The translations under genes were made by a program, and so were the position numbers. Positions 1 to 42,571 of a stretch of DNA of 42,571 nucleotides are shown here, piece after piece. This stretch comes from Colwellia polaris (GTDB taxonomy: Archaea > Nanohalarchaeota > Nanosalinia > Nanosalinales > Nanosalinaceae), in NCBI GenBank assembly GCA_047617785.1, contig JBLGBK010000008.1:1-42571 (forward strand). The letters run 5' to 3'. Every line of letters begins with the position of its first letter. Positions within the stretch are counted from its first letter, which is position 1. The notes beneath the pieces are model-generated. The model saw only the letters and a program-made list of their open reading frames with translations, ran no database searches and was not told the origin of the DNA.

Positions 1-798
1 AGCTGCCATGAATACAGTACGTGGGAAGGCAGGATCAAAGAACCGGAAGCAACAGACGCATACAATAACAGCGATACATCCACAAACATTCAGGCATGGA
101 ACACAGCTAACGCAGGAGCACCAGAAGCCAACCAAATAGAAAGCAGTACTGGACAAAACTCAATATTCGTAGGAGGATTCGCAGGAAAATGTTCAGCAGG
201 AGAAAGATGGGTATACGTTTCTGATAATAATGAATGGCGTTGTTCTGGAGACGTGTCGTGGGATCAATACGTTTTCCTACCTAATTCATCAAGCAATGAC
301 ATGATGGCCGTAGTATTCCCACATACAAATCTCTGGGAAGCATCTGATTTCGTTGAAAGCTCCTCCTTTACTCAATACGGTACATATCCTCGGGCCGTAA
401 AGGCGGCAGATAGGGAGAGTAAGTGGGGGACTACGCTGTCGGAAGTAGAGGTAACTTGTTGGCAGGGTACGGTGGATGATAACCCGGAAGATGTTTCAAG
501 TGACAATAAGTTCGCTACAACCAAGTCAATCAATAACCCCGAACAACCGTTTGGTGTAGCCCGAGAAATCAGCCACAGTGGTAATTACGCCTGTTCATGG
601 ACCTTTTTCTCGGAAACAGGTCAGAAAGTTGACGAAGTAGGAAATCTACGTGAAATGCATCTCCAAGACACAGAATTGATCAATACACATTTCACAGAAA
701 TCGAGGGTTTGCAAAAAGCTGATGGTGAAAATGCCGATTATTCAAATTACACTGAATTCCAGAATGAGGTTTCAGGGATGAATATACAAACAGGATAA
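1..798 (+). CDS. C-terminal part of a probably large secreted/surface protein (5'-partial)
   Basis: Frame 1 is open from base 1 (SCHEYSTWEGRIKEPEA...) and continues through the tracked 253..798 ORF. Acidic, Ser/Thr/Asn-rich, with scattered Cys and Trp. Confidence 0.75.
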   Translation, partial: SCHEYSTWEGRIKEPEATDAYNNSDTSTNIQAWNTANAGAPEANQIESSTGQNSIFVGGFAGKCSAGERWVYVSDNNEWRCSGDVSWDQYVFLPNSSSNDMMAVVFPHTNLWEASDFVESSSFTQYGTYPRAVKAADRESKWGTTLSEVEVTCWQGTVDDNPEDVSSDNKFATTKSINNPEQPFGVAREISHSGNYACSWTFFSETGQKVDEVGNLREMHLQDTELINTHFTEIEGLQKADGENADYSNYTEFQNEVSGMNIQTG

Positions 799-802
799 AA
801 CG

Positions 803-2074
803 TTAGAATCTAACTGAGATCTCAGGATCATCAATATCGCCACTTATCTCGAAATTCATCCCGGGTGATAGAACAGAACTAAGCCCCATATACTGCATAG
901 TATTGACCATAGTCTCTTGATCCGTTCCTGCCTTCAAACGCTCCATGGCGGTCTCTGCAGTTTCATCCGCTATACTTAGACTTTCTCTCATCTCTCTGTA
1001 TTCCATAAGTTCTCCTATATGGGTAAGTGTGGCTTTGGCAAGTTCCATCATTTCATCATCCTCTAGATTGAAAAGTGGAGAGGTCTTCCTATTATCTATA
1101 AACCAACTTCCTTCTTTTGGAGGGAAGTTTAACTCTCCTGAGGTGGAGTCAAGGTGATACATTCTATCTTCGTCGCGTTTGTAAAATGGCACAGTATGGT
1201 GTCCGTTATTTGGCAGTAATGTTGATTCGACATCCTCTAGTTCTTCTAGAGTAAAGGCCAAGTAATTAGCATTTCCAGAAGGAGGGCCACCTATCGCCTC
1301 CATCGCGAGTTCAGCCCATATAAGTGCGGTGTTTCCTATTCTTTCTTCGAAATCTTGTTCTCTAATATCTGTATTCGCCTCTTCTTCTGCCCAGTCGTAG
1401 ATCATGTTTGCTATATCCATCCAGGTGTCGCCTTCTTTGACGTAGCCGCCGTCATCACTGAATTCAGCGGTTTCGGATAGTACGTTTTCTCGGTGTTGTG
1501 TGCGTAGTTTCGTGAATAGTTCTCGGTCTTCGATCCATGTTTGTTGAAGTGCTTGTTCTGGAGTGGTTTCTACACTGAATGTTTCCTCAAATGTGTATGT
1601 TTCGCTATGGTTATGTTCTTCGTCGTTGACGGATAGTTCGAGGTGGAGTTGGTTGTTGCCGGGGAGAAGTTGTTCTGTTGGGAGTATATATTCTCCGTCT
1701 TCTCCTTCTTCGAGTTCGTCTAGTACTTCGTTGTAAAGTCCGGAGTCTTCGAGTAGTTCATTGCTGTAGTCCTTGTTGTCTCTGATTATGTATGCGTTCT
1801 GTATTTCTGCGTTGAGTAGTGTGGTTTCATCGCCTAGTTGTCGTTCTATTCCGGCTGTGAAACTGTAATTGTCTGTCTGGGTTGCGTCAATACTGTTTTT
1901 GTGGTCGCTTATCTGACTGTATTCTGGGGTAGGCTTGTCTGTACTTCTTCCGCTATTTCCGTTATTTTCGGTATCTTCGTCACCTTCTAGCATGTTGGTA
2001 CATCCGGCTAGACCTACTGTGCCTGCTGTACCGGCGGCTTCGAGTAAGCTTCTTCTGCTTATTCCATCAGACAC
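803..2074 (-). CDS. Tat-signal lipoprotein, acidic; possible degenerate transglutaminase-like C-terminal domain
   Basis: N-terminal SRRSLL twin-arginine motif, an h-region and an LAGC lipobox; GTG start. Confidence 0.75.
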   Translation of the reverse strand: MSDGISRRSLLEAAGTAGTVGLAGCTNMLEGDEDTENNGNSGRSTDKPTPEYSQISDHKNSIDATQTDNYSFTAGIERQLGDETTLLNAEIQNAYIIRDNKDYSNELLEDSGLYNEVLDELEEGEDGEYILPTEQLLPGNNQLHLELSVNDEEHNHSETYTFEETFSVETTPEQALQQTWIEDRELFTKLRTQHRENVLSETAEFSDDGGYVKEGDTWMDIANMIYDWAEEEANTDIREQDFEERIGNTALIWAELAMEAIGGPPSGNANYLAFTLEELEDVESTLLPNNGHHTVPFYKRDEDRMYHLDSTSGELNFPPKEGSWFIDNRKTSPLFNLEDDEMMELAKATLTHIGELMEYREMRESLSIADETAETAMERLKAGTDQETMVNTMQYMGLSSVLSPGMNFEISGDIDDPEISVRF

Positions 2075-2167
2075 TGTTATTTCACTACCTTACAATGATA
2101 ACTAGGTGTTTTTATATTTTTCGTTAAATCCACGGCTTTTTATTTAAATACAGATACTCTCTATACC

Positions 2168-2938
2168 ATGAAGAAACATTTTCTCCTAATTATTATCGCT
2201 GCTGCTTTATTGACTCCAGCGATAGCTCAACAGAGCATAGAGGTTAGCCACCCTGCATTTCACGAAGTCATAATTGAAGACGTTTCAGAAGAGGAGATAA
2301 ACGTTTCAAAATCTAACGCAACATTAGAAGACGTAAAACACTATATGGCTTTTGAAATTGACTCTAAAAGCCTTGACTCTGTAAATATCAATATAAGTCT
2401 GAACAAATCTTGGGTTGAAAATAACGGCTTCAAGGTCGATGATTTCGGAATCGCAGACAGTAATGGCTTACTAAGGAGATATTATTACTATGAATCTGAA
2501 GCTATACCTGTAACCGTTCCAGGAACATACTTCCTGATTAACGATTCAACTGCTTTTCTGGCACGTGACACTGTCTCAGGAGATTGCGGCTTATTTGTTG
2601 TAGAAAAGCCCAGTTTGGAAAGAACGGAAAGATGTAGCTGGATTCCACACAAATTAATAGCAAACTATGGTCTGTATATCGGTTTGTTAGCTTCCGCAAT
2701 TTTTATCCTAGTTCTATACCGCCTTTTCATATCACACGTGGAAAACAGGCTTTCAGAACTATCTTTTGAAGTTAATACGCAGGGGCATAACCTCTCCACA
2801 TTCAATGATGAAGAGCTGCAAACACTTTACCAATCCAATCAGAATGCCTCTCAAGGCAACTACTTGAAGGCGTATAAACTGCTTAAGAAATATGATAAAC
2901 AAGAGAAAGAGCGGGAAAGTCGGGAGTTCAATTTTTAA
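2168..2938 (+). CDS. Secreted membrane-anchored protein with PGF-pre-PGF-like domain
   Basis: Sec signal peptide. INISLNKSWVENNG...VTVPG resembles the PGF-pre-PGF domain. C-terminal TM helix with a cytoplasmic tail. Confidence 0.55.
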   Translation: MKKHFLLIIIAAALLTPAIAQQSIEVSHPAFHEVIIEDVSEEEINVSKSNATLEDVKHYMAFEIDSKSLDSVNINISLNKSWVENNGFKVDDFGIADSNGLLRRYYYYESEAIPVTVPGTYFLINDSTAFLARDTVSGDCGLFVVEKPSLERTERCSWIPHKLIANYGLYIGLLASAIFILVLYRLFISHVENRLSELSFEVNTQGHNLSTFNDEELQTLYQSNQNASQGNYLKAYKLLKKYDKQEKERESREFNF

Positions 2939-2995
2939 TTACTTAATCTGCTGTTGCAGTGTTATTTATTAAGCCGGAATTACAATTTGTAGTCA

Positions 2996-5900
2996 ATGAG
3001 GTTCAAGGCAGCTACAGCGCTCTTATGCGTACTTATGATAACAGGTTTTGCTTTTGCATATGAATCAGAAAGTACAGGTCCTGGAGGTAGTAATAACACT
3101 ACTCCTGGAGGTAGTAATAATACTACTGATGGCGACCCCGAGGATCCTGATGATTCGACCTCTACTGTGACTTGTAACAACGGTCAGGATGATAACAGTG
3201 ATGGTTCTACAGACATAGGAGATGGCTGCGTAAAGCCTTACTACAATGACTCTGTTGAGGGAATGATATGGGAATCCCACCTTGTATCAGTAATGGAGGG
3301 GTTCAGTTCTGATATAAGCGATAATAGCTCAGAAAGCTACAACGTTAACCCATCAACTACTGAAGCATTTTTCTTTTCAGGTTTTGTACAGCAAGGAAGA
3401 GACTCCTCCAACCGAGATTATGACTCTGGAAATGGGAGATCTGTAACTTTAAACTGGGTTGATGCGGCGCGAGCAGAAGATGACGCCTACGGTTTTGGAT
3501 ATCCGAAATCTGGGACTTTCCAAGACAGTGATTTCGGAAGCTATGATGGTCAAGACGTAGTTATAACAAATGGGAGAGTTATTGATGTACCTCATGATAA
3601 CTCAGAAGTCTGCGGAAACGGATTGGAGGAAAACACCGACGACGACGATAAAGTAGGAGATGATCCAAATCGGGAAAGTGCTACAACCGACTGCAAGAAA
3701 GATTATGGAGAAGTAAACGAAATATATGATAGAAGTATACCTTACGAACAGCCTCCTTGTGAAGGGGACTATGGTTTTAATGGACAAACGGTTAATAAGA
3801 CATGCGACTGTGATGAATCTTCCTGTAGTGGAAGCGGATGTACCAGCGGAAGCTGCAGCGATGGTAGTTGCTCGGCATCAGTAGAGGTAAACTGCAGTAT
3901 TGACGAAGACAACTCGGCTCAAGAAGGAAACCACTACTTCAGACCTGATGGAGATAGCATCATAAAATATGAATGTCAGGATGATGGTAATCCTGAAGGA
4001 ACGTACAGCGATCAAACAGACTGTAGTGTAAGCGGATGTAGTTCAAGCTGGAGCACGCCGTCTCACTCCTGCGATAACCCTGGAGGATGTAGCGCTGATG
4101 GTGACGATGCAGAAGCATCTGATGACTGTGAAGCAGGAGATGATAACAGAAACTTTCAACAGGTCGGTACAACAGATTGCAGCAATCATGATGTAGTGCA
4201 TGGAGGAGGAGACAAAAACAGGAATAGAGCAGACAATGATCCTGCGGCAACTTTCACCTCCTTCACAGCCCACAGCGACAGTTCATGGGGTTCGGCATAT
4301 ATGGAGGGCGGTGACAGTCAATCGGGCGGCGATTATGAAGGAAGTGTTTGGTGTGGTTACGATAATACTTTAACTGTAAACGCTGATGGACCGGAAGGAA
4401 ACGGCGACGGGTTCGTAGTTATAGATGAAACTCAGGGTTCAGGAACTAGCCGTGTTGTAGCCCGTGAAAGCCCTGATGGTTCCTCAAGCGTAGGTAGAAA
4501 TGTTCATTATGGAAATAATGGTGATGCAACCACTCTAGACAGCACTGATTACATTGGCAGGGCTGACCTAAGCTGTAGCGGCGAGCATAACGTCTGTATA
4601 AAATATGTTGACTTTACAACTGATACAAACAACTGGGATACCGTAAGTGGCGCGGTTCAGGCTAATGTTGAGTTTGAAGCATCCCCTGATGAATCTTACT
4701 CCGTATGTAAAACTATCAATAGGATTAATGAAGAAAACGGGGATGTACGTGGCAACGATCTGATCGACTGTGACTATATGAGTAACGGCCAAAGTTATTC
4801 TCCGCTTCCAGAAGCCTGTGGAGACGAACCTGACGAACATCTAATGATGATGGAAGGTCCAGAAGTAGCAGACTCCGCAACGGACGATGAACTACTCCAC
4901 CAACAGGAATGTGTCGACTGGACAGAAAATCCTCAAGACATGTATAATAGAGGACTAGATCAAAACGCATGTGTAATAGCAGGTAAACCTGTTGCAGAAG
5001 GCACAGTAAGAAGCGTAGCTGTTTCCCAAGGTGATGATGGTGGATATGAAGAAAACTTCAGAGACTACGAAAAAGGCACTGTCTCCCCTGATTGGGAAGT
5101 TTGTCTTGATATAAGAGATGACACATCTATAACTACAAGCTACCACGATGAAGAATACAACTACCGTTACGATGACCAGTCCAACCAGGGATACGGAGGT
5201 CAATGGTATGACCTAGATGATGAGAAAGTAAATACCTACTTAAGATCGAACAAAAACAATCTTCCAGAAAGCGTAACCACAAACATAAGAAGCGGGCAGA
5301 ATACCTACATCGATTACTACTATCAGGAAAATCCAAATCCTAGAGATTCAACATATAACCCTGAAGGTAATAGAGAAGGTACAGCAATACTCGCAGATTG
5401 TGGACCTCTACTTCCAGCTTGTGGAAACGAGAATGATGATCCGCAGCAAGGTATAAACGGTGAAGAAGGCACATACTTTGCATTCCTTCAGGAAACGTAT
5501 AATGGAGAACCTGTCAGAGATGAAGATTATCATCCACAGGGTGAAAATTCGGAAACCGGGATCAATCCTCGATTTAATCCTGCAGGAACTATTAACATGA
5601 TTAAAAGCCGGTCGGATCAGCTAACTCCGGGCACATATGATTATGATAACGAATTCAGCGGTATTGAATGGTACAGAGATACCCAAGTGGATCAAGATAG
5701 CGCCGTTCAGTATGCTTATACAAAATACCAGACCTGGTCTATAGCAGCTACAGGAGTGCCTTATCCTCCTTTCGGAGCACAGGAAATAGGTAACTATGTC
5801 AGAGGCAACGAAGGTGTTTACTACAGAGAAGACTCTAGTGCAGATAGAGGCCAAGATCCAAACTCTCAAACCATAGATAAGACAGAAAGGGCATTTGGTA

Positions 5901-7597
5901 ACTCTCTTGCAGTTGTGGCTCAAAGATCTGGAATATCGGATAATCAAGGAAACGCCATCTCAGAAGGAGAGGGGTACTGGATAGATCCTGATGATATGCA
6001 CTCAGAGTGGCGTAGTGGAAATATTGCAGGGATTGCAGGACTCAATCCTGATCCAGACTCCGAAGGATGGAGAAACCTTCTAACCTTCAAAGTAGATCTT
6101 ACAGGCCCCGATGCAGGTATCGGATATGATCTAGGTCAGCACCCTGAGTACGGTCTGAATAATGATGAAGTAGTGGAGCAAAGACAGAACGGTAAGACCG
6201 TATTCGCCGATATTTACTGGGAATCTCAGTATCAGGGAGACTCCAGTATACCTAGTTCCCTACAGGAACCGGTATGTGGAGATGATCAGAATGAATACCT
6301 GTTAGAAGAATTAGGAGAAGTGAATAACTCTGCAAGATATGACGGAAACTACGCATGTACAACAACCACTGAAGTGTGTTACGACAGTGGTGCTGATGGT
6401 AAACGACTCTTCAACAGAGAATCCTACAGAGACACAAATGATTTCTCAGAAAGTGAAGGAAGAACAAAGAATGATGAAGAAACCTGTAGAGAGTACGACT
6501 GGTCTGCTTCTAGATTTAGCGGGGTTAGAAAAGATTACTTCCCAGGATGGTACGATCAGGACTTCAGAGAACAGTACTGTAGAGAAAACACTCTATACGA
6601 GGAAGAAGGTGTAAGATGGTTCGAGGCCAGTACAGTTGAAAATAATCCTCACGCATTCACTGGTGGTATCGATGATGACTGGAACGAATACGTGGATGAC
6701 AAACTTGGAAATCAGGTAGATCCTTACAAATCCCGGCCTGATCAAAGCTCTTGGAGCAGTACAGAAACACCGGTACCAACAGGTACAAATGGAGAAAATA
6801 TGGCAACTAAAGGATTCTGTGGAGGAGATGATGATGCAGAGTATCTGGTAACTCAGGATGCCTCAACAAGTATCTTTGAATCGGATAACACGGTCCAAGG
6901 TGTTGCTACCGGACCTGATGTTTGTGTGGCTGATGGGGAAGTGATTGCAAGTAATCAGGAGGATGTAAACAGCGTTGAATATGAAGATAGTGATGGAAAC
7001 TGGCAGCCAATGACAGGAACCGACTCACGTAGACTTGTTCAAGAGGGTAGACGTATACGTCTAAACTATGATGACGATGCCAGAGAAGCAACATGTTTCG
7101 CAGGTAGCTTCCTAGAAGATTGGCCTGTTGTATTCCAAGAGAAGACAGTTAGTGTTCCAGAAGGAAATACAGTAACGACAACCTTCAGGCTAATCAATCC
7201 TGATGAACAGGAAATAGAATACGAAGTAGAAATGGATACCACTACCGATAGTTCCGTATCAGGCGCCGGTCTCGACAGCTTCACGTCCCTAGTCGATCAG
7301 GATGGTCAAACAGAGTTTACTACCGAGGTTCCCGCTAGAAGCGCAAAAAGATATCAGGTTGAGATTAGAGGAGGTAATACTGAAATCTCAGATCCGGATG
7401 ATAATTATGTCAGGGTCTTTGCTGATAGTACCGATGACAGGATAACAGGAAGTGACCGTGTCGGCGTTCAGGTTACCGAACCATCATCTACGGGCGCAGG
7501 AAGACAAGCTGATTCGCTGAATGAAGTACCGGGATTAATGCCGGTGCAGCTGCTTACAATCGTGATGCTTGCTCTAGCTGCAGTATTTATTTCTTAA
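2996..7597 (+). CDS. 1533-aa acidic Cys-rich cell-surface protein with a C-terminal VPGL+TM (archaeosortase-like) anchor
   Basis: Signal peptide; CNNGQDDNSDGSTDIGDGC Ca-binding-type motif; repeated CG(G)D(D/E)xxE(Y/H)L modules; Ig-like C-terminal segment; ends EVPGLMPVQLLTIVMLALAAVFIS. Confidence 0.85.
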   Translation: MRFKAATALLCVLMITGFAFAYESESTGPGGSNNTTPGGSNNTTDGDPEDPDDSTSTVTCNNGQDDNSDGSTDIGDGCVKPYYNDSVEGMIWESHLVSVMEGFSSDISDNSSESYNVNPSTTEAFFFSGFVQQGRDSSNRDYDSGNGRSVTLNWVDAARAEDDAYGFGYPKSGTFQDSDFGSYDGQDVVITNGRVIDVPHDNSEVCGNGLEENTDDDDKVGDDPNRESATTDCKKDYGEVNEIYDRSIPYEQPPCEGDYGFNGQTVNKTCDCDESSCSGSGCTSGSCSDGSCSASVEVNCSIDEDNSAQEGNHYFRPDGDSIIKYECQDDGNPEGTYSDQTDCSVSGCSSSWSTPSHSCDNPGGCSADGDDAEASDDCEAGDDNRNFQQVGTTDCSNHDVVHGGGDKNRNRADNDPAATFTSFTAHSDSSWGSAYMEGGDSQSGGDYEGSVWCGYDNTLTVNADGPEGNGDGFVVIDETQGSGTSRVVARESPDGSSSVGRNVHYGNNGDATTLDSTDYIGRADLSCSGEHNVCIKYVDFTTDTNNWDTVSGAVQANVEFEASPDESYSVCKTINRINEENGDVRGNDLIDCDYMSNGQSYSPLPEACGDEPDEHLMMMEGPEVADSATDDELLHQQECVDWTENPQDMYNRGLDQNACVIAGKPVAEGTVRSVAVSQGDDGGYEENFRDYEKGTVSPDWEVCLDIRDDTSITTSYHDEEYNYRYDDQSNQGYGGQWYDLDDEKVNTYLRSNKNNLPESVTTNIRSGQNTYIDYYYQENPNPRDSTYNPEGNREGTAILADCGPLLPACGNENDDPQQGINGEEGTYFAFLQETYNGEPVRDEDYHPQGENSETGINPRFNPAGTINMIKSRSDQLTPGTYDYDNEFSGIEWYRDTQVDQDSAVQYAYTKYQTWSIAATGVPYPPFGAQEIGNYVRGNEGVYYREDSSADRGQDPNSQTIDKTERAFGNSLAVVAQRSGISDNQGNAISEGEGYWIDPDDMHSEWRSGNIAGIAGLNPDPDSEGWRNLLTFKVDLTGPDAGIGYDLGQHPEYGLNNDEVVEQRQNGKTVFADIYWESQYQGDSSIPSSLQEPVCGDDQNEYLLEELGEVNNSARYDGNYACTTTTEVCYDSGADGKRLFNRESYRDTNDFSESEGRTKNDEETCREYDWSASRFSGVRKDYFPGWYDQDFREQYCRENTLYEEEGVRWFEASTVENNPHAFTGGIDDDWNEYVDDKLGNQVDPYKSRPDQSSWSSTETPVPTGTNGENMATKGFCGGDDDAEYLVTQDASTSIFESDNTVQGVATGPDVCVADGEVIASNQEDVNSVEYEDSDGNWQPMTGTDSRRLVQEGRRIRLNYDDDAREATCFAGSFLEDWPVVFQEKTVSVPEGNTVTTTFRLINPDEQEIEYEVEMDTTTDSSVSGAGLDSFTSLVDQDGQTEFTTEVPARSAKRYQVEIRGGNTEISDPDDNYVRVFADSTDDRITGSDRVGVQVTEPSSTGAGRQADSLNEVPGLMPVQLLTIVMLALAAVFIS
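3080..3127 (+). repeat. 24-bp tandem repeat x2 encoding PGGSNNTT
   Basis: cctggaggtagtaataacactact / cctggaggtagtaataatactact (1 mismatch). Confidence 0.9.
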
Positions 7598-7684
7598 ATT
7601 TTCCTTATTTTTCCTCAATAACTCAGATGATGTAATTTTCCCCATTTGATTGAAAAACGTAGAGTGGCTACATTTACCTGGATT

Positions 7685-8455
7685 ATGAAGCCTGCTGTCG
7701 AAATCTTAAGATCAATGATTGAGAAAGGACAGCATGAGATTGATAGAGAGACAGAGGGTCTACTGCTTTCCAGCCTATCCGCAGGCCTAGATATCGGGTT
7801 TGGCCCTCTCCTAATGGGGGTTATACTCACTCTGTCTGTTGGTAGTTACGGTGATCTACAGACTGAACTGCTTCTTGCCTCTGCCTACTCAGTTGGATTC
7901 ATATTCGTTATTCTTGGAAGATCAGAATTATTTACGGAACATACTACGTTAGCCGTTATGCCGGTAATTGATGGAAAAGCAACTCTCAAACAGTTAGGAA
8001 GGCTATGGGGATTAGTATATGCAGGAAATATCCTAGGAGGATTGATATTTACAGGCCTTGCAGTTCTTCTGATGCCAGGACTGGGGGTAGTAAGCCCTGA
8101 AGCATTCGGAACTATTGCAAGTAAACTTGTTAGCCATTCTGCTCGATGGCTTCTAATTGCCGGAATATTTGCTGGCTGGCTTATGGGCCTTCTTGCTTGG
8201 TTGGTGTCATCAGCTGAGAATACGATTGGAAGAGTATTCTTTATCTGGATGGTTACAGCTACAATAGGTATGCTCCATTTGCCTCATAGCATCGCAGGAA
8301 ATGTAGAGGTGCTCTTTGGGCTTTTTACAACAAGCAGCGTAACCCTTGTAGACTACTTGTCGTTCTTATCGTTATCAACAATAGGTAATGCGGTAGGAGG
8401 AGCATTTTTCGTAGGGATAATGAAATATAGCCACATAATTAGAGGAGCAAAATAG
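7685..8455 (+). CDS. Formate/nitrite transporter (FNT) family protein
   Basis: GRSELFTEHT, GNILGG, HSIAG and TIGNAVGG motifs; about 6 TM helices. ATG 7685 preferred over TTG 7646. Confidence 0.9.
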   Translation: MKPAVEILRSMIEKGQHEIDRETEGLLLSSLSAGLDIGFGPLLMGVILTLSVGSYGDLQTELLLASAYSVGFIFVILGRSELFTEHTTLAVMPVIDGKATLKQLGRLWGLVYAGNILGGLIFTGLAVLLMPGLGVVSPEAFGTIASKLVSHSARWLLIAGIFAGWLMGLLAWLVSSAENTIGRVFFIWMVTATIGMLHLPHSIAGNVEVLFGLFTTSSVTLVDYLSFLSLSTIGNAVGGAFFVGIMKYSHIIRGAK

Positions 8456-8597
8456 ATTTACACTGCTGCATGAACAGATAAATATTTAAAATTCGCTCTT
8501 GAGTTCCTAGATATGACTGGTGAATCTGTTCCTCAACGCAGTCTTGAATTTTAGAGGAAGTTTTCTCAGCCGCTGGTTTACACAATTCTATGTGATT

Positions 8598-8726
8598 TCT
8601 ATGATACGACACCTAGATTCAACTATGGGTGGACGCGTTCCGCTCACGACTAACTAAGTTCAATAAGGACTTGGTTAAACAATTTTCAAAATCTGAAATA
8701 ACCTACGCTTTTCTCGGTGAAATGTT
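8598..8726 (+). promoter_or_regulatory. Structured 5' leader of the Pro-free ProRS, with an 18-aa uORF (8601-8657, MIRHLDSTMGGRVPLTTN) and two hairpins
   Basis: Hairpins at 8626-8646 and 8651-8677; SD GGTGA at 8716-8720; blocks homologous to the leader at 31230-31335. Confidence 0.6.
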
Positions 8727-9944
8727 TTGAGACGCAGCGATCTATTTGCTACTGTCTCCAAGGAGAAAGAAGCAGACCTTGACTCCCGTAGCGCCGAACT
8801 CATGGTCAAAGCTGGCTTGGTGAAGAACTTTGGTTCAGGAACATGGAGCTACACGCACCTTGGCAAGAAAGTACTCGACAACATAGAAGAAGTAGTCAGA
8901 GCAGAGATGGATGAGATAGCACAGGAGGTGAAGATGCATCAGCTTCAGACCTCAGACATCTGGAAACAGAGCGGTCGATGGGAGAATTTCGAAGATGATG
9001 AGTTCTTCACGTTGGAGAACCGTGATCAAAAGGATTTCACTATCGCAGCTACTCATGAAGAAGCTGCTACGGAGTTCGCAAAGGACTACGTCAGGAGCTA
9101 CCGTGACCTCGATTTGTCATTCTACCAGATAGGTAGGAAGTTCAGAGATGATCGCGCTCGGAAAGGTTTACTGCGTGCAAAGGAATTCATTATGAAAGAT
9201 GCATATAGCTTCCATTCGGACAGAGATTCTCTGGACAAAAAGTACCGTGAATTCACTTCGGCATACCGCAGAGTATTTGACAAGTTAGGTCTGGATTACT
9301 CCGAGGTCAGTGCCGACAATGGTTCTATGGGCGGAAGCAAATCTCATGAGTTTATGGCGGAATCTGAGATCGGGAGCGACATATATAGGAAATGTCAGAA
9401 CTCGGATTGTCTCTACGCATCCAAAGATCTTGAGAAAAAGAATTGCCAGCGATGTGGTACGCAGCTCAGGGAGGTTAAAGGTATCGAGATAGGTCACTGT
9501 TTCAAGTTGGATGACAGGTACAGTAGTTCTATGGATTTGACCTACACGGATGAGAAAGGAGAAGAGCAAGACGTATTAATGGCTTCCTATGGTATTGGAG
9601 TCTCAAGATTGGTTTCAGCCATCATTGAACAGAACCACGATGAAAGAGGGATAACCTGGAATAGAACTATTTCCGCATTTAAGACTGCGGTTATCATCGC
9701 CCGACACGAGGATGAGGTAGAGGAGAAAGCAGAAGAGATCTACAATCATCTACAGGAGAAAGGAAACCAAGTGCTTCTCTACGATGACGCTCAATCGGTT
9801 GGTGAGCAGTTCGCTGAAGCAGATCTGATAGGGATCAACAGGAAGATCATTCTCGGAAACAATTATCTGGAGAATAAGGTAATCGAGATTGAGAACCGTA
9901 ATGGAGAGGTAAGGGAGGTGGAACGCATCGAGCAAATTTTATGA
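8727..9944 (+). CDS. proS: Prolyl-tRNA synthetase, bacterial type, short form (no INS editing domain, Cys4 insert); contains no proline
   Basis: SGRW, THEE, FYQIGRKFRD, EFIMKDAYSFH, GSMGG-SHEF, IEIGHCFKL, YGIGVSR and an anticodon domain (FAEADLIG). TTG start just downstream of GGTGA. Confidence 0.9.
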   Translation: MRRSDLFATVSKEKEADLDSRSAELMVKAGLVKNFGSGTWSYTHLGKKVLDNIEEVVRAEMDEIAQEVKMHQLQTSDIWKQSGRWENFEDDEFFTLENRDQKDFTIAATHEEAATEFAKDYVRSYRDLDLSFYQIGRKFRDDRARKGLLRAKEFIMKDAYSFHSDRDSLDKKYREFTSAYRRVFDKLGLDYSEVSADNGSMGGSKSHEFMAESEIGSDIYRKCQNSDCLYASKDLEKKNCQRCGTQLREVKGIEIGHCFKLDDRYSSSMDLTYTDEKGEEQDVLMASYGIGVSRLVSAIIEQNHDERGITWNRTISAFKTAVIIARHEDEVEEKAEEIYNHLQEKGNQVLLYDDAQSVGEQFAEADLIGINRKIILGNNYLENKVIEIENRNGEVREVERIEQIL

Positions 9945-10108
9945 GGTATTCCGACTTCTCGAAAGTTCTATTCTTTTTTCTAATTTCACGATGTAGAACT
10001 CTTTTAGGGCAACTGCTTGATGATTATAGGCAAAAGGCTCTGAGAGATTAACTGATACTTTCAAAACATTTCAAGCTGAAAACCGTTGATAGAGGTATTC
10101 AAAATACT

Positions 10109-11587
10109 ATGTCACAGGAACTCGGTATAACGGTTAAGAAAGATCAAGATCCTTCAGAATGGTACACGCAAATAGTACAGAAAGCAGATTTAGCTGACTA
10201 TGCACCTGTCAAAGGTTGTATGGTCATCAAACCGTATGGAATGAAGCTTTGGGAGTCTATTAAGGAAGAATTCAACTCTAAGATACAAGATACAGGAGTT
10301 GAAAACGCATACTTCCCACTTTTCATACCAGAAAGCTATCTTGAGAAAGAAAGTGATATTGTAGAAGGATTCGATCCAGAAGTTGCGTGGGTGACACACG
10401 GGGGCAACAGTGAACTAGAAGAACGCCTTGCAGTACGCCCAACAAGCGAATCAATCATTGCGCCTTTCATGAGCGACTGGATTCGCAGTCATCGAGACCT
10501 TCCGATGAGGCTTAATCAATGGGCAAACGTGGTCCGATGGGAGGCAACCGACACAAGACCGTTCCTCCGCACCAGAGAATTCCTTTGGCAGGAAGGCCAC
10601 ACTGCTCACGCGTCCGAGGAAAGTGCTGACAAGGAAACAATGTTGAGGCTTGAACAGTATCAAGAAGTAATTGAAGACCATCTCGCTATTCCAAGCATTC
10701 TTGGATACAAGCCAGAACACGATAAGTTCCCGGGTGCAAAATACACTACAACAATAGAAACATTGATGCCTGACGGTAAATCAATTCAATCGGGAACTTC
10801 ACATCAGCTTGGACAGCACTTTGCAGAAGCCTTCGACATAACATACGAAGACAGAGACTCAAGTGAACAGACAGCTTGGACAACAAGCTGGGGTCTCTCC
10901 ACAAGAACAGTTGGAGCACTAATCATGGCTCATGGAGACGACGACGGACTACGACTACCTCCAAACGTCGCACCAATTCAGATTGTAGTAGTGCCGATCT
11001 TCCAAGAAGACAACAAAGAAGAGGTGCTCGACTACGCAGAGGAAATCAGCGACGAACTTGAGGAACAAGGTATCCGGGTAGAGTTCGACTACAGAGACCA
11101 CAGAACGCCAGGATACAAGTTCAACGAATGGGAACTCAAAGGAGTACCTCTCAGAGTCGAAGTTGGACCAAACGAAATGGAAGACGAAGCAGTCACCACA
11201 GTCAGAAGAGACACAGGTGACAAAGAAATGGGTCTCGACCGTGAAGAGTTCATCGAAGAAGCAGGAGACACGCTAGAAGATATCCAGCAAACACTATATG
11301 AACAGTTGGAAGAATATCAGGAAGAAAACATTCGAGAAGCAGACTCAAAGAACGAAATCCTCGCAACCATAGGAAAGAACCGCGGATATGTCAAGACCAG
11401 ATGGTGTGGCAAAGAAGGCTGTGAAGCAGAAATTAAAGATGAAGTCAGCGCAGAAATCGTAGTTCTGCCATTCAGAGAAGATTCCAAACCAGCAACCATC
11501 CAAGAACGTGAAGAGGAAATCGACGGCGAATGCTCAATCTGTGGGGAAGAAGCAGAACGCTGGGCATACTTCGCAAAGAACTACTGA
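10109..11587 (+). CDS. proS: Prolyl-tRNA synthetase, archaeal/eukaryotic type
   Basis: RPTSE, NQWANVVRWE, FLRTREFLWQEGHT, HGDDDGLRLPP, WELKGVPLR, and a C-terminal Zn domain ending FAKNY. Confidence 0.97.
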   Translation: MSQELGITVKKDQDPSEWYTQIVQKADLADYAPVKGCMVIKPYGMKLWESIKEEFNSKIQDTGVENAYFPLFIPESYLEKESDIVEGFDPEVAWVTHGGNSELEERLAVRPTSESIIAPFMSDWIRSHRDLPMRLNQWANVVRWEATDTRPFLRTREFLWQEGHTAHASEESADKETMLRLEQYQEVIEDHLAIPSILGYKPEHDKFPGAKYTTTIETLMPDGKSIQSGTSHQLGQHFAEAFDITYEDRDSSEQTAWTTSWGLSTRTVGALIMAHGDDDGLRLPPNVAPIQIVVVPIFQEDNKEEVLDYAEEISDELEEQGIRVEFDYRDHRTPGYKFNEWELKGVPLRVEVGPNEMEDEAVTTVRRDTGDKEMGLDREEFIEEAGDTLEDIQQTLYEQLEEYQEENIREADSKNEILATIGKNRGYVKTRWCGKEGCEAEIKDEVSAEIVVLPFREDSKPATIQEREEEIDGECSICGEEAERWAYFAKNY

Positions 11588-11719
11588 GTATTCCTTCATT
11601 TGTTCCAGAGCCAGTATTCTATTCAATTATTTCTCCTATTTTTGTTTTCTTAAGTTGAGCAAGTTAATTTTTTCGTGTTAGATATTTCAATTTCAATGGC
11701 GTTAATATAGATTGTATTG

Positions 11720-12496
11720 ATGGAGCTTTCAATTGTAGTCCCTGTTTTTAATGAGGAGGGTAATCTTAGACCACTCCATCACGAACTGCTTCAGAATATA
11801 CCGGAGCGGATTCAGAATTATGAGATAATTTTTGTAGATGATGGTTCTAATGATTCTAGTTCTGAAATTTTGGAGGATTTATCCAGCCGATATGATGCAG
11901 TTAAACTAGTTAAGTTTGCTGATAACTTTGGGCAAACACAGGCATTACAGGCAGGTTTTGATAATGCGAAAGGCGATTATATAGTGACTCTTGATGCGGA
12001 TATGCAAAATGATCCTAAGGATATACCTGATTTAATGGAAGTTCTGATTTCTGAAGACCTTGACATGGTCTCGGGATGGAGGAAGGAGAGACAGGATCCG
12101 TTTTTCAAGATTATGTCCTCTAATATCGCCTCAGTTTTGCGTAGATTTCTTCTTAATACTGACTTACATGACTATGGCTGTACTCTGAAGATTTACAAGA
12201 AAGAAGCGGCTAAAGATCTAAAATTATATGGGGAGATGCATCGCTATATACCGCCCTTACTTGATCGTAAAGGCTATGAGGTGTCAGAAAGAGAGGTCAA
12301 TCATAGGGAAAGAAGGTCTGGAGAGACTAAATATGGTTTAAAGAGGTTGCCGAGAGGTTTTATAGACTTGATAGGGCTATGGGCGAGTGAAAATCAAGAA
12401 GTGCTGAAACGTATTTTTACTGATTTATTTTGGATAGAGGGTCGTAGAGACAAAATTGAAGGGTCAAGAAACTATAAAATTACAGAGGTTGTCTAA
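11720..12496 (+). CDS. GT2 glycosyltransferase (polyprenol-phosphate glycosyltransferase, DPM1/ArnC-like)
   Basis: SIVVPVFNEE, FVDDGS, NFGQ, DADMQNDP, HRER..GETKY. Confidence 0.92.
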   Translation: MELSIVVPVFNEEGNLRPLHHELLQNIPERIQNYEIIFVDDGSNDSSSEILEDLSSRYDAVKLVKFADNFGQTQALQAGFDNAKGDYIVTLDADMQNDPKDIPDLMEVLISEDLDMVSGWRKERQDPFFKIMSSNIASVLRRFLLNTDLHDYGCTLKIYKKEAAKDLKLYGEMHRYIPPLLDRKGYEVSEREVNHRERRSGETKYGLKRLPRGFIDLIGLWASENQEVLKRIFTDLFWIEGRRDKIEGSRNYKITEVV

Positions 12497-13591
12497 TTGA
12501 GAATATTAATGCTTAATTATGAGTTTCCTCCTTTAGGTGGTGGAGCTGCAAATGCCAATCGGTATATGTTGAAGAAAATGGCTGATAAAGATGTTGAGAT
12601 AGATTTAGTAACTTCGTCTCTGGAAGAAGAGGAGAAAGAATCCTTTTCTGAAAATATTACTGTACATAGAGTTGATGTTAATAAAAAGGATATTCATTAT
12701 TGGCGTCAAAGAGAAATACTTCTTTATATGGTTAGAGGCTTTAGACGTTCTAAAGAACTAATTGAGGAAAAAGACTATGATTTAATTCATGCATGGTTTG
12801 GATTTCCATGCGGTTTTATGTCTCAGCACCTAGAACTACCCTATATTGTAAGTTTAAGAGGTAGCGATGTGCCAGGTTATAATAACCGTTTTTCTTTCCA
12901 TTATGTTCTTCTCAAGCCTGTAATTAGGTCTGTATGGAGAAATGCAGAGGCAATAGTAGCTAACTCCTCAGGATTACGTGATTTGGCTCGGGAAACAATG
13001 GACATTAACATAGATATCATCCCAAATGGGGTTGATGTATCTCAATTTGCTCCGAGGGCATCTGAAAAGACTCGATTCCGAGTTCTAACGGTTGCACGTT
13101 TGATAGAGCGTAAAAGAGTTGGAGATATTATTGAGGCGGTTAAAGGCCTTGATGTTGAGCTGGTGATTGTTGGGGAAGGAAATAAGAAGAGCAAATTAAA
13201 GGCAATGGTTTCAAAGCAAGGTTTGGATGATAAAATTGACTTTAAAGGTTATGTAGAGCATGATAAGTTGCCTAAGATATATGAGTCCGCAGATCTGTTC
13301 GTCCTACCTTCTCTTAATGAGGGTATGAGTAATACGCTTCTAGAAGCTATGGCTGCAGGTCTTCCTATAGTAACTACTGATACGGGAGGAACGGAGGAGC
13401 TTATAGATGGCAATGGCAAGATTGTTGAAAAGGAGAATTCGTCCGAAATTAGATCTGCTATCCGGAATTATATCGATGATCCTGTGATGCACGAAAAACA
13501 TCAATCTAGATCAAGAGAAATTGCAAAAAGAATGAGTTGGGAAAATAAAGCCGAAGACTACATGGAACTATATAGGAAGTGTATTCAATGA
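12497..13591 (+). CDS. GT4 glycosyltransferase
   Basis: YEFPPLGGG, IIPNGVD, ADLFVLPSLNEGMSNTLLEAMAAGLP. Confidence 0.93.
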   Translation: MRILMLNYEFPPLGGGAANANRYMLKKMADKDVEIDLVTSSLEEEEKESFSENITVHRVDVNKKDIHYWRQREILLYMVRGFRRSKELIEEKDYDLIHAWFGFPCGFMSQHLELPYIVSLRGSDVPGYNNRFSFHYVLLKPVIRSVWRNAEAIVANSSGLRDLARETMDINIDIIPNGVDVSQFAPRASEKTRFRVLTVARLIERKRVGDIIEAVKGLDVELVIVGEGNKKSKLKAMVSKQGLDDKIDFKGYVEHDKLPKIYESADLFVLPSLNEGMSNTLLEAMAAGLPIVTTDTGGTEELIDGNGKIVEKENSSEIRSAIRNYIDDPVMHEKHQSRSREIAKRMSWENKAEDYMELYRKCIQ

Positions 13592-14292
13592 ACTTGGAAG
13601 AGATAATTAGTCATAATATAGATTTAATGCAGAAAAACTGGGCTGAAAAATACAGAAATTTGTCTGCTTCCAGAATATCGATGAGAAAGGAATTAAGGCC
13701 TGTTTTAGAACGTTATTCTAGCGGTAAATTGCTTGATGCAGGAGCAGGGAACCAGGTTTTCAGAGATATTGTAGAGGATCAGTGCGAAATATATGAGAGT
13801 CTGGATTTAAAGGACTCAGAAGATATCTCATATGTCCAAGATATAAGAGACACTGATCTAGATTCAGAGAGTTTCGACACTGTTTTCTGCCGTAATGTAT
13901 TAGAACACATCAGGAACCCTGGTGACGCCTTAGATGAGATGTCAAGAATAACATCTCAAGAAGGCAAAATAATTTTGACACTGCCTCATTTAGCCTATCT
14001 GCATAATCAACCTGATGATTATTACCGTTTTACTCGTTATGGGGTTAGAGAACTTGTTGAGGACACTAATTTACAGGTGGTGGAAATGCGGGAGGCTGGC
14101 GGTCTTTTCAGCTTTCTAGCTTATTCCTTATCGACCTTCGGTTTCGGAATTGCGTTCAGCATTCCAATCATAGCTAATATTCTTTACTATGCAAATCTTC
14201 CTCTTCAGCATCTGGCGATATTACTTGACAATTTAACTGGAAATAAAACATACTTTCCACTGAACTATGTTATAGTATTGAGTAAGACTTAA
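13588..14292 (+). CDS. Class I SAM-dependent methyltransferase (type 11-like)
   Basis: LLDAGAG, SFDTVFC..VLEH, HNQPDDYYRFT. ATG 13588 overlaps the upstream stop (ATGA). Confidence 0.88.
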   Translation: MNLEEIISHNIDLMQKNWAEKYRNLSASRISMRKELRPVLERYSSGKLLDAGAGNQVFRDIVEDQCEIYESLDLKDSEDISYVQDIRDTDLDSESFDTVFCRNVLEHIRNPGDALDEMSRITSQEGKIILTLPHLAYLHNQPDDYYRFTRYGVRELVEDTNLQVVEMREAGGLFSFLAYSLSTFGFGIAFSIPIIANILYYANLPLQHLAILLDNLTGNKTYFPLNYVIVLSKT

Positions 14293-15209
14293 TTCTCTAA
14301 AAAAACTCTGAAGGGCTTGTTAAATCTAAAAAACGACTGATGGTTGTCTAAAGTATTTTCAATACTCTGATTAACTTCTAAAACTTCTCTTTTAGGGTGA
14401 GAGAGTCTTATGAACTGTGAAGGGTTTCCTTTCATGGAGTGTCTTACAAGATATTTCACTTTGAAGTCGTATCTTGATAGAAAGCTCATTAAATCTTCTA
14501 AACTACTGTCATAGAATTTAATCTTACGCGGATGCATTTCGAGGAAGAGTTTAACATTGTTCTCGCTCAAGGTGTTTTTCATTCCTTTGAGGATATTGTG
14601 CTCATACCCTTCGACATCCATTCGTACAACATCTATATTTTCCTCAATAACGTTGTCTAAAGACTGAACCTCGACTTCTAGATCCTTTTCTTCTCCTTCA
14701 TAATGTATATGGCGAGTGTTAGTGATCTTTGATCTTGTGAAATATTCTTTCTTTCTTGAAGATCCGATAGCTTTGTTTAATGTCTTAATATTGCTGTAAT
14801 CGTTTAGTTCTATATTTTCATTAAGTCGCTGATATGTTTCGGGATCTGGCTCTATGCTGAAAACTTTTCCACTGTTTCCTGCCTCTTTAGCCGCCATCAG
14901 GGTGTAGTAACCTATGTTCGATCCTATATCCGCTATAGCGTCTCCTTCTTCTATTTCAGACCTGAAAATTTTCGTAGATTCTGCCTCTCTTATGTTCTGG
15001 AGAAAGAGGTCTTTCTCAAGTCCGATATTAGTTGCATCAAGAATCATTGAAGAATCTTCGATTTCTCTTTGTACTTTCAAAAACTGTTTATTCTGTGTTT
15101 CCAAACGGTAATATAATTCTCTGTAGATGGAATGCTTATAGCACTCTCTAACTGTTTTTCCCATACCTACCTTTTTGAATAATCCAAGAACTCTGCTAGA
15201 GAGCGTCAT
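14289..15209 (-). CDS. FkbM-family methyltransferase
   Basis: DIGSNIGYYT, SIEPDP, VRMDVEGYE, FLEMHP. Confidence 0.92.
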   Translation of the reverse strand: MTLSSRVLGLFKKVGMGKTVRECYKHSIYRELYYRLETQNKQFLKVQREIEDSSMILDATNIGLEKDLFLQNIREAESTKIFRSEIEEGDAIADIGSNIGYYTLMAAKEAGNSGKVFSIEPDPETYQRLNENIELNDYSNIKTLNKAIGSSRKKEYFTRSKITNTRHIHYEGEEKDLEVEVQSLDNVIEENIDVVRMDVEGYEHNILKGMKNTLSENNVKLFLEMHPRKIKFYDSSLEDLMSFLSRYDFKVKYLVRHSMKGNPSQFIRLSHPKREVLEVNQSIENTLDNHQSFFRFNKPFRVFLEN

Positions 15210-15278
15210 TTTTATTTAAACGTATGATGGTTGCGAAAGTTAAAATATACTGGCGATAAATAGTAATGTAGCCGGATT

Positions 15279-15716
15279 ATGGACAAGAAGATGCGGATAG
15301 AAGATAATAGAACCAAGTTAATATTTCTATCAGCTCTAGCTACAGGTTTAGTTTTATCTTTGATCGTAAAGCCGGAGGTAATAATAAGTTTATTCGAGCT
15401 AACTAGAGGCGAACAGTACCCTCTCTATGGTGTGATGGTGTGGGAGGTTGATCGAGCAGAGTGCAGATTTTACGATACCGAGCAACTTCTTCCACGAGGC
15501 TACGAAAGTATGTTCGATAAAGATCCACAAGAATGTGGAAGTTTCGATTCACAGATGCTCAGAAGAAGACTTCAACTTATAAATGAAACAACGAACTCTA
15601 CCGAAGTAAAAACTCTAATAGAAGAGGCCTATACAGAGATAGAAAACTATAACTATGAGAGGGCTCAAGAGATAGCCTCTCGAATTGAAGTAAATAGGAC
15701 GTATAGTGTTAACTGA
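15279..15716 (+). CDS. Hypothetical protein with an N-terminal TM/signal helix
   Basis: 145-aa ORF filling the gap between two minus-strand genes; hydrophobic N-terminal segment. Confidence 0.6.
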   Translation: MDKKMRIEDNRTKLIFLSALATGLVLSLIVKPEVIISLFELTRGEQYPLYGVMVWEVDRAECRFYDTEQLLPRGYESMFDKDPQECGSFDSQMLRRRLQLINETTNSTEVKTLIEEAYTEIENYNYERAQEIASRIEVNRTYSVN

Positions 15717-15717
15717 C

Positions 15718-17184
15718 TTACCAACTCCAGGCTATCATGGAGCCGATAGCCTTCCGGTTCTCTGTCTGGTTGAATACTTTTTTCATCTCATCACTCAACA
15801 GCTCATATTCGTACTCGTTCATGACAATCCATCCTGAATCAGATTTGTTCAGAGCTTTGCTCATATCTTCTGTTCCAGTTATCATTGCTGCGCCAGAATA
15901 CTCGTCAACTCCGTTCCGCATAGAGGAATCTACGCCGAACAATGCTCCGCTAAACTGATAATCGGGGGTATCAAGATAATAAATTGCTGACGGCGAAGAA
16001 CTAGTTATTAGTGTATCTGTTTCGTTATACTCTTGCTCGACAAAACCGTATATCTCTCTGTTTTCATATACCGGTCTAACATCTCTGTAATCTGAAAAAT
16101 TGCCTACTGTCGATATTCCAATCAGGATAATGAATAGAATAATTGCAGAATTTTTAATGAGTTGATATCTGCTGAAACTCTCAAATAATGTTTCAAGTAA
16201 CGTATCTATTGTTAAAGCAGTCCAAAGCGCAACAAAGGGAAGTATAACAAGTATATATCTATTATTGGCGCCTGAAATGTGGAAAAAGTAAACGTATAAA
16301 ACAGGAACTACTGCAAGGAAGGTTAGAAAAGCTGTCTTTAGATCTCTTCTTATATTGATCCCAAGGCCCAAGGCGCCAGTCACTAAAGGCCACAGAAAGT
16401 TATTACTAAGCCATATACTGTAATATTCTAAATGAGATGTACTTTGTACGAGGAGATTTACCGCCTCTCTCTTGACATATACTACGAATGATAAGAGGCT
16501 AAGTAAACCTATAATGGTTTTAGAAGCATTTTGGCGGTAATCTAAACTTATATTATTGAATTTAAATGTTAAAATATAAATTGAAGCTATTAAAGGCAGA
16601 ATAATAGAGGTAAGATGGCTGGAAATACTTAAAAGCACTAAAAGGGCTAATATAGCCAAGTTTCTTTTTGTGAAATCTTTTTCCAGGCGGTATATCATAA
16701 ATATGGATGCCGTATAAAATAAGAGGTGTAATGCATACATTCTGACCTGCATAGACCAGGCAATATGCCATAAAGAAAATGTAATGATTGATGAGGAAAC
16801 TAAACCTACATCCTTATTGTAAAATTCTTTTCCAATTACATAGGTTAATGCTATAGTTAAAGTTCCTGCTATAGCTGAAGGCATTCTTAGACTGAACTCT
16901 GATACGCCTAGTAAGCCTGCTGATGCTGCTGAAAGAACTAGTTGTGGCGTATGATGCCAGTAAACATATCCTGAGGGGAAATTAGGTATACCATTTTCCA
17001 GAATTGATAGAGCGGCATTGGCAGAAATAGCTTCGTCATGCCATAGAGATAACTCTCCCAGATATCTTATCCTTAGCCACGCTGCTGAAATTATCAATAC
17101 CAAAAGTACAATTCTATGGAATGTAAGAGACGAGGATAAGTTTTCTTTAGTATAGCTTCTCAATTCAGATAATCCTGTAGGCAT
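15718..17184 (-). CDS. GT-C membrane glycosyltransferase (GT39/ArnT/PMT_2-like)
   Basis: LRIRYLGELSLWHDE, EFSLRMPSA, SMQVRMY, RY motif; many TM helices. Confidence 0.88.
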   Translation of the reverse strand: MPTGLSELRSYTKENLSSSLTFHRIVLLVLIISAAWLRIRYLGELSLWHDEAISANAALSILENGIPNFPSGYVYWHHTPQLVLSAASAGLLGVSEFSLRMPSAIAGTLTIALTYVIGKEFYNKDVGLVSSSIITFSLWHIAWSMQVRMYALHLLFYTASIFMIYRLEKDFTKRNLAILALLVLLSISSHLTSIILPLIASIYILTFKFNNISLDYRQNASKTIIGLLSLLSFVVYVKREAVNLLVQSTSHLEYYSIWLSNNFLWPLVTGALGLGINIRRDLKTAFLTFLAVVPVLYVYFFHISGANNRYILVILPFVALWTALTIDTLLETLFESFSRYQLIKNSAIILFIILIGISTVGNFSDYRDVRPVYENREIYGFVEQEYNETDTLITSSSPSAIYYLDTPDYQFSGALFGVDSSMRNGVDEYSGAAMITGTEDMSKALNKSDSGWIVMNEYEYELLSDEMKKVFNQTENRKAIGSMIAWSW

Positions 17185-17271
17185 CTAGTTATGTTTTTAT
17201 GTTTCTCTTTTCTTAATTTGACCGTTATCTCCAAAATAATATCTTCCCCCGTTTCACAAATTATTGGTAGG

Positions 17272-18825
17272 ATGTCGTTAAAGGACAAGAAACTTTGCAG
17301 TAGAATTGATGTTTATACTTATGCTTTTGTAGCGATACTTGGCTTAGCTCTATTTTTAAGATTTCATGAACTTGGGCAACCATACTTTTGGCAGACTGAA
17401 ATACATCATACTTGGCCTGCTAAGAATTTCCTTGAGGGACAAGGCTTTTCCAAACCTGCTGGATCTCATGTACCCTATCTGCGCTCTTGGTTTACAACTA
17501 CTGTTCCTATAGCTATCTCTTTCACGCTTCTGGGTTACAATGAGTTTGCAGCCAGACTTCCTACGCTTATTGTAGGTTTATTTACTATTATAGTCTCTTA
17601 TCTCCTAGGGAAAGATATAGGAGGAAAAAAACTAGGTTTAACGACATCAAGCATTATGGCGGTTAGTTTCTGGGTTATAAACTGGCATACTCAAGCGAGG
17701 ATGTATGCTCATAATCAATTTTTATACATACTTTCCATATGGCTTGTTTTAAGATGGTATGAAAGAGATAAACTTGCCTTGAAAAGCAACTACCTATATT
17801 CTCTGGTACCGACTGTTCTTTTAGGTTTCCATAATCACATGACCTATCTTGCTATGGGTCCTGTTATCGGAGTTTACTTCTCTTTAATGCTTATATCTAA
17901 GCTAGATTATACAAAATGGCGTAGCCAGATTAAACAAGATGAGCTGGTGCGGAGAAACATTTTATGGCTTATAGCATTCTTATTTTGTGGATCAATATTT
18001 ATGTTGGTTAGAGGAGAAGGTATACTTGTTTGGCTAGTTGATTACGCTCCTGCATGGTACATATGGGATAGAGGACCTCTATATTATCTTAACTATCTTT
18101 CTGACAACTTGATAATCCTCTATATGTTTGGATTTGGTCTTGCATTGTCTATTCGATATAGAAATAATTGGCTCATACCTGTAAGCTTCCTAATACCTTT
18201 CGTATTTCAAAGCTTGTTAAGGTTTAAAGAACCTCGACTTATATTTCATTTATATCCTCTCTATGCTCTAATAGCTGCTATACCCGCAGTCTATGTATTT
18301 AATATTATTGAAGACGGATTAAAATCTCTAAATATAGATTACCAGAAAATTAACTTGGCTATTGTGCTTCTAATATGCCTGTTTGTTTTTTCGATTTATA
18401 CTCCGTTTCAAAGCCTCCAACAGAAAGATGAGGCCCCACATGGGTTCGTTGTAGGTTCAAACCATAGAGCTCCGGCTAATTATATTCAAGACAGGATGAC
18501 CGAAGATGACATCATAATTTCAAGCGCACCTTCCATAACAGGCTGGTATCTAGGCAGTATGGACTATGTCGATTATGATTTAAATTATATAGAACATAGA
18601 AATGAATCGGGCCATCTTATAGACCCGAATACAGAAATTAAGGCTGTTAAAAATTCTGATCGAATGGAGGAAATAATTTCAAATAATACAGGCTGGATTG
18701 TAGCTGACTCAAACTTCTACACAGATTTCAAAATAAAGAAAGATGTACGGCAAACAATAATCCAGAATTCTAGAAAGATAGAAAATGACTCTTGGGAGAA
18801 TACCGACATATATAGGTTCGAGTAG
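17272..18825 (+). CDS. GT-C membrane glycosyltransferase (GT39/ArnT/PMT_2-like), paralog of the divergent neighbour
   Basis: LRFHELGQPYFWQTE, EFAARLP, TQARMY, EPRL. ATG 17272 preferred because 17191 abuts the divergent gene. Confidence 0.85.
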   Translation: MSLKDKKLCSRIDVYTYAFVAILGLALFLRFHELGQPYFWQTEIHHTWPAKNFLEGQGFSKPAGSHVPYLRSWFTTTVPIAISFTLLGYNEFAARLPTLIVGLFTIIVSYLLGKDIGGKKLGLTTSSIMAVSFWVINWHTQARMYAHNQFLYILSIWLVLRWYERDKLALKSNYLYSLVPTVLLGFHNHMTYLAMGPVIGVYFSLMLISKLDYTKWRSQIKQDELVRRNILWLIAFLFCGSIFMLVRGEGILVWLVDYAPAWYIWDRGPLYYLNYLSDNLIILYMFGFGLALSIRYRNNWLIPVSFLIPFVFQSLLRFKEPRLIFHLYPLYALIAAIPAVYVFNIIEDGLKSLNIDYQKINLAIVLLICLFVFSIYTPFQSLQQKDEAPHGFVVGSNHRAPANYIQDRMTEDDIIISSAPSITGWYLGSMDYVDYDLNYIEHRNESGHLIDPNTEIKAVKNSDRMEEIISNNTGWIVADSNFYTDFKIKKDVRQTIIQNSRKIENDSWENTDIYRFE

Positions 18826-18874
18826 TCTGAACCATAATAATCGGTTCTATTTTTTATTAATTAGAAAACCATAA

Positions 18875-19948
18875 TTGAATGTGAGTTCTAAGAAAATCCT
18901 TCATTTAATCGATCATATGGGGTTAGGAGGAGCCCAAAGAATAGTTTCCGAACTATCTGAACCTTCGCAGGATGTTTATGCCTTAAGAAAAGCTGAAAAC
19001 ACTTTAGGGGAGAGAGGTGAAAAATTTCAATTTCCTGACACAAACTCGAGCTACAATCTTAGATGTATATTAGGTGTTTTTTCTTTAATGCGGCAGGAAG
19101 ATTATGATGTTCTTCACTGTCATCTAAAAAAAGCTCAAATAGTAGGAATTGTAACCAAGCTGTTTTCGACAAGAGATTTCGATTTAATTTTTCATGAACA
19201 TGGAAGAATTTTCACAGAAGATCCCTTATATGAGAAATTCCTAGCTAAGACTCAAAGATACGTAGATCGCTATATAGCTGTTTCAGAGAAAACAAAATCG
19301 CTCATGCAGGAAAAATCAGACTTAACACCTGATAAAATAGAAGTTCTCTACAATTTTGCGGATCAAAAACGATTCAATCCACATGTCTCAGATGAATATA
19401 AGCGAGAGGATTTGATACATACTTCCGAAGATAGCTTTACTCTAGGATTTGCCGGCCGGTTAGTCCAAAGAAAAGGATGGCGAGATATCATAAACGCCCA
19501 TGAATTTATCGAAGAAGATGTAGAAATCTTAATTGCGGGCTCTGGTCCCGAAGAAGATCTACTTAAAGAAAGTATAATGGATAAAGAGAATATAAACTAT
19601 CTAGGCTATTTAGAGGATATAAGAACGCTTTTCAACGAAATTGACTGCTTCGTAATACCTTCAGAATGGGATCCTTGTCCTATGATATCTTTTGAAGTTC
19701 AAGCTGTCGGTATACCTCTAATATGCGCTGATGTGCCTTCTCTGGATGAATTGATTGTAGATGGTAAAAACGGTCTTCTGTACGAATCCAAAAATGCCGG
19801 AGATCTTGCAAGAACGGTTAACAGGTTGAAGAACGAGGAGGGTCTCCAGGAAAATCTTTCTGATAGAGAACTCGAGTTTGCGGATTCGCATAATCTTCAT
19901 CACTATAAGGAAAACTTGGAAAAAATATATCGAAAACAGTTAGATTGA
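18875..19948 (+). CDS. GT4 glycosyltransferase
   Basis: GLGGAQR, FAGRLVQRKG, DCFVIPSEWDPCPMISFE. Confidence 0.9.
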   Translation: MNVSSKKILHLIDHMGLGGAQRIVSELSEPSQDVYALRKAENTLGERGEKFQFPDTNSSYNLRCILGVFSLMRQEDYDVLHCHLKKAQIVGIVTKLFSTRDFDLIFHEHGRIFTEDPLYEKFLAKTQRYVDRYIAVSEKTKSLMQEKSDLTPDKIEVLYNFADQKRFNPHVSDEYKREDLIHTSEDSFTLGFAGRLVQRKGWRDIINAHEFIEEDVEILIAGSGPEEDLLKESIMDKENINYLGYLEDIRTLFNEIDCFVIPSEWDPCPMISFEVQAVGIPLICADVPSLDELIVDGKNGLLYESKNAGDLARTVNRLKNEEGLQENLSDRELEFADSHNLHHYKENLEKIYRKQLD

Positions 19949-19949
19949 A

Positions 19950-21050
19950 ATGATAAAAGTCTGTTTTATACATCCTTATGCTCTTGATGCCTTTAAAAAG
20001 AGGTCTGTGGGGGGTACAGAGCTTCAGATTTACCATATATCAAGAGAAATAGCAAAGGAAGAAGGCATGAAGGCAGAAGTTATTACAAATAGAGATAAAT
20101 CCGAAAAAGATTTCTTTGAGGGTGTAAAACTTGTGAAAGCGTTAGGAAATGTAGATACTTGGCCTGAAAAATTTATAACGGCTTTTAATATGCTATATCA
20201 TATGTATGAATCCGATGCAGAGGTCTATTTCAGTTCTTCTGACAATATGATACCCGGTCTAGTAAGCTTTTATTGCCTTATTACAGGTAGCCAGCATATT
20301 CATAGGACTGTTCATGAAAGACAATGTGATGGATCTTTAATTAGAGAAGATAAAATAAGAGGAGTGGTAAACAACCTTGGCTTGAGATTTTCTGACTTCA
20401 TATTTGCACAGTCTCAGCAGCATAAAAATCTTCTGAAAGACTGGTTTAATCCTCCTGTAGGAGTTCTACCCAACCTATTTCCTATAGCTAACGAAGGCAA
20501 TGTATCATCTAGCTCTAATCAAGAAGACCATATTCTTTGGGTGGGAAGAAGAGTAAGGTGGAAGAATCCAGAAATGTTTATTGACTTAGCTAGAAGATTT
20601 AAATCCCAAAAATTTGTCATGATTTCTCCTTGTACTGGAGATGATCAAGAATACTATGAAAGAATTGATAGAGAAGCGGAAAAACTTGATAATCTTGAAT
20701 TAATAGAGAGAGTTCCAAGAACCAAAATAGGCAAATACTACAGAGAAGCTAAAATACTAGTAAACACATCTGAAAAAGAAGGTTTCCCAAATACTTTTAT
20801 CGAAGCAGGAAAGGCCGCTACACCTATTCTCACCTACAAGGTTGACCCAGATAATTATATACGGGAAGAAAACTGCGGTATAAATTGCCAAGGTGATGCC
20901 GGCAAACTTTTCAGCTCCATAGACGTTCTAGTTAACGATAAAGATCAAATTAAAACAAAAGGGCGTAACTCGCGTCGATATGTGGAGCAAAACCATGATA
21001 TCGAAGAAGAAATACATCCGCTAATAGATAAAATAGAAAATCTAACCTAG
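19950..21050 (+). CDS. GT4 glycosyltransferase
   Basis: VGGTELQ, LWVGR...K, VNTSEKEGFPNTFIEA. Confidence 0.92.
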   Translation: MIKVCFIHPYALDAFKKRSVGGTELQIYHISREIAKEEGMKAEVITNRDKSEKDFFEGVKLVKALGNVDTWPEKFITAFNMLYHMYESDAEVYFSSSDNMIPGLVSFYCLITGSQHIHRTVHERQCDGSLIREDKIRGVVNNLGLRFSDFIFAQSQQHKNLLKDWFNPPVGVLPNLFPIANEGNVSSSSNQEDHILWVGRRVRWKNPEMFIDLARRFKSQKFVMISPCTGDDQEYYERIDREAEKLDNLELIERVPRTKIGKYYREAKILVNTSEKEGFPNTFIEAGKAATPILTYKVDPDNYIREENCGINCQGDAGKLFSSIDVLVNDKDQIKTKGRNSRRYVEQNHDIEEEIHPLIDKIENLT

Positions 21051-21077
21051 AAAAAAGAAATCAATTAATAGAGTATA

Positions 21078-22253
21078 ATGTCAGAGCAAAAACTCCATTA
21101 CTTCAACGATGTCTACCTGAAAGGTAAGGAAAGCAATATAATATCTAGAAAAGAAATGCTAAAAGGTTTCAACAAAATTGAAGACCTAGAAGTAGCTATA
21201 AATTATCTTATATCACGTAAGGACGACAAGATTGGTATCAGCAATCTAATCGAAACTAGAATAGATTTAAAACCTCTTTACACGCCTGAAATATTTAGAA
21301 AAACTAGTAATAAGCGTTTCATCCGACTATATAATATTTTAATCCAAAACCGTTTGATAAATATTTTCTATATGCTGAGGCTTCTCCAGGTACCTAAAGA
21401 TGACAAAGTGTACATATGGGGGCTTCAATCAGCATTCTCTTTATATCTACTAGGGTCTTTAAGTCCTAATAAAGTTATTTTAGAGCTAGACGACCATGTT
21501 TTCGGAAAAGACAGACTTAAAGACCATATATATCTAAAAGCTGCTGAAAAATCATCTAAAGTTTCTACAGTCTCTTACGCAACTTACCAAGATTTAATCT
21601 CTAGAGGTATCAAAGAGGAAAAAATAGATATCTTGCCCAATGCTGTTGACTACAAGAACTTCCATATGCCGGGTGATAAAGACGACATTAGAGAAAAACT
21701 GTCTCTTGACAAAGAAAAATTCTTAGTTATTTACACAGGTCAACTCTACGATTGGAAAGGTATTCCAACTCTTCTAAAAGCATTCCATAAAATTGATGCT
21801 GAAGACACGCAGTTAATAATTGTCGGAGGTAGAGAAGACGATATAGAACGTTATCGAAACTATACAAAAAGTGAAGACTATCAAGGCGATGTAAGATTCG
21901 AAGGATACGTTTCTCGAGACAAAATACCTTTATATCAAAATACGGCCGATCTACTCGTTTTGCCAAACACGGCAAGATCAGAAAAATCAAGGGAGTATAC
22001 TTCCCCTCTCAAACTGAAAGAATATCTAGCTGCGAATACGCCATTGATAGTCTCTGAACTTCCAAGTATAAAGCGAGAAGTATCGTCAGAAGAGGTGTTT
22101 TACTTTAACCCAGATAACCCTGCGCACCTGGCCGAAAAGATGCTTTATATACGTAAAAACTGGGATAAAGCTGAAAGAAAGTTAAGTAACTCTATTAAGA
22201 GGGCGGAAAACTATACTTGGGAAGATAGAGCTCGGAAAGTAATTGATATATAA
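21078..22253 (+). CDS. GT4 glycosyltransferase
   Basis: LPNAVD, YTGQLYDWKG, ADLLVLPN...TSPLKLKEY. Confidence 0.92.
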   Translation: MSEQKLHYFNDVYLKGKESNIISRKEMLKGFNKIEDLEVAINYLISRKDDKIGISNLIETRIDLKPLYTPEIFRKTSNKRFIRLYNILIQNRLINIFYMLRLLQVPKDDKVYIWGLQSAFSLYLLGSLSPNKVILELDDHVFGKDRLKDHIYLKAAEKSSKVSTVSYATYQDLISRGIKEEKIDILPNAVDYKNFHMPGDKDDIREKLSLDKEKFLVIYTGQLYDWKGIPTLLKAFHKIDAEDTQLIIVGGREDDIERYRNYTKSEDYQGDVRFEGYVSRDKIPLYQNTADLLVLPNTARSEKSREYTSPLKLKEYLAANTPLIVSELPSIKREVSSEEVFYFNPDNPAHLAEKMLYIRKNWDKAERKLSNSIKRAENYTWEDRARKVIDI

Positions 22254-22263
22254 ATTAAAACTA

Positions 22264-23505
22264 TTAAATTAAATCATTCTTTTTTAGATAGTACATCGCA
22301 AATAAAGTTTGAAAGGGATAATATAGCACTGAGGCTATAATTCCTCCTAAAACACCTAATGTAGGTATCATAATCAAAGAAAGACAGATGAAAATTAAAA
22401 TAGATATTATTCTTGATTTCGTCGCTTCTCTACTTAGCTTTTCCTTAACAAGACCTTGTATAGACACATATGACATAAAATAGAACGGTATGGCAAACAG
22501 ATAGATCTGCGCTAGAAAAACTGACTCCTGATACTTATCAGTATAAAGAAAAATTAATGGATATTCAATAAAATGGTAAAGGATACCTGAAAGAAGTAGC
22601 AATAAGACAAATACTGGGTAAAAATTTGAGAATTTAAAATCTTCCTTAAAGAATCCTGGTAAAACCGCTTCTATAGAGGATTTGATAAACTTAAACAAGG
22701 TATCAGAAACCTTTACAGCAATATTATAGATAGCAACCTGGCTAAAAGGCAGAAAAACACCTATCAAGATTCTGTCAACTTTACTGAAGGTATAAGAGGT
22801 AAACTCAAGTAATGTGTATTCATAGCTTTCTTCTCGCCAGTTAATTGAAGCTTCGTTATTTGAAACAAAATTTAGGCTCTTCAAGTAAAAATAGCTGTTC
22901 AAAGCAGCAGCTGCCAGGAAATATACAAAAATTAAATAAAGAAGGTTCTCGGGGCTGGTAAGTAACACTCCTATAACCAGCAACGCCTTAGTTATAGAAA
23001 TGCTGGATTCATAGACTACAAAACTTTCAAAACGCTCTTTACCCTTTAATAGGTTCTTCCAGTTTTGAAAAGCATAAATTATCGGGAAAAAAAGAGAGGC
23101 AACTATCAAAGATAGTCCAACTCCTGGAGTTTTAGATGTATAGAAGTAAAAACCTAAAATTACTAGCAGAGGCACTCCTAAAAGAGCCCATAGGAAGTTA
23201 AACCTTGTAGCTTCTTGGTAGAAACCAACTTTCCCTTTAGAAGATGATCTGAATATAGTAGTTCTTACGCCGGGCATACTCACTAATGAAACCATGGAGA
23301 CGATAGATATTACGAAAATATACTGTCCATACAAACCTTGAGAAGCAATCCGCGCGAACAATACTGATACAACAAGAGAAGTAAGTATGTTAACTGCTTG
23401 ATATATGTTCATCAGCACTATACTTCTCCTAAAGTTACCTAAAATATGAATTAGGTTCTCGGCACGATTCTCTAATTTACTTGGAAACTTTCCATAAGCC
23501 TTCAT
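22264..23505 (-). CDS. Oligosaccharide flippase (Wzx/MOP family)
   Basis: Many TM helices; LFARI...YGQY, DRILIGVFL...VAIYNIA, MIPTLGVLGG. Start position uncertain. Confidence 0.88.
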   Translation of the reverse strand: MKAYGKFPSKLENRAENLIHILGNFRRSIVLMNIYQAVNILTSLVVSVLFARIASQGLYGQYIFVISIVSMVSLVSMPGVRTTIFRSSSKGKVGFYQEATRFNFLWALLGVPLLVILGFYFYTSKTPGVGLSLIVASLFFPIIYAFQNWKNLLKGKERFESFVVYESSISITKALLVIGVLLTSPENLLYLIFVYFLAAAALNSYFYLKSLNFVSNNEASINWREESYEYTLLEFTSYTFSKVDRILIGVFLPFSQVAIYNIAVKVSDTLFKFIKSSIEAVLPGFFKEDFKFSNFYPVFVLLLLLSGILYHFIEYPLIFLYTDKYQESVFLAQIYLFAIPFYFMSYVSIQGLVKEKLSREATKSRIISILIFICLSLIMIPTLGVLGGIIASVLYYPFQTLFAMYYLKKNDLI

Positions 23506-23601
23506 TACAACCTTAATTAAACTTAGCTCAAACAGGATAAAAAACTCACAAGAACTCCACAAGTATCTATATTCTTAAAATTCCGTTACCACCCTCTAGA
23601 T

Positions 23602-24870
23602 ATGATACTCAAAAACATTCGATACCTGGTAACTCAGAACCGTGAAAGAGAGTTGCTTGAGAATGTTGATGTCTTGGTTAAGGGTTCTAGGATCGCTGCT
23701 ATAGGGAAGAGTATTCCTGAAGGCGCCCATGAGGTTGTTGACTGCAGCGATAAAATGGTTATGCCGGGCTTGGTTAATGCGCATACTCACGCTTCTATGG
23801 CTTTACTCCGCGGTATTTCTGATAATAAGAATCTTCAGGACTGGCTTGAGCAGGATATTTTCCCGGCTGAGGAGAAGATTGGAGCTGAGGAAGCATATGT
23901 CGGCTCTCTTCTTGCTTGTGTCGAGATGTTGAAGACTGGTACTACTACGTTCAATGATATGTATGATAACATGGATCAGGTTGCTGAAGCCGTCGATCAA
24001 ACAGGTATTCGAGCAGTTCTCGGCAGAGGACTGATGGATATGGATGGGGAGATCGATCATAGAATAGAAGAAGCAGTAGAATTAGTAGAGAACTATAGAA
24101 ACCACGAAAGAATCACTCCTTGTTTCGCACCTCACGCAGTTTATACAGCTTCTGAGCAGCTTCTATTGGAAGCTAAGGATTGTGCAGAAATATTCAACAC
24201 GCCATATCATATTCATGTTTCGGAAACTGAAAAAGAGAAACTGGAGGCTATGGAGGATCAAGGAAACTCTCCGCTTAATTACCTAGATTCTCTAAGTCTT
24301 GTAAATGATGATTTAGTTGCGGCTCATGGCGTATGGCTGACGGAAGAAGAGAAAGACTTGCTGGAAGAGAAAGGCGGGAACGTTGTACACAATCCGGCAG
24401 CTAACCTCAAACTTGGTTCCGGGATAGCAGATGTACCTGATATGCTTGACCGAGGAATCAACGTAGCACTCGGAACGGATGGTGTTGCATCAAACAATAA
24501 CTTGAACATGTTTGAAGAGGCAAAGATTGCTTCGATACTTCATAAACGTCAAAGTCCGGAAGATATCACCGAGCAGCAGGTACTGGATATGGCTACTATC
24601 AACGGTGCAAAAGCACTTGGGATGGAAGAAGAAATAGGTTCAATTGAACTAGATAAGAAAGCTGATCTGGTAGTTCTTGATCTTCAGAATCCGGATATGC
24701 AGCCTGTTCATGGTAAAAGAGGCTTGATCTCAAATCTAGTCTACTCATTCAATGGAAATGTCACTGATGTAATTGTAGACGGTGAACGGGTTGTCAAAGA
24801 TAATCAAGTCAGGAATGTAAATGAAGAAAAAGTAGTAAGTTATGCGGCTGAAGCCGCTGAAAAATTCTAA
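23602..24870 (+). CDS. mtaD: Amidohydrolase, MTA/SAH (5'-deoxyadenosine) deaminase family
   Basis: PGLVNAHTH, APHAVYT, HIHVSET, AHGV, NLKLGSG, GTDGVASNN. Confidence 0.85.
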   Translation: MILKNIRYLVTQNRERELLENVDVLVKGSRIAAIGKSIPEGAHEVVDCSDKMVMPGLVNAHTHASMALLRGISDNKNLQDWLEQDIFPAEEKIGAEEAYVGSLLACVEMLKTGTTTFNDMYDNMDQVAEAVDQTGIRAVLGRGLMDMDGEIDHRIEEAVELVENYRNHERITPCFAPHAVYTASEQLLLEAKDCAEIFNTPYHIHVSETEKEKLEAMEDQGNSPLNYLDSLSLVNDDLVAAHGVWLTEEEKDLLEEKGGNVVHNPAANLKLGSGIADVPDMLDRGINVALGTDGVASNNNLNMFEEAKIASILHKRQSPEDITEQQVLDMATINGAKALGMEEEIGSIELDKKADLVVLDLQNPDMQPVHGKRGLISNLVYSFNGNVTDVIVDGERVVKDNQVRNVNEEKVVSYAAEAAEKF

Positions 24871-24878
24871 ATTTCTCT

Positions 24879-25985
24879 TTATACGTTTGCGTCCATCAGT
24901 TCTGGTTTCTCATCGATGCTTGGGATATCAAGTGATTTCTTGATCTTTCTGAACTTCTGATGGTCATTGCTTTCCAGAAGTGTGATTGCTTCTCCTTCAC
25001 GTCCTTGGCGTCCCGCTCGTCCGATTCTATGTGTATAAGTGTCAGCTGTGTCTGGTACGTCGTAGTTGAAGACATGTGTTACTCGGTCGACGTCGATTCC
25101 GCGTGCTGCTACGTCTGTTGCAACGATTACTTTGATGTCTCCGTTCTCGAACTTTTCCAGTGTGCTTTCCCGCTGATTTTGGCTCATGTCGCCGTTCAGT
25201 TCCTGTGCATCAATATTGTTCTTCCTTAGTTTGTCAGCTAGCCAGCGTGTTGTGTTCTTGGTCTGGCAGAAAACTATTGTAAGGTCTCTATCCTTTTTCT
25301 TGAGAAATGTGTAGAGATAGGATAGCTTGTTATTGTTCTTGACGTTTACATATTTCTCTTCAAGCTCTGCAGTGTGTTCTCCAGGTTCAATTCTGATGAT
25401 TTCTGGATCGATATCGTACCTGTCGCACATCTTTGTTAATGCGCGAGGAATTGTCGCTCCGAAAAGCAGGTTCTGCCTTTTCTCTGGCAGGAAGCTGATT
25501 ATTGACTCTAGTTCGTCCTGGAACCCCATGTCGAGCATCCTGTCGGCTTCGTCTAGAATAAAGTATTCTAGGTTGTCTACGTTAATTTTTCCTTTCTGAA
25601 GGAGGTCAAGTACACGTCCTGGTGTTCCGACGACAATGTTTGCTTTCTTTGCACCTTGGATCTGTGGTTCATATGAAACCCCTCCGTAGATTGTTACTGC
25701 ATCGATCTCCGAAGAAGCCATTTCAATCTCCGCGGTAATCTGTTTGGCTAGTTCTCGTGTCGGTGAGAGGACGAGTGCTTTGGTTTCGTCTCCTTCTAGT
25801 TGTTCAATTATTGGCAGTGAGAAAGCCAGTGTTTTTCCTGAACCGGTCTCTGATTCGACCAGCAGGTCTTTTCCTTCAAAAATTTCTGGTATAGCTTTTT
25901 CCTGTACTTCTGTAGGTTCTGTGATTCCTTCGTCTTCAAGTCGCTGTAGTGTATGTTGTGAAATATTTAGGTCTGAGAAATTCAT
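24879..25985 (-). CDS. DEAD-box RNA helicase (core domains only)
   Basis: Q motif, TGSGKT, PTRELA, TPGR, DEAD, ARGID, HRIGRAGR. Confidence 0.96.
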   Translation of the reverse strand: MNFSDLNISQHTLQRLEDEGITEPTEVQEKAIPEIFEGKDLLVESETGSGKTLAFSLPIIEQLEGDETKALVLSPTRELAKQITAEIEMASSEIDAVTIYGGVSYEPQIQGAKKANIVVGTPGRVLDLLQKGKINVDNLEYFILDEADRMLDMGFQDELESIISFLPEKRQNLLFGATIPRALTKMCDRYDIDPEIIRIEPGEHTAELEEKYVNVKNNNKLSYLYTFLKKKDRDLTIVFCQTKNTTRWLADKLRKNNIDAQELNGDMSQNQRESTLEKFENGDIKVIVATDVAARGIDVDRVTHVFNYDVPDTADTYTHRIGRAGRQGREGEAITLLESNDHQKFRKIKKSLDIPSIDEKPELMDANV

Positions 25986-26065
25986 TCGTTAATTCAAACT
26001 CCTTATAAAAGAAGTATTGGTGGGGAAGACTTTTAGATTTGATCAGTCGAACAGATCGTTAGTTT

Positions 26066-27178
26066 CTACTCTGCAAGCCTCTTACTGATCCCGTAATAGG
26101 AGTTTCTCAGCTTCTTCAAGGTCTCTACTTCACACATCTCGTTTTCTCCGTGAACAGTTTTCTGGTTGGTTCCAAGTTCGATGAAAGGAGTATCTTTCTC
26201 AGCGAAGAAACGTCCGTCGCTAGCACCGCCATCAGTAATTTCCTCTGGTCTCTCACCACGGACCTCTTCAAGAGCCTTTACAGAGGCTTCCCTGAACTTC
26301 TCATCCGATAGCTCAAATGCTCCTCCGTGATCTTGTTCAACTTCTACACGGAACCCACATTCAATTCCTTCTAAAGCCTTCTCCACATCTTCCACTATCT
26401 GATCTATATTCTGTGAAGGCAAGTAACGGATATCCATACCTATCTCCAGTTCTCCAGGCACGCTATTGTATGTCTGTGTAGTTTCAACCCGTGTAACTTC
26501 GTGACTTGGGTCGGGAAGCGTTCCATTGTTCTCATAAGTTAGCTTCATGTTGTTGAGACGATCTAGAACGTTCGGAAGCTCTTCCATAATGTTAATCTGT
26601 GCGAGATCTGCGCGGCTGGCGTGAATTCCTTCACCTTCCAACTGTATATTGAGCCATACAACTCCGCGCGTCCCTACCTGAACATTCATGTCGGTGGCTT
26701 CGCCAACTATCGCGTAATCAAAGCCTTGCTCTTCTCCATAGTATTTATCTACTAGTGGCTGCGAACCTTTGAATCCACCGATTTCTTCATCTCCTGCTGC
26801 CATGAGTACTGCTCTTCCATTGAAATCGCTGTCTTTATGTAGGTCAATGAATGCTTTAACCTGGGCTGCAAAAGCTGCCTTCATGTCTGAGGCACCACGT
26901 CCGTACAGTTTTCCATCTTCAATAACTGGTTCAAAAGGTTCTGTGACACTCCACTGTCCTTCAGGCTCTACAACATCCAAGTGACCGTTTAGACAGATAG
27001 ATGGTTCGCCTTCACCAGTCTCTGCCGTCAAGTTGTAGACTCCATCGATTTCGTGTATATCTGCATCAATTCCGTGTTCTTCCAGTAATCCTTTCAAATA
27101 CTGAAATATCTCAGGTTTTTCAACTGGTGAAACGGTTTTGTACTTCATAAGTTCTCGTGCTACTTCTTCTGTCTTCAT
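26066..27178 (-). CDS. M20 metallopeptidase/amidohydrolase (ArgE/DapE-like)
   Basis: GHLDVV, GRGASDMK, DEE, GE, HAS, GGASDG, HGENE. ATG 27178 lies 1 nt after the upstream stop. Confidence 0.92.
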   Translation of the reverse strand: MKTEEVARELMKYKTVSPVEKPEIFQYLKGLLEEHGIDADIHEIDGVYNLTAETGEGEPSICLNGHLDVVEPEGQWSVTEPFEPVIEDGKLYGRGASDMKAAFAAQVKAFIDLHKDSDFNGRAVLMAAGDEEIGGFKGSQPLVDKYYGEEQGFDYAIVGEATDMNVQVGTRGVVWLNIQLEGEGIHASRADLAQINIMEELPNVLDRLNNMKLTYENNGTLPDPSHEVTRVETTQTYNSVPGELEIGMDIRYLPSQNIDQIVEDVEKALEGIECGFRVEVEQDHGGAFELSDEKFREASVKALEEVRGERPEEITDGGASDGRFFAEKDTPFIELGTNQKTVHGENEMCEVETLKKLRNSYYGISKRLAE

Positions 27179-27179
27179 T

Positions 27180-29078
27180 TTAGTCTGCACCTGCGGTTGG
27201 ACGTGCCTGTGACTGGAATGCGTCCTGTGGAGTTTTTTCATTAGCTAGTTTTTCAAGTTTCTCTGCTTCACTTCCCTCGTCAACATATCCAAGCATCTCT
27301 TCCTTGTAGGAATCAGCAAACCAGTCCACAAACTCATTGTACTCCTTTTCAAAATCCTCTTTACTGTAGAAACCTGGTTTAATATCTTTTGAATTGTAGA
27401 GATCTGATGTATGGTCAGCAAACTCGCTTAAGCTATCAAATTCGCTTTCTAGATAGCCTTCAAAGCTGTCATATGGCTCACCAACATCATCAAGAATCAG
27501 TTCGAATGAGTAAGGCATCTCTCCGCTGAAAGATTCGCGTACACCTTCAGCAAGAACATCGACCAGATCCTCTTCATATATATCTCCTACGGTTGCACCG
27601 CTTGGCAGCTGTGCATCAAGCCCGTTACGTTTTGCATCTTCACGGAATTCAAGAGCATTCTCAGAATCCAAACCGTGCTCATGAAAGACATCCTGTACAT
27701 CTTCATATACATGCATCAGGCTTTTCTGAGTGACAAGTGCTTCATAGCTTCGAGGGCTATTGCTGAATGAGCGGAATTCTACAATTCCATCATTCTTGGG
27801 TGCTATATCCGGTCTTACGAATGTGTTCTGGAATGCAAAGTATCCGGTCTGGTCATCGTTTCCAATTCCAGCAAGCTCTTCAAACGAATCTCTGTCTAGA
27901 TCACTATGATCGACCTTCACAGGTTTCATAACTTCTTCTCCGTTTTCCTCAACAAGAACTTCCCCCAGGTATTGCTGATCTTTCGCAAACTGTTCGAAAG
28001 TAACTATTGACTCCTCTATGCCGGAGATTCCAGGCATAACCCACGTTGTATCTTCTCCGTATTCTTCTTCAAATGTGCCTTCTGGCTGATATGTGTTCTC
28101 ATCCAGTACCTGAATGTCTGAAGCATCGATCTCTGGGGAAAGAATCATGGGTCTCTCCATAACCATCTCAATATAGTCTTCATGATCCTCTAGATCGGAG
28201 AGATCCTCTATGTTACCATAATTTTCATTGGTTGGAAGCGCCTCGTCAAGTACGTCACCCCAGCGTTCTGTGCTGTTTCTAAGTACTGCTGGTGAGTTAG
28301 AGACGAATAGGTCATATAGTGCATCTCTACTACCCTCTGCTACTGCTTCGTATAGATCGTCTTCATACTCTTCAAGAATGGGGTCATTTGCGAACAAGGC
28401 GTCGACTCCTGGTACAACGTCTAGCATGCTTGGCTTGTCTCCACCGTTGAAGAAGTTGTGGAAGAACTCCTCTACTGTTTTATCGTCTCCTACGGGCGTT
28501 CCGGTGTTGAGTTGCGTTGATGCGGGCCACCCCATTGCGTCGAATCTTTCTCCATGTCTGCTTCTTAAACCGGTGTAGCGAGCTTTTGGCCTCCAGTTTC
28601 TATCTGCATAGCCGTCTGTGGCGAAATCTGGCATTATCCCGTTTTCGTACGCTACGTGCCCTTCTGGAAGGTTTTCATCCCTTATTGTTCTTAGGTTTTC
28701 TGTTCTGAATATCATGTCAGCAGGGTTCTGGAATACTTCTGTCGCTACTTCGCTCTGTGCTGGATGGTAGTCGGTATCGATTTCTGCCTTGAAGTTCTCA
28801 TGTTGTTGGAATTCTTCATCTTCAACCTTTACTCCTAGAAGATGCTTTTCCCCTCCTATTTCACGTTCTTTAGGTTCTGCTCCTTCTTCATCTACAATAT
28901 TCTGTAGAGCTTTCTCTGCGTCCTGATTGTCGATCGGTTCGTCTTCCAATTTGCGTATAATATCTTCGATTTCTGCTCCTACGTTTGCTAGTTCGTTTTC
29001 TGTGAATGCTTCGCGCCAGAGATCTCCCAGTTTGCGGGTTAGGCCTGTGTTCTGCTGTTTTTGTTGACTTGCTGACAT
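27180..29078 (-). CDS. Glutamate-cysteine ligase-fold (GCS2/GshA-like) carboxylate-amine ligase, paralog 1
   Basis: GAEIE, PKARY, STQLN, ALFANDP, YIEMVMERPM and VEFR match, in order, the plant/alphaproteobacterial GshA motifs (PKGRY, TVQVN, ALFANSP, YVDYALDVPM, LEMR). Confidence 0.7.
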   Translation of the reverse strand: MSASQQKQQNTGLTRKLGDLWREAFTENELANVGAEIEDIIRKLEDEPIDNQDAEKALQNIVDEEGAEPKEREIGGEKHLLGVKVEDEEFQQHENFKAEIDTDYHPAQSEVATEVFQNPADMIFRTENLRTIRDENLPEGHVAYENGIMPDFATDGYADRNWRPKARYTGLRSRHGERFDAMGWPASTQLNTGTPVGDDKTVEEFFHNFFNGGDKPSMLDVVPGVDALFANDPILEEYEDDLYEAVAEGSRDALYDLFVSNSPAVLRNSTERWGDVLDEALPTNENYGNIEDLSDLEDHEDYIEMVMERPMILSPEIDASDIQVLDENTYQPEGTFEEEYGEDTTWVMPGISGIEESIVTFEQFAKDQQYLGEVLVEENGEEVMKPVKVDHSDLDRDSFEELAGIGNDDQTGYFAFQNTFVRPDIAPKNDGIVEFRSFSNSPRSYEALVTQKSLMHVYEDVQDVFHEHGLDSENALEFREDAKRNGLDAQLPSGATVGDIYEEDLVDVLAEGVRESFSGEMPYSFELILDDVGEPYDSFEGYLESEFDSLSEFADHTSDLYNSKDIKPGFYSKEDFEKEYNEFVDWFADSYKEEMLGYVDEGSEAEKLEKLANEKTPQDAFQSQARPTAGAD

Positions 29079-29113
29079 AGTTCTTGTTTTGCCACCTTTA
29101 ATTGGTTCTTGGT

Positions 29114-29199
29114 GGAGTATAGAAACAGGACTGTATATCTTGTACAGTCTTTTTGAGGTCCTGCCCCGTTTCTACACTCCCGGATTAGCGAGGACCTCA
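29114..29199 (-). promoter_or_regulatory. Structured mRNA leader with interleaved stems (attenuator or pseudoknot candidate)
   Basis: 16-bp stem 29165-29180/29114-29129 with two G.U pairs on the minus strand; 9-bp stem 29191-29199/29154-29162; 7-bp stem 29143-29149/29129-29135. Confidence 0.7.
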
Positions 29200-29200
29200 T

Positions 29201-29293
29201 TCAAACAATAATTGAGATAATAATGATAGCGATAAGGCTAACCGCACTACTTGAATCAAGTGCCGGTACTTCTGGGTTAGCCGTTCTGAACAT
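29201..29293 (-). CDS. 30-aa Ile-rich leader peptide or micropeptide MFRTANPEVPALDSSSAVSLIAIIIISIIV
   Basis: ATG about 32 nt downstream of a TTTAAAA box (29325-29331); too short for the ORF track. Confidence 0.5.
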   Translation of the reverse strand: MFRTANPEVPALDSSSAVSLIAIIIISIIV

Positions 29294-29357
29294 GTTGGAC
29301 AAAACACTTTTTGTCAGCTAACGGTTTTAAAGGTTTTTCTAGATGGTGGTTGAAGAT

Positions 29358-31229
29358 TCAGCGGACAGTTTGTTTCTGCCCGCCTACAATTAGGTCTTCG
29401 GGTTCGTAGAGTACATCTCCTTCGATATAATCTACACCATGTTCTTTCGCCATCATTTCTCCGGGGGTTACTCCGTTTTCTATCAACTTAGTCATCTCGG
29501 ATCTGTACTGTTCGCCGCTGTACAATTCTCCTGTGCTCATCTCATCAACGCCGTCAGCAAGAATGTCTATTAATCCTTCTTCCATGTTAGTTCCTAACCA
29601 TGCATCTTGAACTGTGATATTTTCCTCTTCGTTGATTGTGTATTGAAGACCGTTGTTTTCCAGGTAGTTCTCATCATTTTCATGATCTGCGTACACGCCG
29701 TTCACTCCGAGACGAAGGTCTTTAGCATGGGAGTTTGAGATGCCCAGGTTTTCAGATGCGAACTCCTGGATTTCACGCCATCTCCGGAAAGCTCCGATCT
29801 GTGTCGCTATAGCTTCGTTTCTGAAAGGATTGTTGCCAACATCTCTGTATTCTAGAGCCATGTCTGCAGGTCTCTCGCGCCATGGTTCCCAGACTGCAGT
29901 TGTGTCTGCTTTGAACTGTTTCTTTCCTTCTTCCTTGAAAGCTTCGTCGTCCATATCCGGGAAGATTTCTTCGTCACGATAGTCAACTACGCCAGTATAT
30001 TCTGTGGAGTTGCCTTCTTCATCGAATACTATTACTTCGCCGCCGAACATCTCCCTTTCGATGAATTCCTTGAATGGCATAATGCTGTCTTTGTCCTCAA
30101 GATCCCAGTTCTCCTTTCCTACTCGTATTAATGCATTATCATCTTCATCTATGAATTCGACTCTGTCAGAAAGGACATCGTAGTCTTCGTCTTGATCATA
30201 GTCTTCATCGTCCACGACTTTGACTTTTGAAGCTTCAACCTGTGCGAAATTCCATTCAGAGCTCGCTGAGAAGTCTTGATCTTCTTCAATGCTTTCTATA
30301 TTTGCGAGTGCTGGTGAGAATCCTGCTTTACTATTCTTAGTTATGTAATCGCCGGGTTCTTCTTTGTTGTTCTGTCCCTGGCGATCCCAAAGTGTAAGGA
30401 AGCTTTCGTCGTATGCCTTATCCCTTCCGTTCAGAGTCTCTATAACAGTTTTTCCTTCATGGTTGTACATAACAGGTGAGCTCATGAATGGTCCGTAAAA
30501 TAGAGGGCTGAGCGCAGACATTCCGATTTCGTCTTGCCCTCCTTTGAATTCGCTCAACCATTTATCTACGTCTACTTCTTGATCATGCTCTTCGTCATAT
30601 ATCTTTGGGCGCATAGTGACCTGTATTGATCCGGTTCCTGCGACTGGCTCTACGTCGTAGGTGTTTCCGAACATTTCGTACTTTGGTTCTTGGAAGAAGT
30701 GTTCGCGTCCTACGGTGTCGTAGAAATTACCGGTCATCATACGGGTTAGCATCCCTTGTCTTCTGAACTGGACATCGTCTCTTGGCGCGGAGTCAAGAGT
30801 TGTCTGCTCTACCTGATTAAGGTTCTTGAGGGCATCGTCTACTGTGTTAACGATGCCGGTTACATCTTCTTTTTCAGGGCCTACATCGTATTCGCTGGCT
30901 CCTTTATATTCGTCGAATTCGAGTTCTACAAGCTTGACGATGTTGTCTTCATGCGTGTCAACTCTTTCCGTATTTATTGCCTGTTCAATTTCTGCTAGTC
31001 TCTGAAGGTGTTCTAAGCTGAAATCGCTGTGCACAGGGATAGCATCTGCAGATATTGGTTTTTCTACAGGATGTTCTTCTTCAACACCTATCATATTGTG
31101 GTGTTGAAGGTTTTCGCCTGTATCTCTGTCGCTGCTCCCTATCTGTCTGCGTTTCTCTTCTGCAAGTTCCTCGTTGATGTCGTCCCAGTCGTATTTGCTG
31201 AATCTTTGGGAATCAGAGCCGGCAGACAT
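29358..31229 (-). CDS. Glutamate-cysteine ligase-fold (GCS2/GshA-like) protein, paralog 2
   Basis: GVEEE, PKY, GSIQV, FMSSP, GRD, LEYRD, GVTPGE. ATG 31229 follows an AGGTG SD. Confidence 0.65.
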   Translation of the reverse strand: MSAGSDSQRFSKYDWDDINEELAEEKRRQIGSSDRDTGENLQHHNMIGVEEEHPVEKPISADAIPVHSDFSLEHLQRLAEIEQAINTERVDTHEDNIVKLVELEFDEYKGASEYDVGPEKEDVTGIVNTVDDALKNLNQVEQTTLDSAPRDDVQFRRQGMLTRMMTGNFYDTVGREHFFQEPKYEMFGNTYDVEPVAGTGSIQVTMRPKIYDEEHDQEVDVDKWLSEFKGGQDEIGMSALSPLFYGPFMSSPVMYNHEGKTVIETLNGRDKAYDESFLTLWDRQGQNNKEEPGDYITKNSKAGFSPALANIESIEEDQDFSASSEWNFAQVEASKVKVVDDEDYDQDEDYDVLSDRVEFIDEDDNALIRVGKENWDLEDKDSIMPFKEFIEREMFGGEVIVFDEEGNSTEYTGVVDYRDEEIFPDMDDEAFKEEGKKQFKADTTAVWEPWRERPADMALEYRDVGNNPFRNEAIATQIGAFRRWREIQEFASENLGISNSHAKDLRLGVNGVYADHENDENYLENNGLQYTINEEENITVQDAWLGTNMEEGLIDILADGVDEMSTGELYSGEQYRSEMTKLIENGVTPGEMMAKEHGVDYIEGDVLYEPEDLIVGGQKQTVR

Positions 31230-31364
31230 GCGAAGCACCTATTGTGAAAGAGCTGTAGCTAGAAGATTTTGAATTAGTGTGAGAAGTGTCGGTACTTGGG
31301 TAGAACGCGTCCACCCTTCGTTGTCATAGACATACCATACGGGTTAGGACTTAGAAGTTTTAAA
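31230..31364 (-). promoter_or_regulatory. Promoter and structured leader with uORF (31274-31333, MSMTTKGGRVLPKYRHFSH)
   Basis: TTTAAAA box at 31358-31364 about 25 nt before the uORF ATG; hairpin 31298-31316; homologous to the proS leader. Confidence 0.6.
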
Positions 31365-31551
31365 TGTTGTTCAGATCTATAGGGGTTCTTGTTTTGAGGC
31401 AAACCAGCTATATAAATCTAGCCTGACCTATTATTGGATAGGGCGTCTTACAGGTCTTCAAAGGTTTTCAGGCCTGTTTGAGGTTATGCTCTTTTACAGG
31501 AAGAATAAGTTTCTGAACTATAATACAATCAAAAATGGAGGATAAAGAATA

Positions 31552-32208
31552 ATGGTTGAACAGATGCAACAACAGCAAAAGAAGGAAATGGAAGAATTCG
31601 AAACCGGTACTACAACACTAGGACTGACAACAGAAGAAGGCGTAATCCTGGCAGCAGACAAAAGAGCTGCATTAGGGGGACGACTAGTCAGCAACAAGCA
31701 TGCGCAGAAGGTCTTCGAACTTGACGATACGCTTGGCCTGACAATTGCAGGAAGCGTAGGAGACGCACAGAAGATCGTCCGATTAATGAGAAGCCAGCTG
31801 AACCTGCACAAACTGGAGACAAAAGAGCTCTCAGTTAAAGGCGCAGGAACACTGCTCTCAAACATTCTGCATGGTAACAAAATGATGCCGTTCATGAACC
31901 AGTTCATCCTCGGAGGAGTAAGAGAAGACGAAGGCGGAATCGTATACAGTCTTGACCCTGCAGGAGGGCTAATGGGTCACGAAGACTACACATCAACAGG
32001 TTCCGGCAGCCAGATGGCATTCGGAGTACTCGAGGATAACTACGAACAAGATATGGATCACGAAGAAGGAAAGAAGGTTGCATCCAGAGCAATTCAGGCT
32101 GCAATGGAGAGAGACACGGCATCCGGAAACGGAATCATGGTTGCAGAGATCACAGAAGATGGTTATGAAGTAGTCAGTGATCAAGAAGTTGAATCCAAGC
32201 TGAAGTGA
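31552..32208 (+). CDS. psmB: Proteasome beta subunit
   Basis: Propeptide then TG|TTTLG; AADKRA, AGSVGDAQ, TGSGS, RDTASG. Confidence 0.97.
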   Translation: MVEQMQQQQKKEMEEFETGTTTLGLTTEEGVILAADKRAALGGRLVSNKHAQKVFELDDTLGLTIAGSVGDAQKIVRLMRSQLNLHKLETKELSVKGAGTLLSNILHGNKMMPFMNQFILGGVREDEGGIVYSLDPAGGLMGHEDYTSTGSGSQMAFGVLEDNYEQDMDHEEGKKVASRAIQAAMERDTASGNGIMVAEITEDGYEVVSDQEVESKLK

Positions 32209-32332
32209 TTATTTAAGAGTAGGCTTCGTTTACAGGTTTTACCGAGAAGGGGTTTTCTCCCTGTAAAAATTTTATTTTACTGAAAAACCCTTTTCTTACA
32301 TTAGTACGACCTAATAGAGGTTAACAGTATTT

Positions 32333-34207
32333 ATGGAAGAACTAGAAGACATCAAGGACATGCTGCCGGATAATGCACAGGTAGACGAGCTTCGCTATGA
32401 AGCATCAGACATCGTAGTATACACAGGCAGTAAAGAATTTTTCTTGAATAACTCAGAAGTTGTAAAAGAAATTGTATCCAAAATCAAAAAACGAGTAGAG
32501 ATCCGACCATCATCAAAACTATTTGTAGATCCTGAAAGAGCAGAGGAAAAAATATACGAAGTAGTAGATGACGAAGCAGGTCTGGAAGAAGTAATTTTCC
32601 AGCCTTCACTCGGAAAAATGATAATAAGAGCCGAAAAGCCAGGAAAGGTTATCGGAAACAACGGTCGTGGACTTGACAAGCTCAGAGAAAAAACTCTCTG
32701 GAGTCCACAAGTTGAACGCGTACCAGCAATCCAGTCCAAAGTAGTGGACAAAGCACGAGAACTGACAGTTGAGGACCCGGACTTCAGGAAGGAGTTCCTT
32801 CACGAAGTAGGTCAGAAGATCAGACTGGATAAATCAGTTGGCGATGAATGGATCCGCATCTCTTCTTTAGGAGGATTCAGACAGGTCGGACGATCATGTG
32901 TCCTGCTTCAAACCGAAGAATCAAACGTTCTTATGGACTGCGGGATAAACCCTTCAGCTGAGCCAGGTAGCAGAGACAACTTCCCATACCTGAACGCTCC
33001 AGAACTTGATCTTCAGGAGCTGGACGCCGTAATCCTCAGCCACGCACATATGGATCACGTCGGAATGATACCGTATCTATACAAGATGGGTTACGATGGC
33101 CCACTATACTGTACAGAACCAACCCGTGATCTGATGATCATGCTTGGCCTAGATTACATCGGTCTTGCGCACAGCGAAAATAACAAGGCTCCTTATGACT
33201 CATCGGCTATCAAGAAAGCAGTCAAGAGAACAATTACACCAGACTTCGGAGAAGTAACTGATATTACGCCTGATATGCGTTTAACACTGAGAAATTCCGG
33301 TCACATAATTGGATCAGCTCTGACACATATTCACGTCGGAGAAGGACTGCATAATATTCTATACACCGGAGACTACAACTACGATACTACAGAGATGCTG
33401 AATCCGGCATCAACAAACTTCCAGCGTGTAGAAACCATGATCACAGAATCCACTTACGGTGGACGTGATGATGAACAGACTCCGCGTGAGGAAGCAAACA
33501 AGAAGTTCCTCTCCAAGGTCAAGCAGACATTGAACAAGGGAGGAAAGGTTATCGTACCGGCATTTGCAGTCGGTAGAAGTCAGGAAGTACTTGGCCTTCT
33601 CGCAGATGAGATGGATCGAAGCTACTTCGACTACAACGTCTACATCGACGGTATGATCAACGATGTTAACGCGCTTCACACCGCTTACCCAGAATTCCTT
33701 TCGGATAAAGTACAGAACAAGGTGCACCGCGAGGACTCACCTTTCCTAAAAGAGAACATCGAGGTCATAGGCAGCCACCATGAACGTGAACAGGTCAAAG
33801 AAGATGATGCATGTGTCATTCTAACGACCTCCGGAAGCCTCACAGGAGGCCCGGTTTTATCATATCTGAAAGAGTTTGCGGATGATCCAGACAATGCTAT
33901 GATCTTCGTAGGTTACCAGTTCGAAGGAACACTTGGACGGAAAATACAGAACGGTAGAGATCATGTAGAGATCGACGGAGAGAAAGTTGATGTAAACCTG
34001 GATACAGCTACGGTGTCAGGTTTCTCTGCTCACAGCGACAGACAGCAGATTATCAACTTCGCGAAGAACCTGCGCTCCAGTCCAAGAACAGTGTTCACTA
34101 ACCACGGAGAAGAGAAGAAATGCTTCTCCCTTGCTTCCACACTACATAAAGTGCTGAACATTGATACTTCGGCACCGCAGAACTTAGAAGTCAACAGGCT
34201 GGAATAA
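32333..34207 (+). CDS. fttA: aCPSF1/FttA KH-domain beta-CASP ribonuclease (transcription termination factor)
   Basis: KH domains; LGGFRQVGRSC, SHAHMDH, GHIIGS, ESTYG, FAVGRSQE, GFSAHSD. Confidence 0.96.
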   Translation: MEELEDIKDMLPDNAQVDELRYEASDIVVYTGSKEFFLNNSEVVKEIVSKIKKRVEIRPSSKLFVDPERAEEKIYEVVDDEAGLEEVIFQPSLGKMIIRAEKPGKVIGNNGRGLDKLREKTLWSPQVERVPAIQSKVVDKARELTVEDPDFRKEFLHEVGQKIRLDKSVGDEWIRISSLGGFRQVGRSCVLLQTEESNVLMDCGINPSAEPGSRDNFPYLNAPELDLQELDAVILSHAHMDHVGMIPYLYKMGYDGPLYCTEPTRDLMIMLGLDYIGLAHSENNKAPYDSSAIKKAVKRTITPDFGEVTDITPDMRLTLRNSGHIIGSALTHIHVGEGLHNILYTGDYNYDTTEMLNPASTNFQRVETMITESTYGGRDDEQTPREEANKKFLSKVKQTLNKGGKVIVPAFAVGRSQEVLGLLADEMDRSYFDYNVYIDGMINDVNALHTAYPEFLSDKVQNKVHREDSPFLKENIEVIGSHHEREQVKEDDACVILTTSGSLTGGPVLSYLKEFADDPDNAMIFVGYQFEGTLGRKIQNGRDHVEIDGEKVDVNLDTATVSGFSAHSDRQQIINFAKNLRSSPRTVFTNHGEEKKCFSLASTLHKVLNIDTSAPQNLEVNRLE

Positions 34208-34266
34208 AGTCTGAATTCTTCTTTTTCTTCCTATGTTTTTTATTTCAGAGCGTGTAACTAGGTTGT

Positions 34267-34527
34267 ATGGTTTATTCTAAACGCTGTGTTAATTGTGATA
34301 AATTGATTGATTTTGGAAGTACTGATCCAGAGAAAAATGAGCTGAGCCCAAAGGATTTGCCGGATAATGCAATGCGTTTCAACGGTGAGCTTTACTGTAA
34401 GGAATGTGTTCGAGAATTTGTCGAATTTGGTACTGGTGACCTTCAGTCACGTATTGAGTTCCTTGAGAGAAAAATGGAGGACGTGGCGGATGCGCTCGGT
34501 ATGCAGAAGACGCTTAACTCTGAATAA
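34267..34527 (+). CDS. Small Zn-finger protein (CxxC...CxxC) with a C-terminal coiled coil
   Basis: CVNC and CKEC motifs; preceded by a T-rich TATA-like box. Confidence 0.7.
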   Translation: MVYSKRCVNCDKLIDFGSTDPEKNELSPKDLPDNAMRFNGELYCKECVREFVEFGTGDLQSRIEFLERKMEDVADALGMQKTLNSE

Positions 34528-34605
34528 TATTTGTTATAATTTCTGGAAGTAGATTATAGAAAGAAGTTATATGAGAAGTTAAGAAAATTGAGAGTGGGTT
34601 GTAGT

Positions 34606-34980
34606 TTATTCTTCCTGAACTGCGTCGCTGCTTCGTTCAATCTCTGCGAAGCTTGGACATGCGATAACCCAATCTTCATCGACTCCTGCCATGTCGCCGT
34701 CGATGGCTTTGACAGTTTTCTTGAGTCGTTTGACTGCTCTCTTTAGTTTGGTCATGTCCTTATTCTTTAGTGGTCGGATATTAACCCAGACGATGTGGTT
34801 GTTTCTCAGGTGTTCCTGTACTTCATCAACGTCATCAAATTCTTTGAGTGTAACTGCTCTTACTACTACTTTTTTACGTTCTTCTGTGGCTACTGCATCC
34901 AGTTCAACGAAGTCGTCGTCTACTGAAACATTTTCCGATTCGTTCGAACTATCCTTTTTTAGAAACCCAAGATCAACCAT
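34606..34980 (-). CDS. sepF: Archaeal cell division protein SepF
   Basis: DFVELD; HIVWVNIRPL...LKRAVKRLK...DGDMAG..WVIACP. Confidence 0.88.
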   Translation of the reverse strand: MVDLGFLKKDSSNESENVSVDDDFVELDAVATEERKKVVVRAVTLKEFDDVDEVQEHLRNNHIVWVNIRPLKNKDMTKLKRAVKRLKKTVKAIDGDMAGVDEDWVIACPSFAEIERSSDAVQEE

Positions 34981-35088
34981 TGTTTTTTGATTACCTCTTG
35001 GTTATAAGCGGTGACTTAGTTTTTTTATAGTTTATCAAAGGAAGACGTTAGAAAGTTTAAAACCGGGAGAAAATAGAAATGTAGAGCA

Positions 35089-35334
35089 TTAATCTAGGCT
35101 TTCAACTTTGGATGCAATGTTCCAGATCTCTGTTCTGGTGTGCTGTCTGATATTTGGATCGTTACTTACCTGGTCAAAAATTGACGAGACTGTGTTAACA
35201 CGTACTGAGATATCTTTATCTTCATTTTGCAGGATATTCACTGCTTCCTCAAGTTTATTTGCGACATTGGATGGTATATCATCTCTTTCGCTTAAGTCTT
35301 GTACTCTTGCTGCTACTCCGTTTACTGATGGCAT
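35089..35334 (-). CDS. UPF0147 family protein
   Basis: IPSNV...SNDPNIRQHTRTEIWNIASKVE. Confidence 0.88.
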   Translation of the reverse strand: MPSVNGVAARVQDLSERDDIPSNVANKLEEAVNILQNEDKDISVRVNTVSSIFDQVSNDPNIRQHTRTEIWNIASKVESLD

Positions 35335-35384
35335 ATTCTTTACACCTATGGTTTAGAAAGGAAATAAATTATAAGAAGGCCGGT

Positions 35385-35720
35385 TTATTGGCCCATCTGC
35401 TGTCGGAATTTTTGCTGGCTTTCCTGCATTTCTTCCTGCAGATTCTGTTCTTTTTTCTCAAGACTCTTGATTCGTGCTTCAAGATCTTCTTTTTCTTCCT
35501 TTAGTTCTTCTTCAAGCTGGTCCTGATCTTTTGCGATCATTAGATCGCCTACTTGTCTGTAGACCTGTCCGTTGTCATCATTTTCCAGTTCGTCCAGTGC
35601 CTTCTTGATCCCTTGAATTTCGTTCTGGCTTTCTTCTTTCTGGGCTGTGATCTCCTGAAGTTTTTGCTGGTTTTCCTGAAGCTTCATCATCATCTTCTGT
35701 GCGTCTTGTTGTTCTGGCAT
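35385..35720 (-). CDS. pfdB: Prefoldin beta subunit
   Basis: Coiled coils flanking ALDEL...VYRQVGDLMI; typical operon position. Confidence 0.93.
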   Translation of the reverse strand: MPEQQDAQKMMMKLQENQQKLQEITAQKEESQNEIQGIKKALDELENDDNGQVYRQVGDLMIAKDQDQLEEELKEEKEDLEARIKSLEKKEQNLQEEMQESQQKFRQQMGQ

Positions 35721-35728
35721 AAATTGAA

Positions 35729-35953
35729 TTAAACCTCTTTTGAATATATCTTGTCTGCAAGCATTATTAACCTGAAACTTGAATCAGTACTTCCGCGGAG
35801 AACCCCTAACTTATCAGCATCAATGCCGACAAAGAACTGGTTTTCCTCTGCTTCTGTACTGTATTCGACTCTGTTGTTGCTTCTCATACTCGGTGATACC
35901 GATGAAGCAACCTGTTCTGCGTAGTCTGTGTTAATCTCCAAATTGGAGTTCAT
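35729..35953 (-). CDS. pcc1: KEOPS complex subunit Pcc1
   Basis: SVSP...IDADKLGVLRGSTDSSFRLI; located between rpo12 and pfdB. Confidence 0.82.
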   Translation of the reverse strand: MNSNLEINTDYAEQVASSVSPSMRSNNRVEYSTEAEENQFFVGIDADKLGVLRGSTDSSFRLIMLADKIYSKEV

Positions 35954-36002
35954 AAATAAAAACCAAAAAAGATTGTTCGACCTTTTACTCTGTAAAAGCT
36001 GC

Positions 36003-36143
36003 TTATACTGCTTCTACTTCTTTTGGAGTTTCTGGTCGTTTCTTGAAGAGAACTCTGTGACTGCATTTAGGGCAGATAACTTTCTCATTTACTGGATCTA
36101 CTTCAACTTCTTCTTCACATTTCACACATATGTATGCTGCCAT
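36003..36143 (-). CDS. rpo12: RNA polymerase subunit Rpo12/RpoP (46 aa, not in the ORF track)
   Basis: Manual translation MAAYICVKCEEEVEVDPVNEKVICPKCSHRVLFKKRPETPKEVEAV; canonical position after rpl37ae. Confidence 0.93.
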   Translation of the reverse strand: MAAYICVKCEEEVEVDPVNEKVICPKCSHRVLFKKRPETPKEVEAV

Positions 36144-36152
36144 GTTTACCAC

Positions 36153-36437
36153 TTAATCCTCAATCTGCTCTTTTGCAGCTTCAAGTTCTTCGGTTTCGAC
36201 CTGTAGAGCCTTGTTCAAGAGTTCGTCTGCTCCTGTATCCTGTTTGTAAGCTCCACCGGCTTCCTTATGTCCGCACTTCTGACACTCCCATACTCCTGCT
36301 GTAGTTCGCTCAATCTGATCGGAACCACATTCTGGGCATTCCTCATCGGTACGGTCTTCTGCTTCGTCTACGTTCTTCCTGATACGGCTTCCGTAACGGG
36401 AACCGAATCTTTTGGAAGACTTGTTTTCTCTTGGCAT
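36153..36437 (-). CDS. rpl37ae: Ribosomal protein eL43 (L37ae)
   Basis: RFGSRYG, CPECG, GVWECQKCG, AGGAY. Confidence 0.96.
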   Translation of the reverse strand: MPRENKSSKRFGSRYGSRIRKNVDEAEDRTDEECPECGSDQIERTTAGVWECQKCGHKEAGGAYKQDTGADELLNKALQVETEELEAAKEQIED

Positions 36438-36489
36438 TGTTTGTTAGTCACCTATTGTATAATATTTGAGAGATGGGAGGGGAATTTTT

Positions 36490-37278
36490 TTATTCCTCCG
36501 CCTCTTCAAGAACTTCTCTCAGTTTCTCTATCTGGTTTTTCGCTTCTTCCATGGTTTCCTTGATCTCGTTCTGACTGTAAGGCTGCATTCCTCCTTTCTG
36601 CATAGCCACTACATTGTCATCCTCTGTAAGAGTGACAGTCATTCGAGCGTCAAGAGCTTCTTCCTCTTCACCGGTTGTATCCCAGAGAAGAGCATCTTCG
36701 ATCTTACGGCCTGTAACAGTTACAGGCTCCTTTGTAAGTGGAATATCCTGGCTCTTATCGTCATGATCAAGAGTTCCTGTTTCTTCATCGTAAGGTGGAA
36801 GGTATCCTTCCTGAAGTGCTGCTACTGCTCCTAGTGCAGAGGCATCGATCAAGTTGCCGTCGTGGTTGAGAACGTGTACGTCGATGAAGATTGTGTAAAC
36901 CTCTTCTCCCTCTTCGATACACAGTTCTTCTAAGTCAACAGCTTCTGACTCTCTGATTCCACGGTCAACTACTCGTGCAAGTTCTACTCCTTCTTCCTGT
37001 GGAGGTCCAGATTCAAACTCTCGTGAAGCCATTGGAGCTAGTTCAGCGTTTGTGACGATTGTTCCTGAAGCCGGTCGATCCGGGTAAGGAGATTCAACGT
37101 CAACGCTGATACCTACAACTACTTGGGTATCACCGATTGAAACCTTGGCAGATCCCTGACTGGTTGTAGGGATGTATCCTGCTTCTAGTTCGATTTCTCT
37201 GTATTCATCTAGGTCTCGGCCATCAAGACGTTCGCCGTCTTTGGCCATCTTCTTGATTGTTTTCTCGTTAAGTTTCAT
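36490..37278 (-). CDS. rrp42: Exosome subunit Rrp42
   Basis: RLDGR, PYPDRP, ELARVVDRGIRES, DGNLIDA, AMQKGG. Confidence 0.96.
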   Translation of the reverse strand: MKLNEKTIKKMAKDGERLDGRDLDEYREIELEAGYIPTTSQGSAKVSIGDTQVVVGISVDVESPYPDRPASGTIVTNAELAPMASREFESGPPQEEGVELARVVDRGIRESEAVDLEELCIEEGEEVYTIFIDVHVLNHDGNLIDASALGAVAALQEGYLPPYDEETGTLDHDDKSQDIPLTKEPVTVTGRKIEDALLWDTTGEEEEALDARMTVTLTEDDNVVAMQKGGMQPYSQNEIKETMEEAKNQIEKLREVLEEAEE

Positions 37279-38009
37279 TGGAAGTCACCTGCTTCTTTAT
37301 TGTACTTGTCTTTCAATGCTTCTCTTTGCATTTCGTCGAGGTCTGCACAACCCTCTTTCGCAAGGCCGACACAGTTATCTACCTGTTCAACTGTCAGGTC
37401 TCCGTCCATCTGGAGAAGTGTGATCTCGTCGCCTCCGTTGATGGTTGCGATCGGGATGTCTGCGTTTCCTTCTTTATCTTCTTTTCCGATTACGTCCAGT
37501 ACAGGTGTATCAGCTACAACTCCTGCTGCGCATGCGGAAACTAGTCCTTTCATTGGCATTCCTGCGTCTGCTAGTGCAAGGCTTGCTGCTGTAATTCCTG
37601 CTGCTCGCGTTCCTCCGTCGGATTCGATGATTTCCATTGAGATATCGATTCCTGCTGTTGGGAACTGATCGAGCTCGATTGCTGGTTCTAGTGCTCTTCG
37701 TGCAACTAGTCCGATTTCTTTTGCTCTTCGGTTTGGTCCTGGGCTCATTCTGTCGTCTACGGAGAATGGAGCCATATTGTATCGCATCTTGATTACTGCT
37801 CTATCTGATTTCTGTAGATGCTTTGGGTGAAGGTCCTGTGGCCCGAAAACACTTGCGACTACGCGTGTGTTTCCTACTTCTACCATTGCTGATCCATCGG
37901 CTTCGGCGAGGACGCCTGCTTCCATAGTTGTTTCTCGCATTTCGTCTTTTTCTCTTCCGTCGATTCTTTTGCCTTCGTCGTCAAACCATTCGATTTCTTC
38001 TTCACTCAT
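37275..38009 (-). CDS. rrp41: Exosome subunit Rrp41
   Basis: RIDGR, YNMAPFSVDDR, DGGTR, LLQMDG. Confidence 0.96.
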   Translation of the reverse strand: MSEEEIEWFDDEGKRIDGREKDEMRETTMEAGVLAEADGSAMVEVGNTRVVASVFGPQDLHPKHLQKSDRAVIKMRYNMAPFSVDDRMSPGPNRRAKEIGLVARRALEPAIELDQFPTAGIDISMEIIESDGGTRAAGITAASLALADAGMPMKGLVSACAAGVVADTPVLDVIGKEDKEGNADIPIATINGGDEITLLQMDGDLTVEQVDNCVGLAKEGCADLDEMQREALKDKYNKEAGDFQ

Positions 38010-38713
38010 TATTGGTCACCTTCTTCGTTTTCGTCTTCTGTTTTTTCTTCAAGCCATTCTTCCATTCGGTCTGTTAGTCCATCTGTGTTGGCTTCTTCTT
38101 CGACTTTCTTGACAGCTTTTGCTGCAAGTGTCATGTCGCCGCCGTTGATCCATACTAGTCCGTTCTGTCCGACTAGAATGTTTGCTCCTGTGTAGTCGAT
38201 GATTTGTTTGACCATTGTTCCTTGTTTTCCTATTACTCGTGGAACCTTGCTTGGACTGATTTCGATGATGCGTCCGCCTTCAAGCTTCTTGCATCTTCGG
38301 TCTTCCATTGATAGGTCGACGTCTTTGGATTCGCTGACTGATGTGATCTCGATCATTACTGCGTCTCCTACGTCGAAGAAGTCTGTAAGATCGTCTTCGT
38401 CTAGGTCAACGTATTCATCGGTTGCGTCGGCGATGTTTAGTGTTCCTTCGTATGGAGAGTTGAAGTCTACGTTCCAGCGAGAGTAGCTTACCCTGCTGAT
38501 TTCTCCGATTACGATGTCGCCTTCCTGTGGTACGTATCGTCCGGAAAGCGGTCTTACTTGGATGTGATTGTTTTTGTATTGTACCGATCCTAGGTACTTT
38601 GAGTAGATTTTACCATTTTTCTGATATACACCGGATGCTGCATCGATATCTGTTCCATCGAAGACAGCTTCTCCAGGTGTAACAATTTCATTAGAGTCTT
38701 TCAAACGTGTCAT
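38009..38713 (-). CDS. rrp4: Exosome RNA-binding subunit Rrp4
   Basis: VTPGE, YVPQEGDIVIG (S1), KVPRVIGKQG and VGQNGLVWI (KH). ATG 38713 follows GAGGT. Confidence 0.95.
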   Translation of the reverse strand: MTRLKDSNEIVTPGEAVFDGTDIDAASGVYQKNGKIYSKYLGSVQYKNNHIQVRPLSGRYVPQEGDIVIGEISRVSYSRWNVDFNSPYEGTLNIADATDEYVDLDEDDLTDFFDVGDAVMIEITSVSESKDVDLSMEDRRCKKLEGGRIIEISPSKVPRVIGKQGTMVKQIIDYTGANILVGQNGLVWINGGDMTLAAKAVKKVEEEANTDGLTDRMEEWLEEKTEDENEEGDQ

Positions 38714-38876
38714 GTTAGTATTACCTCGAAAGTTGTCGGAAAGCCTCTGAACTTTTGATATGTGATTAAGATTTTCAGAGGCGTTCTCTAAGCTTTTCTC
38801 TTTATAATAACAGTTGGACAAGAAAGTTTTTTATAGCCTGTCTGCACAGGTGCGAGAACGTCGCTATTTCGCCTCT

Positions 38877-39623
38877 CTATATGTCTTGCTTGACTTGTGT
38901 CTTACCAGATGTCATCTCCTGAAGTTCTTCCAGCAATTCAGAGAAAACACCTGCAGGCATAGTAACTTTTGCATAGAAATAATCGTTACCCCATTCTTCA
39001 TCCTCTACTTCTGCCTGGCTCTGAATCTTATCGTATGCTTTACCAGCCTCATCGTTAGGGATCTGCAATACAACAGTCTTCTCGTCAAGCGAAACCGGTA
39101 TAATCGGACGGATCATATCGATAGCGTCTTGGAACTGGTCCTCGACAGGTTCAAATGCGTCAGCGTTGAAACCTGCTTCCTCCAATGCGTTTTCAACTCG
39201 CTGCGGCGGATGAGGGTTCCCTGTCTTCGGGTTCTGGACTCTGCGTGCAATCATGTTAACGACTTGTTTGTATTTATCTTCGCGGATTTCTGCTTTCTGC
39301 TCTGTAGTCAGCTGCATGTCGCCTTTCTTGAAGATTTCTTCTGCAGCTTCCATGACTTGTTTGGTTCCAAATTCTTCCTCTATCTGGCTTGGGGAGGCTC
39401 TTTTGCCTTTATCAGCATCAGTGAAAATTTCCTGTACAAACATTAGACGTGGCATGTCAAAGCTATCGCCTTCTAGCTTGGCTTTCTTTGCTGGATCAGG
39501 TTCTACAAGGATCTCGAAAACGTTTTCGCCATTGTACCTGATTCTTATTGCTTCAGAAGTATCTAGTCCTTCTTGCTCTCCTGAACCTTTATCGCCGGTG
39601 CTGACATTTCCCTGTTGACTCAT
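38877..39623 (-). CDS. sdo1: Ribosome maturation factor SBDS/Sdo1
   Basis: FEILVEP, IFTDADKGKRAS, QLTTEQK, NPKTGNPHPPQRVENA. Confidence 0.95.
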   Translation of the reverse strand: MSQQGNVSTGDKGSGEQEGLDTSEAIRIRYNGENVFEILVEPDPAKKAKLEGDSFDMPRLMFVQEIFTDADKGKRASPSQIEEEFGTKQVMEAAEEIFKKGDMQLTTEQKAEIREDKYKQVVNMIARRVQNPKTGNPHPPQRVENALEEAGFNADAFEPVEDQFQDAIDMIRPIIPVSLDEKTVVLQIPNDEAGKAYDKIQSQAEVEDEEWGNDYFYAKVTMPAGVFSELLEELQEMTSGKTQVKQDI

Positions 39624-39729
39624 ATGAACTACAATAGGTATTAGGGCTTAACAGTTTTTTGATTCGCTTAATTGTCCGGAAGAAATTTTTGATTTACAGA
39701 AAATATGAGAAAAATAGGGTGTTGGACTT

Positions 39730-40440
39730 TTACAGTCCGAGACCTCTGTCGTCAAGGTCTTCTGGGGTGATTCTCTGGAAGTTGTCTTCTTCGTCAACCT
39801 TTGACATTTCAAGGTTGGCGGTTTCCAGGTCTTCTTCGCCTTGGTTAAGTGCTTCGACTGCTAGTTCGATTGCTTCTTCTTCACTCAGATCTTCTTCCCA
39901 GTTCTCTTCTAGGTGTTCCTGTGCGTCCTTGCCGTTTTTACCGATTGCAATTGCCTGCCACTGGTTTAGTGTTCCGGAAGGATCTGTCTGGTAAACTGTT
40001 GCTTCACCATCTTTGATTCCTCCGCTGATTGTGGCTAGTCCGTATGGTCGTACTCCGCCGTACTGTGTGAATTGCTGGCATCGATCTGCTACAAACTTTG
40101 CGAGGACGCTTGGATCAATTGCCTCATCGTATGTCATCAGGTTTTTCTGTGCTTCTTCACGCGCTTCTTCAACAAGCGTTCTGCCGTCGGCTACAAGACC
40201 GGATGTGGCAATACCGATGTGATCATCGATCTTGAAAACCTTTTCAGGATTCCTTACTTGAAGCTCAGGAGTGCTTCGAGTTGCTGCAAGAACTACACCT
40301 TCATCGTAAACTATTCCAAGAGATGTAGCTCCTTTCTTTACTGCCTCCTTTGCATACTCTACCTGGAACAAACGTCCATCAGGTGAGAAGATTGTGATTC
40401 CACGGTCGTATTGTGCCTGTTGTTGATTAGTCATCTGCAT
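39730..40440 (-). CDS. psmA: Proteasome alpha subunit
   Basis: YDRGITIFSPDGRLFQVEYA, TQYGGVRPYG, TDPSG. Confidence 0.97.
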   Translation of the reverse strand: MQMTNQQQAQYDRGITIFSPDGRLFQVEYAKEAVKKGATSLGIVYDEGVVLAATRSTPELQVRNPEKVFKIDDHIGIATSGLVADGRTLVEEAREEAQKNLMTYDEAIDPSVLAKFVADRCQQFTQYGGVRPYGLATISGGIKDGEATVYQTDPSGTLNQWQAIAIGKNGKDAQEHLEENWEEDLSEEEAIELAVEALNQGEEDLETANLEMSKVDEEDNFQRITPEDLDDRGLGL

Positions 40441-40625
40441 TATTATTTTGTCACCTTAAACTCTTCTGTTCTAAATATTTGAGAAAACTCTGTATAACGA
40501 CAATGGGCATAGAATATTTATTAACCTGATGAGACCAAAACACCAGCGATACCAAAGCCAAAGACCCGCTGCCTAGAAAGGCTTTTTTAGATTACCACAT
40601 CAAATACACGATATACCGAACAGAG

Positions 40626-40749
40626 GGTCCACTAGCTCAGGGGTTAGAGCACCGTCCTTATAAGGACCTCACACAGAAAAATAGTTTGATCCTGTGTGTT
40701 GCCTCCATGAGTGAGGCGGCGGTCCCGGGTTCGAATCCCGGGTGGACCA
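40626..40749 (+). tRNA. tRNA-Ile(UAU) with a 51-nt intron at 37/38 (intron 40663-40713)
   Basis: Acceptor stem GGTCCAC/GTGGACC+A; D arm GCTC/GAGC; anticodon stem CCGTC/GGCGG with loop CT-TAT-A|A; T arm CCGGG-TTCGAAT-CCCGG; BHB-like helix CTTA/TGAG. Confidence 0.88.
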
Positions 40750-40885
40750 ACTTGTCCACATCTTGACAATTCTCATTATAAAGAAAATGGCTCAGCGGAA
40801 GGCTGAGATTTAGCTCCATTACCTGTGTATCCGTAAGGCATCATTTTGGTTGCGTCTGAATTTGACTCTCGTAGATTCGACCCTT

Positions 40886-41353
40886 TTAACCTATTTTTTG
40901 GGTATTTGTCATCACTTTGATTCCTATATCTTTTCCTTCTATATCCTGTTTTCTTTCCTTGACCACCGAATAACCGTTCTTCCTGTAGAAGCCTTCTGCT
41001 TCCAAAGAAGCCAGTGTTTCCATTTCTTCTAAACCTTCTTCTCTGGCTTTTTCTTCCAGCTTCTTAAGTAGCTTAGAACCTATTCCGGACTTCTTTCTAT
41101 CCGGAGACACGAAAATTCCTGCAACTGTTTCGCTCTCCTTCTGGAATCCGGCTACACCTATTATTTCGCCTTCCTCCTCTGCCACATAGTAGATATACCT
41201 GTCCTTTTCTGCAAAATCAACATTCATTTCAGGAATAACTTCTTCCAGATGCTCCTGCTGTTCCCCAGAATAGTATTCCGGTTCTATATCTTCTACAGCC
41301 CTTTGAATCAAAGGTTCTATTTCATCTTGTTTCTGGTAGCGTCTTATTTTCAT
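40886..41353 (-). CDS. GNAT N-acetyltransferase
   Basis: IFVSPDRKKSGIGSKLL (motif A); AEGFYRKNGY. Confidence 0.92.
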   Translation of the reverse strand: MKIRRYQKQDEIEPLIQRAVEDIEPEYYSGEQQEHLEEVIPEMNVDFAEKDRYIYYVAEEEGEIIGVAGFQKESETVAGIFVSPDRKKSGIGSKLLKKLEEKAREEGLEEMETLASLEAEGFYRKNGYSVVKERKQDIEGKDIGIKVMTNTQKIG

Positions 41354-41362
41354 TATAGAACT

Positions 41363-42274
41363 CTATTGTTGTTTTAGCTGCTTTTCAAGTCCTTCTTTGT
41401 TCATTCTCATCAGTTCTTCTGAACCTAATCTTATGCCGTCAATTAATCCTATTGTGGCGTGAAGTACTTCGTAGTAGTCTTTCCTATCTCTCCAGTCGTC
41501 TTTGAGTTTGTCTTTTCCATAGGCTTTGATGAAGGCTTCAGATATAGAGTATTCGTCTGTCCAGTGTTCGATAGCTCTCGTTATTTCGTACTCTCGGCAT
41601 CCGACAAAACTGGCTTCACAGTCCAAAACTCCCAACTTGTCGTTTTCGTTGATTACTGTGTTCCAAGCGTGGTAATCCCCGTGAATGAGAATAGGTTGAT
41701 AATCTCCTTCAATTCTTTCTAAGTTATCTTCCAAGTATTTGATGCCTTTGTCCGCTATATCCGGGGTATTGAAATTTTTCAAGAACTGTATCAGATTTGC
41801 GAGGAATTCTGTCCAGCCATCATAGGTTTTTTCTATTCCATTCTGGTTGAGCTCACCGAATTTTCGGTACTGGATTGAGTGTATTTCTGAGAGAGATTCG
41901 CCCAGTACCTTAGCCATTTCCTGCTTTCTTTCGTTTTCTTCTATCTTGAATCCTGTGTTTTCACCTTCTAACCAGTTGCAGATTATGTAGTCTTGATTGT
42001 TGGAGGTGATTATTTCTGGTGCTCTTAGGCTGGTTTTTGTCCGGATTTGGTTGAATGTGTATTTCTCTGCTGTCAGTCTCTGTTTTATAGTTCTGCCCCT
42101 TTCACCGCCTTCAGGTTGCTTATACAGGTAGACTCCTATCGCTCCCCTGTCTTCAGTCTGCACTCGGAAGATGTTCTTCATTCTTCCTGCTTCTTCCGAA
42201 ATCTTTTCTATAGAAACAGGTTGGATGGAATTTTCTTCCAATATTTTCTTAGCCTTATTTTTGATTTTAGACAC
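41363..42274 (-). CDS. APH/choline-kinase-family phosphotransferase
   Basis: APEI, WLEG, LSEIH, LIHGDYHAWN (Brenner motif), VLDCE. Confidence 0.88.
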   Translation of the reverse strand: MSKIKNKAKKILEENSIQPVSIEKISEEAGRMKNIFRVQTEDRGAIGVYLYKQPEGGERGRTIKQRLTAEKYTFNQIRTKTSLRAPEIITSNNQDYIICNWLEGENTGFKIEENERKQEMAKVLGESLSEIHSIQYRKFGELNQNGIEKTYDGWTEFLANLIQFLKNFNTPDIADKGIKYLEDNLERIEGDYQPILIHGDYHAWNTVINENDKLGVLDCEASFVGCREYEITRAIEHWTDEYSISEAFIKAYGKDKLKDDWRDRKDYYEVLHATIGLIDGIRLGSEELMRMNKEGLEKQLKQQ

Positions 42275-42444
42275 CTAATTGGGTTATAGCATCGAAACGA
42301 AAGTTATCTGATAATCTAGCTTTCTTCGAAACCAGTTAATATTTTTTTTGGAAGTGTCAAGTCTTCTCCAACAGAAGTTTAATACTTAGCAGACAAATCT
42401 ATGGTAGAACCATTGGATCAGTGTTAAGATTTGGACATCTTGGT

Positions 42445-42459
42445 CGGGTGGACCAACTT
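42445..42459 (+). repeat. Duplicated tRNA 3' end (att-like site)
   Basis: 15/15 identity to 40739-40753. Confidence 0.8.
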
Positions 42460-42571
42460 ACCCCATGAGTAAATCAGAAGAATTCTTCGGGCGTTGATTT
42501 ATGACTTCAGTTTAAGTCTAACAATTTTAGGCTGTACCTATGTATTCTCATTCTGAAAACAAAGTACGTTG

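Follow-up and report, generated by a model that had tools for sequence, protein, structure and literature searches.

Archaeal leaders with one variable specifier codon as candidate ribosome-read sensors of charged tRNA in Nanohaloarchaeota

To our knowledge, it is largely unknown how archaea match the expression of synthetase and amino acid genes to tRNA charging; bacteria have T-boxes and attenuators, and eukaryotes have Gcn2. The window (the whole 42,571-nt stretch of DNA analysed here) raises this question, as two of its genes, one for a prolyl-tRNA synthetase (ProRS) paralogue without proline and the other for a GCL-fold (carboxylate-amine ligase-like) protein, are preceded by similar leaders. 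What could such a leader sense, and how could the signal reach the gene? The preliminary description of this DNA had proposed an unrecognised archaeal cis-regulatory leader with a hairpin core, possibly sensing Pro-tRNA and defining a small regulon.

Two leaders in the window and the motif family

We confirmed from the sequence that the two leaders share four colinear blocks, each in sense orientation to its own gene. The block TCTATGATACGA (8598) corresponds to TCTATGACAACGA at 31330-31318 on the minus strand. GGGTGGACGCGTTC has the same letters at 8627-8640 and 31316-31303(-), and so has TTCAAAATCT (block 2) at 8685-8694(+) and 31273-31264(-). The last block is CTACGCTTTTCTC/CTACAGCTCTTTCAC in the two leaders, followed by GGTG. 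In both copies an ATG opens an upstream ORF (uORF) in equal frame relative to the core, as had been described; it reads MIRHLDSTMGGRVPLTTN in the ProRS copy and MSMTTKGGRVLPKYRHFSH in the GCL-fold copy, each ending at a stop codon.

The core is a 15-nt motif, AAR-GGU-GRA-YGY-KUU, that lies inside the short uORF. The exact 14-mer occurs three times in the 787,359-bp genome. Among 61 related genomes, the 13-mer GGTGGACGYKTTC was matched 66 times, in 33 of the genomes, and its reversed control 6 times. For GGTGGACGYKTTD there were 146 matches and 18 control matches, and the 15-mer AARGGTGGACGYKTT was matched 144 times, in 46 of the 70 genomes of the phylum, with 3 matches for the control. The sharing of these blocks is far beyond chance. 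Leader counts given below rest on the 121 leader-type copies at the fetched loci (∼80 of the 146 GGTGGACGYKTTD matches were fetched), and because the relatives are not independent, per-copy counts overstate the support; at the level of classes, the count is 13 amino acids.

A TATA hexamer is present 27–36 nt upstream of the in-frame uORF ATG in 53 of the 121 copies (3–13 in shifted controls), with a peak at 28–32 nt. Both window copies have a TATA-like box, ATTTAAAA. It is located at 8484-8491(+) in the ProRS leader, the hexamer starting 28 nt upstream of the ATG at 8513, and at 31358-31365(-) in the second leader, 31 nt upstream of the ATG at 31333. The uORF, in most cases, probably begins a leaderless transcript. 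A look for RNA runs over 7600-11600 returned 18 runs, all of them DNA contigs. A word resembling block 2 was observed in 44 of the 121 leaders (7 per control), mostly 35–55 nt before the stop of the +1 frame described below. Block 2 was also considered as a generic promoter word and rejected, being present at −55 to −40 in only ∼11 of 465 long ORFs.

The 7-bp hairpin of the preliminary description (GGGUGGA paired with UCCGCUC or UCUACCC) can indeed be drawn in both window copies. In the same register, 5–7 bp are formed in the Pro leaders and 4–7 bp in the Leu leaders, and only 1–3 bp in the other 11 classes. The pairing arises in the Pro and Leu leaders because the GG in the motif can, by coincidence, pair with CCN and CUN codons, and no two-sided compensatory change was found within the eight Pro leaders. 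The class restriction and the missing compensation rule out this hairpin as the core of the family. General structure near the motif was also absent (mean folding z-score of −0.27 around the motif and −0.64 downstream). An Rfam scan of the whole window at gathering thresholds returned tRNA only, and a scan of 8450-8800 with E-values up to 10 gave two chance-level matches to unrelated families.

The specifier codon and the downstream gene

Of the 70 leaders whose gene has an assignable specificity, 68 have, directly after the motif, a codon (here called the specifier) for the amino acid that the gene serves (counted per copy; 13 amino acids by class). The matched genes comprise those of synthetases together with TrpB, LeuA, IlvA and ProC. 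Genes without assignable specificity follow the other 51 of the 121 copies, the GCL-fold gene among them, and these lie outside the count of 68/70. In the genome to which the window belongs, the specifiers are GGA before GlyRS, UCU before SerRS, GUA before ValRS, CCG before ProRS, UGG (twice) before TrpB, ACC before ThrRS, AAG before LysRS and UGU before CysRS, and CAU, CAC and CAU precede an operon of AbrB, a 285-aa protein and HisRS. The rule appears to track function and not homology, because Pro specifiers are located before the bacterial-type, Pro-free ProRS (five copies), an archaeal ProRS (one) and ProC/ProB (one), and because Trp specifiers precede both TrpRS and TrpB, Ile precedes IlvA and Leu precedes LeuA. 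There is a single specifier per sensor and no run of cognate codons, save in the Leu/Ile-rich +1-frame ORFs of the branched-chain leaders of relatives. The +1 A-site codon encodes the amino acid of the specifier in none of the 121 copies.

These leaders are very probably read as a codon-specific ribosomal sensor of aminoacyl-tRNA, and the two window stretches would then be members of a large family of ribosome-read sensors of charged tRNA. The specifier match supports the earlier proposal of an unrecognised archaeal cis-regulatory leader whose uORF is read by the ribosome. The proposed sensing of proline fits the ProRS copy, in which CCG (8640-8642, +) would be the sensed codon, but not the second copy, where the equivalent codon is CUA (Leu; CTA at 31301-31303, minus strand). 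Instead of a small Pro regulon, the genome has a family of at least 12 leaders, each with its own amino acid. A search of related genomes, with a listing of the downstream genes, found the motif across the relatives before genes that, where assignable, nearly always match the specifier; the copies stand upstream of genes in sense orientation, unlike the scatter of a MITE-like repeat. The refuting tests named in the preliminary description did not overturn the proposal of a cis-regulatory leader.

Several of the putatively regulated proteins are, by comparison, depleted in the cognate amino acid. The ProRS paralogue (8727-9944, +; 405 aa) is bacterial-type, without the INS domain, matches TIGR00409 at 413 bits (cut-off 307) and contains zero proline, and four orthologues together have no proline in 1,604 aa. 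LysRS has 7 Lys in 961 aa, compared to a background of 4.8%, and the Trp-class proteins have 3 Trp in 3,550 aa. The AbrB-like and 285-aa proteins have no His. A starvation logic would account for proteins that wholly lack one amino acid. Speaking against it, the cognate residue is enriched rather than depleted in the Ile, Leu and Trp relay ORFs (short ORFs in the +1 frame, see below).

The +1 frame and a possible slip at the specifier

In all 121 copies the +1 frame of the motif (frame B; the uORF is in frame A) stays open over 20 codons or more, and in 64 of them frame C does not reach 20 codons. The overlap between the stop of frame B and the main start codon is 4 nt in 21 copies and 1 nt in 2 copies; 37 further copies have this stop within 45 nt of the start, and in 19 copies frame B is continuous with an ORF of at least 70 codons. 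Frames A and C, taken as controls, gave one stop/start overlap. Altogether frame B abuts or enters a gene in 79–83 of the 121 copies. This +1 frame joining the motif to the gene start had been overlooked in the preliminary description.

The sensors can occur in series. Nine tandem pairs have a second motif that lacks an ATG, and in all nine an open frame connects the two motifs; it is always the zero or the +1 frame and in no case the −1 frame. Two Pro sensors follow one another in the ProRS leader, and the His operon on contig C10 contains a series of three sensors. In every examined Pro leader, what is the +1 frame at the first sensor becomes the zero frame at the second.

The first sensor of the ProRS leader, which is degenerate and had escaped the preliminary description, makes this leader a putative two-stage cascade. 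Its uORF (A0; 8513-8554, +) encodes MTGESVPQRSLEF, followed by a stop, and contains the degenerate motif GGTGAATCTGTT at 8519-8530 and the stage-1 specifier CCT (Pro) at 8531-8533. The M-x-G-x-x-[VI]-P start of A0 is found also in the orthologous Pro leaders L028 and L046, flagged by script, and in L012, L025 and L058, as judged by eye from printed sequences and frames. In the ORF listing, B0, which is also A1 (8520-8657, +; 45 aa, GTG start, TAA at 8655-8657), is the +1 frame of stage 1 and the zero frame of stage 2, and it includes ATG 8601 and ATG 8625. The stage-2 core, as read from the logo of 121 copies, occupies 8625-8639(+) and consists of ATG and GGT GGA CGC GTT (n1 = 8628), that is, the SD-like GGGUGG, the presumptive E-site codon CGC and the candidate slippery P-site codon GUU; the specifier CCG follows. 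Relay ORF B1 (8629-8730, +; +1 frame, 33 codons) has no Pro codon, and its TGA overlaps the TTG start of ProRS (TTGA). Orthologues retain this type of overlap despite an altered start codon, as GTGA in L025 and ATGA in L012 and L028.

The second leader has a single stage on the minus strand. The sensor uORF (31274-31333), encoding MSMTTKGGRVLPKYRHFSH, carries the core AAG GGT GGA CGC GTT at 31304-31318, directly followed by the CTA specifier. Relay ORF B (31213-31314, +1 frame, 33 codons) ends 14 nt into the main gene, as counted from the ATG at 31229.

The reading that we prefer, with a probability of roughly 0.55, is that the leaders act as hungry-codon +1 frameshift sensors, with a prfB-like geometry and a T-box-like logic. 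Transcription from the promoter would start at the ATG of the short uORF. After 1–15 codons the ribosome would translate the motif AAR GGU GRA YGY KUU and then meet the one variable specifier codon. When the cognate charged tRNA is plentiful, it would read past the specifier and terminate 6–30 codons further on. When this tRNA is scarce, the ribosome would wait over an unoccupied A site, its P site containing KUU (read by Phe or Val tRNA), and pairing of the SD-like RGGUGR, 4 nt behind, with the 16S tail would push it by +1. Frame B would then be either the regulated gene itself or a relay ORF of ∼30 codons with its stop on the gene start, from which termination-reinitiation would lead to the gene. 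Such sensors could be chained in series. We infer both the occurrence of the frameshift and the direction of the regulation, which would be on under starvation.

Several features of the motif are consistent with a slip. The 16S 3' end, found on contig C15, is GGAUCACCUCC, and RGGUGR is complementary to its anti-SD; RGGUGR ends 4 nt before the slippery KUU. Position n0 is a purine in 115 of the 121 copies and n5 in all 121 (logo); both would face a U in the rRNA. A P-site GUU is always located before a pyrimidine (45/45), and UUU before any base. With the tRNA-Val(GAC) and tRNA-Phe(GAA) that are present in the genome, a tRNA slipped by +1 would therefore keep two or all three of its pairs in every copy. 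Other features speak against it. On GUU, tRNA-Val would have a first-position mismatch after the slip (2/3 pairs). The SD-like pairing has only 5–6 bp, and the spacing of 9 nt, counted between the beginning of GGUG and the P-site codon, is at the short edge of, though within, the genome's SD-to-start range.

Frame B also starts with GUG (n2–n4) in every copy, so that, from the sequence alone, independent initiation is conceivable. This GUG could be a constitutive internal start, with the uORF serving only to unfold the region and the specifier sensing nothing. The AbrB-like, 285-aa and Trp-class proteins, which begin exactly at the motif GUG in frame B, agree with such a start module. It would leave unexplained, however, why the next frame-A codon matches the function of the gene in nearly every assignable leader. 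Moreover, no separate SD serves the GUG, as GGUG overlaps it, and ordinary genes have GGUG 9–16 nt upstream of the start. We consider this explanation improbable.

A very improbable explanation is that the motif acts as DNA, being an operator, part of a promoter or a small mobile repeat. It could be suggested by the nearly palindromic GGACGCGTTC of the CGCGTT variant and by an AbrB-family regulator whose gene has the motif at its start. However, GGACGTTTT, which is the most frequent variant, is non-palindromic, and neither window copy is flanked by inverted or direct repeats. A gene on the same strand lies in or next to frame B after 83 of the 121 copies, and the frame properties and the specifier rule would be meaningless for a DNA site.

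Stalling without a frameshift is a possible but doubtful alternative. The ribosome would pause at the specifier, and RNA remodelling, protection from termination or decay, or unmasking of the RBS would relay the signal; frame B would be translated separately from the GUG or be open for another reason. The likeness would then be to leader-peptide attenuators of bacteria or to the leaderless polycysteine ORFs of mycobacteria. All stalling models are compatible with the specifier rule. In the ProRS leader, a stable hairpin of 11 bp (hairpin 2; 8651-8677, +; folding energy −13.2 kcal/mol, z −3.67) begins 8 nt past the specifier, with the stop of the stage-2 uORF within its 5' arm and two-sided changes at four pairs among the Pro leaders. 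The branched-chain leaders of relatives resemble classical attenuators: their runs of Leu/Ile codons form a hairpin arm that is followed by a U-rich stretch (12 bp and z −5.5 in L010). Also, stalled mycobacterial ribosomes are reported to unmask a downstream RBS (10.1101/834739). Yet hairpin 2 was not general across the family in our structure survey of the leaders, in keeping with the mean z-scores given above. RBS unmasking by a stalled ribosome was rejected as the general mode: with the footprint of such a ribosome masked, the predicted gain in accessibility of the main RBS was 0.02 on average and exceeded 0.1 in only 5 of 60 leaders. Stalling also gives no reason for an open frame B in every copy, for its end on the start codon or for the constant placing of ATG-less second sensors in the zero or +1 frame of the first sensor. 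In addition, a ribosome at the specifier would cover the GUG, and therefore could not promote initiation there.

Known systems and the genes tagged by the leaders

The bacterial prfB gene, encoding release factor 2, is autoregulated by a +1 programmed frameshift. As in prfB, an SD-like element would act a few nt 5' of a slippery P-site codon with a slowly decoded A-site codon next to it; the +1 frame would lead to the product, and the level of the decoding factor would set the rate of the shift, thus closing a feedback loop. The A-site codon of prfB is a stop, whereas here it is a sense codon (at least 21 codons for 13 amino acids), so the leaders would work like prfB without being members of that class. 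They differ further in having a separate, apparently leaderless uORF and a mostly short relay ORF, in being archaeal and chained, and in serving also biosynthetic genes and genes without an assigned function.

With the T-box riboswitches of Gram-positive bacteria (RF00230) the leaders share a conserved leader before synthetase and amino acid genes and one variable specifier codon that matches the gene. A T-box binds uncharged tRNA directly, whereas under the frameshift reading the codon would be read by a translating ribosome. The leaders have no Stem I, no bulge that binds the tRNA acceptor and no Rfam match, and are ∼100 nt long compared to the 200–300 nt of a T-box. A resemblance of the GGGUGG core to a T-box sequence was judged coincidental, and kinship was not accepted on this ground.

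Classical leader-peptide attenuators control trp, his, leu, thr, ilv and pheST. In them, as presumably here, the translation of a leader peptide reflects how much charged tRNA is available for the operon's amino acid. Here one sensing codon is fixed after a conserved motif in place of codon runs, and the structure survey showed no terminator/antiterminator pair conserved across the family; individual leaders do carry a hairpin and then a U-rich stretch. Codon runs combined with such a hairpin and U tract are limited to the branched-chain leaders of relatives.

Mycobacteria have leaderless short ORFs with polycysteine tracts (the 'ribulon'), in which a leaderless sensory first cistron is reported to pause ribosomes at cognate codons and so to control the genes behind it, with the device present at many loci (10.1101/834739). 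Those ORFs carry Cys tracts and act by relief of a duplex that sequesters the RBS; our leaders have a single codon for many amino acids, a slip-like conserved motif and a conserved +1 frame, and RBS unmasking is not predicted for them. A 2016 recoding review states that 'no examples are known' of hungry-codon frameshifting making starvation-specific products (PMC5009743), and a 2021 review of archaeal recoding gives a single case, a −1 frameshift (PMC8211752). A search of full-text literature found no description of leaders of this kind.

For Nanohaloarchaeota, the family offers a sequence-defined answer to how synthetase genes could follow tRNA charging, its elements being a single motif, the variable codon and the conserved +1 frame. 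If the frameshift reading holds, which we rate at slightly better than even, this would be a phylum-wide, ribosome-based counterpart of the bacterial T-box, built from a universal slip module and a programmable codon. A starvation-driven +1 shift into the relay frame would turn on the matching synthetase, biosynthetic or salvage gene, and multi-stage cascades would sharpen the response. Starvation would not prevent the synthesis of dedicated back-up enzymes that do without the amino acid in question, of which the Pro-free ProRS is an example. It would then also be the first regulatory +1 frameshift in Archaea and the first natural hungry-codon frameshift sensor, and the swappable codon might provide a compact amino-acid-specific switch for archaeal genetics.

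The specifier would in addition tag genes whose roles are unknown: the 285-aa protein would be His-linked, and GNAT-like paralogues Leu-, Ile- or Phe-linked. By the same token the GCL-fold operon would be Leu-linked. Leu leaders of relatives precede LeuA (L055), GATase-like genes and genes without an assigned role. Orthology between the GCL-fold gene and the Leu-class protein of relatives (L023/L026/L052) is unsupported, with BLAST E-values of 0.07–0.3 and an hhalign probability of 1.2%. The GCL-fold protein (29358-31238, minus strand; 623–626 aa) contains no Cys and belongs to no Pfam or NCBIfam family. A profile of its family found nothing among PDB sequences, and the match rests on fold comparison: the AlphaFold model (pLDDT 70, pTM 0.80) matches the plant glutamate-cysteine ligase 2gwc (E 6e-8) and YbdK 1r8g. 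Downstream of the gene lie a weak paralogue (27180-29078), an M20 peptidase (26066-27241) and a DEAD-box helicase (24879-25985).

The two leaders and their family

The genome to which the window (contig C8) belongs comprises 787,359 bp in 22 contigs (43% G+C). It encodes very acidic proteins and carries archaeal marker genes, namely FttA, a proteasome subunit and a tRNA presumed to be intron-bearing. We compared two leaders of the window, one at 8598-8726 (+) and the other at about 31330-31264 (-). Every shared block and coordinate reported for them in the preliminary description was borne out by reading both stretches, and their uORFs, MIRHLDSTMGGRVPLTTN and MSMTTKGGRVLPKYRHFSH (each followed by a stop), indeed lie in the same frame relative to an identical 14-mer that occurs three times genome-wide. 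The gene behind the first leader (8727-9944) is, as described, a bacterial-type ProRS of 405 residues that is devoid of proline and lacks the editing insertion; adjoining it downstream is a normal archaeal-type ProRS with 23 prolines (10109-11587).

Among the genome's ORFs of at least 200 aa, 2 of 471 are proline-free. A six-T run follows the stop of the proline-free ProRS (9960-9985), and a word, TTTCAAAAC, resembling the second word common to both leaders (block 2) lies ∼45 nt before the archaeal ProRS start (10055-10108). Elsewhere in the window, an Rfam tRNA match at 40626-40749 (+) (124 nt, 52.8 bits), missed by ARAGORN, is presumably an intron-bearing archaeal tRNA, and a 1,533-aa ORF at 2996-7597 (+) lies upstream of a formate/nitrite transporter gene.

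The gene behind the second leader, 29358-31238 (-), matched no family in Pfam or NCBIfam. Its structure model (17 homologues; pLDDT 70, pTM 0.80) matches glutamate-cysteine ligase and YbdK, and the earlier label 'GCL-fold' stands as a predicted fold. The gene, which would be Leu-sensed, opens an apparent operon (24879-31238, -) that continues with a weak paralogue (23% identity, E 7e-7; cysteine is absent from both proteins), an M20 peptidase and a DEAD-box helicase.

Relaxed versions of the core were run against related genomes, each with a reversed-pattern control. Pattern GGTGGACGYKTTC gave 66 matches in 33 of 61 genomes (control, 6), GGTGGACGYKTTD gave 146 in 42 of 61 (control, 18), and the 15-mer AARGGTGGACGYKTT gave 144 in 46 of 70 genomes of the phylum (control, 3); by family, the 15-mer was matched in 40/49, 2/10, 3/8, 0/1 and 0/1 genomes. 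The two leaders are members of a large family and not a pair. We fetched the loci of all 66 GGTGGACGYKTTC matches and of ∼80 of the 146 GGTGGACGYKTTD matches, picked by genome with complete assemblies preferred, and found in them 163 distinct copies of the regex GGTG[GA]A[CT]G[CT][GT]TT. Copies having an in-frame ATG at most 45 codons upstream and a frame stop at most 30 codons past the motif were termed leader-type (121/163). The other 42 lie mostly within long ORFs of high-G+C genomes, and a few are second sensors without an ATG of their own. The logo reads A-A-R-G-G-U-G-R-A-Y-G-Y-K-U-U; we number GGU GRA YGY KUU as n1-n12 and call the following uORF codon (n13-15) the specifier, motif and specifier together making up a proposed sensor.

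The observation made in the preliminary description was confirmed, and its interpretation was partly right. The hairpin that it drew in the core is present for CCN/CUN specifiers only, and no compensatory change was seen in it. In the ProRS leader, hairpin 2 (8651-8677; z -3.67) shows some covariation, and is real but specific to the Pro class.

Specifier codons and downstream genes

Gene names in this genome were taken from NCBIfam/Pfam scores above curated cut-offs and from tblastn. The specifier is GGA before GlyRS (C1:3149), UCU before SerRS (C2:90591), GUA before ValRS (C3:84204), UGU before CysRS (C5:38859), ACC before ThrRS (C17:9229), AAG before LysRS (C20:3400) and CCG before the ProRS paralogue (C8:8628). 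UGG occurs twice (C7:1516 and 1805) before a 138-aa ORF and TrpB, with TrpRS further down; CAU, CAC and CAU (C10:21304, 21207 and 20959) precede genes for an AbrB-like protein, a 285-aa protein and HisRS; and CUA precedes both the GCL-fold gene (C8:31315) and a GATase-like gene (C19:1582).

When amino-acid specificities were assigned by BLAST to named references, 70 of the 121 leader-type copies preceded a gene of assignable specificity, and the specifier agreed in 68. In both mismatches the specifier is a Leu codon, and it belongs to a double Ile/Val+Leu leader before threonine dehydratase; the 51 copies before genes of unknown specificity count neither for nor against the rule. Thirteen amino acids are represented (C, F, G, H, I, K, L, P, S, T, V, W, Y), and, the copies in relatives being non-independent, the safer tally is 13/13 classes. 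Pro leaders stand before bacterial-type ProRS, archaeal ProRS and ProC/ProB, Trp leaders before TrpRS and TrpB, Ile leaders before IlvA and Leu leaders before LeuA. Both the family and the rule that the specifier tracks the amino acid of the downstream gene are well supported by this comparison and, as judged from sequence, the rule follows function across unrelated genes.

The archaeal ProRS of the window has no sensor of its own; that of a relative (G004) has a Pro sensor (L021). Proteins of one family, ∼370 aa long and with faint GNAT acetyltransferase matches, are encoded downstream of Leu, Ile+Leu or Phe sensors, depending on the genome (loci L024, L105, L111, also L103). Trp sensors precede a 242-aa GNAT-like protein, with an M20 peptidase after it. 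The GNAT-like paralogues appear to be specialised for different amino acids.

Reading frames and a candidate +1 frameshift

In 53/121 copies, compared with 3-13 in shifted controls, an in-frame uORF ATG is preceded by a TATA-like hexamer that begins 27-36 nt before it. The distance peaks at 28-32 nt, the spacing also found at the genome's leaderless genes, and in the most frequent type of uORF ATG AAA leads straight into the motif. The +1 frame (frame B) begins with GUG at n2 and stays open for at least 20 codons in all 121 copies; the -1 frame (C) is closed within 20 codons in 64. The stop of frame B overlaps the main start by 4 nt in 21 copies and by 1 nt in 2. The start lies 2-45 nt upstream of this stop in 21 copies, 0-12 nt past it in 16 and 13-60 nt past it in 4; frame B enters an ORF of at least 70 codons in frame in 19, and no such ORF is within reach in 38. 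The same test, run as a control on the stops of the uORF zero frame (A) and of frame C, gave one overlap in total. At the ProRS paralogue the overlap is kept despite changes of start codon: TTGA in the window, GTGA in L025, and ATGA in L012 and L028. Block-2 words (TTCAAAAYCT) occur more often than in the control 35-55 nt ahead of the frame-B stop (44/121 versus 7); a role as a general promoter word was rejected.

The best-supported mechanism is a +1 frameshift at the specifier, to which we would give a probability slightly above one half (roughly 0.55). The 16S rRNA 3' end is GGAUCACCUCC, and RGGUGR (n0-n5) could pair with this tail. Its two varying positions, n0 and n5, are purines in 115/121 and 121/121 copies, and each would face a U. 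GGUG serves as SD in this genome, starting 9-16 nt before the start codons of ordinary genes. KUU, the P-site codon, comes 4 nt after the end of the motif's SD-like element, an arrangement that is the same in prfB. Any base follows UUU, and only a pyrimidine follows GUU (45/45); with the tRNA-Phe(GAA) and tRNA-Val(GAC) present, at least two of three pairs would therefore be kept after a +1 slip in every copy. The first +1 codon encodes the specifier amino acid in 0/121 copies. Stalling could not aid the start of a second ribosome at the GUG of frame B, because this GUG would lie beneath the ribosome held up at the specifier.

Cognate residues are scarce in several products: no proline in 1,604 aa of the ProRS paralogue (four orthologues), 7 lysines in 961 aa of LysRS (3/482 and 4/479; C20:1854-3302, which is L099, and L124) against a background of ∼5-6%, 3 tryptophans in 3,550 aa of Trp-class proteins, and no histidine in the AbrB-like and 285-aa proteins. 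The short frame-B ORFs (relay ORFs) are depleted in the cognate residue in the Ser, Thr, Pro, Lys, Tyr and Cys classes, and enriched in the Ile, Leu and Trp classes. Depletion fits proteins that are needed when that amino acid is short, i.e. induction by starvation.

The system resembles T-box in its logic, prfB in its proposed mechanism and the mycobacterial polycysteine ORFs (10.1101/834739) in relying on an apparently leaderless sensory ORF; it belongs to none of these families. A full-text literature search found no description of such leaders. According to a 2016 review (PMC5009743), no natural case was known in which frameshifting at hungry codons yields a product specific to starvation; a 2021 review (PMC8211752) gives a single known frameshifting case for Archaea, a -1 shift.

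Sensors in series

The ProRS leader begins earlier than the preliminary description had placed it, with a TATA box at 8484-8491 and an apparently leaderless uORF at 8513-8554 (MTGESVPQRSLEF, then a stop). This uORF holds a degenerate motif, and its seventh codon is CCT (Pro). The +1 frame of this first sensor (8520-8657) coincides exactly with the second sensor's zero frame, and orthologous Pro leaders have the same two-sensor build. In 9/9 tandem pairs whose second motif lacks its own ATG, this motif sits in either the zero or the +1 frame of the first, and the frame concerned is open; no frame preference was seen where the second motif has an ATG to itself.

The His operon (C10:18783-21330; L063) has three sensors in series. 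The +1 frame of its first sensor reads the second in zero frame, and that of the second is the AbrB-like gene; the same arrangement is found in a relative of another family with 62% G+C. The uORF of the third sensor may start at a GTG overlapping the AbrB stop. The products are an AbrB-family protein (80 aa, 0 His), a 285-aa protein of no known family (0 His) and HisRS (4 His in 433 aa).

Branched-chain leaders of relatives (L010, L013, L061 and other Ile/Val+Leu leaders) have two sensors per uORF, and the genes behind them are mostly of no known family. Runs of Leu or Ile codons close their frame-B ORF and form one arm of a hairpin (12 bp, z -5.5 in L010) with a U-rich stretch after it, like a classical attenuator.

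Follow-up and report, generated by a model that had tools for sequence, protein, structure and literature searches.

The locus analysed here raises the question of why a prolyl-tRNA synthetase should contain none of the amino acid whose name it bears, and why it should stand beside an ordinary synthetase for the same amino acid. Within the window, by which we mean the whole stretch of 42,571 nucleotides that was analysed, the gene at 8727..9944 on the plus strand encodes what its open reading frame, composition and profile matches identify as a bacterial-type prolyl-tRNA synthetase without an INS domain, here called ProRS2. The protein has 405 amino acids, a TTG start and no proline; CCN codons are absent from the reading frame and occur 13 and 15 times in the remaining two frames. 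The TTG start is correct, since residue 1 pairs with position 1 of bacterial ProRS profiles and with residues 1-2 of solved ProRS chains. The neighbouring gene on the same strand (10109..11587) encodes the archaeal-type housekeeping ProRS of 492 amino acids, which carries a ProRS-C_1 domain and scores 577 bits on TIGR00408 (cut-off 437). We counted 23 prolines in this neighbour, so that the first-pass annotation of this DNA, which had reported about 23 here and none in ProRS2, was right about both proteins.

First, ProRS2 has the architecture of a synthetase. The PF00587 class II core spans residues 94-303 (E 7.3e-34), the PF03129 anticodon-binding domain (HGTP) spans residues 322-396 (E 4.2e-12), and the score on TIGR00409 (proS_fam_II), 413.4 bits, exceeds the equivalog cut-off of 306.7. 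The protein falls under two of three bacterial ProRS cut-offs, those of NF006625 (448 against 558) and NF008979 (372 bits against 550), because the INS segment is missing: a domain search did not find PF04073, the YbaK-like INS editing domain that lies between motifs 2 and 3, and the alignment to 2j3l, in two aligned stretches, passes over chain residues 232-400. By its sequence, ProRS2 is a member of the INS-less subgroup, a recognised natural form represented by the Rhodopseudomonas palustris enzyme (2i4l). Like that enzyme, it combines a class II core, a short insert in place of INS and a C-terminal anticodon-binding domain, and the AF2 model (pLDDT 94.5) matches 2i4l in Foldseek with TM scores of 0.94 (query) and 0.87 (target). 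Sequence identity to 2i4l is only about 32%, however, ProRS2 stays below the NF008979 cut-off and, unlike ordinary INS-less ProRS, it lacks proline and coexists with an archaeal-type ProRS. The short insert (9393..9455, plus strand), which occupies the position of INS in longer bacterial ProRS, contains four cysteines (C223, C228, C240 and C243), all at least 90% conserved in our 99-row alignment A1, and is probably a zinc knuckle. Across these 99 rows, ProRS2 included, 22 columns are invariant, and the catalytic residues of the family, among them THEE, KFRD, EF.MKDAYSF, EIGH and YGIG.SR, are kept. The proline replacements listed in the first-pass annotation reappear in alignments to E. faecalis and P. 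aeruginosa-type chains, where VPND/TPAD has become KEAD, LPL THL, MP MH, LPA/QPA QTS and GPTHEE AATHEE, with further changes of LPL to LDL, WP..APF to WN..SAF and GCP/GIP to GIN.

These properties bear on the idea that ProRS2 has left general translation and either supplies prolyl-adenylate or Pro-tRNA to another pathway or acts on another substrate, with the absence of proline reflecting a structural or regulatory constraint. In line with such a change, ProRS2 scores below the two cut-offs, several of its orthologs are labelled by NCBI as 'aminoacyl--tRNA ligase-related protein', most relatives do without it, and its sequence changes faster than that of the housekeeping gene, with 60-74% identity against 73-92% across the same genome pairs. 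We nevertheless regard a changed function as highly unlikely: the protein retains its anticodon-binding domain and almost every catalytic column that is invariant in the family, the low scores are explained by the missing INS segment, and another substrate would account neither for the specific avoidance of proline nor for the depletion of lysine in a lysyl-tRNA synthetase of the same genome described below.

Second, the absence of proline stands out from the composition of the genome. Among the 741 ORFs of a crude proteome that covers 88% of the 787-kb genome, proline makes up 3.37% of residues; at this average a protein of the length of ProRS2 would contain 13.6, and the probability of finding none in 405 residues is 9.5e-7. 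The earlier argument that chance absence is improbable, put at about 1e-7 for a background of about 4%, is thus upheld. Long proline-free proteins, which would have refuted the first-pass reading had they been common in this genome, are rare, since only two of the 481 ORFs of at least 200 amino acids lack proline, ProRS2 and an E/Q-rich, coiled-coil-like ORF of 332 amino acids. An unbiased screen of every ORF of at least 250 amino acids for each of the 20 residues (7580 tests) returned only four zero counts for residues with a frequency of at least 2.5%, ProRS2 being the strongest.

Third, comparison with relatives points to sustained selection. Close orthologs do not have a normal proline content: the 64 database clusters nearest to ProRS2 (59-100% identity) comprise 59 without proline, four with one and one with two. 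The ortholog P0041, which NCBI assigns to Candidatus Nanohalobium constans, likewise contains none. The proline-poor relatives form a single branch of 63 rows (SH-aLRT 100), at the base of which two rows with a lone proline, located in the PTHEE motif, split off. Members of the sister clade (P0065-P0085), which we did not find in 70 genomes of the phylum, contain 13-21 prolines. Parsimony assigns two changes to proline to the 3955 substitutions inside the ProRS2 clade and 24 to the 1504 substitutions of the sister clade; at the sister-clade rate about 63 gains would be expected (binomial p = 5e-25), so that gains of proline are about 30-fold rarer in the ProRS2 clade. Eleven ortholog genes, ranging from 45 to 59% GC, have no in-frame CCN codon and 242 and 251 such triplets in the other frames, and 120 of the 405 codons of ProRS2 are a single base away from CCN. 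Contigs from four DNA runs, with patchy coverage, differ from the ProRS2 gene at five sites, four synonymous and one Q to K, and none of these variants creates a proline codon. In the closest ortholog pairs dN/dS is 0.06-0.07, synonymous sites being saturated beyond them. Moreover, 188 ordinary homologs (at least 10 prolines each) share 56 non-proline columns and four proline columns at a conservation of at least 90%. Of the 56, 49 are unchanged in no less than 90% of the ProRS2 clade, whereas all four proline columns, which elsewhere in the family are 90-100% proline, are replaced in the clade by H/N, D, A and N/Q. In total, 15 positions are proline in at least 30% of the ordinary homologs. 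This retention agrees with the first-pass statement that the catalytic motifs are intact, and its claim that proline was purged by selection, and not lost through decay or chance, is strengthened by the conservation of the proline-free state across a whole clade in small halophilic archaea, the scarcity of gains and the purifying selection. Taken together, selection against the cognate residue in ProRS2 is well supported by these comparisons.

Further support for this claim comes from outside the ProRS2 clade. A second clade of proline-free ProRS has four members, all without proline and 60-70% identical to one another, and the singletons P0124, P0175 and P0212 likewise contain none. A single origin of proline-free ProRS was rejected by the AU test (delta lnL 134, p-AU 6e-6), and on this phylogenetic evidence the proline-free state of the second clade and of the three singletons arose separately from that of ProRS2. 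With these additional natural examples, the first-pass remark that no complete purge was known in an aminoacyl-tRNA synthetase no longer holds. Scans of genome and metagenome contigs with P0393 from the second clade recovered only relatives of at most 53% identity, and no relative turned up on viral contigs scanned with P0001, P0132 and P0175. In addition, among 13 aminoacyl-tRNA synthetase families searched in the genome only those for proline and lysine are duplicated, and the class II lysyl-tRNA synthetase (LysRS-II) has three lysines in 481 amino acids where 28.7 would be expected (p = 7e-10). A search for cognate depletion in other duplicated synthetases, as proposed in the first-pass annotation, has yielded a second case. 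LysRS-II copies that stand beside a class I LysRS have 1-15 lysines in 15 of 16 instances, the exception being G039, where LysRS-II has 30 despite the class I gene; the five copies from genomes in which class I was not found have 13-48. One lysine column is invariant in all 21 LysRS-II copies.

Against this background, we weighed the reading in which there is no selection on proline and its absence follows from chance, base composition, halophilic adaptation or avoidance of CC at the DNA level. Other proline-free or proline-poor ORFs do exist in the genome, all of them coiled-coil-like, and surface proteins of this genome are strongly lysine-poor, but the improbability of the single gene, the persistence of its state through about 3955 substitutions, the abundance of CC dinucleotides in the other frames, the 13-15 prolines kept by Salarchaeum and similar haloarchaeal relatives, and the independent origins of the proline-free state refute this reading, to which we assign a negligible probability.

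We believe instead that ProRS2 is a working accessory ProRS whose proline codons were selected out so that it could be synthesised independently of Pro-tRNAPro, and give this interpretation a probability of roughly 60%. In a proline-auxotrophic symbiont that is short of proline or of charged tRNAPro, ribosomes would stall at the proline codons of nearly all mRNAs, including the 23 of the housekeeping ProRS, and the ProRS2 mRNA, having no such codons, would still be read through. Because its mRNA would be translated while others stall, the share of ProRS2 in protein output would rise passively and charging capacity would increase, and the cell would escape a deadlock in which Pro-tRNAPro is needed to make the very enzyme that produces it. 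The benefit would require proline to be low but non-zero, or recycled, since extra enzyme is useless without any proline. The activity of ProRS2 on proline and tRNAPro, its behaviour under starvation and its fitness benefit are accordingly all predictions of this model.

The setting in which such an enzyme would operate is partly as first proposed. Neither proC nor an ornithine cyclodeaminase (OCD) gene was found in the 96.6% complete genome, and the organism thus looks like a proline auxotroph, as the suggestion of a host-dependent auxotroph had implied. The link that the same suggestion drew between this lifestyle and ProRS2 is too simple, however. The gene is present in only 14 of 70 related genomes, whereas 58 of the 70 genomes of the class, and 27 of the 28 high-quality ones, have the archaeal-type ProRS; since closed genomes of relatives are among those without ProRS2, the supposed need for it is not general, and ProRS2 is an accessory gene. 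In Patescibacteria the INS-less ProRS has 8-16 prolines in all 33 loci examined; if these organisms are host-dependent, such dependence by itself does not drive the purge. In G054, G055 and G062, three incomplete genomes (75-82%), ProRS2 is the only ProRS found; if real, it would be the sole ProRS there and not a backup, and assembly gaps do hide ProRS genes, as G041 shows neither type at 92% completeness. The one tRNAPro(GGG) found in the genome has G1:C72 and A73, and E. coli-type ProRS prefers C1:G72, so that charging of this tRNA by ProRS2 stays a prediction. An Rfam scan of the window found one tRNA and nothing else.

The missing INS domain also invites an explanation based on translational errors, in which a ProRS without INS would, at low proline, load Ala or Cys onto tRNAPro, and an enzyme encoded without proline codons would be spared the resulting mistranslation and so avoid a feedback of errors. 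ProRS2 does lack the INS editing domain, its fold matches include, judging by their titles, INS-less and archaeal ProRS with a Cys-adenylate analogue (2i4n and 1nj1), and the argument applies to any cognate residue and so would fit LysRS-II too. Such insulation nevertheless appears improbable as the cause of the purge, because an enzyme would not often be inactivated by occasional substitutions at about 14 sites, so that selection for complete removal would be weak, and because ordinary INS-less ProRS retain proline, as seen in the 188 homologs and in the Patescibacteria.

The interpretation of ProRS2 as an enzyme makeable without Pro-tRNAPro places it close to several known systems. Similar to biosynthetic enzymes with cognate bias, of which the tryptophan synthase alpha subunit, which lacks Trp, is the classic case, it would be an enzyme that supplies a residue, is poor in that residue and can be made while that residue is scarce. 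In M. tuberculosis, toxin-mediated depletion of tRNATrp reportedly causes codon-dependent reprogramming; here, too, genes without the affected codon would be relatively favoured when charged tRNA is scarce, but that case is toxin-driven and proteome-wide, whereas in ours the codon-free gene encodes the enzyme predicted to restore the scarce aminoacyl-tRNA. Like duplicated synthetases for stress or resistance, such as the ThrRS copies of cyanobacteria that are said to be specialised for stress, ProRS2 is a divergent second synthetase, a kind that is often horizontally acquired and kept for special conditions. Cognate bias in enzymes of amino-acid biosynthesis goes back to Alves and Savageau (2005), as Fasani and Savageau (2014, PMC4209129) note, and the model in the part of the later paper used here predicts that starvation is overcome only if the enzymes that supply an amino acid contain little of it. 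By the measure of low cognate bias, a cognate count under the proteome average for the length of the protein, ProRS2 belongs with these enzymes (0 against 13.6). That work, in the part used here, concerns biosynthetic pathways and a statistical bias and mentions no aminoacyl-tRNA synthetase, the word 'synthetase' appearing once, for tryptophan synthetase (PMC4209129), whereas ProRS2 is predicted to charge tRNA in an auxotroph and has entirely lost a residue that would usually account for 3-4% of a protein of 405 amino acids. Duplicated synthetases include the mupirocin-resistant IleRS, and class I and class II LysRS occur together in Bacillus cereus, B. thuringiensis strains and Streptomyces, according to the section of PMC5388404 considered here. 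In the sources as far as we drew on them, the duplicated ThrRS, IleRS and LysRS are not described as lacking their cognate residue; the specialisation of ProRS2 lies in its own composition.

Conserved candidate regulatory DNA also lies in front of ProRS2. A 16-nt element, GGTGGACGCGTTCCGC, with inverted half-sites GTGGA-N5-TCCRC, lies 83 nt upstream of the start (8628..8643, plus strand) and recurs within 250 nt upstream of ProRS2 in eight of 11 orthologs with at most two mismatches and in 10 of 11 with at most four, in differing gene contexts. The 787-kb genome has three copies with at most one mismatch, all intergenic and in the correct orientation, and five relatives have one or two copies per genome, as against none for a reversed control. 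A second copy in the window (GGTGGACGCGTTCTAC; 31300..31315, minus strand) lies 62 nt upstream of an ORF of 626 amino acids (29358..31238, minus strand) in which a Pfam search found no family. The two other genes of this genome that follow the element are not proline-poor (10 prolines in 226 residues and 20 in 626), no regulon theme emerged from the genes downstream of its further copies, which encode acidic proteins without a recognisable family, and BLAST found none that is common between genomes. We regard the element upstream of ProRS2 (GGTGGAYRYRTTCYRC) as a candidate regulator-binding site, and its conservation suggests that transcription of ProRS2 may also be regulated. The A/T-rich box TTCAAAATCT, about 32 nt upstream of the start (8685..8694, plus strand), is a candidate archaeal TATA-like promoter element; boxes like it (TTCAAAAYCT...) are similarly placed before the orthologs, LysRS-II, the archaeal ProRS and other genes. 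GGTGA at 8716-8720 (plus strand) is a candidate Shine-Dalgarno site. No leader peptide or attenuator was found, as the 271-nt spacer upstream of ProRS2 contains no ORF rich in proline codons.

This mobility of gene and element touches on the possibility that ProRS2 is a resistance copy, unaffected by a natural inhibitor or a proline analogue to which the archaeal-type ProRS is sensitive; without proline, it would be makeable after the housekeeping enzyme is blocked and free of misincorporated analogue. Transferred, divergent second copies are a known route to resistance, and natural toxins of ProRS and LysRS are listed, in the section of PMC5388404 considered here. ProRS2 does differ in structural type from the housekeeping enzyme, is patchy and moves with its own upstream element among differing gene contexts, and class I and class II LysRS, where they occur together, are likewise unrelated enzyme types. 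However, although ProRS2 neighbourhoods vary between genomes when compared with the ORFs of the window, to which this comparison and its shallow annotation were confined, neither a biosynthetic cluster nor genes of mobile elements could be recognised beside the gene, the viral contig scans returned no copies and the habitat has no known inhibitor. In addition, resistance alone does not require the removal of every proline, and the same section of PMC5388404 gives resistance weak overall support as a driver of synthetase paralogs. We thus consider a resistance copy unlikely.

Returning to ProRS2 as an enzyme makeable without Pro-tRNAPro, we see the chances as evenly balanced that cognate-free backup synthetases are a recurrent answer to the self-reference of translation, acting as sensor and effector of a single-amino-acid shortage without a regulator. 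The ProRS would then represent at least two, and probably four or five, origins, and class II LysRS would be a case under way in the same archaea, with lysine down to a single invariant one. A full-text literature search turned up no earlier description of a ProRS without proline or of a LysRS poor in lysine.

Finally, the removal of a common residue from an entire enzyme of some 400 amino acids, held over thousands of substitutions, speaks to the strength of the selection involved, and it extends the idea of cognate bias from biosynthetic pathways to tRNA charging, the most self-referential point of gene expression. Public annotation gives little hint of this, as the labels of several ProRS2 genes go no further than the ligase-related one quoted above. 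For protein design, the convergent replacement of P by H, D, A and N/Q shows which residues can substitute for conserved prolines, and for synthetic biology a proline-free ProRS and a nearly lysine-free LysRS are parts for codon reassignment, reduced-alphabet proteomes and the bootstrapping of orthogonal translation. If cognate-free backup synthetases are indeed such a recurrent answer, the purged synthetases for proline and lysine would point to the amino acids that are limiting for these symbionts in their natural setting, and they offer a testable handle on the limiting amino acids of host-dependent nano-archaea and on how organisms with few regulators may escape a starvation trap.

The open reading frame at 8727..9944 (+), here called ProRS2, starts with TTG and encodes a bacterial-type prolyl-tRNA synthetase (ProRS) of 405 residues, none of which is proline; the gene contains no in-frame CCN codon, and 13 and 15 CCN triplets lie in the remaining two frames. 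Profile matches cover the class II aminoacyl-tRNA synthetase (aaRS) core (PF00587, residues 94-303) and the HGTP anticodon-binding domain (residues 322-396). With 413 bits, the protein passes the bacterial ProRS equivalog model TIGR00409 (cut-off 306.7). It lacks the INS editing domain, in whose position a short insert carries four conserved cysteines, and for want of that domain it scores under the cut-offs of two further bacterial ProRS models. The AlphaFold2 model is of high confidence (mean pLDDT 94.5, pTM 0.92) and has bacterial ProRS as its top structural matches, among them the INS-less ProRS of Rhodopseudomonas palustris (TM-scores 0.94 for the query and 0.87 for the target). Downstream lies an archaeal-type ProRS (10109..11587; TIGR00408, 577 bits) with 23 prolines in 492 residues, and both proline counts made in the first-pass annotation therefore hold.

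That annotation had also argued that the missing prolines do not reflect decay, which at the sequence level is borne out by dN/dS values of 0.06-0.07 in three pairs with unsaturated synonymous sites and by the conserved alignment columns. Among 188 ordinary homologs (at least 10 prolines), 60 columns are at least 90% conserved; 49 of the 56 non-proline columns are retained in at least 90% of the Pro-free clade, and none of the four proline columns (query positions 44, 129, 317 and 371) is kept, the replacements being H/N, D, A and N/Q. A changed function of ProRS2 seems to us hardly probable.

Proline makes up 3.37% of a crude proteome of the source genome (741 non-overlapping ORFs, 88% of 787 kb), which gives p = 9.5e-7 for zero proline in 405 residues; the earlier estimate of about 1e-7, at about 4% proline, was right to call the absence improbable and gives way to the computed value. 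Nor are long Pro-free proteins numerous in this genome: only two of the 481 ORFs of at least 200 residues qualify, ProRS2 and a 332-residue, E/Q-rich, coiled-coil-like ORF (G000:C4:140-1138, (-)), followed by further coiled-coil-like ORFs as the next Pro-poorest, several long ones with 3-5 prolines. An unbiased screen of ORFs of at least 250 residues against all 20 residues (7580 tests) returned four zero-count cases at a residue frequency of at least 2.5%, with ProRS2 the strongest. For ProRS2 we regard chance or composition as a practically negligible explanation.

Close orthologs lack the normal proline content that would speak against a purge. When 5.8 billion protein clusters were searched, the 64 closest of the best 120 matches (59-100% identity) have no proline in 59 cases, one in four and two in one, and eight shorter fragments of this group have none (six) or one (two). 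Source names place the group in Nanohaloarchaea, with Candidatus Nanohalobium constans and Nanosalina sp. J07AB43 as examples. Proline counts are 15-21 in the next group (about 49% identity) and 13-25 in haloarchaeal (Salarchaeum) and bacterial relatives among the same 120 matches. All 63 Pro-poor rows of a 111-row tree group on a single branch (SH-aLRT 100); two rows with a single proline at the conserved PTHEE position branch basally, outside a 61-row clade (support 95), and therefore the last and most conserved proline seems to have been lost one step after the rest. Other stray prolines in the clade belong to an N-terminal extension, to the vicinity of a C-terminus or to an incomplete record.

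The absence is also maintained. By parsimony on a 90-row tree, only 2 of 3955 changes within the Pro-free clade lead to proline, compared with 24 of 1504 in the sister clade, at whose rate about 63 would be expected (binomial p = 5e-25, related rows not being fully independent). Mutations toward proline must be plentiful, since for 120 of the 405 codons in this copy of ProRS2 a single base change would be enough to give CCN. Across 11 ortholog genes from genomes of the class, with GC contents from 45% to 59%, in-frame CCN triplets number zero and the other frames hold 242 and 251. That the Pro-free state serves to protect ProRS2 from mistranslation at Pro codons is an explanation we consider very unlikely. 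At one locus (L059, G061:C3:565000-584999), broken or duplicated ProRS2 pieces occur at about 6935-7507 and 13395-14390, one of 190 residues with no proline and one of 331 residues with one, its first 95 residues in another frame; these may reflect decay or an assembly error in a bin of 79% completeness and 7% contamination.

The first-pass annotation knew of no complete purge in an aaRS, and further natural examples can now be added to the one it described. A search of 1.84 billion proteins supplied 147 further representatives (median 3.8% proline), and four INS-less enzymes among them, at 37-44% identity, also have no proline (clusters P0124, P0132, P0175 and P0212). P0132 belongs to a second Pro-free clade with P0393, P0394 and P0395, all four without proline at 60-70% mutual identity; no close relative of P0175 was found in the protein database searched. 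Pro-free rows occupy four separate places on two trees, the P0132-type clade and the singletons standing apart from the nanohaloarchaeal clade, and recurrent replacements include P317 to A in four lineages and P44 to H in three. A single origin, with all 16 Pro-free rows as one clade, was rejected at a cost of 134 log-likelihood units (p-AU 6e-6). As controls, all 33 INS-less ProRS loci examined from Patescibacteria have 8-16 prolines, and each of 80 metagenome loci has at least seven. The proposal that selection purged the cognate amino acid is thus upheld, both by the rarity of changes to proline and by the separate Pro-free lineages.

A search for 13 aaRS families in the source genome found two enzymes for one amino acid only for proline and lysine, and the suggestion that other duplicated aaRSs might be depleted in their cognate residue proved fruitful. 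Besides an archaeal class I LysRS (G000:C11:19363-20994), the genome encodes, outside the window, a bacterial-type class II enzyme, LysRS-II (G000:C20:1854-3302, (-); loci L067 and L076), with 3 lysines in 481 residues against 28.7 expected (p = 7e-10) and 46 arginines. LysRS-II, found in 21 of 70 genomes compared with 59 of 70 for class I LysRS, is accessory as well. Its copies carry 1 to 48 lysines: 1, 1, 3, 3, 3, 4, 4, 5, 7, 8, 8, 11, 12, 14, 15 and 30 in the 16 copies accompanied by a class I gene, and 13, 22, 27, 28 and 48 in the five for which none was found (Mann-Whitney p = 0.006, with related rows and some incomplete genomes). One lysine column is invariant throughout the 21 copies, consistent with a depletion that stops at a residue the enzyme cannot lose. 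In the LysRS-II tree, depletion is the derived state and Lys-rich copies branch basally, the only nested exception having 30 lysines (G039). The class I LysRS matches of four genomes (G044, G052, G043 and G050) are full-length apart from one in-frame stop each (TAA or TGA), and G044 carries LysRS-II besides its interrupted gene.

Of the 70 genomes of the class, which are also the full set available for the phylum, 14 carry ProRS2 and 58 archaeal-type ProRS (7 and 27 of the 28 high-quality genomes, respectively); ProRS2 is therefore an accessory gene. Within its own family 13 of 49 genomes have it, compared with none of 20 from the other four families; its distribution inside genera is patchy, and several single-contig genomes lack it. 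Relative to the window's copies it diverges faster than archaeal ProRS in the same genomes (60-74% against 73-92% identity). In three incomplete genomes (75-82% complete) ProRS2 was found and archaeal ProRS was not; neither type was found in one 92%-complete genome, so absences in incomplete genomes prove nothing. An accessory ProRS could instead confer resistance to an inhibitor or analogue (compare PMC5388404), which we think unlikely.

The two ProRS genes adjoin only in G000, G044 and G053; in other genomes about 55 kb separates them or their contexts are unrelated. Immediately upstream of ProRS2 is a formate/nitrite transporter family gene (7646-8455 (+), PF01226), whose ortholog in G044 (81% identity) sits between the two ProRS genes. 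Beyond it, a very acidic, Cys-rich ORF of 1533 residues (2996-7597 (+)), with hydrophobic N- and C-termini, is strongly depleted in Lys, Leu and Ile, and ProRS2 is preceded by large ORFs related to it in G044, G053 and G054. One tRNAPro gene was found in the assembly by ARAGORN (anticodon GGG, G1:C72, A73), and a 124-nt Rfam tRNA match at 40626-40749 (+) (52.8 bits), not among the ARAGORN results for the window, probably contains an intron.

The ProRS2 start is preceded, at a distance of 83 nt, by a 16-nt element, GGTGGACGCGTTCCGC (8628-8643). Of 11 orthologs, 8 have a close match to it in the 250 nt before the gene when up to 2 mismatches are allowed, and 10 when up to 4 are, despite differing surrounding genes. 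At up to one mismatch the source genome has only three copies, all intergenic and each directed at a gene 62-84 nt away; five relatives have 1-2 copies each, and a reversed control none. The second copy (31300-31315 (-)) precedes an acidic 626-residue ORF without a Pfam family (29358-31238 (-)), and the third (G000:C19:1567-1582 (-)) a 226-residue ORF (809-1489 (-)) that, judged by eye from a GHQ...HPE motif, may be glutamine-amidotransferase-like. These other targets, the 226-residue ORF and acidic proteins of no known family, are not Pro-poor. We infer that the element is a candidate regulator-binding site, and its three copies look like a very small regulon. At L052 (G067:C40) the usual element was not found within 250 nt of ProRS2, and a 102-residue ORF without proline (9546-9854 (-)) overlaps the ProRS2 start as if co-transcribed.

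The simplest mechanism, the one already proposed, is that synthesis of ProRS2 would be uncoupled from its own product, Pro-tRNAPro, and we believe with a probability of about 0.6 that such uncoupling explains the purge. Since neither pyrroline-5-carboxylate reductase (TIGR00112) nor ornithine cyclodeaminase (PF02423) was found in the 96.6%-complete genome, in which controls responded, the organism is probably unable to make proline. The auxotrophy of the proposed host-dependent auxotroph is thereby supported. Three points speak against the uncoupling explanation: the gene is dispensable in most relatives; Patescibacteria, which are probably host-dependent, keep their prolines at every INS-less ProRS locus examined; and additional enzyme would be useful only while some proline remains. 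The uncoupling explanation matches a model in which the outcome of sudden starvation, recovery or failure, depends on the cognate content of the supplying enzyme (PMC4209129), although that model was built for biosynthetic enzymes and the passages searched make no mention of aaRSs. These sequences show that selection against the cognate residue has acted on accessory synthetases strongly, specifically and more than once. The ProRS family and the cognate-bias principle are already known; a full-text literature search found no earlier report of a Pro-free ProRS or a Lys-poor LysRS, and the complete loss of the cognate residue from an aminoacyl-tRNA synthetase, conserved and reached convergently, appears to be new.

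Follow-up and report, generated by a model that had tools for sequence, protein, structure and literature searches.

A conserved isoleucine-rich leader ORF and competing RNA helices ahead of a nanohaloarchaeal ligase-peptidase operon: a candidate leader-peptide switch

The spacer ahead of a ligase gene in the window (the whole stretch of 42,571 nt analyzed here) holds a short ORF (uORF) ending in isoleucine codons, followed by two RNA helices, A and B. The ORF and the helices are conserved among orthologous loci, the helices covary, they overlap, and the two folds that they define are nearly equal in energy. We propose that the spacer acts as a translated leader joined to a bistable RNA, which would gate the ligase-M20 peptidase operon according to the progress of the ribosome, a proposal that we place close to, but short of, an even chance. 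Its most likely input would be the supply of Ile-tRNA (or of branched-chain amino acids) and its most likely output the initiation of ligase translation. We infer that the ORF is translated and that ribosome position sets the fold, and likewise the condition under which the operon is on.

The host of the window is a nanohaloarchaeon, a tiny salt-loving symbiotic archaeon of the DPANN group, with a genome of 0.79 Mb (completeness 96.55%). The 632-aa product of the gene downstream of the leader has no sequence match in Pfam, NCBIfam or PDB. In an AlphaFold2 model (pLDDT 88.5) it carries a glutamate-cysteine-ligase fold, the top Foldseek match being 2gwc (E 1.1e-11), ahead of E. coli GshA, YbdK, and PafA/Dop. 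By position, the ligase and M20 peptidase genes belong to the same operon, and their synteny is retained in orthologous loci. The leader promoter sits in the spacer 3' of the gene for a 626-aa weak ligase paralogue (Table 1). In G024-type loci, extra ORFs lie between the upstream ligase and the leader; their assignment as a gamma-glutamyl-cyclotransferase was dropped, as neither piece has a Pfam family. At the completeness given above, the genome yields no matches to the IlvD or IlvE families; aragorn finds a tRNA-Ile(GAU) among 26 tRNAs in all. A look through the public sequencing runs turned up none with RNA, and four DNA runs covering 29040-29380 gave identical, fragmented contigs with no variants. 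The leader element is single-copy in the genome, which rules out a second copy or a mobile repeat.

Table 1. Features of the leader and of the neighboring genes (positions in the window)
Feature	Position	Strand	Remarks
626-aa weak ligase paralogue, upstream	29358..31238	(-)	BLASTP 25% identity over 201 aa, E 8e-8
BRE/TATA element GAAAAACCTTTAAAA	29339-29325	(-)	TATA TTTAAAA at 29331-29325; read from the sequence
uORF MFRTANPEVPALDSSSAVSLIAIIIISIIV, 30 codons + TGA	29201..29293	(-)	ATG 29293, TGA 29203-29201; putatively leaderless
Hairpin P0 5' arm GGCTAACC, inside uORF	29275..29282	(-)	pairs with 29236..29243
Hairpin P0 3' arm GGTTAGCC	29236..29243	(-)	ends directly before Ile run
Ile-rich tail codons IAIIIISII	29207..29233	(-)	central ATT ATT invariant in 14/14 core leaders
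Stem A 5' arm	29191..29199	(-)	begins 2 nt past uORF stop codon
Stem A 3' arm	29154..29162	(-)	pairs with 29199-29191: 9 nt, 100% complementary
Stem B 5' arm	29163..29180 (16-nt paired part 29180-29165)	(-)	3' end abuts stem A 3' arm
Stem B 3' arm	29129-29114	(-)	16 nt, 88% complementary to 29180-29165
Hairpin C, 7 bp	29129..29149 (29149-29143 with 29135-29129)	(-)	fold prediction
Anti-SD CCACC	29115-29111	(-)	overlaps stem B 3' arm
SD-like GGTGG	29092..29096	(-)	14 nt upstream of ligase ATG; first G 18 nt from A of ATG
Ligase gene, downstream of leader	27180..29078	(-)	ATG at 29078; 632-aa acidic protein, modeled glutamate-cysteine-ligase (carboxylate-amine ligase) fold
M20 peptidase gene	26066..27241	(-)	Pfam PF01546, E 3.1e-36; overlaps ligase gene end

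The TATA element, the 30-codon ORF, stems A and B, hairpin C and the CCACC/GGUGG pair had all been placed on the minus strand in a first-pass annotation, and each is present there at the same position. A TTTAAA box precedes the uORF in 14/14 orthologous leaders. Counted from its first T, TATA lies 31-38 nt from the ATG (33 nt in nine of the 14 core leaders), which, given what is known of archaeal promoters, we take to indicate a leaderless start. The uORF ends in IAIIIISIIV, where the seven Ile in the last 10 codons comprise four ATT and three ATC, so that the annotated absence of ATA is correct. At the genome Ile frequency of 6.6%, at least seven Ile in 10 codons have a probability of 5.7e-7 per ten-codon window, and among the 155 TATA-preceded short ATG ORFs of the genome only this one has seven of 10 codons for a single residue. 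Within the uORF, a P0 stem of 8-12 bp occurs at the homologous site in 17/17 leaders, with differing sequences (e.g., ACCAATCA/TGATTGGT). Programmed frameshifting or readthrough at the uORF stop was rejected, there being no slippery heptamer and the spacer lengths of relatives not differing by multiples of three.

The leaders compared are 14 distinct core orthologues, including that of the window (G000), and three weaker relatives, 17 in all. Ligase identity falls to 36-38% across the core set. The uORF is kept in every core leader and in the three weaker relatives; its ATG, frame and stop are conserved in 14/14 core leaders, its length changes in frame since it stays at 27-33 codons in all 14, and synonymous changes are seen in its tail. 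In 16/17 leaders stem A begins 1-6 nt past the stop and is adjoined at its 3' arm by the 5' arm of B; in the remaining one our script did not detect stem A. The original attenuator-like reading had noted the closeness of the stop to stem A and was to be given up if the uORF and the stems proved not to be conserved; the closeness and the conservation both hold in the relatives. The gap between the B 5' arm and the A 3' arm is 0 nt in six leaders and -3 to +1 nt in 13/17.

Pairing is maintained by compensatory change. In the alignment of 11 leaders, pairing reaches 100% in helix A, where 5/8 pairs show compensatory changes, and 97.7% in helix B, where 4/16 do. The observed covariation score was reached by 0/500 shuffles and slid controls pair at 37-55%, but the shuffle controls overstate significance because all the sequences are relatives. 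The two non-Watson-Crick positions of stem B are G-U on the mRNA strand (alignment columns 42/103 and 51/95), as annotated. When A or B was forced, the fold energies differed by -2.4 to +5.1 kcal/mol in 10/11 leaders. The unconstrained minimum-energy fold is of the A type in 7/14 leaders and of the B type in 6/14, and L006/G023 shows neither. With A forced, the 3' part of the B 5' arm pairs with the A-B loop in 11/11 leaders; the A hairpin extends into the B arm, and A and B therefore truly compete. The overlap that had been noted between A and B is accordingly upheld: the helices are mutually exclusive, and the first lies within range of a ribosome that is finishing the ORF. Conservation is poor in the A-B loop, and hairpin C varies among relatives in sequence as well as in length.

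The spacer as a whole (279 nt) folds at -69.5 kcal/mol (z -2.71) and the 132-nt part 3' of the Ile run at -37.4 kcal/mol (z -2.92), with 2/200 shuffles equally good in each case. The GGTGG ahead of the ligase matches the complement of the 3' end of the genome's 16S rRNA, and GGTG occurs within 20 nt upstream of 78/660 long ORFs against a background of 3.6%. The proposed CCACC:GGUGG pairing holds in the closer relatives and is present in 87.9% of alignment cells, but no anti-SD is recognizable in four leaders (L022, L023, L034, and L035). Likeness to the ilv/thr leaders had also been claimed. The 1:2/2:3/3:4 topology of those leaders is indeed found, but there is neither a U run nor an Ile or Thr pathway gene downstream. 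Between the uORF stop and the ligase ATG, 16/17 leaders have no run of T>=4, and without a U-run terminator the leader is not a transcription attenuator of the ilv/thr type.

These features suggest how the switch might operate. Transcription would start at or a few bases before the uORF ATG, giving a leaderless mRNA, and ribosomes would translate the 30-codon ORF, its last ten codons being mostly Ile of the wobble-read ATT kind. Only 2 nt separate the stop from the 5' arm of stem A, so that A would be covered or weakened by a ribosome that has reached the last Ile codons or the stop. With A blocked, the two arms of B could pair, and B, once formed, would take away part of the anti-SD CCACC and leave the ligase ribosome-binding site more open. 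If no ribosome occupies the last codons, the extended A hairpin, being the earlier transcribed, would be the first to fold, leaving the B 3' arm free, and CCACC would pair with GGUGG. In folding calculations, the SD is unpaired with a probability of 0.00-0.26 when A is imposed and of 0.11-0.52 when B is, the gain exceeding 0.1 in 8/11 leaders; stem B and the anti-SD helix have only 2-4 nt in common. Ribosome-masked folding, which the first-pass annotation had put forward as a check, did not open the SD consistently: at equilibrium, in 16 leaders, a mask placed over the Ile run, over its final codon or over the stop brought no consistent change in SD accessibility. The ribosome footprint reaches about 12 nt 3' of the A site. 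By this geometry, stalling on the central ATT ATT would leave stem A beyond the reach of the ribosome, which counts against the proposal; the switch may therefore have either polarity.

The case for isoleucine as the sensed residue is mixed. The core leaders have Ile clustered near the end of the ORF, with seven in the last 10 codons in G000 and 4-7 kept in the other 13, in agreement with the original emphasis on Ile, but in two distant genera the tail reads GIAILLIILVV (G067) and LFAILLFALIVG (G050), with Ile swapped for Leu, Val and Phe. Such a swap had been named in the first-pass annotation as grounds for refuting its reading, and it is thus seen in part. The last codons of G067 comprise four Ile, three Leu and two Val, and those of G050 two Ile, four Leu and two Phe. 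Both nonetheless keep the uORF and the helices. What is constant across the family is a hydrophobic tail, not Ile, and this counts against Ile sensing, as do the lack of an evident isoleucine link in the downstream genes for the ligase-fold protein and the M20 peptidase and the absence of IlvD and IlvE matches from the genome. Codon usage points the other way. Ile codons in the 14 uORFs are ATT 70, ATC 32 and ATA 6, as against ATT 70, ATC 62 and ATA 127 in the ligase genes at the same loci and ATT 20, ATC 66 and ATA 1 in the genome's EF-1alpha and EF-2 together. The ATT enrichment is unlike either set of genes, and the synonymous choice is therefore under selection of its own.

The main rival explanation is that the peptide itself is functional, a hydrophobic micropeptide with a polar N-terminus and a C-terminal aliphatic segment of about 14 residues, and we regard it as a serious, if on balance doubtful, candidate. 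Such a peptide could be membrane-associated, or could be a partner or substrate of the neighboring amide ligases, whose fold family has members with small-protein substrates, PafA/Dop among them; the helices would then merely couple the ligase to translation of the mini-gene, or stabilize the mRNA. The hydrophobic tail is the sole peptide feature kept in 17/17 leaders, including the Leu/Val/Phe versions. A Ser is invariant inside the Ile run of the 14 core leaders, and neither it nor the fixed tail length is needed by a pure codon counter, so that both count against Ile sensing. However, at about 13-15 residues, interrupted by Ser or Gly, the hydrophobic stretch would make a short membrane helix, although it may serve as a short hydrophobic anchor, and the peptide matches no Pfam family. 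Apart from the part that forms P0, the N-terminal half of the peptide shows no constraint. Avoidance of ATA is also seen in highly expressed genes, as a micropeptide would allow, but the ATT enrichment runs opposite to the ATC preference of the elongation-factor genes. In the core set, moreover, Ile is rarely exchanged even though the ligase drops to 36% identity, and a three-helix relay with two near-isoenergetic states exceeds the needs of simple coupling. One version of a peptide function had been offered earlier as an alternative, namely that EVPAL marks a sorting signal. EVPAL is absent from all 16 other peptides, and on this ground that alternative fails.

An arrest peptide would require the amino-acid sequence in another way: the C-terminus, lying in the ribosome tunnel, would hold the ribosome at the stop and so melt stem A, the trigger being a small molecule, for instance one that the ligase uses or makes. 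Analogues are TnaC and the fungal arginine attenuator peptide. The dimensions suit this reading. At termination the exit tunnel can accommodate the whole 27-33-residue peptide, the last ~12 residues hold most of the conservation with the N-terminus free, and stem A, 1-6 nt after the stop, falls in the region covered by a terminating ribosome. But the peptide contains no known arrest motif, we know of no precedent for an all-aliphatic arrest peptide, the composition of the tail varies in distant genera, and selection on synonymous codons would go unexplained. We consider arrest improbable.

Less probable still is a riboswitch-like pseudoknot, that is, a 5' UTR that binds a ligand or protein through A and B stacked end to end, with the ORF secondary. 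The -3 to +1 nt spacing of A and B given above has the geometry of coaxial stacking and both helices covary, but the A extension competes with B in 11/11 folds, and the A-B loop is little conserved. A copy on a scaffold with N runs (G060) has a 1-nt deletion that shifts the uORF frame; this counts against a translated leader, and the nucleotides are retained despite the shift, as a pseudoknot would have it. In the core leaders the ATG, the reading frame, the position of the stop and the pattern of synonymous changes are conserved, which counts against the pseudoknot reading. No Rfam family comes near threshold: over the whole window the gathering score is reached only by a tRNA located elsewhere, and the best match at E<=10 within 28950-31600 scores 19.9 bits where gathering requires 90.

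A translated leader with a bistable RNA, the reading that we prefer, has several relatives among known systems. Enterobacterial transcription attenuators (trpL, ilvL of ilvGMEDA, ivbL, thrL, and leuL) likewise have a short ORF with regulatory codons clustered near its end, non-preferred synonymous codons in the run, and a stop that adjoins the first of three overlapping helices. They differ in that the last helix here is anti-SD:SD instead of a hairpin-plus-U-run terminator, in the archaeal promoter, the leaderless start and the extra conserved hairpin P0 inside the ORF, and in that the gene downstream lies outside the pathway of the amino acid. In the translational attenuation of ermC and cat, and with the arrest peptides TnaC, SecM and MifM, a ribosome held on a uORF remodels the downstream RNA so that an SD becomes accessible. 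There as here the peptide is conserved mostly in its C-terminal part, but here no drug or ligand is known, an arrest motif is missing, and tail composition drifts in distant genera. Prokaryotic small hydrophobic proteins and type I toxin-like peptides resemble the uORF product in length (about 30 residues), in their hydrophobic segment and in being encoded by a structured mRNA. The present element, unlike these, shows strict synteny with a ligase operon and not mobility, its synonymous codons are selected, and its hydrophobic stretch is short and at the extreme C-terminus.

[quoted passage not shown] In both, a leaderless short ORF opens the operon, codons for one amino acid form a run within it, and there is no terminator; on the reading proposed here they would also share a translational output and a fold set by ribosome position. 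The mycobacterial ORFs, however, are bacterial, rich in Cys, linked to genes of cysteine metabolism and found at many loci per genome, whereas the DPANN leader is rich in Ile, occurs once per genome, and precedes a ligase with no known Ile link, in an organism without Ile synthesis. The arrangement of the run also differs. Here it falls two codons short of the stop and the first helix is downstream of the stop, where a ribosome on the central codons would leave it unmasked.

In bacteria, control through a ribosome that reads a leader peptide is textbook knowledge. A full-text literature search found no paper showing it in archaea. It is conceivable, although we hold this only tentatively and well below an even chance, that a genome-reduced, amino-acid-auxotrophic DPANN archaeon gauges charged tRNA-Ile with its own ribosome, an ATT-rich leaderless mini-gene and a bistable RNA switching an amide-ligase/peptidase operon. 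If so, it would be an experimentally tractable archaeal leader-peptide attenuator that controls amino-acid use or salvage and not synthesis, could show how a symbiont unable to make amino acids senses their supply, and might have counterparts elsewhere retuned to Leu, Val or Phe ahead of other ligase paralogues. If the peptide is instead the functional part, it would be a conserved archaeal micropeptide tied to a ligase operon. The comparative support is unusually clean, consisting of a conserved leaderless ORF, three covarying helices, two near-isoenergetic folds and synonymous-codon selection. The lineage has cultivated members, so that reporter, Ribo-seq and structure-probing tests are feasible, and the case would also give a first handle on an unstudied nanohaloarchaea-specific operon of glutamate-cysteine-ligase-like enzymes and an M20 hydrolase.

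Some outlying relatives deserve mention. The G050 leader is followed by a 503-aa frame that has no relative among the collected loci by tblastn, no Pfam family and no usable protein-atlas match, and hhalign against alignment A1 gives a probability of 0.3. G063 has the helices with no clear ATG. G016, a match of 32 bits, carries a Glu in the tail and is followed by only a 48-aa ORF; it is a doubtful or decayed copy.

Every feature that the first-pass annotation had listed for the spacer upstream of the 632-aa ligase gene is present at its position (see table). The spacer folds better than shuffled sequences (z of -2.71 and -2.92; 2/200 shuffles as good in each test), and the chance of seven Ile within a given 10-codon stretch is 5.7e-7 at a genomic Ile content of 6.6%. 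Among the 155 short ATG ORFs of the genome that are preceded by a TATA box, the uORF is the sole case with seven of one residue in 10 codons, and the genome holds the leader element in one copy. Chance alone is therefore an unlikely source of these features.

Features of the leader and its surroundings in the window (SD, Shine-Dalgarno)
Feature	Position	Strand	Remarks
Spacer	between two long acidic genes	minus	279 nt; carries all features of the first-pass annotation
TATA box, TTTAAAA	29331-29325	minus	
uORF	ATG 29293 to TGA 29203-29201	minus	encodes MFRTANPEVPALDSSSAVSLIAIIIISIIV
Stem A	29199-29191 with 29162-29154	minus	complementary at 9/9
Stem B	29180-29165 with 29129-29114	minus	14 Watson-Crick and 2 G-U pairs, the latter on the minus strand only
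Hairpin C	29149-29129	minus	
CCACC (anti-SD)	29115-29111	minus	
GGTGG (SD-like)	29096-29092	minus	
Ligase ATG	29078	minus	

The source organism is, by protein homology, a nanohaloarchaeon, a DPANN symbiont of haloarchaea, because public records list close homologues of the window proteins under Candidatus Nanohalobium or Nanosalina. Its genome has 787,359 bases in 22 contigs and is 96.55% complete, the window being contig C8. The 632-aa ligase has no sequence match in Pfam, NCBIfam or PDB. With its AlphaFold2 model (28-sequence alignment; mean pLDDT 88.5, pTM 0.90), the best Foldseek match is plant glutamate-cysteine ligase 2gwc (E 1.1e-11), followed by E. coli GshA and YbdK and, more weakly, by the Pup ligase/depupylase PafA/Dop. 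Because of these matches, the protein as modelled is a carboxylate-amine ligase of the glutamate-cysteine ligase fold. An M20 peptidase gene overlaps the 3' end of the ligase gene, and the 626-aa gene upstream is a weak paralogue (25% identity to the ligase over 201 residues, E 8e-8). In cultivated nanohaloarchaea, two such adjacent genes are annotated as GshAB and most amino-acid synthesis is missing (PMC10266531, in part). Matches to the IlvD and IlvE families number zero in the window's genome, and are found in 14/14 and 13/14 control genomes, respectively. No link of the ligase-M20 operon to isoleucine is evident. The ligase (window 27180-29078) is itself poor in Ile: the copy in the window's genome (G000) has 25 in 632 codons, compared with 6.6% for the genome as a whole, and the copies of the related genomes G008 and G024 have 11 in 640-641 codons.

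The ligase was found in 10 of 70 genomes of the phylum (E<=1e-10) and at 13 metagenome loci. The core set comprises 14 distinct leaders (L002-L006, L010, L014, L015, L017, L020, L022-L024 and L026); L021 (a copy of L017), L025 (a near-copy of L024), L018 (cut) and a G060 scaffold (N runs) were excluded. All 14 have an ATG-started uORF of 27-33 codons (27, 28, 29 in three, 30 in five, 32 in three, and 33), and such an ORF is absent at three loci of another family (L007, L008, L011), where the ligase is 32-35% identical. The N-terminal half of the peptide is variable, and the tail takes the form (A/L)IIIIS(I)I(V/A) before the stop. A TTTAAA box is also found in all 14, with its first T 31-38 nt from the ATG (33 nt in nine). 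At such a distance, archaeal promoters start transcription on the ATG or slightly ahead of it, for which reason the leader mRNA is probably leaderless, with its candidate start there; leaderless mRNAs are usual in haloarchaea. Within the ORF, a hairpin of 8-12 bp (P0) is present in 14/14, its 5' arm beginning 5-15 nt past the A of the ATG, and its arms vary yet remain complementary (GGCTAACC/GGTTAGCC, GACTGACC/GGTCAGTC, ACCAATCA/TGATTGGT). When three weaker relatives are included, 16 of the 17 leaders share one topology: A begins 1-6 nt past the stop codon, and its 3' arm starts where the 5' arm of B ends; the script did not detect it in L006.

Covariation was counted in a MAFFT alignment of 11 leaders, L006, L022 and L023 having been dropped as misaligned by MAFFT. 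Pairing in helix A is complete (100%), and 5 of its 8 pairs show compensatory changes; in helix B pairing reaches 97.7%, with such changes at 4 of 16 pairs. The CCACC:GGUGG helix has one compensatory pair, and 87.9% of its cells are paired. The observed covariation score was reached by 0/500 shuffles, and pairing drops to 37-55% when partners are shifted by 1-3 columns. These controls overstate the significance, because the aligned leaders are related to one another and also served to derive the structure. In the distant leaders L022 and L023, outside the alignment, A and B are present with wholly different sequences (GCTCCTC/GAGGAGC). The gap between the minimum energies with A and with B enforced is -2.4 to +5.1 kcal/mol in 10 of the 11 leaders, and +16.2 kcal/mol in the outlier L014, where the constraints are probably a poor fit. 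Folded without constraints, seven of 14 leaders are A-type, six are B-type, and L006 (genome G023) is neither. Enforcing A lengthens its hairpin in 11/11 leaders, the loop after A pairing with the 3' part of the B 5' arm. Because part of that arm is taken up in this way, A and B compete for nucleotides, beyond mere interleaving.

Classical attenuators have helices arranged as 1:2, 2:3 and 3:4, and the same arrangement is found here, but the last helix is anti-SD:SD. The first-pass annotation had likened the layout to ilv/thr attenuators; the ORF, the stop and the overlapping helices bear out the likeness, but the terminator does not. A transcription attenuator of the trp/ilv type was ruled out because the terminator feature, when tested, was absent. 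Between the uORF stop and the ligase ATG, 16 of the 17 leaders have no T run of four or more. Literature searches at the level of listings, which are no proof of absence, found no archaeal leader-peptide attenuator. The closest published system is the leaderless poly-Cys short ORFs of mycobacteria (10.1101/834739, in part).

The reading that we favour, at somewhat less than an even chance, is a cis-regulatory leader. The mini-gene would be translated from a leaderless mRNA and end right at a bistable RNA, the progress of the ribosome over the Ile-rich end would determine the fold, and the fold would set the accessibility of the ligase ribosome-binding site. The unpaired probability of the SD is 0.00-0.26 with A enforced and 0.11-0.52 with B enforced, rising by more than 0.1 in 8 of 11 leaders. 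In equilibrium folds of 16 whole leaders, a ribosome-sized mask at the central Ile codons, the last Ile codon or the stop did not change SD accessibility consistently, and B and the anti-SD have just 2-4 nt in common. The ribosome footprint extends ~12 nt past the first base of the A-site codon. By this geometry, stem A is out of reach of a ribosome waiting at the central ATT ATT, which is invariant in 14/14 core leaders, and is reached only from the last Ile codons (partly) or the stop (fully). For these three reasons the polarity is left both ways: starvation may turn the operon on or off.

Ile is kept within the core set while ligase identity falls to 36-38%. Its codons in the 14 core uORFs are ATT 70, ATC 32 and ATA 6, as against 70, 62 and 127 in the ligase genes of the same loci, 27%, 34% and 39% in all long ORFs of the window's genome, and 20, 66 and 1 in its EF-1alpha and EF-2. 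The uORFs shun ATA like highly expressed genes, but favour the wobble-read ATT, which those genes shun. Synonymous-site selection fits a device acting via decoding speed; an RNA-level cause is also possible, for instance a need for the tract to stay unpaired. Such selection is not predicted by peptide function, which counts against the foremost rival, a functional hydrophobic micropeptide with mere translational coupling, a reading we consider rather unlikely.

A covariance model of the leader region found weaker relatives in other genera, which bear on the same choice. Two of them, in G067 (39 bits) and G050 (31 bits), retain P0, both stems and a leaderless ORF, and their tails read GIAILLIILVV and LFAILLFALIVG, respectively. 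The first-pass annotation had held that free exchange of Ile among orthologs would favour a membrane peptide over an isoleucine switch, and this holds in part, Ile being replaced in these two genomes. In G067 the gene behind the leader is another ligase paralogue, which shares 47-50% identity with the gene located upstream of the leader in G002, G008 and G024; the G050 leader precedes a 503-aa frame without detectable relatives. Because these copies precede other genes and have altered tails, the leader appears to be a module that stands ahead of various genes of the cluster, its tail composition drifting. Sensing of Ile-tRNA specifically as the input of the cis-regulatory leader is doubtful. 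An arrest peptide acting in the tunnel is improbable, and a ligand-binding pseudoknot very improbable. In G067 (locus L038) a frame encoding an AstE/AspA-type (succinylglutamate desuccinylase/aspartoacylase) domain, putatively a second amidohydrolase in the operon, comes after the ligase paralogue gene and before M20.

A second conserved short ORF, apparently leaderless, lies before the first ligase gene of the cluster (window 31274-31333, minus strand; TATA near 31366), and therefore both ligase genes of the cluster carry conserved mini-genes. It reads MSMTTKGGRVLPKYRHFSH in G000, and its relatives (L039-L043) lie upstream of the ligase paralogue. It reads MSVAITGGRVLQDEIHIYG(H/Q)F in G001/G002, MRSTSMKGGRVLPGQVRI in G024 and MRHASTKGGRVLPGKVRI in G008, the motif is doubled in G062, and the common DNA core is GGGTGGACGCGTTCTAC. 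At L033 (G063), a hydrophobic-tail frame without a clear ATG is immediately preceded by an ORF with a doubled GGR motif, with a stem A/B element downstream; G063 thus has both leader types, either adjacent or fused. At L004/L041 (G024) and L017, the leader is separated from the upstream ligase paralogue by an extra frame of ~220 codons; the frame matches no Pfam family, contains an in-frame TAG (G024) or TAA (L017), and may be a decaying gene. Elsewhere in the window, a tRNA match at 40626-40749 (plus strand) probably contains an intron, because its 124 nt exceed the length of a plain tRNA. The excluded scaffold G060:C7 (L031/L037) has two leader-ligase units with N runs between them, and seems to combine two populations, because one unit is similar to G061 and the other to G002-type genomes. 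In its first leader copy, a 1-nt deletion shifts the mini-gene frame.
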